This document shows, one piece after another, positions 1 to 64,000 of a stretch of DNA of 64,000 nt (its first letter is position 1; the number at the start of each line of letters is the position of its first letter). The stretch lies in assembly GCF_030684315.1 (NCBI RefSeq), contig NC_081385.1, positions 19,373,247 to 19,437,246 of the forward strand, given 5' to 3'. Source of the DNA: Stegostoma tigrinum. Lineage: Eukaryota. Under the pieces are notes generated by a model that searched no databases, was not told the origin of the DNA, and worked only from the letters and a program-made list of their open reading frames with translations. A program made the position numbers and the translations under genes.

Positions 1-141
1 ACTTCCACAACATGAAGCAGCTCGCTATAAATACTTGGAATTTTCAAAGGAGCTTGTTTGTTCTCTATATGCGGAACTGAGCTGTCCTCTCTTTATTCAG
101 TTCCCATAGTCTCTCCATTCCTCCTCCTTCTCAATGATCTT

Positions 142-467
142 GTTGTGGGCATTACTAGCTTCAGCATCTCCCCACCCCCGGCCTCATCCCATGACCAACC
201 CTCCCTCTCATCCCTGCCTCCTTGACCTGTCCATCCTCTTTCTCACCTATCTGCTCCTCCCACCACATTGACCAATCCCCACCACACTGCACCCACTATC
301 ACCACCCCACCTACCTTCCCATGCCCCACCCCTCCTCTCTCTATTTATTTCATAGTCCCCTATCCATCCCCATTTCTGAAGAAGGGTCCTGTCCCGAAAC
401 ATCAGATTCCCTGTTACTCTGATGCTGCCTGGCCTGCTGTGTTCCTCCAGCTACACACTGTGTTATT
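142..467 (+). mobile_element. Penelope-like element 3' remnant (subfamily A pLTR) with degenerate hammerhead motif
   Basis: C-rich tract, then CTGAAGAAGGGTCCTGTCCCGAAACATCAG (376-405) and GATGCTGCCTGGCCTGCTGTGTTCCTCCAGC, homologous to the terminus of the GIY-YIG-bearing copy at 9581-10359. Confidence 0.75.
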
Positions 468-905
468 GCTTGTATTTATTTATAATGCCTTTCACAAGCA
501 CTAGGTGCCTTAACGTGCTTTAAATCCAATTAAATACTTTGAAATCTACTCACCATTGTAACGTAGAAAACATTGAGACAATCTACCCACTGCAAGTTCC
601 CATTTTTAGGCTTGTGATGAATGACTAATTATTGATCAGTTTAGTTGAACTGATTGAAGGCTAAACATTGTTAAGGATAGCAGAGTTCATATCCCTGCTT
701 GAAAATAATGCCGCAATATCTATTATACACATCAATGAGGGCTGACAAGCTCTAAAGTTAACAACTCATCTAATAGACAGGACCACCAACAGTGTTGCAC
801 TGCCTCAGCACTACACTGGAATGTCAACTTTGATTTTTCTGCTCAAGTCCTAGAGCAGGACTTGAACTCAAAACTTGCTCTCTCAGCCTTCGTCTGAGCT
901 AGAGA
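468..905 (-). mobile_element. DeuSINE-like (SacSINE1/AmnSINE-type) SINE, old
   Basis: Reverse-oriented tRNA-like head (GGACTTGAACTC near 858-869) and Deu-like core (CAGTGTTGCACTGCCTCAGCACTACACTGGAATGTCA); similar to the copy at 61440-61790. Confidence 0.6.
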
Positions 906-1669
906 TAGCACGGATTAGGCTTATTCTGTCAAAAGTTCTTTCAGTTTGTTATATATCACAAAATATAATCAACCGACTTTCCATGTGTCTCAGTTTTGTT
1001 ATCACTAGCAACAATCAAAGGGCCACCAGAAGATCTATTATACAAATTTTTCTAATATTTTTCACAAAATTCAATCATCCTTTGGTTCACTGTTATTATT
1101 TCAGCCTTTCCAAATAAATGTATGCCAGCTGCAACCTGAGCAGCATTCGACCTACCCCATCAACTGTTTATAACTGTCGGCATTAATTCTTGTCAAAGGG
1201 CAGACTGTAATTCAAAAAGTCCCAAAAGTAATTATGACAGTCCAGTGCATTTAACTGCATGAGAAACCATGCGTTGGACAGCCAGCAGCCTTCTAGAAGC
1301 ATACAACATTGTTAGCCCCTGATCAAGGGACCAGGCGTCAGGGCATGTCCAATGCTCCATGCTTTCCTGCCATGAGACACTCCAATTATGATCCCTGGTG
1401 ATGTCCTCACTGTCAACAGCCACTGCTTTTGGTGATGCTGCCACCAGTAGACAGCTGCTAGCCTTTGACTGACTTGCAGCTCTCAGTGGGTGAGGTGTTC
1501 ATTACCAAGATCTTAAATGACGGGGAAGGCCCTATACTGCACATCTAAGTTACTGAAAGATAGTTAATTCATTGGACGTCCCCCTCAGATACAAAACAAA
1601 TTTCCTGTTGGTTTCCCAACTGTCAGAAATGATGAGTTTCAAAAATTGTGCATCAATTGGCAGAATGAT

Positions 1670-1987
1670 CAAAACCCAGAGACAGAGCAGTTGAGAACTA
1701 AATGATGCAATTCGAGGTGATTGGCTAAAGGACCAAACAAAATATAAAGTAATTTTTTTGGGTCATAGAATTCTTAGGGTCAGGAATACATCGAGAATGC
1801 AGTGGTGACAATTCAAGCATGGTTTAAAAAGGGAACTAGATAATTATCTGAAGAGATAGAAATTGTGCACTCTGTGGAGAAAGATGGAACTTGTGGGACT
1901 GAACATTTTACTCTCGCACAGAGAGTGTGGACAAGAACTCAACTGGCTGTATGTTCTTATCTGTGCCGAAAGCATTCTATAATTCTA
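1670..1987 (+). mobile_element. degraded CR1 LINE 3' end
   Basis: FKRELDNYL-like codons (TTTAAAAAGGGAACTAGATAATTATCTG) and ATTCTATAATTCTA tail typical of CR1 3' ends. Confidence 0.5.
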
Positions 1988-2012
1988 CTTTGGCAAATAG
2001 AGCCACGATTTA

Positions 2013-2207
2013 AGGGGAGACTGTGGTGTGGTGGTAATGTCACCAATGTGGTAATCCAGAACTCCAGGCAAATGTTCTGGGCTTTGGGCTCGAAATCCTC
2101 AATGACAGATGGTGGAAACTTGAATTCAATAAAATTTGGAATAAACAGCTGGCCTAATGCTGACCATGAAAGAGATGTAAATTGTTGTTAAAGCCCACTT
2201 GGCTCAC
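2013..2207 (+). mobile_element. tRNA-headed SINE, 5' half (split by CR1 insertion)
   Basis: A-box-like GTGGTGTGGTGG and B-box-like GGCTCGAAATCC; body colinear with the intact copy at 45745-46093 up to GGCTCACT. Confidence 0.7.
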
Positions 2208-5200
2208 TAGAGTCTTAGAGTCGTCGAAATATGCAGCATGGAAGCAGACCCTTCAGTCCAGATCATCCGTGCAAGCCAGAAATCTAAGATAAATCTAGTC
2301 CTATTTGCACGAATTTAACTCATATCGTGCTAAGTTCTTTCTATTCATATACCTATCCCAAGACTTTTAAATGTTGTAATGGTACCAGCCTCCACCACTT
2401 CCTCTGGCACTTTATTCCATTCACGCACCACCCTCTGCGTGAAAAAGTTGCCCCTTACGTCCCTTTTAAATCTTTCCCATCTCACCTTAAACCTATGCTC
2501 GCTAGTTTTGGTCTCACCAATCCTGGGGAAAAGACCTTGTCTATTTACCCTATCTATGCCCCTCATGATTTTATAAACCTCTATAAGGCCACCACTCAGC
2601 CTCTGATGTTCCGGAGAAATTAGCCCCAGTCATTCGGCCTCTCCTTGTGGCTGCAACCCTCCAACCCTGGCAACATCCTTGTAACCTTTTCTGAACCCAT
2701 TCATGTTTCACAACATTCTCCCTGTTGCAGGAAGACTAGAAATGCTCACAGTATTCCAAAACTGGCCTAACCAATGTCCTGTAGAGCCTCAAGATGACCT
2801 CCCAACTCCTGTACTGAATGCAGTGGCCAATAAAAGCAAACGTACCAAATACTTTCTTCACCATCTAGTCTAACTGTGATTGTACTTTCAATGAACTATG
2901 AACCTGCACTCCAAGGTCTCTTTGTTCAGCAACACTTCCCAGGATCTTACCACGAAATGTATAAGTCCTGCCCTGATTTGCCTTTCCAAAATGCAGCACC
3001 TCACTTTATCTAAATTCATCTCCATCTGGCACTCCTCAGCCCATTGGCTCATCTGTATAGACAGCCAAGATTGAGTGAATCCCAAGAACAGTATAAAGGC
3101 AGCAGTAGTACACTTAAGAGGGAAATCAAGATGGTAAAATGAGAACATGGGATAACTTTGGCAAATGGGATTAAGGAGAATCCAAACGGAATGTACAAAT
3201 GTGTTAAGGAGAAAAGGTCCCCTTGTACTCTGAAATAACCTTCTTCACTGTCCACTACATGTCAAATTTGGTCATGATTTCATTGTACTCTTAAGTAACC
3301 TTCTTCACTGTCCTGTACACCTCAAATATGATGTCATCTGCAAACAGATTAACCATACATCCTATGTTCACATCCAAAGCATTTATATAAATGACAAAAA
3401 GTAATAGACCCCGAACAGATCCTTATGGCTCATTATTGGTCACAGGCCTTCAGTCTGGAAAGTGTTCCTTCACCACCGTCTGTCTGCCATCTTCGAGCCA
3501 GCTCTGTATCCAAAACGTTTGTTCTCCCTCTATTCCATGTGATCGAGCCTCACTAACCAATCTTCCATGAGGAACCTTGTTGGACAACTTATTGAAGTAC
3601 ACTTCGATCAAGTTCATCACTGCGCCCTCATCAATCCTCTTTGTTACTTCTTCAAAAAACTCAGTTGTTATTGAGACACGATTTCCCACACACGCAGCCA
3701 TGTTAACTAACTCTAATCAGTCCTTGGTTTTCCAAACAAATGTAAATCCTATCTCTCAGGATTCCCTCCAACAACTTGCCCACCACTGATGGCAGGCTCA
3801 CAAGTCTATAGTTCGCTGGCTTTTATTTACCACCTTTCTTAAATAGCGGCACCACATTAGCCAACCTCCAGTCTCCTGGCACCTCACCTGTAGCTATCGA
3901 TGAAACAAATATCTCAGCTGCTGCCCCAGTAATCTCTTCCCTAGCTTCCCACAGAGTTTTAGGATACACTTGATCACGTCCCAGGGATTTATCCACCTTT
4001 ACAGATTTTAAGCTGTCTAACAAATCCTCCTCTGCAATATGGATATGTTGCTTTTTACTTCCCCATTTTCTATATCTTCATTGTCCTTCTCCCCAGTAAA
4101 CACTGATGCAAAATACTTGTTAAGTATCCCCTCTATGCCGTGTGGTTCCACACATGGGTGGTCTTGCTGAATTTTAAGGAGCCCTGTTAACTTCCTAGTT
4201 TCCTTTTCTCCTTAATGCATTTGTAGATTCCCTTTGGATTCTCCTTAACCCTATTGGCCAAAGTTGTCCCATGTTCCCATTTTGCCCTCTTGATTTCTCT
4301 CTTAAGTGTACTACGGCTGCCTTTATACTGTTCTTGGGATTCACTAAATCTCTGCTCTCTATATTTTACATACATTCCCTCTTATTCTTGACCAAAACCT
4401 CAATTTCTCTCGTCATCAAGCATTCCCTACACCTACCTGCCTTGCCCTTCACCCTAACAGGAATATATTGTCTCTGGGCTCTTGTTATCTCATTTTTGAA
4501 GACTTTCCATTTTCTAGCAATCCCTTGACCGGTAAATAATTGCTCCCAACCAACTTTTGAAATTTCTTGCCCAATGCTGCCAAATTTGGCTTTCCTCCAA
4601 TTTAGAACTGTAACTTTTAGATCTGGTCTATCCTTTTCTGTCACTAAATTAAAACTGATAGAATATGGCCACTGGCCCCAAAGTTCTCCCCCACTGACAC
4701 CCAGTCACCTGCCCTGCCTTATTTTCCAAGAGTACGTCAAGTTTTGCACCTTCTCTTGTAGGTACATCCACATACCAAATCATAAAATATTTTTGTACAC
4801 ACTTAAATTCCTCTCCATCCAAGCCCTTAACACTATGGCAATCTCAGTCTATGTTTCTCCAATGCCAGCTGTGAATTTTGCTGCTTGTCTATTTTTCTTA
4901 GAATGAACGTGATGTCCAGACATGTTTGAAACCAAACAGCAAAGGCAGCAGCTGCACAAGTTACTGCTGGGTTTCTTTTTCTGTTCAAATTACTTCCCAT
5001 GAGGTCTCTGCCTTTGTCTCCCTTCCTCCTTTTTAAAGTGCCCTTGTTTTGGTCGTTTTTCTTCCTGAAGCTCCAGAAGAATGCAACAGCTTATAGTACA
5101 GTAATTACTGCTCCTAGGGTTCAAGGAAATTTGTTCCAACACTGAAAACATCTCAAAAAAGGAGCAGTTCTTACAAACACAATTCTTTTTCTGCCTTCCG

Positions 5201-5208
5201 CCTTGGAT
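2208..5208 (-). mobile_element. CR1 LINE, degenerate ORF2 with internal rearrangement and probable 5'UTR remnant
   Basis: ORF fragments MRGIDRVNRQGLFP..FFTQRVVREWN, FNKLSNKVPHGRLV, KVDKSLGRDQVYPKTLWEARE, VLNWRKAKF are CR1 EN/RT segments in colinear order. Confidence 0.9.
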
Positions 5209-5225
5209 TATCGAGATTTTTTAAA

Positions 5226-5385
5226 AATGCCCTTCAAATAAGAAAACTTGCCATTCTTACCCACACATGATTTCAGACCAACAGGAATATGGTTAACTCT
5301 TAACTCCCTCTGGGCAAGTAAAGATTGGCAATAATTGCAGGCCAAGCCATTATTGCCCATATCTTGTGGTTTGATTAAACTAAAA
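5226..5385 (+). mobile_element. tRNA-headed SINE, 3' half
   Basis: Resumes at AATGCCCTT where 2013-2207 stops; ends in the GGCAATAA..GCCCATATC..AAAA tail shared with L2/Crack-like LINEs. Confidence 0.65.
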
Positions 5386-6054
5386 AGGAGTTGTATGCAC
5401 ACACAGATGAATCACTATAGTAAGCATTTCTATAGAGTATTTTTGTTGAAAATCAACAAAATCGGAAGGAAGTACCGAAACTAATGTCATTGTCTAGCTT
5501 TTCTAAACTATTCTGGGTCTCAATAAGAACAAGTCATTGGTATAAGAACCTGAACCAGAAACACCTTTCTTGGTCATTAAATATTGTTAGTGATACAATA
5601 ACATAATTGTGAAATATATATAGATACTGAATATTATTTGAAATGTCCAATTCATCCTTTCGATATCATCATGAGATCCCCAGCACCAAACAGTCCAACT
5701 GCTTCTTAGATAATCGCAGAGAATTTTTTCGAGTACTCTGCACTTGAGCGTTTTGTTCGTTTCATGTTGCCTCCACTCCCTAAATTGTCGTAAAATTTGG
5801 AAGTTTGAAACTCCCATTTACTGTTATTTGCACCACAAAATCAAAGGGAAATATCTCTTCAGGTACCGGTGAGACAGAGGATGCATGTTTGAAGTATTAA
5901 TGTTCACCACTAATTTGTGTATTTCCCAAGTTGCCAATTGGTTTGTGTTGTGTCAAGGTTTGTTGCTCAGGGCTCTATCCTGCACATTGGATAGGTGACT
6001 ACTCTTGTCTCTTCTGGTTGATTGTGGCCTATAATGGTTTCCTTATGAATGAGT

Positions 6055-6680
6055 GAAAGGAAGAAGTCAAACTGTATGTTGGCCTTAATAATGAGAGGTT
6101 TCGAGTACAGAAACAAGGCTGGCTTGCTGCAATGATACAGGGTAATGGTAAGGCCACAGCTGCAATGTTATGTGCAGCTTTGGTCTCCTATCTGAGGGAT
6201 GGTATCCTTGCTATTGAAACAGTGCAGGAAAGATTTACCAAATTGATTCCTGGCAAGGCAGAACCGAAGAAATATTGGGTTGTTTAGGATTGTATTCTCT
6301 GGAGTTAAGAAGAACGGGGTATGATTTCATAAAAACTTATAAAAGTATAACAGCAAGTTAGATGTAGGGAGGATATTTCTGATGGTGGGGGTCCCAGAAC
6401 AAGGGGCCATAGCTGAAAGATAAGGGGAAAACATTTAGGTCTGAGATAAGGAGACTTTTTTTTCCCTTGGAGAGTGATGAGCCTGTGAATTCATTATCAC
6501 AGAAAGTGTTTGAGGCCAAAGTATTATGTACTTTCAAGCCAGATATTGCTATAGCTCTTGTGGCTAAAGGGATCAAGGGATATGTGGGGAGGGTAGGATT
6601 AAAGTATTGAGCTCAGTGATCAGCCAAGATCATTATGAATATCAGAACAGGCTCAAGGGTCTATTCTGTTCCTATCTTCA
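6055..6680 (+). mobile_element. CR1 LINE 3' fragment, degraded
   Basis: GFEYRNK..MVRPQL..YVQLWSPYLR..VQERFTKLIPG-like translation followed by CR1 3'UTR. Confidence 0.8.
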
Positions 6681-8150
6681 GTGACTACCTGACTCTGGTA
6701 CGTTTCTGTAGACTCATTCATTTACGTTATTGTACATAAACATTTCTCACTAATGCAGATTATTTTATCCTTTCTTCACTGTTTCTTACACTTGACGTAC
6801 GATGTCACTGTTAATCGTGATATACAGTTCCATCTCATTATTATAAGCAATCATGACAATTGATATTGTGGAATTTCCAAACATGCATAGTTCAAATCAA
6901 GGAGAATGGGAAATTAAAATGCAGATAGGAGCCAAATGGTTGGTCTATCAAAGGCCTGATTGCCAAGGATTACAAAGTACAAATATCCTTCAAGGTTAAC
7001 CATAGTGAGCCCCAGAGTCTATCAGGTCCTTTCTCATTTTATTCCTTTCAATACTTAAATTATTTAATTCTCTGGTGTGTGCTACATAACTTTGAATCCA
7101 AAATAATTATTAGTCTTTTTACCCTTCCCTGCACTGATTCTAGGACTTAAATATCAGCCTGGTATATATTTGGCTTAAAAGTGTAGACTGGTCTGACAAG
7201 ACTACAGTTTTTTTTAAGCAAACAGTCCTCTAATTTATGCTATTCAGATCATGAAATTCAGTTTTCCATTTGCTTTGCTCATTGCTTCTATAATGACTGG
7301 ATTTATTATGCAACAATTGCAACAATGCTTCAGGATGCTTTTTATCTCCATCCATAGCCATTTCAATCCCTTTCATTGAAGATGTCTGTCATTCATTTCT
7401 TTTTCCTTTTACATAGATGGGATTCAAAGTTGAAACCTGCTATCTAGAGTGACCACAGCAATATTACCTTCTGCTCCTAGTGTAACGGAGCCTGTGGAAG
7501 CCACATATGACTGTACAGACACCTAGAGGCTCACCCTGAAAGTGGAAGAGAAACATCCTTGCCTGCAAGGGACCACCAATGATTGCAGTAAAAATAGCAA
7601 CATGGTACATATTGCTTCTTCCTTCCAATTTTGAGATTTTGCCTGTATACTAAGCAGCCTTGAAGTTGGGGAGCCCACATATTCAAGAAGACAAGTAGCC
7701 CATGGAAATTAAAGTTCTTGGCAATTAGATCCCAAAGGCAATCATAAAATGCCAGTGGCTGTGTTATATATTTTCTCTATTGGAGGAATGCACAAATAAC
7801 AGTCCAGCTTAAAAATGAACAAGCATTTGCAATGCTTTAAATGGGCCACCATCTCATGCTTCGAGCACCAAGCATCCTCTCTGTTTTTCTTTGTCCAAGT
7901 CCACACCCAGGCTAAACCAATCAAGCACAATGAGCATCAATTGTAAACAGACTCACTTAATCAAGTACACAATAATTGAATGTTACAGGGTGAACATTGG
8001 AGGTATATATTTTTACATTCCTGAGCCTTAAAGAATACAGAACAATGTTGAGAAAATATTTTAAGGCTTTTTCAGTTGTCACACAAGAATCAGCTACATC
8101 TGCCCCACCTCCTTTACTGCCCGATTTCTATTTGACACTATTTATGTCGT

Positions 8151-8269
8151 GATTGTAAATGAGGTCAGCCAGCTGGACCTCATATGATTTCCCTGACTGG
8201 ACCAGATTAACAGCCTCAATCAGGGAACGCATATTCTATGAGGCTTAGCTGGCTGACCTCATTACAATC
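8151..8269. repeat. 119-bp palindromic (fold-back/MITE-like) element
   Basis: GATTGTAAATGAGGTCAGCCAGCT ... AGCTGGCTGACCTCATTACAATC terminal inverted repeats with inner CCCTGA/TCAGGG arms. Confidence 0.75.
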
Positions 8270-8364
8270 TCTACAACTTGTTTCTGAGATGATGCAGAAG
8301 TTTTATTATCTGGTGGACAATTGCTGATGAAGTCCAATTATGAAAAGTGTTCAATCCTCAGCAT

Positions 8365-8519
8365 CTTCGGTCCGCCTCCCCCTCTCTCCCTATTTATTCC
8401 AGTTCCCTCTCCCCATCCCCCTCTCTGATGAAGGGCCTAGGCCCGAAACGTCAGCTTTTGTGCTCCTGAGATGCTGCTTGGCCTGCTGTGTTCATCCAGC
8501 CTCACATTTTATTATCTTG
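8365..8519 (+). mobile_element. Penelope-like pLTR-only insertion (subfamily A) with 13-bp TSD
   Basis: Flanked by CAATCCTCAGCAT at 8352-8364 and 8520-8532; near-identical to the reverse complement of ~9615-9770. Confidence 0.9.
8425..8454 (+). ncRNA. minimal type I hammerhead ribozyme motif (Penelope pLTR type)
   Basis: CTGATGA-A-GGGCC(TA)GGCCC-GAAA-CGTC-AG: conserved core boxes, perfect stem II, palindromic ACGT in place of helix III, GUC cleavage triplet. Confidence 0.7.
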
Positions 8520-9580
8520 CAATCCTCAGCATGCTTCCCCAGGCTCTTTTTACCTGTGCCTCACCCATTGGAAGGGATCACATAAAAACCAAGCACGACA
8601 CATTGTGTTTCATCATGCTACATTTCACCTATTAAACAGATTTCTTTTTTTGTACAGTAATGAGTTCCTGGTAGGTATTGGCTGCCTCGTAGAAGTCACC
8701 TGCTTAGTCTGTTGGGCATTGTGTAAGAACCACTTCTCACAAAATTGTAAATAGAAGAGGTCCACACATTCAACCTACTCAGCATTTTTGCCCACTCTGA
8801 CTTCTCTAACCTAAATAATGTCTGATATTTTTCAGCTTTAAGTTAATTGAGTTATTAAATTATATAATTATTCAATTACCAATAGACATCAGTAATCAGA
8901 ACAAAACATCATACATTTTGAATTCCATAGTGTTGACTCTATATAAAGATTCTGCACAACAAAATTGCGCTGGAAAATACTTCAGTTTGGTGAATAGAAA
9001 GTGATTGCTCGTTATATCCCTTGCTGTTCATATTTCAGGCTGTCTGTCATTATGTGATAACTCTGCACATCAGGAAATCAGAACATCCATTATACAACAG
9101 GCACTCTATATTTCTGCTATCACCTCTGACTGGGGACTAATTATAGCAAGAACTTCAGTTCCTGGGCAAATGACTGAGTAGTTACTGGTAGCACAGACTT
9201 CAGCCATTGCCAGTGTCACTTCGAAAAATCATGAGCATTATCATTTGAAAATCTTTGCCACATGCTGTTGGCAGGTGGTGTAACTCTCCAAGAAAAGTGT
9301 TCCTAATATTTCAGATTACTCTTCTTCTAGACCAAGCTTAGAATATATAAATAGCAGTGTTACCAATTTAGGATTTGTTGATTTATAACTGCATTGACTA
9401 CCAGAGGCTTTTCCTTTTCAACTGTTATCTTGTGCTGTTTTACAACTGTACACTGTTAATTATTCTTGACCAGTCTCAGTCCTGACTTATACCATTGCAG
9501 TAATAATAATATGTCTCATGAAAGACCTTTAAATGTTCTCAATTAGGTCCACAGGTAGAAGTAGTCTAACCAAAGTGCAA

Positions 9581-10359
9581 GAGAGATAATGGGAACTGCA
9601 GATGCTGGAGATTCCAAGATAATAAAATGTGAGGCTGGATGAACACAGCAGGCCAAGCAGCATCTCAGGAGCACAAAAGCTGACGGTTCGGGCCTAGACC
9701 CTTCATCAGAGAGGGGGATGGGGGGAGGGAACTGGAATAAATAGGGAGAGAGGGGGAGGCGGACCGAAGATGGAGAGTAAAGAAGATAGGTGGAGAGGGT
9801 GTAGGTGGGGAGGTAGGGAGGGGATAGGTCAGTCCAGGGAAGACGGACAGGTCAAGGAGGTGGGATGAGGTTAGTAGGTAGCTGGGGGTGCGGCTTGGGG
9901 TGGGAGGAAGGGATGGGTGAGAGGAAGAACCGGTTAGGGAGGCAGAGACAGGTTGGACTGGTTTTGGGATGCAGTGGGTGGGGGGGAAGAGCTGGGCTGG
10001 TTGTGTGGTGCAGTGGGGGGAGGGGATGAACTGGGCTGGTTTAGGGATGCAGTAGGGGAAGGGGAGATTTTGAAACTGGTGAAGTCCACATTGATACCAT
10101 ATGGCTGCAGGGTTCCCAGGCGGAATATGAGTTGCTGTTCCTGCAACCTTCGGGTGGCATCATTGTGGCAGTGCAGGAGGCCCATGATGGACATGTCATC
10201 AAGAGAATGGGAGGGGGAGTGGAAATGGTTTGCGACTGGGAGGTGCAGTTGTTTGTTGCGAACTGAGCGGAGGTGTTCTGCAAAGCGGTCCCCAAGCCTC
10301 CGCTTGGTTTCCCCAATGTAGAGGAAGCCGCACCGGGTACAGTGGATGCAGTATTTTAT
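9581..10359 (-). mobile_element. 5'-truncated Penelope-like retroelement (subfamily A), 14-bp TSD
   Basis: TSD TAACCAAAGTG(C/T)AA at 9567-9580 and 10360-10373; encodes GIY-YIG C-terminus; pLTR hammerhead motif at 9680-9709 carries GAAA>GAAC. Confidence 0.92.
9934..10353 (-). pseudogene. Penelope GIY-YIG endonuclease domain fragment (open frame, no start)
   Basis: YCIHCTRCGFLYIGETKRRLGDRFAEHLRSV...PVANHF...EQQLIFRLGTLQPYGINVDF. Confidence 0.9.
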
Positions 10360-10609
10360 TAACCAAAGTGTAAATTGTTTTCACCAATCCTGCTGTGATC
10401 TTTCATGTTGTTATAGTGTCCCATGTAAATGAGGAAAGATAAACTTATGGCATCATGGCCAAACATCGTAGTTCACTAATATATTGGATTGCAATGGGCT
10501 CAACATAGGTGGCTCCAGAGTCTGATGTGCAGGCAGTTCTGTCAATCCACACATTGAAAAAGGTAATGTTTCTGAAGGAGTTAATGCACATGTTGCATTG
10601 GGTTCCAGA

Positions 10610-12150
10610 AGACAACAAAATATAACAGTAGAATCAGGCCATTTGGTCCATTCAGTCTGTTCCACCATTTGATCATGGTTTGTCGGATTCTCAGCACCAT
10701 TCTTATGCCTTCACCTCATAAACTTTGACCCTCTTCCTAATCTAGAACTATCTATCACTGCTTAAAGACACTTAGTGACTTGGCCTCAACAGCCTTCTGT
10801 AGCAATGAGTTCCACAGATTCACCACCCTCTTGCTGCAGAAATTCACCCACATCTTAGTTCTAATGAGTCATCCCTTCACTCTGAATCTGTGCCCTCAGG
10901 TTCTAGTCTCTCCTACTAGAAGAAATATGTTCTTGACATCCACTCTATCTCAGTATTCTGTAAACTTCAATCTGATTCACCCTTATCCTTCCAAACTCCA
11001 GTGAGAACCTGCCTAGAGCCCTCAAATGCTCCTCTCATGGGAGGGCCTCCACCCCAGAATCATTCTTGTAAACCTCCACTGGATCCAATCCAATGGCAGC
11101 ATATTTTTCCTGAGACATGGGGCCCAAAACTGTTCTTAATACTCCAAATGCAGGCTGACTAGAGCGTTATACAGCATCAACAGACTTGTATTTTAGCCCC
11201 ATTGAGGCTAATGCGAACATCGCATTTGCCTTCTTAACTACCAAATAAACTTGCGTGTTAACCTTAAGAGAATCTGAACATCTCAAGCCCCTTTGTGCTT
11301 CAGATTTCTGAAGCTTTTCTCAGTTTAGAAAATAGTCTACTTTTCTATTCTTCCTACTAAACTGCACAATCTCATACTTTGTCCATTATATTCCATCTCC
11401 CATTTCTTTGCCCATTCTCCTCACCTGTCCAAGTCTTTCTACAGCCTTGCTGCTTTCTCAACACTATCTGTCCCTCCACCTATCTGCAAACTTAGCAACA
11501 ATGCCTTCAGTTCCTCCATCCAGGTTAATAGTGATAATGTAAATTGTCATTGACCCAACACTGACCCCTGTGGAATATCACTATCTAACGGATTTGTCAG
11601 TCATGACCTCTCTTTGACAAAGCTGGCCTGACTCAGCCCGATTACATGCACTTCCAAGCACTTTGCAAACTCATTCTTAATAATGGACTTTAAAATCTTA
11701 CCAATGGCTAAGGTGAGACAAACTGGTCTACTTACCCCTTCTTCTGCCTCACTCTCTTCTTAAACAGGATGTTACATTAACCACTTTCCTTTTCTCCATG
11801 ACCCTCTTTGAATCCAGTGATTCCTGAAGGATCACCGCCTCTAAAATCTCCTCAGCTGTTTACTTCAGAACTCTGGGCTGTAGTCCAGCTGATCTTATGA
11901 TCTATCCATCCTCAGACCTTTGAGCTTATTCAGCACCTTCTCCTTAGTGCTGGTCACTACCTGGCACCCCCAACCCTCTTGAAGTTCTGACATGCAGCTA
12001 TTGTCTTCCACTATGAATACTAATACAAAGTTCAGTGTTTCCACCATTTATATGTTCCCTATTACTACTTCTCCAGTTTCCTTTTCCAGTGGTCCAGTGT
12101 CCAGCCTTTCATATATCTAAAATAAACTTGTAATCTCCTTTAATATTACC
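10610..12150 (-). mobile_element. CR1 LINE ORF2/3' fragment, degraded with internal deletions
   Basis: Antisense CR1 3' end (GGCCATTTGGTCCATT..., TTCCACAGATTCACCACCCTC) and PQGSVLG motif (ACACTGACCCCTGTGGAAT near 11558). Confidence 0.85.
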
Positions 12151-12251
12151 AGCTACTATTAAGAACATAAAAACTAGGCGCAGGAGCAGGCCATCTGACC
12201 CCTCGAGCCTGCCCTGCCATTTAATTAGATCATGGCTGATCTTTTTGAGAC

Positions 12252-15075
12252 TCATGTCCACTTACCTGACCACTCACAATAACACTTAATTCCTTTACTG
12301 TTCAAACATTTATCTAGCCTTGTCTTAAAAACATTCAGCGAGGTAGCTTCAACTGCTTCATTGGGCAGGGAATTCCACAGATTCACAACCCTTTGGGTGA
12401 AGAAGTTCCTCCTGACATTAGTCCCACATCTGCTTCCCTTTATTTTGAGGCGATGCCCTCTAGCCCTAGTTTTAACTGCTAGCAGAAACAAACTCCCTGC
12501 CTCCACCTTATCTATTCCCTTTATAATCTTATATGTTTCTATAAGATCTCCCTCATCCTTCTGAATTCCAATGGTTATGACCCCAGCCTACTCACTCTCT
12601 CCTCATAATCCAGCTTTCTCAACTCTGGAATCAACAGAGTGAATCTCCTCTGCACCCCCCGCAGTGCTAGTATATCTCTTCTCAAGTAAGGAGACCAGAG
12701 CTGTACACAGTATACAAGCTGTGGCCTCACCAGGACCCTATACAGCTGCAGCATAGGCTCCCTGTTTTTAAACTCCATCCCTCTCGCAATGACAGACAAA
12801 ATTCCATTTGCCTTTTTAATTACCTGCTGTACCTGCAATCTCACCTTCAGTGATTCACGCACAAGGACACCCAAGTCCCCCTCACAGCTGCATGCTGCAA
12901 TTTTTTACCATTTAAAACATAGTCAATTTTACTGTTATTCCTACCAAAATGGATGACCTCACTTATCAACATTGTAGTCCATCTGCCAGACCTTTGCCCA
13001 CTCACTTGGACGATCTACATCCCTCTGCAGACTTTCAGTGTCTTCTGCACACTTTGCTCTACCACTCACCTTAGTGTCATCTGAAAATTTTGACAGACCA
13101 CACTTAGTCCTCAACTCCAAATCATCTATGTAAACGGTAAACAATTGCGGTCCCAACACTGATCCCTGAGGTATACCACTAGCCACTGACCGCCAACCAG
13201 AAAAACACCCATTTACACCTACTCTTTGCTTTCTACTGGTCAACCAATCCTCTATCCATGTCAATACATTGCCTGTAATACCCTGCAACTTTATGTTGTG
13301 TAGCAGCCTTTGGTGTGGCACCTTGTCAAATGCCTTCTGGAAATCCAGATACACCACATCCACAGGTTCCGCGTTGTCCACCATGCAAGTAATGTCCTCA
13401 AAGAATTCCACCAAATTAGTTAAACATGACCTACCCTTCATGAATCCATGCTGGGTGTTCCCAATGGGACAATTTATATCTAGATGTCTTGCTATTTCTT
13501 CCTTAATGATAGATTCAAGCATTTTCCTCACTGCCGAAGTTAAGCTAACTGGCCTGTAGTTACCTGCTTTTTGTCTACATCCTTTTTTAAACAGTGGTGT
13601 CACATTGGCTGTTTTCCAATCTGCGGAACCACCCCAGAGTCCAGTGAATTTTCGTAAATAATTAATAGTGCATTTGCTATTTCCCCCATCACCTTTATCA
13701 GTACCCTGGGATGTAATTCATCAGGGCCAGGAGACTTGTCTATCTTTAGCCCTATTAGCTTGCCCAGCACTGCCTCCTTAGCGATAACGATAGTTTCTAA
13801 GTCCTCACCTGCTATAACCTTCTTGCCATTAGTTTTCGGCATGTTATTTGTGTCTTCCACTGTGAAGACTGACACAAAGTAACTGTTTAATATCTCAGCT
13901 ATTTCCTCATTCCCAATTATTAAGTTGGCCTTCTCATCCTCTCAGAGACCAATGTTTACCTTCGTCACTCTTTTACGATTTACATATTTATAGAAACTTT
14001 TGCTACCTGTTTTTATATTCTGATCCAGGTTACTCGCATAATCTTTTCTTATCTTTTCTAATCATTACTTTTCTTTATAACTTTTTTTGTGGCTTTCTGT
14101 TGGCCTTTAAAGATTCCCCAGTCTACTAGTTTCCCACTACTCTTTGCTTTTTTGCATGCGCTTTTTTCAATCTGATACTTTCCTTTATTTTGTTAGATAT
14201 CCATGGCTGGCTCCCTCTTTTCCTACCGTTCTTCCTTATCACTGCTGAGCACAGTGAAAAATCATTTTGAGAGTCCTTCACTGTTTCTCAATTGACCCAC
14301 CATAAAGATTTTGCTCCCATTCTACCTTAGCTAACTCCTCCTTCACTCCTTCATCGTCTCCTTTGTTTAAGCACAGGACATAGGTACAATATTTAACCTT
14401 CTCACGCTCCATCTGTATTTTAAATTCGACCATTCTGTGATCGTTCCTTCTGAGAGGATCCCTAACTGTGAGATCAGTAATTATTCTTGTCTCATCACAC
14501 AGGACTAGATCTAGGATAGCATGCTCCCTTGTAGGTTCCATTACCTATTGCTCAAGGAAATTATTGCAGATGCATTCTATGAACCCCTCCCCAAGGCTAC
14601 CATGACCGACCTGGTTTGACCAATTAATACGTAGATTAAAATCCCCCATGATAATTATTGTACAATTTTTACATGCATTAGCTATTTATATGTTTATTGC
14701 CCACCCCACCATAATGTCATTATTTAGTGGCGTATAGATTATACCTATCAGTGACTTCTTCTCCCTCCTATTCCTAATTTCCACCCAAATGGATTGAAAT
14801 TTTCTTCAGTAGAACCTATATCAAGTCTTACTACAGCCCTGATAGCAACCTTAAAAATCAGAGCAGCACCACCTCCCTTACCTTCGTGTCTGTCCTTCCG
14901 AACAGTTTGATACCCCTGGCTATTTAACTCCTAGTCATGACCATCCTGTAATGCCCCTTATATCATACCCATTTGCCATGATTTGCACTGTCAACTCACC
15001 CACCTTGTTTCGAATGCTCAGAGCATTTAGATAAAGTGCCCTTATGCCAGTTTCTGCACCTTCTTTTTGGGTCCT
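12252..15075 (-). pseudogene. CR1 ORF2 (APE endonuclease + reverse transcriptase), frameshifted
   Basis: ORF pieces 14935-15183, 14278-14541, 13600-13875, 12959-13603, 12575-12874, 12252-12506. Confidence 0.9.
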
Positions 15076-15275
15076 ATTACCTCCATTCCTAACAGCTCTT
15101 GAGCTCTCCTTCCCTTTAACTTTTTTCCTAATTTTCAAAGGAGTTGAAGCTTCCTTGTCAACTGCTAACCTGTTGCTTTGCATTACTTTAATTGTTATTG
15201 TCCCTCTACTCTCACTTCTCCCTTCCCCCCTACTTACTACATTAAAGTCCTGTTAACCACCCCATTTACAATTTT

Positions 15276-15926
15276 CAATAGACAATAGACAATAGACAAT
15301 AGACAATAGGTGCTGGAGTAGCCATTCGACCCTTTGAGCCAGCACCACCATTCATTACGATCATGGCTGATCATCCACAATCAGTATCCTGTCCCTGCCT
15401 TATCCCCACAACCCTTGATTCCACTGTCTTTAAGAACTCTGTCTATCTCTTTCTTGAAAGTATCCAGAGAGTTGGCCTCCACTGCCTTCTGGGGCAGAGC
15501 ATTCCATGTATCCACTACTCTCTGGCTGAAGAAGTTTTTCCTCAACGCTGTTCTAAATGGCCTACCCCTTATTTTTAAACTGTGTCCTCTGGTTCTGGAC
15601 TCACCCATCAGCGGAAACATGCTTCCTGCCTCCAGAGTGTCCAATCCCTTAATAATCTTATACACCTCAATCAGATCCCCTCGCATCCTTCTAAACTCAA
15701 GTGTATACAAGCCCAGTCGCTCCAATCTTTCAACATATGATAGCCCTGCCATTCCGGGAATTGACCTTGTGAACCTACGCTGTACTCCCTCAATAGCAAG
15801 AATGTCCTTCCTCAAATTTGGAGACCAAAACTGCACACAATACAGCTGCAGAAGGACCTCTTTGCTCCTATACTCAACTCCTCTTGTTATGAAGGCCAGC
15901 ATTCTATTAGCTTTCTTCACTGCTTG
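15276..15926 (-). mobile_element. young 5'-truncated CR1 nested at the end of host CR1 ORF1
   Basis: (CAATAGA)n tail at 15276-15308; open RT C-terminus QAVKKANRMLAFITRG...FFSQRVVDTWNALP. Confidence 0.92.
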
Positions 15927-16837
15927 AACACTGGGCCCAGCCCTGTTCAGGTGGAGTCCATCCCAGCGGTATAGATCTCTCCCGACCCAGAACTGATGCC
16001 AGTGCCCCATGAAAAGGAAACCCTCTTTCCCACACCACTCTTTTAGCCACATCTTTACTTCCCTGATCCTCGCCTCCCTATGCTGATTTGCATGTGGCTT
16101 GGACAGCAATCCAGAGATTATGACCCTTGAAGACCTGTTTTTTAAATTTTGTTCCTAGCTTTTCATAATCCTGAAACATGTTGTTTTCCCTCGTCCTGCC
16201 TATTTTGTTGGTACCTACATAGACCACAACAACTGGGTTCTCCCCCTCCCTCTCTAACATCCTCTCAAGCTGGTCAGAGATGTCTCGCACCCTGGCATTG
16301 GGCAAGCAACACACCATGTGGTGTTCTCTATCCTGCTCGAAAGGACACTGTCTACCCCCTGATGATGGAATCCCCTGCAACTACATTCTGTCTTTTTGCT
16401 CCCCCCTCTTCAATGGCCTCCTGGACCATGGTGCCATGGTCAGTTGTCTCATCCTTCCTTTAGCCCTGTTCCTTATCCACGCAGGGAGCAAGTACCTCAC
16501 ACCTGTGGGACAATGTGAAGGGCTGTGGCGCCTGTGTTCTTGTCTGCAGGGTCCCGCTACCTGCCTCAATCTCAGTCACACACTGCTATCCCTGCCCGCC
16601 GATCGAAATAACATTAGTTAATCTACTAGGTGTGACTGCCTCCTGGAACACAGCATCCAGGTATTTCTCCCCCTCCTGGATGTGCTGCAGTGTTTGGAGT
16701 TCGGATTCCAGCTCATCAATTTTGATCCCGAGCTCGTCAAGCAGCCAACACTTACTGCAGATGTGGTTGCTGCCATTCTCAATGCTATCAGCTAGCTCCC
16801 ACATCATATGGTTTCAACACATCACCTGGCCTGCCAT
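15927..16837 (-). pseudogene. CR1 ORF1 (N-terminal Cys motif, coiled coil, SGNH/GDSL esterase-like domain)
   Basis: MAGQVMC..MWE..HICSKCWLLDELGIKIDELESEL; VCCLPNARVRDI..VVVYVGTN; WLKEWCGKEGFLFMGHW..DGLHLN (esterase DxxH block). Confidence 0.85.
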
Positions 16838-18699
16838 CTCTACTTAGTTAATTATTTATTTAAAATTAATTAGTTTTTTTTTAGTTTTGCAGTGTTCACT
16901 GCACCAGTAAGTTTACTCCATTATATACTCAATCAGATTCTGGCTTTGCCTTCTGACCTGCTCCCAGAGGATGTGGCGTCTAGGTGACCACCCGGAAAGA
17001 CAACAAAGAGATGAGGGAAAAAAATGCAAATAGCTTACCTGCTCACCACACTTAGTCATTATTATTAGGTTAGAGGAGGCGGAAGGGTGGGAGACACTAT
17101 GCGTGTAGTGTCTTGGGTATTAGTTAACTCCCAAATTTATTGTGTGGAAGCTTACCTTCCCCAGCTGCCCTGTGCTTTCTCCCGCTGCTGAAAGCTACTG
17201 AAAGGCTGCAGTCACACGAGGTAAGACTGTTATAATTGAGAAGCTTACCTTCCCAGATTGCCCTCACACTTTCTCCCAGACTCCCACCACAGAAAACAAC
17301 TATTACCGTTAGTAGCTTCACCCATTCTGCAGATACCACACAGTCTATGGTGCAGACAAGAAGTTACACTCTAGCTTTCAGAGAGATCAGATGTATATCA
17401 GCTCCTTAAAGCCCTAGCAATCACGACAGATTAAGATTAGTTGTGCTTATAAATACCAGGCAGTAAACGATCTATCTAAGAAAACTGTTACTTCCGTAAT
17501 TACTCTACAGTGGTATATTTTCTACCACTGATCATGAGATAGATCCAAGGCAAAGGAAAAACAAAGGAGGATCGGTGCCAGCAAACAGTCACAAACATGC
17601 TACTGGAGCACAGTCGTCATCTGGGAAAATGCCACACTTGGATGGTGCAATGTTTCCCAAGATGATTCAAAATCACAGTTGACTGAAACGTCTTTATGTA
17701 ATTAACTGTACAGTTTAGAGTTGCTTAGTCTGATAGCTGCTAATATATCAGGCTCTGCAAAGGCAATTCTTTCCCAAAAATACACCATCTGCATAACATT
17801 TAAAAAATACATTTTGTACAAATTCAAAGTTGCAAAGTAAGTCAGCTTCCTATAACAGTGTGTATTTCTTACTGCATTCACAATTATAGTTAACATTTGT
17901 AAGATTCATTAGATGTCAAGCATACAACTCAAGGGATTTTACCCAGTTTCCAGCCCCTTGATATCTGAGCACTGGCCTTCTTTTTATTCCAAGGTTCTAC
18001 TGATGCTAATAGAACTATTTATTTGGCATCACACCTGCCCACTCGTGGCATAAGTGCTTTCAAGCTTCTATTATATAGAGGTATTTACTTTCCAGCTGAA
18101 GCAATGGTCAATTTTTAACTTTCAAATTAAGTCCATTCTAATAAGGGTTCTACCAAATACATTTGAAATGCATGTAACACTCATTCTTCAGGTACAAGAA
18201 TATTTGAATAATTATTTGCAATTCCAAGGGTAAATTCTGAATGTTGTAGGAGGTGAATTAGAGGCAGGTGGAAAGCAGGTTAAAAAATGGAGCAGCTCAG
18301 CACTTGTGAGATGGCTATCGTTGATGAGATGAATGTGGACACTTATATAAGTTACAGTTTGATCGTACATATTAAAAATGTGTAGGCCACATTTAAGGCT
18401 GGAAATCTAAGCCTTTTGCTGCATAATGGCTACAGGCAGATTCCTTCAGATGGAGAGTGGTTCTATAAGTCATAAATGGCAAAATTGCTTTAAAGGAGCA
18501 GCTCGGTTATTTGGCAGTGGCATATAATGATGAGAAATTCAATGTGTTAATTCTGTTTTACTCATTTTCCAGGCTAGATCTATGATTCTTTTAGCCGTTG
18601 CCAGGTAACAAAATGTTTTTGTCGACTTAATATGGGGCTTTGTGTTTATATCCTGCTGGTTGCATGCATTAGAATCCTGGACAATATAATCTCAAATTT

Positions 18700-18862
18700 A
18701 AGCCAAAAAAACTACGAATGCTGTAAATCAGAAACAAAAGCAGAGTTGCTGGTAAAGCTCAGCAGTTCTGGCAGCATCTGTGAAGGAGAAAACAGAGTTA
18801 ACGTTTCGGGTCTGGTGACCCTTCAGGGTGAGCTTTTCCAGCAACTTTATTTTTGTTGCGTG
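18700..18862 (-). mobile_element. Penelope-like fold-back mini-insertion (subfamily B)
   Basis: Antisense pLTR end (GTTAACGTTTCGGGTCTGGTGACCCTTCAG) followed by inverted GAGCTTTTCCAGCAACT arm; TSD-like TAATCTCAA(A)TTT at 18687 and 18863. Confidence 0.75.
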
Positions 18863-19061
18863 TAATCTCAATTTTGTTGCTAATTGGCCATTAATCATAT
18901 GATTGACATTTAATATCTGATCTCTCTCATGAGATTAAAAAATAGAAGCAAGTCGAGAAAAGTGAAGATCAGAAAATCAGATGATGGAGTGAATATTGCA
19001 GTGCAAAAAAAATGAAGTAAATCCAGTAATAATGTTACCATATTAATCAACCTGGCATGTA

Positions 19062-19168
19062 TAGAGATAGCAAGAACTACAGATGCTGGAGTCAGAAATA
19101 GCAAAGTGTGGAGCTGGAAGAACGCAGCATGCCAGGCAGCATCAGAGGAACAGGAATGCTGACATTTC
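19062..19168 (-). mobile_element. Penelope-like pLTR fragment (subfamily A)
   Basis: GAGATAGCAAGAACTACAGATGCTGGAGTCAGA...CAGCATCAGAGGAACAGGAATGCTGACATTTC; stops at the hammerhead GAAA. Confidence 0.75.
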
Positions 19169-19362
19169 CATAAGGCCACAAGACAAAGGAGCAGAATTTA
19201 GGCCATTCAGCCTATCGAGTCTGCTCTGCCATTCAATCATGGCTGATAAGTTTCTCAACCCATTCTCCCCCTTTCTTGCCATAACTTTTGATGCCCTTGA
19301 CAATCAAGAACCTATCTATCTCCATCTTAATTATACTCAATGACCTGGCCTCCATAGCCTTC
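19169..19362 (-). mobile_element. CR1 3' terminal fragment
   Basis: CATAAGGCCACAAGACAAAGGAGCAGAATTTAGGCCATTCAGCC...ATCATGGCTGAT, homologous to the CR1 3' ends at 12158 and 15276. Confidence 0.75.
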
Positions 19363-20556
19363 TATGCATTATGTGTTATTAATGCTAATCTGCAAGGTTT
19401 CCTTTTATGTCTATCTGCCTTGTTCAGGGTCATCATTAAAATATCTTCATAACACTGTGATGTGTTTTTGCCTATACAAATGACTAAGGCAATTGTATTC
19501 TTAGTTACCTGTTATAATTTTCGGTTTGAACAAGAAAATGAGACAAGGTGCCCAGTTATTCTACACACTGCCAGCCACACAAATAGATCACTCACCTTTA
19601 CATTCTCTCTTGCTTTGAAATATTTTATCCTGATGAGAATAACATCTGGTGTTTGGTGCAGTTCCTTATCCGTGGCTCAGGTCATACATTCCATTGCTCA
19701 GGTCCCGAACTCTGGACTACAGCATTGATACAGGATACCTCAGCTATCCAGTAAAACTGAAATTAAGGGTGAAGTTTTAGAATTATATCTATGATTAGAT
19801 CTGACGCGTCCTAGATACCCAGTACCATTTGACTAAAATTAGCTTTGACAACCAATTTACTTGGCCAACACTTCGTGACAATATCGATGACTCATCCAAT
19901 GGGGACAGATCTGCTGCTGCTTTGGCTTCCATACATCAAAGAATCACCCCGGTACCATTCATCCAAAGTAGAAATTAAATTCTTACCCAGTCCTTTTAGA
20001 CCATAAACTGTTGAAATATCAAAATGTCTTGCAATTGACAACGTTAATCCATGCTTGGGAGAATAATGTTTAATTGAACATTCTGCATATCCTAACGTTT
20101 TGATAAAATCTCTTCCACCTATGATTTTATCATTTACCTCTACAGAACATTAGTAAATGTCTAACTGTTGATGACTCAATTATTCCATTAGTAATGAACC
20201 AACATTTCAAGCATCAAATGCGCTTTGTAGATTCTATGACACCACATGCTTCAGTTGTAAATCATAGAAGATAATGAAAACTCACAATATCGTTGTAGCT
20301 ACTTAAAGACACAGATTTTTTTGTTGCATTTCTCTCCAATGTGGTCACACATATTTTTTGACACATACCTTTATTTCGATGAAAGATCTGTGGCAGACCA
20401 TGGTTGGTCGTACTAACTAAGTTATTTTATTTTACATTATTTCCATATGTACAACATTCCTTGTGCGGATATAGTTTGTGTATCTGCTGCAAATCAGCCA
20501 TTTCAGCCTCAGATTTAATTGGGATCACACAATATCATGTATCAAGGCACAAAATA

Positions 20557-20870
20557 GGGAGGCAGCAGCATGGTGTATTATCACTGGACAAATAATCCAA
20601 ATGCTATGCCAACGATCTGGGGTCAAGAGTCCAAACTCCACCATGGCAGATGGTGATTTGAATTCAGCAACATCTGGAATTTGCTACTTTAATGTTAGCG
20701 ATTGTTGATTGTCATAAAAATCCTTCTAGTTCCCTGATGTACTTCAGTGAAGCGAAGCTGCCAGCGTTACCTCTGTGTGACGTCAGACTCACAGCAACGT
20801 TGACATCTAACTGCCCTGTGGCCAGTAGGGATGTCTGATATTCAGCATGCTGACATTGTGTCACTTTTTT
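20557..20870 (+). mobile_element. tRNA-headed SINE, degraded
   Basis: CCACCATGGCAGATGGTGATTTGAATTCA and CAGACTCACAGCAACG blocks shared with 2013-2207/5226-5385 and 45745-46093. Confidence 0.7.
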
Positions 20871-22219
20871 TCAAATGTACCATAAAACAAAATGGAAATT
20901 ACTGATTGAATTCTTGGGATGATGTTTGCCAGAATGGAATCTTCCAACACTCCAAACCGATTTGCCCAGAATAAAACTGCTTGTGTCTGCACTCTCTACT
21001 GTGCCTTGCATTCTAGATCTCTCCTATAAAGATCCATGACACATCTGGTGATACATTACAACCAAATCTTGGATGTTAATGTTTCTCGGGTCTCTGACCA
21101 ACTTACTTGACCAGTTTGTAGTAAGTGTTTCAACCATAATGATGACATTTATCTTGGCAATTCTGCTATAGTGAGCACAATATATTTCTCTTTTTGTAGG
21201 CAGATTTGTAAACATTGTGCATCAATGTTATTTTAATTAGTTGTTACTGTTGATCCACAAATTCTGTACACTCTGCAAAAGACTCTGTTTTATTCATCAA
21301 TATCTATATTTAATGATATCTAATGATTATTGGGCAGAGTGATCAGGTAATACATCTTCCACCAGTGAAATGTATTGTCTTATGATGGCTAACTGATGTA
21401 GAATGACAGATGGCTTTTTCTTCCAAGTTGTTTAAAAATGTATAAAAAAAAATTAAATGTACAATATATTACTTTCGAGTAATCTATACAACAAAGATTA
21501 TGAACTCCAACGAGCTAAACACCAACTTTACAATTTCCAAACTTACAGACTTCATAAGAAACTGGCACTCTGTGAAAATTTGAAATGGCCAAAGGCTAAT
21601 AAACGTAATGCCCTGTGTTTGTTTGAGAATTGAAAAATAAGATAAATTAGACAATGCAAGACATAGAAGAAAGTCACTGTTTATGTGGTTCGACTCCAGA
21701 TATTGTATTCACAGGACTTCATTACTGAGTGTCAATGCCCACCAAACTATCAGAGTTTGACTGACATCACAAGGAAACTTCCTGTTAGAAAGAGTATTTT
21801 TTTAGAAGCTGTTCTGAGGTGTGCAGTGTAGTTTATGAATGAAAAAAAAACACCTGCTACCCAGCCTTCCACCAAAATGCAACTTGACCATTTCTAGTTT
21901 TTCTCCTCCCTTGCAGTTTGATTCATTCGCTCAGCAATTTTTGTACTCTTCTGGTCTTTTATGCCTTGAATCTCCCTGCGATGCTCTCCACAGATAAGCC
22001 ACCTCTGTTAATAATTATCATCTAATGGGAGCAGACTTTCCTTTCTTACATTTTGACAATTAAATTTATACAAAACACAGTGGAAAATGGGATGAAGAGT
22101 TCCAACTGTACTGAGCCTTTGTCAATCAACTTAAATGGATTAAAGGTAAATTGTCTGATGACTATTTCATGATTAAGCACCAGACAGGCAAATCCCAATG
22201 ATATATCTTCCTCCAAAAT

Positions 22220-22782
22220 AGTATCAGAGATAATGGGAACTGCAGATGCTGGAGAATTCCAAGATAATAAAATGTGAGGCTGGATGAACACAGCAGGCCA
22301 AGCAGCATCTCAGGAGCACAAAAGCTGACGTTTCGGCCCTAGACCCTTCATCAGAGAGGGGGATGGGGAGAGGGAACTGGAATAAATAGGGAGAGAGGGG
22401 GAGGCGGACCGAAGATGGAGAGTAAAGAAGATAGGTGGAGAGAGTATAGGTGGGGAGGTAGGGAGGGGATAGGTCAGTCCAGGGAAGATGGACAGGTCAA
22501 GGAGGTGGGATGAGGTTAGTAGGTAGATGGGGGTGCGACTTGGGGTGGGAGGAAGGGATTGGTGAGAGGAAGAACCGGTTAGGGAGGCAGAGACAGGTTG
22601 GACTGGTTTTGGGATGCAGTGGGTGGGGGGGAAGAGCTGGGCTGGTTGTGTGGTGCAGTGGGGAGAGGGGACGAACTGGGCTGGTTTAGGGATGCAGTAG
22701 GAGAAGGGGAGATTTTGAAACTGGTGAAGTCCACATTGATACCATTAGGCTGCAGGGCTCCCAGGCGGAATATGAGTTGCTG
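22220..22782 (-). mobile_element. 5'-truncated Penelope-like retroelement (subfamily A), 12-bp TSD
   Basis: Near-identical to 9581-10141; EQQLIFRLGALQPNGINVDF; TSD TTCCTCCAAAAT at 22208-22219 and 22783-22794; hammerhead motif 22325-22354. Confidence 0.92.
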
Positions 22783-23913
22783 TTCCTCCAAAATCCTTGT
22801 TTTGCCCTCTTTACTCCACTCCGAGTTGTATTTATCTTCTCATCTCCATTTCTGACATTTGAAATGACTTAACCTATCTATTCCCTTCAGTTGCTGAAGG
22901 TCTGTGTAATTCCAAGTGTTTGCTTTTCAGCATCAATTTTATACAGCTATAGTATTTTTTAAAAAGTCATAAAAACAATTGACAGTTTTTCTTTCGTCAG
23001 ATAAATCATGCAAATTAAAAATAGTCCGCAATCTCTTATTGAGTCTAGTGATTTTATTTCATAATAATATATTCTGGAATTGTTCCCAGTCTTTAATAAT
23101 TGAAAGCATGAATGACTGCAATAGGAAGATTTGCTTGATGACCAAAAGTTGCACACCAGGGTCTAATGATATGTAGGAGAATTAAAGCATTGTAGAAATT
23201 AAGTTGATAGGATAGGTAGTGGCAAATGGAATATAATATGCGTAAACACAAATTAATGTACATTGGTGCAGATTAATTAGCATGCTCATACATACTACAT
23301 GAATGTCAGGAGCTAAAGCGTAGAAAATATTGTGCATATGAAGAAAAATATCTGGCCAATGCAAACTTTTTATTAACATAATCATGTATTCAGATGGGTC
23401 TGTTAGACGTATGATCAGCTGGAAAAGATTATCATAACCCTGTGTAATTTCATCAACAAGGTTACTCTTGGAATATTAAATTAAATTTTCCACCTGATTT
23501 CCTCTCACACAGAACTTTGTCTGCCAAGGGCACCGATCAGGATTCATACACATATGGTCCTGTGGGTTTGTGTCCATTACTTCTGTCAGATACAGAAGCA
23601 TGGGTTACGTAATCAACATTTGCATTCCTGGCAAGAGGCACTTCATTCCAGAAGCATGCAAGTGATAAATATGCCATATTTCATACCACGCAGATCCCTT
23701 ATCTTAGTCAGGAGATTGATGGCACTTGAAAAATAGTAAAGGTGAATTAAATTTGTTAGGCAAAAAGGAGATAAAAACATGTAATTGACACAAGTATTAA
23801 AATACTGAAAACCATTGACAATGTAATCAGTTTGATGAAAACCATAAAGAGGACATTGGTGTAACATCTGCAGATGAGATGGAGGTGCTCAGAAAAATGT
23901 CCACAGCTACCAA

Positions 23914-24119
23914 GAGATAGTAAGAACTGTCGATGCTGGAGTCTGAGATAACACAGTGTGAAGCTGGAGGAAAAGAGCAGGCCAGGCAGCATCAGAGGAG
24001 CAGGAAAGTTGACATTTCAGGTTGGGACCCTGCTTCAGAAAAAAAGGGTCTCAACCCGAAATGTCAACTTCCCTGCTCCATTGATGCTGCTTTGTTCCTC
24101 CAGTTCCACGTTCTGTTAC
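23914..24119. mobile_element. Penelope-like fold-back mini-insertion, 13-bp TSD
   Basis: TSD CCACAGCTACCAA at 23901-23913 and 24120-24132; two pLTR ends in inverted orientation meeting at the hammerhead core. Confidence 0.88.
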
Positions 24120-25254
24120 CCACAGCTACCAAACTGGCTTTGTGGAAAAAAAAACACCATTGGGTGGATTGCAGCTGTGGTCTTCTCTGGATACTGGCAG
24201 AGTGAGGTCATGAAAGTGTGGGTCTGAAATGTCCAACACCAAAAGGCTGCCACTTTTCATTGGCTGTGTTTGGTTACCTGATGGCACCTTTCTGCCAAAT
24301 AGAAAATTTGTTTCAATCAAGAAGCCTTAAAAAGCCTTTATATTACCATTACTGGCCAATAACTTCCTGTGGGGGTAATGTTTGAGCAGCTCTTCTTACA
24401 CAGATATAACACCAGATTATGATGCACCCATATGCAATGGATGCCAATGGTACATTGGTGATGCAGCTACAAGTGAAATATATTTTAAAGGGAGTACCAA
24501 TCATGTTAAATGAACACATTTGAAGCCATTAGGTTTTGTTAATCATTTAGCTGCTACCAATTGGGCTGCTGTGAGCCTTTCTGATAATTTATTTCTATGA
24601 GCTTTTTTATCTCGCTGCTACATTAGTGCTGCTAATGGATTTCCCATGTAATTATCCATATAAATAGGAGTCTTATAGCAAGGGAAATGACAACAGAAGG
24701 ATGGCTCATAGGTTAGGTTCAACAGAAGAGCTCTGCTCCTGTTCAGCCTCGTGTCTGTAAACACATAACTTATTTTGCCGAAGATTAGCGCAAGTAAAGC
24801 TTTCAAGATGAGCTATCATAGGACTCTTGACTAACCACAATCACAGTATCCCATTTTTTCCAATGGTACCACATGTAAAGGGACAGAGAAATCAACATCC
24901 CACATGGTCTAATTGGTTGCTTCTGTCAAAATGATGTCAAACATATCAGATGAAAGTGTTACACTTATCTGGCATTGACCACTGTGATGTCTTTGAAGCC
25001 TTCAGAAACAAAACTGCATCAGACTGAAACAGGTGGATTTTAAAATGCTAGCCAGGTCGGAGCTCGATAAGGGATCAATGTAGGTAGTGGAGTCCTGGAG
25101 GTCATCTTCAGATCCTATACCTCTAGAACAGTCTACAATTTTCAAAGTCAGGTTTGCGATGAGGGAACAGTGAACTCCATTACCTTTAATGAATGACCTG
25201 TGAGTTCTGGGTGATGCTCGACTCTGTAAATTAGGCACCACGCCTTCCCATGCT

Positions 25255-25333
25255 TTTTTGAGAGCAATTGAGGATAGACAATAAATGGAGACTTAGCTAG
25301 AGATGACCACACCACATGAAAGAATAAAAAAAA
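25255..25333 (+). mobile_element. L2/Crack-like LINE or SINE 3' tail
   Basis: GAGAGCAATTGAGGATAGACAATAAATGG...CACACCACATGAAAGAATAAAAAAA, matches the tails at ~30300-30378 and ~46020-46093. Confidence 0.55.
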
Positions 25334-26099
25334 GGCAATTCACAGTTTAAAATATTACAGTTGAGGCATTAATCTGGCAGTTAGATTCCCATTCCTGCTT
25401 TAAGACGTCTATGTCCTCAACCTGTCCTTCATCTCTCAACATGTTGTAACGTTGAGCCATGGGGATGGTGTTATGGGATGTATGGTATTGCCCTGCTTGA
25501 GTCCTTCTCATATAGTATCATTTGTAATTCAGCAGCCATCAAACAGCAGGTCACTCATTCACACACTTGCAAACTCATTCCTACAGACGCTATCCCATTT
25601 GATTCCTAGTTCTGCTTCCTTCAATTTTGCTCATGACCTTTTAGCACTCTATGCGTCAATCTTATCAGAGAATCTAATGTGTTGAGATGCCTTTTAAGTT
25701 TGCAAATGTCGGAATTGTGCCTATACATTTTATTCCCACAACTATGCAATTGTGCACCAATTCAGATCCGCAACTTGAGCTGTGAATAATGATGCAATTA
25801 GCTGATTCATGAAGGATCGGGTGTTTTTGATATGTTGCCCTTGTGGTTACTGACTGGCAACAACATCCAAAAATAGGCCCTGATCTGCCATATTTGAGAC
25901 ATACTGGTCCAAATGATGTAGCATTACATTGGACAGTCCTTTTACCCAAATCTCCATTGTAAAAGTTTCATGTTTAACACGTTCCTGACCTCAACCATGA
26001 AAATAGCACCAGGTTTCTCTTCTCAAGAAATTTATTTTAAAAATGCTCGATGCAGGCATTTTTAAAAATTTATTCTTGGGTATTTCTTGTAAGAATCCC

Positions 26100-26406
26100 T
26101 ACAAGACTGTTGGCCCAACAGGTCCACACGATTTTCCAAACAGCATCCGATCAAGCCTAGCCACTTACATATTGTGTCCCTCTAAACCTGCACTTCCACC
26201 TAACCTACACAACCCAAGCACAACAGGCAATTTAACACGGCCAATCCACCTAACCTGCACATCTTTAGGCTGTGGGAGGAAACTGGAGCAAATCCACACA
26301 GACATGAGAAGAATGTGCAAACTCCACACAGACAGTCATCTGAGGCTGGGATTGAACCTGGATCTTTAGTACCGTGAGGTAGTAGTGCTGGCCACTGAGC
26401 CACCAT
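26100..26406 (-). mobile_element. V-SINE (HE1-like) tRNA-derived SINE
   Basis: Minus strand GGTGGCTCAGTGG (A box), GGTTCAATCCC (B box), V-domain-like CTGTGTGGAGTTTGCACATTCT..GATGTGCAGGTTAGGTGGATTGGCC. Confidence 0.85.
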
Positions 26407-28293
26407 TTATTGCACATCTTGAGCAGCCTGAATGGACCAGCAAAAACTGTTAATCTCAGTGCCAGTCAACGGTTAATTTATTCTTTGTCACAAATTATGT
26501 GTAAAAATGTGCTACTTCTTCCAATGTCAGTCTATGTAACAACACCTGCCACTAACAAGAACAAACTGTGCACTGACTCGACAATTCCCGCTTACCTGTC
26601 ATGCTGTATCACCATTATTTTATGTTGCAAAGAAAGTTTTTGTTCCTGCCACCTCCTCTGTACTTAAAACAGCATTCAGTTTGTGTGCTTAAGTGCTTTC
26701 TTTTGTCAAGTTGGAAGACCTTCACGCAGGCACAATCCTCTTGAGCTTCTAGAAATTGGGATTGATTCAGGCCATCACTAGCTCTTATTTTTTGCATGCA
26801 TGTTTGTAGACAGACTCTTACTTAAATGATAACAATTCAACATGCTATGTGAGTGCCATCAAATTCAAAGTAAGATGTGTTTGTTTTGTGATAACTATTT
26901 TAGCTTTGTCATGATTATTTTTTGCAATATTTTTCGGTAATATATTTCTTGATGTATCTTGTTACCATTTGTAGAAAAGAGAGATGCTCATTGCAGTGCA
27001 GCACGTACACATGCAGTTGGAAAATAGACCATTCTGCTGATAACACTTTAAGGCAAGATGGAAGTGGGAACAGCCCAGACAGAAAGCAGTGAGTGGAAGA
27101 TTGAAGGAGACATCAGCAGCATGTTACCAGAGAAAATCACTCAAATGGAAAAGGTTTTTTAAGATTCAGTCTGCAAGTTTGTTTACTTAAAAGAAGTCCA
27201 GCTTTCCGAAACATAACTGGAAAAAACTAAGTTTTGTGGATTCTTGACCTCATGATTATAAGTAGGAAAACTCAATATAAGCTACAGGATGGACAAGCCT
27301 GAACATTAAATGTCTTAAATCCCAATACAAAAATACATCAGCTCACCAGAGATTCAGCTCTGAGATCAGCTTTGAACTCCGCAATTTTCAGACAGACACC
27401 AAGGACTATTGGAAGATAAGCAAAGCCATGTTGTACAATGAATCTGAACATATGATTACTTTTTGTGAGATGGACAGATTTAGATATGACATTTTGTGGA
27501 CAATGTGAGAGCATTGAACAAGATATTTGCTGAAAGTAATGTAACTCAGTAATCTGAAGGTTGTCAAACACATGCTCTGTTGCTCATTGATCAATGCATG
27601 TTAACTAATACTATCCTGTGGGAATGAAAAGCAGGACATTTGTAGACTTTTAAAAACAGAACAGGAGACGTGAATATTTACAGTCCACCATCACCAAGCC
27701 AACAGGAATCATAATGATAAAGAAATCTTCACAACTAGAATAATTTGAGGAAGTGATGGCCCAGTAATATCACTAGACTATTAATCCAAAAACTCAAGTA
27801 ATGTTCTGAGAGCTTGGGTTTAAATAATGTCATGATGAAATTTTAATTCAATGGAGGATGAAACGAATCCACTGCCAATTCTCATTTTTCTTAAAAATCC
27901 AGTTGGGAAAGGAAATCTGCCATCTCTACTCGTCTGGCCTATTTATGACCCCAGACCCACAGCAATGTGGTTGACTCTGAAATGGGCTAGCAACCCATTC
28001 AGTTGTAACAATTGCTACAAAATTTCAAAATAATCTGTTAAAATGGATGCGTCACCTGGCATCAATCTAGGCACCAAAAATGACACCATCAATACCGGAC
28101 CATGGATCTTGCAAGGTCCTCCGCACTAATATCTGGGTCCAGTCCCAAAATTGGGAGAGCTGTCTCACAGGCTAATCATGCAACATAGTCATATTCACAG
28201 AGTTGTACTTTACAGGCATTGTCCACTGTATCACCATCCTTGGATATGTCCTGCCCAATTGATCAGAAACTGAACTGGACTAGCTTTTGAAAT

Positions 28294-28394
28294 AAGGATA
28301 GTAAGAACTGCCAATGCTGGAGTCAGAGATAACACAGTAGTGGAGGAACACAACAGGCCACGCAGCATCAGAGGAGTGGGAAAGCTGATGTTTC
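28294..28394 (-). mobile_element. Penelope-like pLTR fragment
   Basis: AAGGATAGTAAGAACTGCCAATGCTGGAGTCAGAGATAACACAG...GCTGATGTTTC. Confidence 0.75.
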
Positions 28395-29460
28395 AAGAAC
28401 AGCCTCAGCAGAGATGACAGTTATTTGCCCGAGGAGTCCTCAAAACTATCTCTGACCACCATGAAATTTCATGGTATCAGGTCAAACATGGGCAAGGAAA
28501 CTTCTTTATGATTATTACATTCAATCCTTGAAGGAAGCATTAAGGGTGGCAAAGATGCAAAATATACTCTGAGAGGGGCGACTTCAATGTCCATCACCAA
28601 GACTGGCTTGGCAGCGGCACTACTGTTTGAGCTGGTCAAGACCTCAAGAACATAGCTGCTAGACTGGATCTACAGCAGGTGCTGAGGGAACCAACAAACT
28701 GACCTCATCCCTACCAATCTTCCTGCCACAGATGAGCCTGTGCATGTCAGAATTGTGAAGAGTTCCCACAGCATAGTACAAATGGTGATGAAATCCAACT
28801 TCCACAATAAGAACACCACCCATTGTGTTTGATGTCAGTATCACCATGTTAAATAGGACAGACGTTGAACAGATCAGGCAACTTAAAACTGGGCATCAGC
28901 AGCAGAAATATATCCATCACAGTCTGCAACCTCCTGGCCAGCATAACCTCACAAAACCATTACTATCAAACCAGGGGATCAACTCTGGTTCAATGGAGGG
29001 CAGAGGAGGGCAGTACTAGATGCACTTAAAAAATAGATGTCAATCTGGTGAAACTACCAAACAAGACTACTTGCATACCTAACAGCATCAGGAACAGGTG
29101 ATTGACAGAGCTAAGTGATCCTGCAAACAAAGGATGTGTCTTAAGTTCCTTGGTCTTGCCACATCCAGCTCTGAACATGCTGGAAAATTAAACAACTCAC
29201 TGAAGGAGGAGGCTTCAGAAATATCTCCATCCTCAATGATGTGTGCACCAAGGACATCCATTGAACAGAAGCATATGCAACAATACTAAGCAAGAATAAA
29301 TTATCCATCTCAGCCACCTCCAGTAGTCCCCTGATCAGCAATAAACCACTCTAATCTTCATCCCTTGACATTTACTGGCATTATAATCACTGAGTACTCC
29401 ATTGTCAACATTTTGTGGGTTATCATTGACAAAAAAATGAATTGGACTCGCTTTTTGAAT

Positions 29461-29644
29461 AAGGATAGTAAGAACTGCCAATGCTAGAGTCAGAGATAAC
29501 ACAGTGTGGAGCTGGAGGAACACAGCAGGCCAGGCAGTGTCAGAGGAGTGGAAAAGTTGACGCTTCGGATAGGGACCCTTCCTAGACATCTGCTTTCCTG
29601 CTCCTCTGATGCAGCCTGGCCTGCTGTGTTTTGCTGTGTTATCT
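29461..29644. mobile_element. Penelope-like fold-back mini-insertion inside the L2/Crack LINE
   Basis: Inverted pLTR arms; degenerate TSD CTCGCTTTTTGAAT (29447) / CTAGCTTTTTAAAT (29645). Confidence 0.8.
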
Positions 29645-29814
29645 CTAGCTTTTTAAATATCTTGCAACAACAGCAGGCCAATGGCTCAGAATACCATGGT
29701 GAGCTACTCACCTCCTGACTCATCTGCCTCTTCACTGTCTAACATCTACCAGGCACAAGTGAGGAATATGATGGAATACTCCTCAGATGCCCGAACGAAT
29801 GCAGTTTCCACAAT

Positions 29815-29955
29815 CAACAATAAAGATAAAATACTGTGGATATTGAAGATCTGAAACAAGCACACAGAATGCTAGAGAAATTCACCAGGTTTGGTGACAT
29901 CTGTGGTGAGACAAACAGAGTTAAGGTTTTGAATCTGATCTGACTCTTCTTTAGA
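29815..29955 (-). mobile_element. Penelope-like pLTR fragment (subfamily B), degraded
   Basis: ACTGTGGATATTGAAGATCTGAAACAAG..GACATCTGTGGTGAGACAAACAGAGTTAAGGTTTTGA..GACTCTTCTT. Confidence 0.65.
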
Positions 29956-30872
29956 ACAGTCATGAAGCTTGACACCAGCCAGGACAAATCAGCCAATTTG
30001 ATTGGTATGACATCCACCAATGAACAATCTAGAAAATGCACTGTAGAAATTTACCAAAGATCCTTGGATAGCACTTTCCAAACCCTGAACCACTTCCATC
30101 TAAATCCATCCAGCAGATACATGGGAACTCCAACAAATACAAATTCCCGCCAAGCCATGCATCATCTTCACTTGAAATATATCACCATTCCTTCAGGCAC
30201 AATGTGTCAAAATCCTGGAATTCCCTCCGTCAGGGCAATGTGGGTTGACTTATTGTACAGAGACTGCGGCAATTCAACAAGGCTGCTCACCACCACCTTC
30301 TGAAGGACCACTAAGGATCAGCAATACATACTGCCCCAGCCAGCGATGCCAACATCACACAAGTAAATAAAAGGAAAATGATGCACGGTAACATACTTTG
30401 AGAAAACCAGCATAACTTGAAATAGTATCGGTCATGAGCACCCCACAGAATAATTCTTACCTTTGACATGGATTGAGGCAAACCTTTAACATCAAAAGTT
30501 TGATAAAAGTATAATATCCTGTATTAATTAAAAACAAATCTGAAGTGATGCTGCTGAATTTGGTGTACATCATTCTCAAAGTACACAAATGTCTGGTCGT
30601 TGTTATGTCATAACTGTTGGATTGGAATTACCAATTAGTTACCAGTTAAACTGGTCGAACCCCACTCCATATCTTATATTTATCCATATCCTGCAGGAGC
30701 TATCAGACATCTTTATTGTTGACAGTGCCACCTTCCAGTGCATGTTTTCATTTGAGCTTTAAGACAGAGAATTGAATCAACAGAGACTGGCAGACCTGAA
30801 CAGTAACTTGCCAAATGGTGCATTATTTTCAGTCCTGAGAACAGTGGAGCTCCGATTGACGTTTGAGCCGCT

Positions 30873-33430
30873 ATAGAACATACATAGAACATAGAACATT
30901 ACAGCACAGTACAGGCCCTTCTGTCCTTGATGTTGTGCCGACCTGTCATACCGTTCTGAAGCCCATCTAACCTACACTATTCCATGTACGTCCATATGCT
31001 TGACCAATGACGACTTAAATGTACCCAAAGTTGGCGAATCTACTACCGTTGCAGGCAAAGCGTTCCATTCCCTTACTACTCTCTGAGTAAAGAAACTACC
31101 TCTGACATCTGCCCTATATCTTTCACCCCTCAATTTAAAGCTATGCCCCCTCGTGCTCGCCGTCACCATCCTAGGAAAAAGGCTCTCCCTATCCACCCTA
31201 TTTAACCCTCTGATTAATTTATATGTCTCAATTAAGTCACCTCTCAACCTTCTTCTCTCTAATGAAAACAGCCTCAAGTCCCTCAGCCTTTCCTCGTAAG
31301 ACCTTCCCTCCATGCCAGGCAACATCCTAGTAAATCTCCTCTGCACCCTTTCCAAAGCTTCCACATCCTTCTTATAATGCGGTGACCAGAACTGTACGCA
31401 ATACTCCAAGTGCGGCCGCACCAGAGTTTTGTACAGCTGCAGCATAACCTCTTGGTTCCGGAACTCGATCCCTCTATTAATAAAAGCTAAAACACTGTAT
31501 GCCTTCTTAACAGCCCTGTCAACCTGGGTGGCAACTTTCAAGGATCTGTGTACATGGACACCGAGATCTCTCTGCTCATCTACACTACCAAGAATCTTAC
31601 CATTAGTACAGAACTTTGCCTTCCGGTTACTCCTACCGAAGCGCATCACCCCACGCTTGTCCGCATTAAACTCCATTTGCCACGTCTCTGCCCAGCCCTG
31701 CAGCTTATCTATGTCTCTCTGCAACCTACAGCATCCCTCGTCACTATCCACAACTCCACCGACCTTAGTGTCATCTGCAAATTTACTAACCCATCCTTCT
31801 ACACCCTCATCCAGGTCATTTATAAAAATGACAAACAGCAGTGGACCCAACACCGACCCTTGCGGTACACCACTAGTAACTGGTCTCCAGGGTGAACATT
31901 TCCCATCAACTACCACCCTCTGTCTTCTTTCAGCAAGCCAATTTCCGATCCAAACTGCTATATCTCCCACAATCCCATTCCTCTGCATTTTGTACAATAG
32001 CCTACTGTGGGGAACCTTATTGAACGCCTTGCTGAAATCCATATACACCACATCAACTGGTTTACTCTCATCTACCTGTTTGGTCACCTTCTCAAAGAAC
32101 GCAATAAGGTTTGTGAGGCACGACCTACCCTTCACAAAACCGTGCTGTCTATCCCTAATCAATTTATTCTTTTCGAGATGATTATATATCCTATCTCTTA
32201 TAACCTTTTCTAACACTTTACCAACAACTGAGGTAAGGCTCACTGGTCTATAATTACCAGGGTTGTCTCTACTCCCCTTCTTGAACAGGGGAACCACATT
32301 TGCTATCCTCCAGTCGTCTGGCACTATTCCTGTAGACAATAGTGAATTAAAGATCAATGCCAAAGGCTCGGCAATCTCCTCACTGGCTTCCCAGAGGCTC
32401 CTAGGACAAATCCCATCTGACCCAGGGGACTTAACTATCTTCACACTCTGTAGGATTTCTAATACCTCTTCCTTGTGAAACTCAATCCCACCAGTCTAGT
32501 AGCCTGTATCTCAGTATTCTCCTCAACAACATTGTCATTTTCTAGAGTGAATACTGTCGAAAAATATTCATTTAGTGCTTCCCCTATCTCCTCTGACTCC
32601 ACACACAACTTCCCACTACTATCCTTGATTGGCCCTAATCTTACTTTCGTCATTCTTTTATTCCTTAAATACCTATAGAAAGCCTTAGGGTTTACCCTGA
32701 TCCTATCTGCCAACATCTTCTAATGTCTCCTCCTGGCTCTTCTGAGCTCTCCCTTTAGGTCTTTCCTGGCTACCTCGTAGCCCTCAAGCGCCCTAACTAA
32801 GCCTTCACATCGCATCTTAACATAAGTCTTCTTCTTCCTCTTGACCAGAGATTCCACCTCCTTCGTAAACCATGGCTGCCGCGCTCTACAGCTTCCTCCC
32901 TGCCTGACAGGTACATACTTATCCAGGATACACAGGAGCTTTTCCTTGAATAAGCTCCACATTTCTACTGTGACCATCCCCTGCAGTTTCCTTCCCCATC
33001 CTATGCTCCCTAAATCTTGCCTAATCTCATCATAATTGCCTTTCCCCCAGCTATAACTCTTGCCCAGTGGTATACACCTATCCCTTTCCATCACTAAAGT
33101 AAACATAACAGAATTGTGATCGCTATCACCAAAGTGCTCACCTACTTCCAAATCTAACACCTGGCCGGGCTCATTATCCAGTACCAAATGTAATGTGGCT
33201 TCGCCCCTTGTTGGCCTATCTACATACTGTGTCAGGAAGGCCTCCTGCACACACTGAACAAAAACTGACCCATCTATAGTACTCAAACTATAGTGTTCCC
33301 AGTCAATATTTGGAAAATTGAAGTCCCCCATGACAACTACCTGTCTCTCTCACTCCTATCGAGCATCTTCTTTGCTATCCTTTCCTCTACATCTCTGGAA
33401 CTATTCGGTGGCCTATAGAAAACTCCCAAC
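30873..33430 (-). mobile_element. young 5'-truncated CR1 LINE
   Basis: (ATAGAAC)n tail at 30873-30899; ORF2 from EN motif MGDFNFPNIDW to stop, interrupted only by one nonsense codon (32720-32722) and one frameshift (~32460). Confidence 0.95.
30972..32444 (-). CDS. CR1 reverse transcriptase domain + C-terminus, 490-aa open frame (part of disrupted ORF2)
   Basis: KSPGSDG, NYRPVSLTS, QHGFVKGRSCLTNL, DFSKAFNKVPH, GVPQGSVLGPLLF, FADD, RPHLEYCVQFWSP. Confidence 0.9.
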   Translation of the reverse strand: MKIVKSPGSDGICPRSLWEASEEIAEPLALIFNSLLSTGIVPDDWRIANVVPLFKKGSRDNPGNYRPVSLTSVVGKVLEKVIRDRIYNHLEKNKLIRDRQHGFVKGRSCLTNLIAFFEKVTKQVDESKPVDVVYMDFSKAFNKVPHSRLLYKMQRNGIVGDIAVWIGNWLAERRQRVVVDGKCSPWRPVTSGVPQGSVLGPLLFVIFINDLDEGVEGWVSKFADDTKVGGVVDSDEGCCRLQRDIDKLQGWAETWQMEFNADKRGVMRFGRSNRKAKFCTNGKILGSVDEQRDLGVHVHRSLKVATQVDRAVKKAYSVLAFINRGIEFRNQEVMLQLYKTLVRPHLEYCVQFWSPHYKKDVEALERVQRRFTRMLPGMEGRSYEERLRDLRLFSLERRRLRGDLIETYKLIRGLNRVDRESLFPRMVTASTRGHSFKLRGERYRADVRGSFFTQRVVREWNALPATVVDSPTLGTFKSSLVKHMDVHGIV

Positions 33431-33799
33431 ATAATAAGATAAATAACAAATCAGAATCTCCTTTTACATGCATCTGATTTATACAGTCTGTACTTAAGGT
33501 TGACAAGGCATCAAGACTGGGTAATGTGCATCCAAGGATATAGAAGGAAGTGAGAGGACAAATGGCAGAGGCATTGCCTGTAAACTTTAAGTTTCCTTTC
33601 ATTTCAGGGCTGGTGGTGTCAGAGGACTGGATAATTGCAAACATTATACTTTTGTTCTTGCATTTACAGACCAGTCGGTTTTGCTTTGGTGATTTGGGAA
33701 ACATCTAAAAACAATAATTCAGAGTCTACTGAAGAGTCACATGGACACATGTAGGTTTACTTAGAAGTGTCAGTATGATTTTATTAAGGGGAATTTATG

Positions 33800-34085
33800 T
33801 ATTTTTAAAATTATTTATTCATGGGTTAGGGGAATTATTTGCGAAGGTACATTGCCCATGCCTAAATGCCCTGCTATCGAGCTGCTATCTTCAAGTGCTG
33901 TAATCCTTGGGTGTGGGGACACTCAGGGTGTTGCTTGAAAAGCAAAACCCAGGTTTTGACCGTGTGACCATGAAGGCATAGCAATATAGTTCCAAATCAG
34001 AGTGGTATGTAGCCTGATGTGGAGCTTGCAAGTGATCGTTTTCCCATGTGCCTGCTGCCCGTCATCTTCCAATAGGTAGAGGTTC
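33800..34085 (-). mobile_element. L2/Crack-like LINE 3' end
   Basis: Homologous to 59915-60200 and, in reverse, to ~30090-30378. Confidence 0.6.
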
Positions 34086-34283
34086 CCCAAATTGTCTTTT
34101 CAGGAGGGAATTTAAAGGGTTGGTGTGGTTAATGTTGTTGATGTGGTGTATATAAACTCCAAAAAAGCATTTGATATAGTGCTACACAACAGAATTGTGA
34201 GCAAAACGAGAACTTATGGAATAACAGCGACAATTTCAAAATGGTTACAAAATTGCCTGAGTGACAAGAAATTGTGTAATGCT

Positions 34284-34288
<5 letters not shown>

Positions 34289-34321
<33 letters not shown>
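34289..34321. repeat. (AT)n microsatellite
   Basis: Uninterrupted AT dinucleotide run. Confidence 0.97.
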
Positions 34322-34327
<6 letters not shown>

Positions 34328-34993
34328 CTGGAGGAAGGTTTGTGGCTATCCATGCATTCGGATCCTTGCTTTACCTTCAGTACCTCAGTGATATAGATGG
34401 CTTCATTTCAAAGTATGCAAATTAAACAAACTGCAGAAACACTGTAAAGTTCAAACTTCAAAAGGATATGGACAAGTTGGTGAAGTAGGAAAGTAGATGG
34501 CAGATGAAGTTCAGTGCTAGGAAGCATAAGGTGGTTCATTTTTGTAAGAAGAACATAGAGAGATGGTTCAAAATAAAAGGTATTACTCTAAAGTGTGTGC
34601 AGGAGTAGAGAGATCTGGGTATATATGTACATAAACCCTTAGAGATGGCAGGATGGAGAGAGCTGTTAATAAAGTTTACAGTATTCTGCAGTATTCTCAG
34701 CTTCATTTGAAGAGACATAGGGTACAAGAGCAAGGATATAATTTTCAACTTTTTGAAGACAAGAATTCAACTTGAGCTGGATTATTGTACAGTGCTGGGT
34801 GTCACATTTCTGTAAGGATGAGAACACACTAAAGAGAGTGTAAAAGAGTTTTAAAAGAATGGTTCCAGGGATGATAACTCCCATTGTGAAAGTAGTCCAG
34901 GTGCCCCTTGTAGAGGTGCAAGAGGATGGTTCCTACTGCCTCTCAAGGTCAGGCAGTTTCCTCCCCGTCAAAACAGGCTACTTTTGCATTAGG

Positions 34994-35155
34994 GATAACA
35001 AAGTGTGGAGCTGGATGAACACAGCAGGCCAAGCACAGTAGGCCCGAAACATCAGCTTTTGTGCTCCTGAGATGCTGCTTGGCCTGCTGTGTTCATCCAG
35101 CTCCACACTTTGTTATCTTGGATTCTCCTGCATTAGCAGTTCCCATTATGTCTGA
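34994..35155. mobile_element. Penelope-like fold-back mini-insertion, 15-bp TSD
   Basis: TSD TACTTTTGCATTAGG at 34979-34993 and 35156-35170; perfect 42-bp inverted arms 34994-35035 / 35076-35117. Confidence 0.92.
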
Positions 35156-36469
35156 TACTTTTGCATTAGGCCTGGTTTTCATGTACTTTTCCATTTTATT
35201 TCACTGGTTCGTTGTCATGCGCAACTAATCCTTAATGATTAGCCTTTCATGGTGTAGTCTGAAGACATTTTTAACTTCAACACTGCAGCCTTGTGAGCAG
35301 TCTCTCTGCAGCCAATTCCTGACACTGAATTTGAACGTGGCATTTTGGGTCAGAGGCAGTAATGCTATCAGATGAACTACAAGACCTCCCTGTGACAATA
35401 TTGGTTATAAATAGGAAATAGATGGCCAATTCATATAGCCTATTTCATGCTATTGTCCTTAAATAAAATAATAACACTTTGTTTTGACAGTAGTGGTTTC
35501 AAACGCTGCAATGACTCAATCGTCTCCTGGTTTGAAGCCATATTTCCTTCATAGGGGAGCAATTAGATGATAAAAGTGCAATGAAAACAAATAGGCAAGA
35601 AAAACATTCAAGCATACATGTCACGTTGAGTGATACACTTGTGTTCCGGACTGTTTGTGCCCAGTGGTAGAATATTACAGCTCTCTTTGATACCTAAAGT
35701 GCAAAGCCATTGGATGGATTGGGATTGATCCAGGAGTGGGCAAAATGCAGCCTATGGAAAGTGAATTTCAAATCAAGACCTGTGTTCCTGACCCACACCA
35801 TTTTCCCTCATCAGGAAATGTGTCAGATCGTGATCCTGCATGCATGTTTCATGTTGCAAGGGTCACCAATTACAAAGACTCTGCACAAATTTGAACTTCA
35901 TTCTCCATGCCATTTTATTTTCAACAGTAATGATATGGAACTATGTGTGATAGTCAACTGGTCAGTTCAAAGGCTGTGGTAAATGACCCCCAAATCTCAT
36001 ACACACCCTCCAAATTCCCTTGCATCCCCTGGCCATTCATTCATATTTCTCCTATTCTTCCTCTAAATCCACCTGCATGATCATGGCATCTCCATGGTCC
36101 CTCCTATCCATTTTACACCCTCCAATACTTTGGCATTTCCATGTCCTGTCTACGGCACCTCATATCCCTCCATTGCTCTGACGCACACTCCATAGCAATC
36201 TTTTAGTACCCAGTGTATGGAAAACTAGTGATCAATTTGATAACAGTGAGAAGTCTTTGAAAGTCTTTGAAAGCCTCAGGAAGAGTCAATATAAACAAAC
36301 GGACTTTGAAAACCTCCTTTGCTATAACCTCCTGCTCTTACAACCTCATCAAACTGTGAACTAACCATAGCCATTGATAGCATCAATGAATAAGATTAAC
36401 ATCACCTTATACCGACAACTTTTGTCCAAAGAAATGAACAGATATTTCTTTGGACAAACAACTAAGAAA

Positions 36470-37915
36470 AATAGAAACTGAAAGAACTGTGGATGCTATA
36501 AATCAGAAACAATAACAAAATGGCTGGAAAGGTACCCGCAGGTCTGGCAGTATCTGTTAAGGAGGAAACAGATTTATTTTTCTTGTCTCTTGTCTGGAAT
36601 TGAAAAACTTCATCAATCTCGCCTCCAGTTTCCACCCTGCTCTCACTTTCACCTGGTCTATCTCTGACACCTTTCTTCCTTTCCTCGACATTTCTGTTTT
36701 CATTTCTGGGGATAGACCACTAATATCCATTGTAAACCCACCGACTCCCACAGCTACCTGGGCTATACATCCTTACACCCCACTTCCTGTAAAGACTCCA
36801 TCCTATTGTTTCAGTTCTTCCGTCTCCGTTGCATATGTTCAGATGAGGCCAACTTCAAGAAGGGGGCCTCCAAAATGCCCACCTTCTTTCTCAACTGAGG
36901 ATGCCCCCGCTCTGCTGTCGACAGGGCCCTCAATCAGGTCCACCCATCTCCCTCACTTCCACCCTCACCCCTTCTCTTCCCTCCTGCCACAGCAATAGGG
37001 TTCCCCATGTCCTTACCTACCATCCCACCAGTGTCCACATCCAGAAGATTATCAGACGCCATTTCTGCCACCTCCAGCAAGATGCCACTACCAGACACAT
37101 ATTCCCTTCCCTTCCCTTGTCTGCCTTCTGCAGGGACTGTTCCCCCCAGGGGATCCTGGTCCACACCTTCTTCACCCTCAACAGCCCCCAACAGGTGAAG
37201 GTGCTACACCTGCCCATTTACCTCCTCTCTCCCCAGTATCCAAGGGCCCAAACATACATTTCAGGTGAAGCAACACTTCACCTTTGCTTCACACAATCTA
37301 GTCTACTGCATTCACTGCTCATAGAGTGGTCTCCACTACACTGGGGAAACAAAGCATAGACTTGGTGACTGCTTCACAGATCATCTATGTTCTGCTTGCA
37401 AAGAAGACCCTGAACTACCTGTTGCCCACTACTTTAATGCACCACCCTGCTTCCCGGCCAACAGCTCTGTCTCAGGCTGGATGCCGTGTTCCAGTGAAGC
37501 CCAATGCAAGCTGAAGGAACAAGACCTCATTTTCCACTTGGGGACCCTCCAGCTTTCTGGACTCAATATCGAGTTCAATAATTTTAGGGCCTAAACTCTC
37601 CCATGCCCCAGCCGCCCACTCCACACACCAGGTCTTGTTACCACACAGCCTGCCATTATACACCCCCGGGGTTAGTCACTAGCCTGATCATTATCTACTC
37701 TTTTGTTTGTCCAACTGTTCCTATCTCTCTGTTTGGGCTCTATCCTATCATTTACTCCCTACCTCACCCACTTCCCTATGTTTTGCAAATCAACTGACAC
37801 TTTTCCAGCCACCATCAGTTCTGAGGAAGGGTTACTGGACCCGAAACATTAACTCTGTTTTTTCCTTCACAGATGCTGCCAGACCTGTTGCGTTTTACTA
37901 GCAACTTTGTTTTTG
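36470..37915 (+). mobile_element. Penelope-like retroelement (subfamily B): RT C-terminus + GIY-YIG + pLTR, with inverted pLTR copy at the 5' end
   Basis: KNFINLASSFHPALTFTWSISDTFLPFLDI (RT), KPTDSHSYL, NLVYCIHCS..GLHYTGETK..LPVAHYF..EQDLIFHLGTLQLSGLNIEFNNFRA*; hammerhead motif 37821-37853; 36470-36575 is the terminus in reverse. Confidence 0.9.
37817..37854 (+). ncRNA. minimal hammerhead motif, subfamily B variant
   Basis: AGTT-CTGAGGA-A-GGGT..ACCC-GAAA-CATT-AACT; AGTT/AACT can form stem I; the copy near 18800 has GAAACGTT. Confidence 0.5.
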
Positions 37916-38089
37916 AACAAAGAAAGATATCTTGTGGCACTTAGGAGGACATGATTTAATGGAAGAAGTTTGGCAATGGAAGGGATATGAGGAGTCATGA
38001 AAGTGATCTGGGTGTGGTGGTTGGTTCTGGAGGGTCATTAACAAGTGTGGGGTGTGGGGAATGAGGGAGTGTGGGGAGTGAAGGATATT

Positions 38090-41000
38090 GCCCCTGCATC
38101 TCTTGCCTAAAACCTTAATTGTATGTTCTTAGAGCATGTACCATCAGTCAGTAAGAACACCATTTTATTGTCTACCTTATCCAATCTTGTTATAATCATA
38201 CATACTTTCATCAAAGGACCCTTTGATCTGCTTTGCTGCAAGCAGGACAATTCCAACTTCTTCAATATAACCCTGCACCCAAAATCTCTTGTCCCTGGAA
38301 TGATTCAATATTTTTTGCATCTTCTTAAGGCCTTATCTGCATCTTTACTACAATACTTAAAAGTTTCAGATTCACGGGAAGCTTATAGAAATTGTGCTAT
38401 TGTCCTTGAAACAACAAAATTAAGAGGCATCCTTATTGAGGTGTTCAAAAGTATGAACAATTTTGACAGGCTAAAGAAGGATATTCTGCTTCCTTTGGTT
38501 TGTATGTCAGTAACTAGGGCCACAATTTCAAGATTGTCAGCAAGACCGCTAGGAATGAAATGAGGAGAAAGCTCTTTGCTCAGAGGCTTGTTAGGATTTG
38601 GAACGCACTTCGGGAAAATGGTGAGACAGGTTCAGTACAAGGTTTCAAAACAGAGCTGGATACATAATTTAAAGTGAAGGATTTAAGGGGTGACAGAGAC
38701 AACACTGGAGAATGGGATTAGTTAGGTAGCTCTTTCAGGAGTCTAGTACAGGCAGAATGGTTTGAATGGCCTCCTTTTGTACTATAAAAGGCTGTGATTC
38801 TATGAATCTTCACATTGATCTTAAATGTGGCATCAAAATGCAATACAATTCTTCTTCTAGAGCTTCATAAGAGGTTCAGCTTAACTTTCCTGTCTTTGTA
38901 ATAATACCTCTATTTATGAAGCCGAAGATCCCATATGTAACTCCCCCAGTTGACAGTGTGATGGATCATTTAATATATTAAAAGGCTGAGAGAAAGGTTT
39001 GAGAAACTTGGATTGTTCTCCCTGGAGCGATGGAGGTTGAGAGGTGACCTGATAGAAGTCTACAAGATTATGAAGGGCATGGACAGAGAGGACAGTCAGA
39101 TGCTTTTTCCCAGGGTGGAAGAGTCAGTCATCGGTGCCTGGGTTTAAGGTGCGAGGCGCAAGGTTTAAAGGTGATGGATGAGGCAAGTTTTTTTACACAG
39201 AGTGTGGTGGATGCCTGCAACTCACGGCTGGGGGAGGTAGACGAAGCAGATACGATAGTGACTTTTAAACTTTTTCTTGCCAAATACATGAATAAGATGG
39301 GAATAGAGGGATACGGCCCCTGGGAAGATTGGGGCCTTTAGTTGCAATGGGCAGCATGTCAATGCAGCCTTGGAGGGCCAAAGGTCCTATCCCTGTGATG
39401 TAATTTTCTTTATTCTTTGAGTCACACAGATTTTTGTCTGACAGGGGGAGTCGAGGGTAATTGAGGATGAACAGGAAAGTGGAGGTGAGGACATTACCAT
39501 ACCAGTTCTGGTAGAATCAGCTCAAAAAGTTGAATGACCTTGCCCTGTTTCTTTTTATTATTTATTTATGCCCTCATTTCTGCTGCCTACTTTTTCAATA
39601 TAGCCTGGTCCATTCAAAGATTTATGCACATGTGCCTTCAGGTCCTTGTGTCCCTGTACACTGTTCCACACGTTCAATGATGTTCATTGCCCCCACCTAT
39701 CCTTTCCATTGAAAGGCATAATTTCACACTTTACTAGATTAAATTCCATCTGTGCTTTGTTTGCTGAAACTGCTAGAAGATTTATGTCCAGTTGCAGTCA
39801 ATTAATATCATCCTTACAGTTTGCTACTCTCTAAGTTTGACACTACTGGCAAAGTTTGAAGTTTTACTCCGTATTCCAATATCTGAGCACATTACTTGTA
39901 TCAAAAAGGTTCTGGTCCAAGCACCAACCCTTGGGGAATATCACAGTCTACTATCCTTCAGTTTTCAAGGTAACCGATCACCATTTTCTGCAACCTTCTG
40001 TTCTATTTATCATTTTCTATCCAGACTGATACTGACCACCTTGTTCCACGAGCCATCATTTTCTTAACAATTTTCATTTACACATACAGTCAGACACTGG
40101 AAGATAAAATAGGTCAGAAACAAACATTTTCCTTTCTTCTGCTTTCTTCCTCTCCCCACCCTGCCCCCCCACGCCCCGCAAAAAACCATCCCCTTTTTTT
40201 TAAACCAGAATGTCATAGTTACCACACTCCAATCTGCTGACACTTTTCCAGAGTCTACAAAATTTTGGGAGATGACAACAAACACATTCATTGTTTCCAT
40301 CATCTTTAGTAGGCTGGAAAGTACGTAATCAAGCCCTCGATATCTCGATATTTACTACCTTTCAGTTTCATTAATTTCTTCCTTTTTTTTCCAATGCCAA
40401 TTTCCTTCAATTGTTCCTTCCTCGAGGGCCTTTGCTTCTGTAGCACTTTTATGCCATCTTTCATGAAGGCAGAACATGAGCAATTGTTTAATTGTTCTGC
40501 CAATTCCCTGTTTGCCATTAGCTTTTCGTATTTTGGATTACATTTGTCTTCCCTAAACTTTTTTTTTTACTTCTGACATATTCAAAGAAACTCTTATATC
40601 TAGTTTTATGTTCCTTGCAAATTTATTTTCATACTTTATTATTCTCTTCTAAATTAATCTCTTGCGCCTTCTTTGCTGAATTCTAGAATACCCCCAGTCC
40701 TCAGATTTGCTATTTTTCTCACTTTATTTGACTGCTCTTTGATTCCGGCAAAATCCTTTTTTGTTAACTGTTGTGTTATTTTGTGGAATGTAAAACTGTC
40801 GCATTGCATGCATTGATTCCTTAAATATTTACCATTATCAATCCACTGCCATGCCATTTAATGAAATTACCCAGTCTATCACAGTCAACTCACCTCTCAT
40901 ACCTTTGTAGCTTCCTTTAGGACTATAGTTTTAGATTAGATGACTCCACGCTTTATCACAATGAAGAATTCTGTCATGATATGGACACTATTTTTCCGAA

Positions 41001-41470
41001 AAGACCTCAAACAGATTATTAATTAATCCCTTCTCATTGCACAAAACCAAGTCTTGCATACCTGTTCTCCAGGTGGTTCCTCAATGTATTGATCTAAACA
41101 AAATTGTATACACACTTTAGGAATTTATCTGTTGCAGTATTATTGTTAATCTGGTTTGCGCAGACTCAGTGTAGATTACCAAAGTGTGAAGCTGGATGAA
41201 CACAACAGGCCAAGCACGAAACGTCAGCTTTTGTGCTCCTGAGATGCTGCTTGGCCTGCTGTGTTCATCCAGCTTCACACTTTGTTATCTTGGATTCTCC
41301 AGCATCTGCAGTTCCCATTATCTCAATGTAGATTAACATCACTCATGATCACTTCAGCACTACGATTACTTGTTGCACACATCTCTAATATCCTGTTTAA
41401 TGTCACCCCCTAGCACATCACTACTTTTCTGGAGGCCTGGACAATTCCCTTTAATGTTTTCCAGTCCTTT
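38090..41470. mobile_element. cluster of nested degraded CR1 fragments in both orientations
   Basis: Plus-strand 3' ends at ~38395-38805 (LRGILIEVFK) and ~38990-39420 (LRGDLIEVYKIMKG); minus-strand pieces at ~38090-38335, ~38810-38940, ~39600-41470. Confidence 0.75.
41179..41321. mobile_element. Penelope-like fold-back mini-insertion, 14-bp TSD, inside CR1
   Basis: TSD CTCA(G/A)TGTAGATTA at 41165-41178 and 41322-41335; inverted arm CAAAGTGTGAAGCTGGATGAACAC.. / ..GTGTTCATCCAGCTTCACACTTTG. Confidence 0.9.
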
Positions 41471-43039
41471 TGCTTCTTTGCTTGGGAGAAATAGATGGGT
41501 GAAAGAGGTTGAGTCGACATGATACACGCAGCTGTAGTCCATAACCCTTGGTGAGACGAGTGTGCAATGGCAGATTTCGAGTGAGTGGCAATCATGGGAG
41601 TGTGATGTAGCAGATAGGAGACACGGTGTCACTAATCATTGCAAGGCATAGATGATAATTTTCCTCCTGCATTGTTGTCATATAACTTCACCTGGAACGT
41701 AGCATTTCCTGCAGCGCTATCTGGGAGTACTAATTGAGACTGGTGATGTAACCTCTTCTGAGAGTCAAAAGAAAAGGGGGCTGCCCTTCTCTTCCCCACC
41801 ACATCCTTGTCTCTGGACTGAGGAGCAAGCTTTGCTTTCTGAGCTGTGTCCTCAACGACAACGCCTGGTCTTCTGGAATAGAGGGAAAAGCAGCCGCGAT
41901 ATGAGGGACTGAGCATAAGTCATCATGGTAAAAGACAGTAGCCCATGCGCTCATGCAGTTTACACACTGGAACAGGCAAACAAACTCCATGAGAGGCTTT
42001 GACACAAGTTCTACTAGAAAAATCAGGTATAAATTTCAGCATAAATTTCCACATAAGTGCAGGAATGAAATACTAGGCCATCCTTACTGCTTAGATATTC
42101 AAAGTCGGTTGGATGCATGTTCATTTGTGTACAATTGCAATGCAGGTAATGATTAAGCATTGAAAGTGTGCAAATGGTTAATTCAGTGTACATATTTTAT
42201 TATAAATGAAAATGCATTGCACTTCTGTATTGTCAGTCCATGTTACTGCTGCCAGCCATTAAAATGACAAGACTGTGCTGTGACTCTACAATTTATGGTC
42301 TGTTCTCATGCTGCTTTACAATTATTCCTTAGCTGCCACAGAAATGATCCGTGCCGACCCTCCCTCTGAACAAACTGCTGCCTAGTTCATGTTCTCTGCT
42401 GCCACCTTTTGGTAGACTCAGCTCAAAACTACAAATAGATCTTTCATCATGCAGAACTTGTGCCAGCAAATCATTTCAAGCAGCTTTTCGGGAAACTGAA
42501 GGCAAACAAAAGGCATTGGAGCTATTTATGACCCTTTATTCTGTATTTAAAACAATTTTTACTGAATAATCAGAGAAAAGAAAAGCCACAACTATCCTTG
42601 AGACAGTTTCATTAGCGTGAAAGACAATAGCTCAGTGTGCCTAACAGAAAGACGACTGGTTCACTCTGTCTCATGTTCCAGGTTGGAACTCAATTTGGTT
42701 TTCTATCGCAGCAAAGGCCAACAAATATTTTCCTCTTGATTAATGGCACAATGCTTATATTTACTGCATTTTCTTTGTTTTAATTGGCTTTTGCAAATGT
42801 CTGAAACAATGAGAGTGCAGCTTATTTAATTATTCATTTCTTGTGATTTATGAATATGCTGCTAAACCCAAACTAATTTTAAAATAGAGCAAAAATACAC
42901 TTCTTGGTGGGATTAATGAACCCAATGGAATTGCGAGATATCAGATGTTTGAAACTCAGTGCTTTCTGAGATTGCAATATTGTTGGCAGCATTGAAGGGC
43001 AAACATGATGCACCTATATAATCCTTTACTAATCTTCAA

Positions 43040-44937
43040 AGAGTTCATTAATCACTTAAATGACACAAATGACTGAAACTAAGTGAGGGATCAAAATGTA
43101 ACTTTACTAAGTTTGCTGATGACACAAATTGAGCAGCATTATGACCAGTGATGAGGATGCACGGAGGCTTATAAGATGACTTAAGACGAATTGAGTGAGT
43201 ACATGCCAGATGCAATATGACTACTTGTAAAGTTATGCTCTTCAGTGTGGAAAACAGAAAGAAAGTGTACTTAATAAACGATGGTATTTTGGGGAGTGTG
43301 GATGTATAAATGGGTAAGGGTGTCATTTTGGGGAGTGTGGATGTATAAATGGGTAAGGGTGTCATTTTGAGGAGTGTGGATGTACAAATGGGTAAGGGTG
43401 TCATTTTGGAGAGTGTGGATGTATAAGTGGGTAAGGGTGTCTTTTTGGGGAGTGTGGATGTATAAATGGGTAAGGGTGCCATTTTGGGGAGTGTGGATGT
43501 ATAAATGGGTAAGGGTGTCATTTTGGGGAGTGTGGATGTATAACTGGGTAAGGGTGTCATTTTGGGGAGTGTGGATGTATAAATGGGTAAGGGTGTCACT
43601 TTGGGGAGTGTGGATGTACAAAGGGGTAAGGGTGTCATTTTGGGGAATGTGGATGTATAAATGGGTAAGGGTGTCATTTTGGGGAGTGTGGATGTATAAA
43701 TGGGTAAGGGTGTCATTTTGGGGAATGTGGATGTATAAATGGGTAAGGGTGTCATTTTGAGGAGTGTGGATGTATAAATGGGTAAGGGTGTCATTTTGAG
43801 GAGTGTGGATGTATAAATGGGTAAGGGTGTCATTTTGGGGAGTGTGGATGTATAAATGGGTAAGGGTGTCTTTTTGGGGAGTGTGGATGTATAAATGGGT
43901 AAGGGTGTCATTTTGGGGAGTGTGGATGTATAAATGGGTAAGGGTGTCATTTTGGGGAATGTGGATGTATAACTGGGTAAGGGTGTCATTTTGGGGAGTG
44001 TGGACGTATAAATGGGTAGGGGTGTCATTTTGGGAAGTGTGGATGTATAAATGGGTAAGGGTGTCATTTTGGGGAGTGTGGATCCATAAATGGGTAAGGG
44101 TGTCATTTTGGGGAGTGTGGATGTATAAATGGGCAGGGGTGTCATTTTGGGGAGTGTGGATGTATAAATGTGTAAGGGTGTCATTTTGGGGAGTGTGGAT
44201 GTACAAATGGGTAAGGGTGTCATTTTGGGGAGTGTGGATGTATAAGTGGGTAAGGGTGTCATTTTGGGGAGTGTGCATGTATAAATGGGTAAGGGTGTCA
44301 TTTTGGGGAGTGTGGATGTATAAATGGGTAAGGGTGTCATTTTGGGGAGTGTGGATGTATAAATGGGTAAGGGTGTCATTTTGGGGAGTGTGGATGTACA
44401 AATGGGTAAGGGTGTCATTTTGGGGAGTGTGGATGTATAAATGGGTAAGGGTGTCATTTTGGGGAGTGTGGATGTACAAATGGGTAAGGGTGTCATTTTG
44501 GGGAGTGTGGATGTATAAATGGGTAAGGGTGTCATTTTGAGGAGTGTGGATGTACAAATGGGTAAGGGTGTCATTTTGGAGAGTGTGGATGTATAAGTGG
44601 ATAAGGGTGTCTTTTTGGGGAGTGTGGATGTACAAATGGGTAAGGGTGTCTTTTTGGGGAGTGTGGATGTATAAGTGGATAAGGGTGTCTTTTTGGGGAG
44701 TGTGGATGTATAAATGGGTAAGGGTGCCATTTTGGGGAGTGTGGATGTATAAATGGGTAAGGGTGTCATTTTGGGGAGTGTGGATGTATAACTGGGTAAG
44801 GGTGTCATTTTGGGGAGTGTGGATGTATAAATGGGTAAGGGTGTCATTCTACAGCAATCAACAAATGGATTCAGGCAGCAAGTAATTTGGAAAGGAAAGT
44901 GTATGTTGACTTCGTTGCAAGAGAATTTGAGCTCAGA
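43040..44937 (+). mobile_element. CR1 RT fragment hosting the minisatellite
   Basis: AAGTTTGCTGATGACACAAA (KFADDT) at ~43108; downstream of the array the CR1 continues (QQVIWK..MLTSLQENL-like). Confidence 0.75.
43286..44845. repeat. 39-bp minisatellite, 40 copies (ATTTTGGGGAGTGTGGATGTATAAATGGGTAAGGGTGTC)
   Basis: 1560 bp = 40 x 39 with no indels (long open frames across the array); only substitution variants. Confidence 0.98.
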
Positions 44938-45030
44938 AGTAGGGTCTAGGCCCAAAACATCAGCCTTCCTTCTCCTCTGATGCAGTTTGGCCTGCTGTGT
45001 TCATCCAGCTCTACACATTGTTATCTCAGA
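44938..45030 (+). mobile_element. Penelope-like pLTR fragment starting at hammerhead stem II
   Basis: AGGGTCTAGGCCCAAAACATCAGC..GGCCTGCTGTGTTCATCCAGCTCTACACATTGTTATCTC. Confidence 0.75.
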
Positions 45031-45125
45031 TATGTTTTGATGTGTCTCTGGGACAGGTGGGACCTGAACCTGGGACTTCGGACTCAGAGGCAGGGGCACC
45101 ACCACTGAAACACAACAGGCTCCAC
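45031..45125 (-). mobile_element. tRNA-derived SINE head fragment
   Basis: Minus strand CAGTGGTGGTGCCCCTGCCTCTGAGTCCGAAGTCCCAGGTTCAGGTCCCAC (A/B-box-like). Confidence 0.55.
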
Positions 45126-45402
45126 AATAATTAGTGTCACATGTGGGTCTGAAAGAGTCAATATTGATTGATTGCAATAAATTGTTTGAACTAAGGCGAG
45201 ATCCTTGTATCAAGCTCATTAATAACGCATGTGATCACTTTGTGACATGAAAGTAATTACAGACACAAAATAAACTATACTGTTTTTGCTACAAGAGACT
45301 TCTAATTATGACAGGAGGTGGTTTTCCTCGACCATTATAGACAGAGCAGACCATGCAGCCCACGTATCTTGATAGTTGCAGAGGCAGTGCATGCAAAGAA
45401 TG

Positions 45403-45601
45403 AAATAAAACAAAGAACTGTGGATGCTGAAGATCTGAATCTAGAACAGAAATTGCTGGAGAAACTGAGCAGGGCTGGCACATTTGTGGAGAACAAGCAG
45501 AGTCAATGTTTTGAGTCCTGAACTGGGTTCCAGCCCTGAAAGGATCACTGGGTGTGAAACGTTCAATCTGTATTCTACCCACAGACGATGCCAAACCTGC
45601 C
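45403..45601. mobile_element. Penelope-like fold-back mini-insertion (subfamily B), old
   Basis: Antisense pLTR end (AAACAAAGAACTGTGGATGCTG..) followed by sense GAAACGTTCAATCTG..CCACAGACGATGCCAAACCTGC. Confidence 0.65.
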
Positions 45602-45744
45602 AATTTTGACCAGCAAAGAGTGGTTCATTAATGAGACGAACTGACATCCCACCATTGGGACCACATTTAACCCTTCCACCCTCCAACTTAACCAGGGGAT
45701 GGTTCACCCTTCCACTACAGAGTGGCACCAGCAGGCCATCACAT

Positions 45745-46093
45745 GGAGGTAGCGGCCTCATGGTATTATCGCTGAACTATTAATCCAGAGACTCCAGGTA
45801 ATGTTCTGGTGAACCCCTCAACAGCAGTTGGTAGAATTTGAATTTAATAAAAATATGGAATTAAGAGCCTAATGATGACCATGAATCCATTGTTGATTGT
45901 CAGGAAAAACCCATTTGGTTCATTAGTGTCTTTTAAGGAAGGAAACTGGCAATCCCACCTGGGCTGGCCTTCACTGTGACTTCAGACCCACAGCAATGTG
46001 ATTGACTCTTATCTGTCCTCTGGGAAAATTGTGATGGGCAATAAGTACTGGCCTACCCAGTGATGACCTCATCCCATGCATGAATTAAAAAAA
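45745..46093 (+). mobile_element. tRNA-headed SINE, full length, with LINE-derived tail
   Basis: Head GGAGGTAGCGGCCTCATGGTATTATC, body CAGACCCACAGCAATGTG, tail GATGGGCAATAAGTACTGGCC..ATCCCATGCATGAATTAAAAAAAA. Confidence 0.8.
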
Positions 46094-46147
46094 AGAAGCA
46101 GCCAGGGGTCCTGTTGTGAATGGTAAGAAACACTGTAAGATTCTTAG

Positions 46148-46358
46148 AGATAATGGGAACTGCAGATGCTGGAGATTCCAAGATAATAAAATGTGAGGCT
46201 GGATGAACACAGCAGGCCAAGCAGCATCTCAGGAGCACAAAAGCTGACGTTTCGGGCCTGGACCCTTCATCCAAGGGTCCAGGCCCGAAACGTCAGCTTT
46301 TGTGCTCCTGAGATGCTGCTTGGCCTGCTGTGTTCATCCAGCCTCACATTTTATTATC
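46148..46358. mobile_element. young Penelope-like fold-back mini-insertion, 15-bp TSD, 86-bp perfect arms
   Basis: TSD CTGTAAGATTCTTAG at 46133-46147 and 46359-46373; arms 46182-46267 / 46273-46358, 5-nt spacer. Confidence 0.95.
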
Positions 46359-48331
46359 CTGTAAGATTCTTAGCTGTGTTTGGGTGCAATGCTTAATGCC
46401 ATAATATTGTACAGGTAGCAGAAAAAAAGCTGCATTTTATTCAGCTTCCCATCACAAGTAATGAAAGGTTGAGTAGTGGCTCTCTCATGATATGAAGAGT
46501 TTGGGAATTACATTTATGAGTTTTTGTGAGTGTATATATTTTATATATATATTGCGAATGCTGTCATTAACATTTTTTGCCACAGCCCCAAGAGGCTGCA
46601 GTAACATTAATTAGGGTCAGGAGTGTTGCTTTTGTGCTGGTAGATTCTGCAATGCTATATTGATTACCTCATCCTGATGTATGGATCATGGCTGATGAGG
46701 CCCCAAATGAAGGAGTTGGTTGCAGGTTCAGGAGAACAGAAAACAAGAGTAGCAGTATCTGGGAAGAAACAGAATACAGTCAACAGCCCTCCTTCAAAGA
46801 AACCAGATTCCATTAATTTTGTTCACTCTATGGCAAATCTGATCATTTTATATTTGTCTATTTAATAATAGTGATGATGTTACACTTTAGAGTAACTAAT
46901 TAGGCTTGAAGCATTTTTCAATGCATTGACAATGTGAGATAGCACCAAATAAATAAGAGCTGTTACTTCTTAATTTCCTGAGGCTTAGAACAATTGGGGA
47001 ATGTAATCACAGTGCATGACTTTTAAATGCCATTTGTATGCTTTCAGTTCTTTTTAAGTATAATTTTCCTTTATGGTGAGAGGAAAGGAAATGAACGCAG
47101 TGAATTATGTGATTGTTCATGTGCTACACTCGAATTGCAATCACCCTAATTGGCCAGAGAGTTTTTAGATTATTAACACAAGCAAACAGTATATTCCACT
47201 TTGCCACTAAACTGCATTACCACAGTGACTACACTTTCAAAACACCTAAATGACTCAGTAGGGTGTCCTGTGGTCATGAAAAGTGTGATTTGGATGCAAA
47301 TATTTATTTTCCTTGAATGTTCTGAGAAGTAATTTTGAGCACCATTTGGTTTGTGGAGCTGTTTAACATCCAAACTCTAAGGCACCTCCTGTGTACATTT
47401 TTTGGTGTAGGTTTACCTCAACCTGATGTGGTGATTTTCCTGAGCTGATAGAGCTTTGCTGGCTGGAGTCCTCTGTGATTGACAGCTCAGTGTGCAGAGA
47501 TTTCAACTCACAAATTATATTGGCAATCTACAGGCCATTCAGGATTATGGTATCTGAAATTCATGGCCAACGGCCAAGATGCTGCCTGTATTTCAAAATA
47601 CTGGGCCAGCTTACCAAGTGTGCAATAGCAAGAGAGAGTTTTCAGACTTGTGTTTGTAAAACAAAAATCAAATTGCTCTCTTCTTTTAACTATCCAACCG
47701 CCCTGGGAAATCTAAGTCTCACTGCTAAAAGGTGTGCTATTTAGTGATCTAATTTATGTAAACAATGCAGTTTATTGTTTTCACTACTGTGTGTTGAGTT
47801 ATTAAATGTTGCTCAGTCAACTCTTAATAAAGAAATGAGAACTAAAAAGGTGAATGATGAATTCTGGATTGTGTGTTAATCACTAATCTAGAGGTCAGCA
47901 CTTTGGATGATGAGGGTCACTTGTTGAAGTAACTAGGGGCACCGAACCTGATTAAGAGAAAACCTGAAAAGCCAAAACACAAGATGTATAGAAGTGATAG
48001 CTGAAGTTACTTATTTATGAGAAACAAAGGGCTAAATGTCGCTGCATTTCTTGGCTAAGCCTGTTGAGGGAACCTCGCTGGAAGGCCCAGCAAGTATTCT
48101 CACCTCATCTTGTCAAACCTGTCAGAGTCATTGAGAAACCCAACTCTAGGGCTGCCTTCATATCAATTTATGCCCATCTAACTGTGCGCATTCCCCAAAG
48201 AATTCACCACTCAGCAGACATCAATCCAAAGACCGTTACCCCTTGGGTCAGTGCCATCTTTATAAAACCACTTACATGGACCATTGGCATTCAGCAGCTG
48301 CCCTGCTCTCTCAAACACGGTCTAAAGAAAG

Positions 48332-48568
48332 ATGGTTGAGAAGACAAAGTTGGCACCACGTTTCTCTGACAGGAACCTGGAGGCCTACATTGATAGGGTG
48401 GTGCAAAGAAGAGAAGCCCTCTTCCTGGGGAACTGACTGAAGAAGCTGCACCATGGGATGATGCCAACTTGGTTGGAGGTCACCATGTGGGGCACTGTCA
48501 TCTTAAGCACACTGAAGAGAGACCTGCAGCGAAGAAAGAAGGTCAATCACTTTCCCTGCTCCACCAGG
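48332..48568 (+). pseudogene. Harbinger/PIF-type Myb/SANT-like DNA-binding protein remnant
   Basis: MVEKTKLAPRFSDRNLEAYIDRVVQRREALF..*..PTWLEV..RDLQRRKKVNHF resembles the APRFS..LF..W.EVA..QCRKK.NDL pattern; in-frame stop. Confidence 0.6.
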
Positions 48569-49814
48569 TTAAGCATCAAACTTGGCTGTCTGGTAACTCA
48601 CATTCATTCTATCTCTGCCAGTGCACTCACCTCCCACTAAGGTTAATGCTTTAATGCTCCCTCTGTTGCATGTAACATCTTCCCTCGCTCATTCCCGTGC
48701 CTAAAAGCCTCATCAGTGCAATGAATCATGCAAACGCACCACTACTCGGTTGGCAGCTGTCATAGTGACAGACCCAGCACCCTTAGGGAATGCTGGAGTT
48801 ACACACAGATTTGAAGTCCTTCAGCCCATATATTGGCCCCTTGCATCAAAGGCATGGTGACAGTGGAGTGAGGAAGGTTGACCCTCAATCAAGGTGCCCC
48901 TCACAAGGAGACAGGGCAATGCCAGGAGGCACGCAGTCAGAGAAGGAAGTGCCTACAGACTCCATGGCAGTTTCCACTCATGAACTGCAGAAGAGGCCCC
49001 CACTGCACTAACCCTTGGAAGGCCAAGCTGAAGATGTTCAAGCTGCTTCTATTTAGTTACTAAGTGACAAACACTTTATAAATGTCTGTGTTTTCACCAT
49101 TCATGTACTTGTCAGTTTCTCTCTTAGCTCTGTCACACCCTCCCACATCAATTCATCAAGATAAAACCCACTGGATAGGGGTCAGTGCTGATTACCCACA
49201 GCATCATATGGGAGCATGGGGAACAAAGTGTGTACATGACATTGGATTGTACCAGCAACATCTAAGGTATTCTTCATTCAACCTCCCTTCTATTCAGCTG
49301 GCTGTGTGTGTGAAAACGTGTCTCTCAGTGACATCCTCAACAGTCGCTATGTTAGGGACATGCAACAGCGAGAGGGTCATTGCTGTAGGATGGCCAGCGG
49401 CCATGCAGCTGCACTGCCGATGGCCCCAACAGAGCGTAGATTTTTAAACAATTTACTCCCCCTAGAAAAATCTTATGATCCCTGGTTGGTACAACCTCCT
49501 TTATCATACATCTAGTCGTGTACCAGATCTCTATCAGGGTGCCCCCCGCAGCCATTTTCCTCCCATTGCACACTTTCTATTTCCAATAGGATGGAAGGTG
49601 ACAGTGAGTGCCCCTCTGCCAGTAACTTCCAGCCTCGGGTTGAATATGTCACAGGGACCCCAGATATCCATGTCTCTAACCTCATAACCCATCCTGTTTA
49701 CTCCACAGGTTTCACACTTGCCTAGGTCCCCCTCCCCATCTGTCTACATACCCTTCCCACACCGCTCTTGGCATATGAGGTGACTGTGCTCAACATCATA
49801 TATTTACATCATTG

Positions 49815-51257
49815 TTAGCCACGGGTCAGGTCCTGGAAGACTGGAGGGTAGCAAATGCTGTGCCCTTATTCATGAAGAGTTGTAAAGTAAAACCTGGGAA
49901 TTGTAGACCATAAAGCTTAACATCTGTGGTAGAAGATCTGAGGGATAAAATATACATGCTTGTGGAAAGGATTTGATTAGGAGTAGTCAAGATGGCTTTT
50001 TGCGTGGGAGATCATGACTCACAACTTTATTAGAGTTCTTTGAAGTGACCACAGAAGTTGATGATGACAGGGTGGTAGACATATGGATTTCCACATGGCC
50101 TTTGATAAATTTCCACAAGGCAGGCTGCTCTAAAAGGTTAGATCGCAACCCAGGGAAAGTTGGCAAAATTGATGCAGATTGGCTTGACGGTGGGAAGCAG
50201 ACAGTAACAGTGGAAGTTTGCTTGTCAGACTGGAGGCCTGTGACTAGAGGTGTGCCTCAGAGGTCACTACTGAGCCCATTGTTGTTTGCCATCTGTATCA
50301 ATGATTTGAATGAGAAAGCACAAGGCATGATTCATAAAGTCGCAGATGACACTAAAATAGATGGAATTGTGAACAGTGAGGAAAGTTATCAAAAATTGCA
50401 GCAGAACCTTGATCACCTGGGAAGTGAGCCAAGAAATGGCAAATGGAGTTTAATATAGATCCGTGCGACATGTTGCATTTTGGAAAGTCAAATCAAGCCA
50501 GGAGTTTCATGGTGAATGGTAGGGCCTGAAGGAGTGTCGTGGAACAGTGGGGTTTTGAATTTCAGGAGCATGGTTCTCTGAAAGAGTTGTCACAGATACA
50601 CAGGGTGATGAAGAAGACTTTTGGCACATTGGCCTTCAATAGTCAGGGCATTGAGTATAGACGTTGGAAAGTTATGTTGCAGTTGTACAAGACATTCGTG
50701 AGGCCACACTTGGGGTATAGTGTTCAATTTTGGTCACCTTTCAAATGAAGGATGTTATTAAACTGGAAAGAGTGTAGAAGAAATTTAAAAGGATGTTGCC
50801 AGGATTCAAAGGGCTAAGTTACACGGAGAGTTTGGACAAGCTAGGGTGTTTTTCTTTAGAGCATAGGAGACTAAGGGAGTTCTTATGGAAGTGAATAAGG
50901 TCATGGAAGGCATGGATAGGGCGAATGCACTCAGTCTTTTTCTCAGGATAGGGAATCGATGACCAGATGGCATCAGTTTAGGGTGAGAGGGGAAAGAATA
51001 CATGGGAATCTGAGGAACAACGTTTTACACAGAGGGTGGTATGCAAATGGAATGAGCTGTCAGCAGAAATATTTGTAGCAAGTATATAAAAACATTTGAA
51101 GGGCGTGTAGACGAAGACAGGGTTAGGAAAGTTTTAGAAAGATATCAGCCATGTTCAGGGAAATGAAGTTAGTGTGAATGGACATTTTGATCAGCTTGGA
51201 TCATTATGGGCTGAAGGGTCTGTTTCTGTGGCGTAGGACTATATGACTCTATGATTA
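49815..51257 (+). mobile_element. CR1 LINE RT/3' fragment, degraded
   Basis: PEDWRVANAVPL, RGVPQRSLLSPLLF, VADDTK, LQLYKTFVRPHLGYSVQFWSP, tail GACTATATGACTCTATGATT. Confidence 0.9.
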
Positions 51258-52201
51258 TTCTCATCCATGTGAGGCCAGGGTGTTTCTGACTGTCGGTGAC
51301 TCCCCACACCTCCTGCTTTGCTCTTTTCTGAACCCTGCTTTGTCACATCTCCCTTTTGCAGATCCTGTTTCACCTCCCCACAACAGTTTCCCATCCTTGC
51401 CCAGAATCTGAAGGTCTTGGTCACAAAGGCCAACCTAACAAAGTGCGGTTCGACAGTACCAGTGCAGTTCCCTTTCCCCCCACCCTTTTATTTGGACAGA
51501 CCACCCATGCCTCACACTGGAGTGACCTGACCAGTCAGCATCAGCTGGGAAAGAGCCCAGAGCTCAGACTGGTGGCCACACACATTCAGGGCTGCAATCG
51601 GCCTCCCTCCACCAGGCTGGAAGCAAAGGATTGGCTGTAACCTGCTCAATGGATCACACAGGCATGAACCCCGCTGACTGGATATCAGACTGTGGCAGGT
51701 CCCCTGGGACTGCTACAGGAGGCTACCTTTTACTAATTGTGCTGGGAACCCCTGACCAATGGCTGCACCCTTGGTCTTCACAGGCGACGATCTGTCCATG
51801 CTGATTTCTTGGTGCAGATGCAGAGTGTTTGGCGCATAAGCTTCTGGCACACGATGCAAGTGCAACATTGACGTGACATACTGACACAGATGTAGACGTA
51901 CAGCCCCTTAACTCAGGATTACTGAACAGCATGGCAAGCTGCCGGGTTGAGTCCCTGCACTAATTGGCAACGCAAGGCAAAGCATTTGTGCTGCAATCAT
52001 GCCAATGGGTGCTAAGTGAATGCCAATTGGTGCTAACATACCAAGTGATTCAGCAGGGTCAAAAGCTGTGAGCTGAGTGCCTGTGCGTGCAGCAGCCTTT
52101 CAGTGCTAGTTGTCAGTAGGTGCTGCAATGCTAAACTAATATCCTACAGCAGTTTCAAGCCAAAGATTAGCCTTAATTGTCTACAGGCAAAATTTGTCTC
52201 T

Positions 52202-52224
52202 CACACACGCACACACACACACAC
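52202..52224. repeat. short (CA)n microsatellite
   Basis: CACACACGCACACACACACACAC. Confidence 0.85.
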
Positions 52225-52805
52225 AGGAGGAGATCCTGTGTTGGAGAACTGCTGGCCAATCTGAAGGGCACCCTTTCCTAACACTGGCCCACAACAGTAG
52301 AAGCCTCCCTGCCCTAATGCAAATAATGGCGGAGTTTGCATAAGGCATTGAATTGGCCAGACTGGGGGTCAGCCAGCCTGAAATCTCCTTAAAATTGAAG
52401 AGAGAGCTCAGGAGTGGGTAAGACAGCAAAAGCATACATTGCTATTTATGATCTCCCAGCTTCAATTACTCTACCGTAGGACTGTAAAATACAGCCCATA
52501 GTTAAAGACAATCTCGAAAGGGAAGTTGAAGTATAGAATGGGAAAAAAAACCTAATCCACCAACTCGTGTTGATTTTACATTTAACATCACCTATAAAAC
52601 CACAAATTAATTCAACCTCATCCAGACTCAAAGTAAAAGTAATCAAACGGTGCAAAACAAAACAAGTGGGCCGGACATCACTGTGTACAAATAATTAATC
52701 TTTCTCTTTCTTTTTCCTTTAGGCGAGTTACGCAGATCAGATTTAATTATCATATATCAACATGTAGCATCCTTTCAGATCTTAGGCTGCTATTGCGTGT
52801 GAACT

Positions 52806-52819
52806 GTTACCATAGTAAC
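52806..52819. promoter_or_regulatory. candidate RFX X-box
   Basis: GTTACCATAGTAAC fits the RFX palindrome GTNRCCATRGYAAC, within non-repetitive sequence. Confidence 0.45.
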
Positions 52820-54250
52820 TGTAGAGGCTTATGACCCTGCAGTTCTCTGCTGAGGCTTGGTGTATTCCTGCTGCCCTCCATCAAGGTGTTTCTCTGACAA
52901 CACTTACACTGTGCAAATCTCATTGTGTATCTTATCTGTGCTTGGTTTACATTTGATAGGCTAGAGACTTGTATCACGTCAATTACATTCAGCTTGTGTT
53001 TGGGTCAACTGGGAGTGCAGACATTACTGTGCAGGAAGATGACTAATGAGAGACAGCTTAATTGTTGATTGGAAGCCAAGCTCAAAAGTAAATGCCAAAT
53101 GTTTAAAGATTGCACCTGCTCATGAAGACCTCTACAGCTTGAAAAGTTGAAGGGACATTCTGCTTATTTGGCATAAGCTGTATTTACAAGCTCTAACAAT
53201 GCTTCAGTTGTCTTATGCGCTTGTACTAGTTAACCTTCAAGTAGAAAAAAACAATGTAATAGCCTTCCTGAAATTTATAGGGGTCTGGGGATAGAATCAT
53301 AGGCTCTGAAGGCAATGGAAGGTTGAAGGCTATAGTGTTGAGCTTGGCAGTTTCCTATTCCCATCCAAATCTACCGATTTCTCTCTCTCCAGTGTCACTG
53401 GCAGTCTAATTTAAATGGAAAAACATGGCCGTATTTACCAGGGCACAAAATACCTTAAAGTTAAATGGAGGCAGGAGCTTCCACCTCCTGTCGGTAAATT
53501 TGCTTTACAACATTCTATGTAAGCTGAAGGAGCAGGAGAAACCTGACCTCTCTTCTCCTGGTCATGGCTCCTGCTCCCTGGAAAGGTTAACTCATCTAAC
53601 TCCACTCACCCATGATCTCTGGCTTTTCCCCCATTCACAGTTCTCTATCAAAACCCAAACCTTCCTTGCCTCACCATGACTGAGATCCCTTCATATCACC
53701 AAACTGCTTTTTTTCAAATGCCAGGGAACTTCCCAAACAACTACTGACAGTGAAGTTGTGTCAATTGCTTTCCAAGCTTATCCATGAACTTGCATTCATT
53801 CTACAGTTGTTAACTTGAGAATTGAAGAAAATGGTACTGAGGTTCTGGGATCTGTGCTTTCCCAAAATTTACTAACAGCACATCCTCCTTTCAGCCACCT
53901 GTCAGCCTCCATTCCCAAGCTTCCTTGGTCCCCTCTCTGCCTTCCGCTCAATACTAAGGCCAATGTTTCTGGACAAGTTCAAGCCCATAGCTAAGCATTA
54001 AGTTGATTCACTGTCTCTGCTAACCAGACTATTGTGACAATTATCTCCTAACCTTTGGACAACAGAGAGGGAGATTTCGATAATATAGCCATATGCCACT
54101 TCAGAATCAGTACTTCATTCAGGTACTGAGCACATAGAGGTTCCAACCACAGTGCCACCCACCCGACTCCCAAGTTATTATTTTATTATCAGGGTGTTTA
54201 CTAAAAGAGTTTGATTCTTTGTAAGGTTTAATAGACTGAGTCAAAGTTAT

Positions 54251-54419
54251 TGGTAAGATTACTTTTATTTAATATTTAATGAATGATAAACATGCATAGA
54301 CATAGTAAGAGGCTATACACAGCATCATCTCTTTTCAGTGTCTCTTTATCATGTGATCTGATACATCACTACTAATTGTAGGCTATTCACATATTTGAAT
54401 AGTATCCCTTTACCTTACA
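54251..54419 (-). mobile_element. possible short solo LTR
   Basis: Minus strand begins TGTAAG and ends CTTACCA, with AATAAA ~12 nt before the end; no TSD seen. Confidence 0.3.
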
Positions 54420-55944
54420 ATTGCTACATTCAGGTTAATAACTTGATTACTTAAGTTATTTTAGAAATTAGCTTATGACTACATTGTCATTTTACAATAT
54501 ACCTAACCTTCATCACTGAAGTTTTGTTTATTTTTTATTAAATCACATATTTTCAATCCCTTTCCCCCTAATGTTGTAAACCAAATCCTGCTCCATTCAC
54601 AGTGTTAGAATAAGCACTGTGCCTTGCCTTTGTCACCTACAGTTTTAACTTCTAAATCATTCTGTCATCTGAGGTACTCATGTATTCTCTGGTCTTTTCT
54701 AATATGATTGCAGTATGTAACTTGACTTCTGCCATTCTATGTATTTAAATACCTTGAAAGAACATCATTTAAACGAAAATAATGTTATTAATATTCCATT
54801 AATTCAAGTGTATAAAATAGCATAATCATAGTTTAATAAGGTTAAATCATACCTTGCTTAATCAGCTTTAAATGTATTGTGAACTCCTTCTCAGTGAATG
54901 CTGATAAATGTTTCCAATTATATTGTTTATAGTCATTTCACATTTGATAATATGTGATAGTGTAAATTTCAGAACTTTAATAAGCATTCATGGATTAAAA
55001 GAATCAACAAAAATAAACAGTTATAGATGAAAGGAGTAGCAATAACTCTGTCTAGAATAAGCTATTAAGGACAAGGACAAATTTTTACAGGAATTGAAAG
55101 AAATTAGCCTTGGCTGGCAGAAGAAGGAGACGAAGATACAGGAACAAAACTGTTTTGACATCTGCTTGTTAACTGACTGCTTTATTGCTACAAAGACAAC
55201 TGATTGCCTTGTAGAAGAATTTAACGAGTTAATCTGAGGGAAGCTATGTCTTTAAACGGACAATCAATGCCAGATGTAACAAGGAACAGTGAAGCTACTT
55301 CTGATAAGAAGGCAAGGTATAGACTTGTAGTTTGGTGGAAGAAAGAATGTAAGCAGTCATCAATAATATCATATCAAAGACACGGAGGTCGAAAATATGT
55401 ATACGAATTCAACACCAGGACCCTTCATTAGCAGCACTTTGAAGAACAATATTGCACAAGGATCAAACCCTGGACACTCCCAGAAACAGATACTCTCAGT
55501 TGGAATTTTGTAGCTAAATTCTACCGTTAATCAGGTCATAGCCAAGTTGATGTGTGAGGGTTAACTTCCTTACTTGAGGAGTCTCATTTTGGCTACTACA
55601 TGCAATAAAGTTTAAATCATTGTTTCAGTAATCGATTGTCTGAGATTTCTTATTAAGTAGCTGAATTAAGGTAACTTGTGGCAATTTACCCACAACAAGA
55701 ACATGGTTGTGCTGTGGCTCAAAATGACTTTTTGATGTTCTCTTTATTGCAACTTGTAGAACGTCTTCAGTCATATCTGGAATGCTGAGAAATGTCAGTC
55801 TTTCTTCAGTTAATTAACTCTCCTTCCAATACAAAGTTTTATAAGGTTTTTGAAAGATACATTATAGTTGTACTCAAATAAACATGCAACAGAAGCAGAA
55901 ACCGAACATTCTTTCAAATTCATTCATAGCATGTAGGTGACATT

Positions 55945-57200
55945 GAGTCATCAAGTCATACAGCCATATAACATCGAAACAGACCTTTCAATCCAACTCA
56001 TCCATGCTGATTAAATTTCCCACCTAAGCTAATCCTACTTGCCTGCATTTGGCCCATATCCCTCTAAACCTTTCTTATTCAAACACCTCTTAAATACTGT
56101 AACTGTGCATCGTTCTATCACTTCCTTTGGCAGATTATTCCACATACAAACCACCCTCTGTGTGAAAATATTACCCCTCGGGTCCTTTTAAATCTTTCTT
56201 CTCTCAGCTTAAAAATATAACCCTAGCCCTGAACTCCCCCATGCAAGGGAAAAGACCTTTAGTATTCACCTAATCTATGGTCCCTCATGATTTTATAACC
56301 ATCTGTAATGTCACCACCCCTCAAACTCCTTTCCTCCAGGGCAAAAAGTTCCAGACAATCTTTATCGCTCAGATTCTCCAGTCGTGGCAACATCCTGGTG
56401 ATATTTTTTTCTGAACCCTCCCCAATTTAAAAATATCCTTCCTACAGTAGGGCAACCAAAACTGCACACAGTACTCCAAAGTGGCCTCACCAACATCCTG
56501 TACAAACTAATGACATCTTAACTCTTATACCTAATGGCCTGAGCAATGAAGAAAAACATGCAAAACACCTCCTTAACCATCCTGACTACCTGTGATGCAG
56601 CTTTTAATGAACTATATTGCTGAATCCCTAAGCCTCTCTGCTTGACAACTCTATTCAAAGCCCTTCCATTAATTATATATGTCCTGCACTCGTTTGTTTT
56701 ACCAACCTGACCAGTCTCATTTCCCAGTACCAGGTCCATTATGGCCCCCTCCATCATTGGGCTATTGTCATACTATTTCAAAAAACCCTCCCATGCACAC
56801 CCTACAAATTGGTCCCCATCCAAACCCCTGGCACTAAGGGAGCCCCAGTCAATGTAGGGAAAGTTAAAATCACCCTGCACATTAACCCTGTTACTTTCAC
56901 ATCTTTCCAGAATCTGACTGTATAATTCTTACTAAAACTCTTGCTGACAGCTGTTAGGTCTGTCGTACAACACCAGCATTGTGATTGAACCCTTCCTATT
57001 CCTTAGTGCTAACCCTAATGTCTAATTTCAAGATCCTTCCAGCGTGTCCTCCCTAAAAACAGCTGTGATATGCTCCTTTACCAGTAATGCAGCTCTCCCA
57101 CCTCCTTTGCTTCCTCCTCTGCCTCATCCAAAATATCAATATCCTGTCCTTCTTTCAACTATGCCTCTGTGATAGTAACAACATCATTCTTACATCAGTT
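55945..57200 (-). mobile_element. CR1 LINE 3' part joined to EN fragment by a large internal deletion
   Basis: ORF 56518-56757 joins EN motif EGAIMDLVLGNETGQV directly to RT C-terminal GKTNECRTYIINGRAL..QRGLG. Confidence 0.85.
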
Positions 57201-57329
57201 CTCCTGCATTTCCTGTTATACTTCTTGCAATGAAGCAAGTGTGGTGTTGCCTGACACCACTGAGCTCCTTTGCCAATATCACTGCCTCAGTCTTGCTGCA
57301 GCGCTGCAGAGATGTTCACCACAAGCCAG

Positions 57330-57990
57330 AAGACGAGCAATACATTTTCAGCTTGCAGACCCCTTCCAGACTCAATACCGAATTCAATCATTTTAGTGCC
57401 TGAGCTCCTTCTCCCACATCCTTTCCCAACCCCCAACACCAGACTTTGTCATCACATGGATTGCTTCCACAACCAATGCATCGTCAGCTACTAATAATCC
57501 CCATGAGCAGCTAATGATTCTTCAGGCTGACCTTTACCCATTCCTTTGTCTACCCAACTGTTGTTCTCTCTCTCTCTGGGATCCATTTACACCAATCATT
57601 TATTCAGAGGTAGTAGGAACTGCAGATGCTAAAGTCTGAGATAACACAGTGTGGAGTTGGAGGAACACAGCAGGCCAGGCAGCATCAGAGGAGCAGGAAA
57701 TTTGACGTTTTGGGTCAGGACTCTTCTTCAGAGAAAGGGAGAAGGGTCCCAATGTAAAACGTCAGCTTTCCTATTCCTCTGATGCTGCCTGGCTGCTGCA
57801 TTCCTCCAGCTCCACACTGAGTTATCTCTGATCATTTATTTCTTCCTTACCTATTCCTCAACATGCATACCAACATTTTCCCAGCAACAATCCGTTCTGA
57901 AGAAGGGTTACTGAACCATAAATGCTAACGCATCTTTTGCTCATATATGTTGCCAGACTTGCTGAGTTTTTCCATCAATTTCTATTTTAG
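57330..57990 (+). mobile_element. old Penelope-like 3' region (subfamily B)
   Basis: EERAIHFQLADPFQ..IQSF corresponds to a degraded EQHLIFRLGTLQP..NIEFNNF; degenerate hammerhead TTCTGAAGAAGGGTTACTG at ~57895. Confidence 0.65.
57605..57830. mobile_element. Penelope-like fold-back mini-insertion nested in older Penelope, 10-bp TSD
   Basis: TSD ATCATTTATT at 57595-57604 and 57831-57840; inverted pLTR arms meeting at the hammerhead core. Confidence 0.88.
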
Positions 57991-58041
57991 TTCTTAAATT
58001 CACTAGTTTGCTAAATCAATAAAGCCATAGTTCAAAGCCTC

Positions 58042-58280
58042 TTTTTAAATTTCAGAAATATACTTTATTCATAATATCATCTGTAAGTGCAGACAAGGTT
58101 TTAAATCATACCTGTATAATCATTGCAGAGTACTAATCAAAAACAATACAGTAGAATTTTGGCATTTCTCTGAGCTTCTGTACAGTTGAAAAAAAAACAA
58201 TTATGCAGCTAACTATATATGTTCATTCTACGTTATCAAGAGGGTCTGACAGCCGAACAGACCCTTGTAATACTTTTCTC
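58042..58280 (-). mobile_element. possible Tx1/L1-like LINE 3' UTR remnant
   Basis: Minus strand ends ATGAATAAAGTATATTTCTGAAATTTAAAAA (polyA signal + A tail). Confidence 0.35.
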
Positions 58281-59914
58281 AAACCCTTTTATGATCTGCA
58301 TGAAGTTTACAATCACTCACATAGCTGCTTGTTGCTGGTGTTGAATGTAGGCCTGCATCTGGAGACCAGCTGGCTGCAGTGTCCACCCCTCGATGATGTC
58401 TTCTCCTCTCATATCCCAGTCACACACCTCAGCCTGAGGTGTAGATTCGGTTCACAGCTCGCTTGATTATCTGGCCTTAAATGCGCCTTTATTATCATCA
58501 TTCAGTCTCCTGAGCTATGCAGAGCAGCAAACTCAAAGACATTTGCTTATCATTTTCTATGCTGTGTATATAGCGAAAGATAACACAATTTCCCCTGTAG
58601 CAATAGACACTTTGCTTGTAGCCTGTTCAGGTGACGATGCTCCTTCCTTTCTTGGCAGGTTCTGTTAGTAATGCATACATTGTCCAGAAGTTCAGGTTCT
58701 TCGGTTAGCTCATTCTTTCTGTGTACCTAAGTTAACTGTTAAATGTGTGTGGATGGGTGAGTGGCAGCAGTTTAAGTAAAATTTTTCTGGGATATTTAAA
58801 AAGTTTTCAAGGGTCCTTGTTTATTGTTTTGCGGGGTCTATGTTTGGTTTAACACTTTTTCATTCTCACTCATTCCTTCATTTGATGATATGCAGTCAGA
58901 TAATAACAATGGGAGGAATCTTCCCACACCCTAAACAATGTGGGCAATGACAAGAAAGCTGGGAAACTCACATGAGATCAATCTTAAGAAGATTCCCAAA
59001 CCTGAGAATCAAATGACTATTTTCCAAGCGCTAAATAGGGAGCCAAAATTCTCATGAGTTGGAGGTCAGAGACCCATTTACAAGTATTAGGATGCATTAA
59101 TATCCTCATTATGTCATTAGGATATCTCACCTCATTGCAATGCATTTTCACATTCTACCATCCTTGAGATAAAACAGTTCCCAATATGAAAGTCAGAGAG
59201 GTAACTTGACAACACCATTTCATTGTCTGCTCCTCTGGGCTTCCATCTTGGACAAGAGGTACTAAAACCCCAGGGTCCAGCCCAATGACTGCAAGGACCC
59301 TCCAACTACCAGGGCATTCAGGTCCCCAAAGGCAAAGCATGGTGCCAATTTCCCTGTGCAGGGCCCGTCATCTCTATACAATTGACAGAAACCAAGCAAG
59401 GCAGCTGCAAACTGCCAGCATTTGACCAGGTTCAAGACTGAACTCTAAAGATAGTGTGGCACTGGAAACCCTAGGAAGCCTTGGCATTGGTCATTACTGT
59501 GGCAAGCAAGAGAACATGGCAAGTAGGGGCAGGGGGGCTGGGCATTGGGGGCATGGAGGCATGGTAAGTAGGTGATGTGAGTTTGAGAAATTAGCTTGAG
59601 AAAACTCAGTCGGAGGCACAGAGAGAAACATTCCATGAAACTAACTAAAACTGACATCGCCTATTTGTGGTCTAATTCAGCATAATAGCTTCTGCATCAG
59701 CTTTGCTGGGTGGAGGATTTTGGCTGGCAAAAGCAGAATTAGAAGAATTCATCAATATTCTGTGTGACTGGGATTCTCAGATAAAAATTTACTTGCAGCC
59801 CCACATTTGTTGAAGGTTGATAAGTGAGTGGATGGGCAGCTGAGTATGTGGGTGAGTGAATCAATGGGTAGTTGTTTCAGGAGGCTGATTGGGTTGGAGG
59901 CATTTTTAGGGAAC

Positions 59915-60440
59915 TTGTTTTTTTTTTATTCATTAACTAGATATGTATGTCGCTGTGTGGCCAGTGTTTTTAGTCCATCCCTGGTTGCCCTTGAGAAGCT
60001 GGCGAGGCACTGCCTTTTTGAACCACTGTAGTCCATTCGATGTAAGTAGGCCACAATGCCATTACAGAGGAAGCTCCAGGATTTTGACCCAGCAACACTG
60101 AAAGAACGGCAATGTGCTTCCGAGTCAGGATGGCGAGTGGCTTGTAAGGGAACTTGTAGGGGGTGGTGTTTTCATGTATCTGTTGTCCTTGCCCTTCCAG
60201 ATGACATTGGTCATCAGTTTGGAACCTTAGTGAAATTCTACAGTGCAGCTTAAAGATGGTACACAATGCTGCTCTCAAGTGTCGGTGGTGAAGGGAGTGG
60301 ATATTTATAGATATGGGCTGCTTTGACCTGGATGGTGACAAACTTCTTGAGTGTTGTTGGAGCTGCACACATCTGGGTGAGTCAATATGCTATCACACTT
60401 GTGCCTTCTCAGTGGTAAACAGGAGATGAGCTCCTTGCTT
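59915..60440 (-). mobile_element. L2/Crack-like LINE 3' fragment
   Basis: INIHSLHHRHLRAALCTIFKLHCR; tail homologous to ~30300-30378 with T-run at 59918-59927. Confidence 0.8.
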
Positions 60441-60607
60441 CTATAATACTGCGCAACAATCCTGTTCTTGGACAGAAAGATTTGAACAAAGGTGATGTTT
60501 TATTGCTGCACTGACCTATTATTAGATCTTCATTGTATAATGCATCAAAGTCATATCAAATCAATGGGAGTTTAATATAAGAATAACAAACACACGCATA
60601 TATATAT

Positions 60608-60688
60608 TGCTGCCTGGTCTGCTTGTGTTCCTATAGCTCCACACTGTGTTGTCTCTGACTCCAGCATCTCAAGTTCTTGCTCCCTCTT
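60608..60688 (+). mobile_element. Penelope-like pLTR terminal fragment
   Basis: TGCTGCCTGGTCTGC..AGCTCCACACTGTGTTGTCTCTGACTCCAGCATC. Confidence 0.7.
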
Positions 60689-61439
60689 ATATATGATCAC
60701 ATTTCAAACAATTGTCACGTTGTAAATTCTGGCTGAAGTTGCCATTTCCGACTGTGGATTTCATTTTCCATTTTATTCAGGAGATGTACTGCAAACAGAT
60801 TTTATCAAATTCAAAGTAACAGGGAACAAATGAGTTTAAAATCAGGATTACTTGGGGATTTATACAAACTTAATGACAAATCTATCTAATTTTTGAGAAC
60901 ATAGTTAAGTTCATCTGAAGTGCTCATTCCTTGACTTATCTACTTATATGCTCAGAAAAGCAAATACTATATCTGATATGCAAATCAAAATCTAAGTGGA
61001 TTCCTAAAAATTCAAGCAATGCGATAGTACTGCAGACATATATAAATAAGGTACTTAGAGAACCTTAGGTGGAATTTCAATTACGAAAAGCAGCCCAATT
61101 TCATCTCATACTGTGCTGCATACTGTGTTCAGGAGCTCATTCTGGTAACCCTTACTTTGTCAAGATGGTACAGATGGCTATCTGATCAAGCACTGGCATC
61201 AATAGAATGGTAGAATGTAAATTTGCTAATTTCACAACAGTAGGGGCTCTGCTGGCCAACTAATACACACTCCCAGCAAATATATTCCTGCCCGGAAGTA
61301 TTCTGTGCCAGGTGTGTCTGAAAGTGGAGATGGCGAATTGGTGAAGGCCACACTGAAAATGTGTACTTTTACTCCCTGTAGAAAAATTTCTGACAATAAT
61401 CTGGAAGTTTATTTTTACATGTTAAAAAACTGGCTTGCA

Positions 61440-61790
61440 GAATGGCTAGTGTTATAAATGTAAAGAACTTGGCAGTCAATTTTCCCACAGTCAGCTCATA
61501 TAAACACAATGTGATGATGACAAGGTAATGTGCTTCGATGCATTGGACAGATAAATAATGGTTAGAACAGTGAAGAGTTCCCCTTCATTCAACTGAATAG
61601 CATCAGCAGAACTTTCACAGCCACCACAGAGCGAGGCCTGATTTAACATCTTATCTGTCATTTTGGCAGTGCAGCATTTCTTCAAAACTGCAACTGAGTG
61701 ACAGCCTGGAACTTTATTCTCAAGTGATTCCAGTGGAATTTGAACCTGCAACCTTCTGATTCAGAGGCTACAGTTCATCTCATGAGAGGC
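61440..61790 (-). mobile_element. DeuSINE-like SINE, old
   Basis: GAGGCCTGATTTAACATCTTATCTG..CAGTGCAGCATTTCTTCA..GGAATTTGAACCTGCAACCTTCTGATTCAGAGG; similar to 468-905. Confidence 0.6.
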
Positions 61791-63409
61791 TAAATGGTGT
61801 ATCCTTAATGTCAGATGCATTGTTGGACACCAAGCAAAGAATTTCATTGAGAAAACTGCATTAGTGATAGTAGTCAGCAAGGTGGCATTTTCTGCTGACA
61901 AGCCATACAGATGCCTCACAATGAGCCTTATTAATTGGGCCATCAATTTTACCTTAGCGGTATGATGCAATGAAGGAATCAGCTTGAACATATTTGTGAA
62001 TATTGTGGGTGCTCAAATATGGAAGAAAAATGGTGAAAATACTCAGTAGATCGGGCAGCATCTGTGGAGACAAAGGAAAAACAGGATTAATGGCCTGGAT
62101 TTCTTCCTCAAGGCTAGGTGCAGGATTAGGAAATTTCCCAGGTTGGCCTGAGGGCATGAGGCCAAAGTACCATGGAGGACATTACCTTCAATGTGGTATG
62201 GTTGGATAGAGGAGGTGCACTGGTAACAGCTAGACCAGCTGGCCTGGGTGCAGAGCTGGGCTATTTGAAAAGCCTAAAAATGCTAAGGGATTTCATGGAA
62301 GTTATGATAAAACCAGAAAGTCCCTCCAGTCCACACCCTTCATATATTCTCACCCCCGCCCCATCAATCGCACGCTTCTTGATCAATCAATTTGGTCCCT
62401 CAAACTGTTCATACCAAGGTATCCCCCTCAAAAGAGCCATATTCCTCATGACTGATTTGTCAAGGTACCTCCCACAACCTCTCAGGCCCCTTGTATTCGA
62501 TCCAAATCCAAGCTATTGGAGCTTCATGGCAATTCTCACACTAGAGAGTTTAGAGAAAGATTGATTCCCATGGTGACCATAGTTGGTGGTTGAGGAGGTA
62601 GTGCTGTTAGGTGGGTGAGGGGGTAGGGTGCCACGTTAGCTGAGAGGTATAGGTGAAAAGGTGAGTGAGCAGTTGGTATTAGCTAAGTGGACAAAGTTGT
62701 GGTGCGGGGGGATGTTGGGTTGGAGGGTGTTGGGTTGGAATTGACAGTAGATTGGAAGAGTGTAGCTGGGGGTAGAGGCGGGCCAGCGGTGAGGTAGGGG
62801 CTCAGCTTAATAGCTTTTCAAGAGTTAGAGCACAAGTCTAGTTCTCTAATACTTCTTGAGTAAAAATTAAGCTGAATTGATTCGGAACCCTCCAAAATCT
62901 CCGACTCTGAGGGACTTTTCAGGAGCTTCCCGGCATCAATGAATTTCCCCAAGGTACTTTCAATTTCCTTAACAATTATTGCAGCATCTAATGCTTCAAG
63001 AATTTCTGCATAGTTGTGATGTGCAATCTACCCTGCAGAAATGACTATCTAGACATCAGCATTTCTGGGTTATTATTTAATAGACGCCAGAGGCTGATTT
63101 TTGATGAAATGAATGACCACTGTCAGGTAGATTATAAATAGCCTGTAGGCTGTCATAACGTCTTGCTTACACTGGTCCATCTCTTAAAGGCATCTGTCTC
63201 AAATCACCTGCTCAAGACAGTTGTGACCAGATCACCGTAAACAAATGTAGGATTACGATACGTTTTCTCAGGCAGAACAATCTCTGAAACTCAAGCCACA
63301 GAGCACTGCTACTTACTGAGACAAATGTTTGAGTCCAGTCAATGAAGAGTTTCCACGGTTGTTTTTAATATTCATCTTGGATTTGTCTGGCAATTGTCAT
63401 GGTTGTGAT

Positions 63410-63535
63410 AAAATGTGGACTCCCATTACAGAAATTCTTACAGAAACTCAGCAAACCTGACAGCATCTGTGGTGAGAAAACAGAGAGAACATTTTGATTC
63501 CAGTGACTCTTCTCCAGAAACGGACCTGGTTCTGA
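63410..63535 (-). mobile_element. Penelope-like pLTR remnant (subfamily B)
   Basis: GAAACTCAGCAAACCTGACAGCATCTGTGGTGAGAAAACAGAGAGAACATTTTGATTCCAGTGACTCTTCTCCAGAA. Confidence 0.6.
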
Positions 63536-64000
63536 AAGATCAAATGCTGACCTAAATAGGCTGCATCAATCACCTGACCACAGAACAAGGAAAGTTTGGG
63601 AAATTAATTGGAGAAAATTAATTGTCTAAATTGAAATTATCATTTCATGTAGAGACAATGAAATTGGCCAATATTGTCTCAAGAGACATGCAACTTCTTT
63701 CAATTTACAGTCATGAGAAGTTATACATATTTGACATGAAATTGTTGTCTGCATCTATCCAGCTCGGAAAGACAATTTAATTCGACTCAGAAATATATAA
63801 ATAAACCATATTGCGGTAGTTGCTTGACAATGACTGTGGTGTTAGATTGAATTCTAGCATCTCAAAGGTTCTGAGAGCTTCAAAACTGTGTAGTCTTTCT
63901 TTTGCCTGTCCATACTAGATACCCTCTCCTTTGTCAATACAACATTCGTGTTATGAGTTTGACGTCATGTTTTATTATTTTTCCTGGGCTTACTGAGTGA

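Follow-up and report, generated by a model that had tools for sequence, protein, structure and literature searches.

Fold-back Penelope ends in the genome of Stegostoma tigrinum form de novo, probably by priming from both target strands

A hairpin built from two ends of a Penelope-like element (PLE) and flanked by a TSD raises the question of whether it is a by-product of TPRT or a member of a MITE-like family of hairpin RNAs that is mobilised in trans. Such a hairpin lies at 46133-46373 of the window, the whole stretch of 64,000 nt of Stegostoma tigrinum DNA analysed here (NC_081385.1, positions 19,373,247 to 19,437,246 of the forward strand). An earlier note, made from the sequence alone, had reported 86-bp perfect arms and a perfect 15-bp TSD, and both were reproduced on recomputation. 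The arms (46182-46267 and 46273-46358) measure 86 nt each with a 5-nt spacer between them, the flanks are perfect 15-bp direct repeats (46133-46147 and 46359-46373), and folding of the 211-nt insert gives -187.9 kcal/mol (z -25.9), a value that none of 200 shuffles equalled. One arm carries an unpaired tail and the other is tailless (Table 1; +1 denotes the first C of the predicted hammerhead core CTGATGA). Both arms share a variant at +14, neither keeps the complete core, and the final two TSD bases match the element end as well.

The insertion model is supported by an empty allele. In run X4 (same species label, other sample; depth 20.8) one single contig (record 21) covers 45995-46132 and 46359-47000 as adjacent positions, with 46132 joined straight to 46359 and one TSD copy left. 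The exemplar thus looks polymorphic within the species, and the family is therefore active now or has been recently. In run X5 (other species label) a contig begins at 46359 with 68 unaligned letters before it, which is suggestive only; runs X13 and X15 do not extend over the flanks.

Table 1. Penelope-derived features of the window; strand "." where none applies
Feature	Position	Strand	Basis
Short solo 3' end of parent element	8362..8532	+	
5'-truncated parent copy: GIY-YIG C-terminus, 3' UTR, predicted hammerhead core, tail	9582..10354	-	
Fold-back mini, more distant pLTR family, 25/29 arms, 13-bp TSD with 1 mismatch	18687..18875	.	
5'-truncated parent copy with tail	22226..22791	-	
Fold-back mini, older subfamily, 62/74 arms, perfect 13-bp TSD	23901..24132	.	
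Fold-back mini, older subfamily, 56/71 arms, 12-bp TSD with 1 mismatch	29450..29659	.	
Fold-back mini, 42/42 arms, perfect 15-bp TSD, additional junction segment	34979..35170	.	
Fold-back mini, 41/43 arms, 14-bp TSD with 1 mismatch	41165..41335	.	
Decayed old fold-back, distant family, 44/57 arms, doubtful 10-bp TSD	45393..45622	.	
Exemplar, left copy of 15-bp TSD	46133..46147	.	direct repeat; single copy in run X4 empty allele
Exemplar, tailed arm, pLTR end +3 to about +126/128	46148..46271	-	sequence comparison, folding
Exemplar, unpaired 34-nt tail of tailed arm	46148-46181	-	
Exemplar, single extra junction base, absent from either arm's template	46272..46272	.	
Exemplar, tailless arm, pLTR +7 to +92	46273..46358	+	
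Exemplar, right copy of 15-bp TSD	46359..46373	.	direct repeat
Fold-back mini, older subfamily, 77/92 arms, perfect 10-bp TSD	57595..57840	.	

Eight fold-back loci had been listed for the window, the one at 45403 as probable, and at all eight the inverted-arm score exceeded the best of 60 shuffles: 42 versus 20 at 18700, 87 versus 22 at 23914, 62 versus 22 at 29461, 84 versus 22 at 34994, 73 versus 21 at 41179, 45 versus 26 at 45403, 176 versus 21 at 46148 and 119 versus 23 at 57605. Each locus has its own TSD of 10-17 bp, either perfect or with a single mismatch; the case of 45403, the weakest of the eight (10 bp, 1 mismatch), is doubtful. The distant pLTR family to which 18700 and 45403 belong has further copies at 36464-37915, 29819-29949, 57941-57990, 62042-62090 and 63444-63512; the first of these resembles a larger head-to-head unit whose coding sequence has decayed, with an identity of about 70-75% to the young family. 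An unrelated inverted repeat at 8145-8275 (46/54 arms) is without a TSD and shows no relation to the pLTR by BLAST. The window also harbors a minisatellite at 43286-44848, in which a 39-bp unit is repeated 40 times (94% matches) and long open frames run on both strands, as well as fragments at 12252-13941, 15381-16154 and 30972-33349 which we take to be CR1-type LINE RT and endonuclease frames, one of them open for 507 codons.

The hairpin arms are 95-99% identical to the 3' terminus of larger copies at 9582-10354, 22226-22791 and 8362-8532 of the window. A frame at 9934-10359 corresponds to a GIY-YIG C-terminus and is identical at 139 of 141 positions to the 981-aa open RT-EN frame of another locus (L061), in which RVT_1 (E 6.4e-5) and GIY-YIG (E 0.0036) were detected, both under the Pfam gathering scores. 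This single frame, RT followed by a C-terminal GIY-YIG, points to an EN+ PLE as the parent. The parent frame (P0001) carries a C-x4-C-x2-C linker upstream of GIY-YIG and a CxxC inside it; a CX2-5CxxC linker before the C-terminal GIY-YIG is given as the mark of Neptune and Nematis (PMC8557442). By its RT, its linker and the internal CxxC the parent would be of Neptune or Nematis type. Unlike these two, it shows no evident microsatellite targeting here, the TSDs being 62% AT versus 58% in the background. A 39-bp tandem repeat (2.9 copies; 9954-10065 and 22599-22710) closes the parent frame and adds a Pro/Ser-rich C-terminal extension beyond the endonuclease.

Partial tandems form the pLTRs: among 19 leader-bearing arms, 13 extend beyond +10 and run into an upstream 3' end. 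The pLTR contains a minimal predicted hammerhead core, the boxes of which can be read directly from the sequence; a search against Rfam gave no match at gathering score, and a single pLTR monomer folded no better than shuffles. The standard hammerhead rule places the cut between +28 and +29.

The abundance of these structures was estimated from 111 segments, each of 10 kb and together 1.11 Mb, which start at round coordinates of large contigs. This sample is systematic rather than random, and the distant 18700-type family is left out of the counts. It contained 249 arms, comprising 69 head-to-head pairs and 111 unpaired arms, together with 3 tail-to-tail neighbours, a chance-like number. The pairs span 137-3,930 bp, 50 of them at most 265 bp and 19 between 305 and 3,930 bp; the same number, 50 of 69, are bodiless, that is, composed of two pLTR ends only. 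TSDs of 10-19 bp flank 50 of the 69 sampled pairs and 34 of the 38 young ones. Scaled to the genome, this corresponds to about 144,000 minis (107,000-190,000) for the detected families only, while an exact-match arm pattern found 7,823 minis in the whole genome. At the other end of the size range, the 150 scored of 274,249 candidates in a protein search included 21 pairs of a minus and a plus match no more than about 4 kb apart, and long inverted arms were present in 15 of 20 stretches chosen around long frames or such pairs. These 15 long head-to-head units measure 1.7-5.1 kb, and most show the one-sided tail and TSD by eye; some of the kilobase-scale copies are close to symmetric, among them a palindrome of 5,068 bp. 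Because copies of up to 5 kb have the identical layout, the minis are the short end of a head-to-head continuum from 137 bp to 5 kb and not a separate class, and the size of 140-230 bp given in the earlier note does not delimit them.

Near-perfect palindromes of 1.7-5.1 kb that derive from this element are kept in the assembly at L064 (1145-6212 of G000:C1:18749500-18757000), L065, L066 and L068, with arms 99.5-99.8% alike and hardly any spacer. Two pairs of loci, L187 with L188 (G000:C13, about 6 Mb apart) and L022 with L023, have identical insertions in identical flanks and are therefore segment duplications, not independent events.

The outer ends of the sampled arms fall into two groups, at about +88 to +99 and at +125 to +143, and a nearly strict rule governs their combination. 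A tailed arm is paired with a tailless one in 67 of 69 pairs, with no pair having both arms tailed and two scored as both tailless; in a larger, partly selected set the count was 91 of 93, with one pair of each exception. Locus L292 is a further two-tailed case. The tail, 34-36 nt long, is found on one side only. Both outer-end types also occur alone, 35 tailless and 19 tailed among 54 young solo insertions, and each is therefore a start site by itself.

The two arms of a unit are related in length as well as in sequence. Both were short in 48 pairs and both long in 17, with two mixed (Fisher p 5e-14), and the inner ends of paired arms are correlated (Spearman 0.62). Subfamily alleles occurred on both arms 87 times and on one arm 13 times, compared with permutation means of 22 and 146; rare variants were on both arms 4 times and on one arm 73 times, most of the latter presumably being later mutations. 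In 11 long units the arms differ at 0-8 of 859 bases versus a between-locus median of 5. One of these units has 8 differences between its arms and at least 21 from any other unit, and in several the distance to other loci is no greater than that between the two partner arms. The tailless arm reaches deeper inward in 32 of 67 pairs and the tailed arm in 22, with 13 ties, a distribution that simple copying of one cDNA cannot produce. The description of the minis as a pLTR end plus an inverted partial copy of itself therefore does not always hold, and a simple template switch on one cDNA conflicts with the 32 pairs whose arms each have sequence that the other lacks. Deletions at the tip of the hairpin after insertion might also leave either arm longer than its partner.

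Inner ends are concentrated at two places. Among young arms at risk, 47 of 104 stop at -10..+10, a hazard of 0.0215 per nt versus about 0.001 upstream and 0.005 downstream. This stop may mark the start of the RNA, though a single strict start is doubtful because just 6 of 19 arms at risk in leader-bearing copies stop there and 13 enter the upstream tandem copy (by eye, one duplicate removed). Two candidate signals at the arm ends were discarded. An extra G before +3, as a cap would leave, is common in the 30 best matches to the query, but genome-wide the base at +2 is G in 1,248, A in 2,025 and C in 802 cases and none of 137 sampled arms ends at +3; it is an artefact of selection for likeness to the query. 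A 4-nt target word beside the tailless arm, present in about one third of the best matches, occurred once in 50 in the genome sample and likewise reflects selection bias. An added G before -1 or -3 in a few solos is too thin to use.

The second place coincides with the predicted ribozyme cut. Genome-wide, 4,653 matches start exactly at +29, versus 1,813 at +28 and 1,833 at +30, each count including point mutations; by eye, 26 distinct +29 loci comprised 20 true ends and 6 point changes. Of 17 partners of true +29 arms, 16 likewise end at +29 or further on (by eye), and at two of the loci read the arm jumps from +29 into leader sequence. Among 50 sampled minis, 7 have both arms ending at +27 or further on, versus 2.9 expected (Fisher p 0.004, post-hoc threshold), while an exact +29 end was found on just one of the 137 young arms of the 1.11 Mb sample. 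The four bases after the cut form a palindrome that matches other places by microhomology, a confound which inflates the +29 class. We consider it somewhat likely that cleavage by the hammerhead in vivo causes the excess. Five composite loci (L017, reverse strand, about 1730-510; L183, L192, L280 and L282) have a short pLTR end that passes into leader sequence, either at about -3..-1 or at +29, as though the enzyme had come to the end of one RNA and switched to another template.

Taken together, these features make it probable that each hairpin is one insertion in which both nicked target strands prime cDNA on one sense RNA and the cDNA ends are then joined. In this model a dimeric RT-endonuclease would nick the target strands with a stagger of 10-19 nt; one 3' end would prime at the inner site (about +92) and its counterpart at the outer one (about +128), and the tail would therefore be one-sided. 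Both cDNAs would extend toward the 5' end of the RNA and, in the minis, stop early, mostly at -10 to +10 (the 5' edge of the core) or at +29 (the cut). Their ends would anneal through 1-12 nt of microhomology or with a few added bases, and the joined mini products would be dead on arrival. The part of the model that concerns one RNA is weakened in that shared alleles show a common subfamily and not one RNA molecule.

Self-priming, by which a single cDNA or antisense RNA snaps back and is extended into a hairpin whose outer ends the endonuclease resolves, is an unlikely alternative route. It has been put forward for head-to-head Penelope palindromes, with antisense RNA suggested for rotifer Penelope (PMC3846280); it also accounts for arms of the same subfamily and for coupled arm lengths, and the microhomology at recurrent junctions could be intramolecular. 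However, in the 32 pairs noted above the tailless arm has unique inner sequence and the tailed arm has the tail, so neither copies the other. Perfect palindromes with zero loop are common, the enrichment at +29 corresponds to a cut in the sense RNA, and solo insertions use the +92 end, all of which speak against a folded single strand; the zero-loop palindromes at +29..+32 fit the annealing of two separate ends.

A version of dual priming in which each enzyme subunit copies its own RNA molecule, both RNAs coming from one source locus, has a small chance of being correct. It does away with the need for two enzymes on one stretch of RNA, is consistent with the asymmetry of the tail and with microhomology joints, and would suit some discordant pairs such as the 13 one-arm alleles and L206, the arms of which look like different subfamilies. 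Against this, neither the coupling of arm lengths from 50 nt to 2.5 kb nor the finding that 16 of 17 partners of +29 arms end at or beyond +29 is readily explained.

The junctions between the arms bear on the question of a propagating family, for which identical junctions at many loci had been proposed as a test. In the 1.11 Mb sample all 21 young minis have distinct junctions; the 30 best matches to the query were excluded from junction frequencies, being selected. The exemplar's junction recurs at 8 loci, which belong to several subfamilies and differ in their outer ends; the +3 end is on the tailed arm at four and on the tailless arm at four, shared alleles vary by locus, and the +14 variant is present in the exemplar only. 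Arms in this set resemble their own partner rather than other loci with the same junction. Among the first 50 exact-arm loci listed, some junctions recur at microhomology sites. The commonest class, a perfect palindrome centred at +29..+32, accounts for 41 of the 52 loci listed, which by proportion would correspond to about 590 in the whole genome, against 4 centred on a neighbouring 4-nt palindrome of the core; its 13 inspected loci comprise several allele sets and subfamilies with variable outer ends. Such recurrence on varied backgrounds therefore marks hot spots and not common descent. In the 38 young pairs, 19 junctions show microhomology, 1 is blunt, 13 have 1-5 added bases and 5 have longer additions.

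A MITE-like family, transcribed whole as hairpin RNA and mobilised in trans, is accordingly very improbable. The high copy number (7,823 with exact arms) and the recurrent junctions, one class at about 590 loci, would suit it. The distinct young junctions, the presence of recurrent ones in both polarities and on different subfamily backgrounds, and the match of arms to partners rather than to same-junction loci contradict it. Neither one master-derived junction with fixed termini nor TIRs flush with both TSDs at uniform size, as expected of MITEs, were found; instead, the young junctions differ, the tail is one-sided and the units range from 137 to 3,930 bp. Moreover, all young mini arms end by +143, whereas the green anole enzyme requires RNA about 55 nt past its outer start (PMC11167929). 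By this analogy the minis would be without the enzyme binding site. At the core side, an arm that extends to the start of the hammerhead core is present in just 10 of the 21 young minis. For the bulk of the minis the MITE-like reading is largely refuted, and single hairpins may occasionally be re-mobilised. The minis form de novo; of the two origins proposed earlier, the distinct young junctions and the layout shared up to 5 kb favour the TPRT by-product.

Long palindromes are generally unstable, they exist in this genome and internally deleted copies occur (L017), but it is least probable of all that the minis are longer inverted insertions which lost their centre after insertion, as inner ends cluster at fixed places (0.0215 per nt at -10..+10 versus about 0.001 upstream), solos share those stop places and near-perfect palindromes of 1.7-5 kb remain intact.

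Dual priming as proposed here can be set beside several known systems. In L1 twin priming the second target strand primes a second cDNA, giving an inverted segment on the 5' side and a microhomology joint; the inverted parts derive from non-overlapping stretches of the RNA. Here, arms covering different RNA stretches were not found: unlike in L1, they duplicate one stretch and begin at two fixed starts about 36 nt apart. The insertion unit fits the layout published for EN+ PLEs, an inverted 5'-truncated copy with a one-sided tail of 30-40 bp and a TSD (PMC8557442; Adineta vaga Pen2a, PMC3846280). Shared features are the head-to-head copy, the one-sided tail, the TSD and the partial-tandem pLTRs; in contrast to the units described there, most units here are bodiless (50 of 69), their number is on the order of 10^5 and the pairing of tailed with tailless arms is near-strict.

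The closest biochemical parallel is the PAc/Poseidon enzyme of the green anole, which in vitro cuts and extends both strands and has two start sites, and for which a dimeric form is predicted (PMC11167929). Its template is needed up to ORF +172 and its starts lie at 111-118 (PMC11167929). The two modes of outer ends seen here, both of which occur in solos, correspond to the anole RT start sites that bracket the tail, and in both systems the pLTR contains a hammerhead. The use of start sites in vitro did not differ between strands (PMC11167929), and this absence of strand preference does not itself predict the strict pairing of tailed and tailless arms. In the accessible text of that study, no RNA-seq reads end at the ribozyme cut, in contrast to the enrichment of arm ends there in our data, and the inverted layout is not derived from dual priming. 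Ribozyme pairs are also known from Schistosoma, where minimal hammerhead cores occur on opposite strands 100-700 bp apart (PMC4209133). Non-LTR retrozymes share the minimal type I core in the pLTR but are described as tandem, not inverted (bioRxiv 10.64898/2026.07.22.740005). Their units lie head-to-tail, each with a type I hammerhead core, an arrangement not found in the minis, which are head-to-head and include an exemplar without a complete core.

The minis appear to be dead-end Penelope insertions and, as a class of element, are ordinary, being the smallest form of a layout already described. No account of them or of dual priming by PLEs was found in the literature, though repeat databases, subscription papers and supplements may hold one. 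The formation of tandem and inverted PLE structures is called undefined in PMC8557442, and the activity of PLE hammerheads in vivo is called unproven in PMC4209133. The value of the present results is mechanistic, as junction statistics lead to two testable predictions: one RNA serves two primers, and the template ends at the cut. Whether the roughly 10^5 stumps are a fossil record of an asymmetric dimer that primes both target strands at two fixed sites on one RNA, with the junction class representing the 5' end left by germ-line self-cleavage and the cut RNA used as template, seems to us an evenly balanced matter. If this reading is true, they are genomic evidence of germ-line cleavage by the minimal PLE ribozyme and of the use of the cut RNA as template. 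Penelope is reported to be the heavily edited repeat among the LINE class in a lizard, and heavy editing is also reported for a palindromic frog repeat (PMC5625713). Were the near-perfect hairpins of this species transcribed, their number, some 10^5, would make them a major source of dsRNA.
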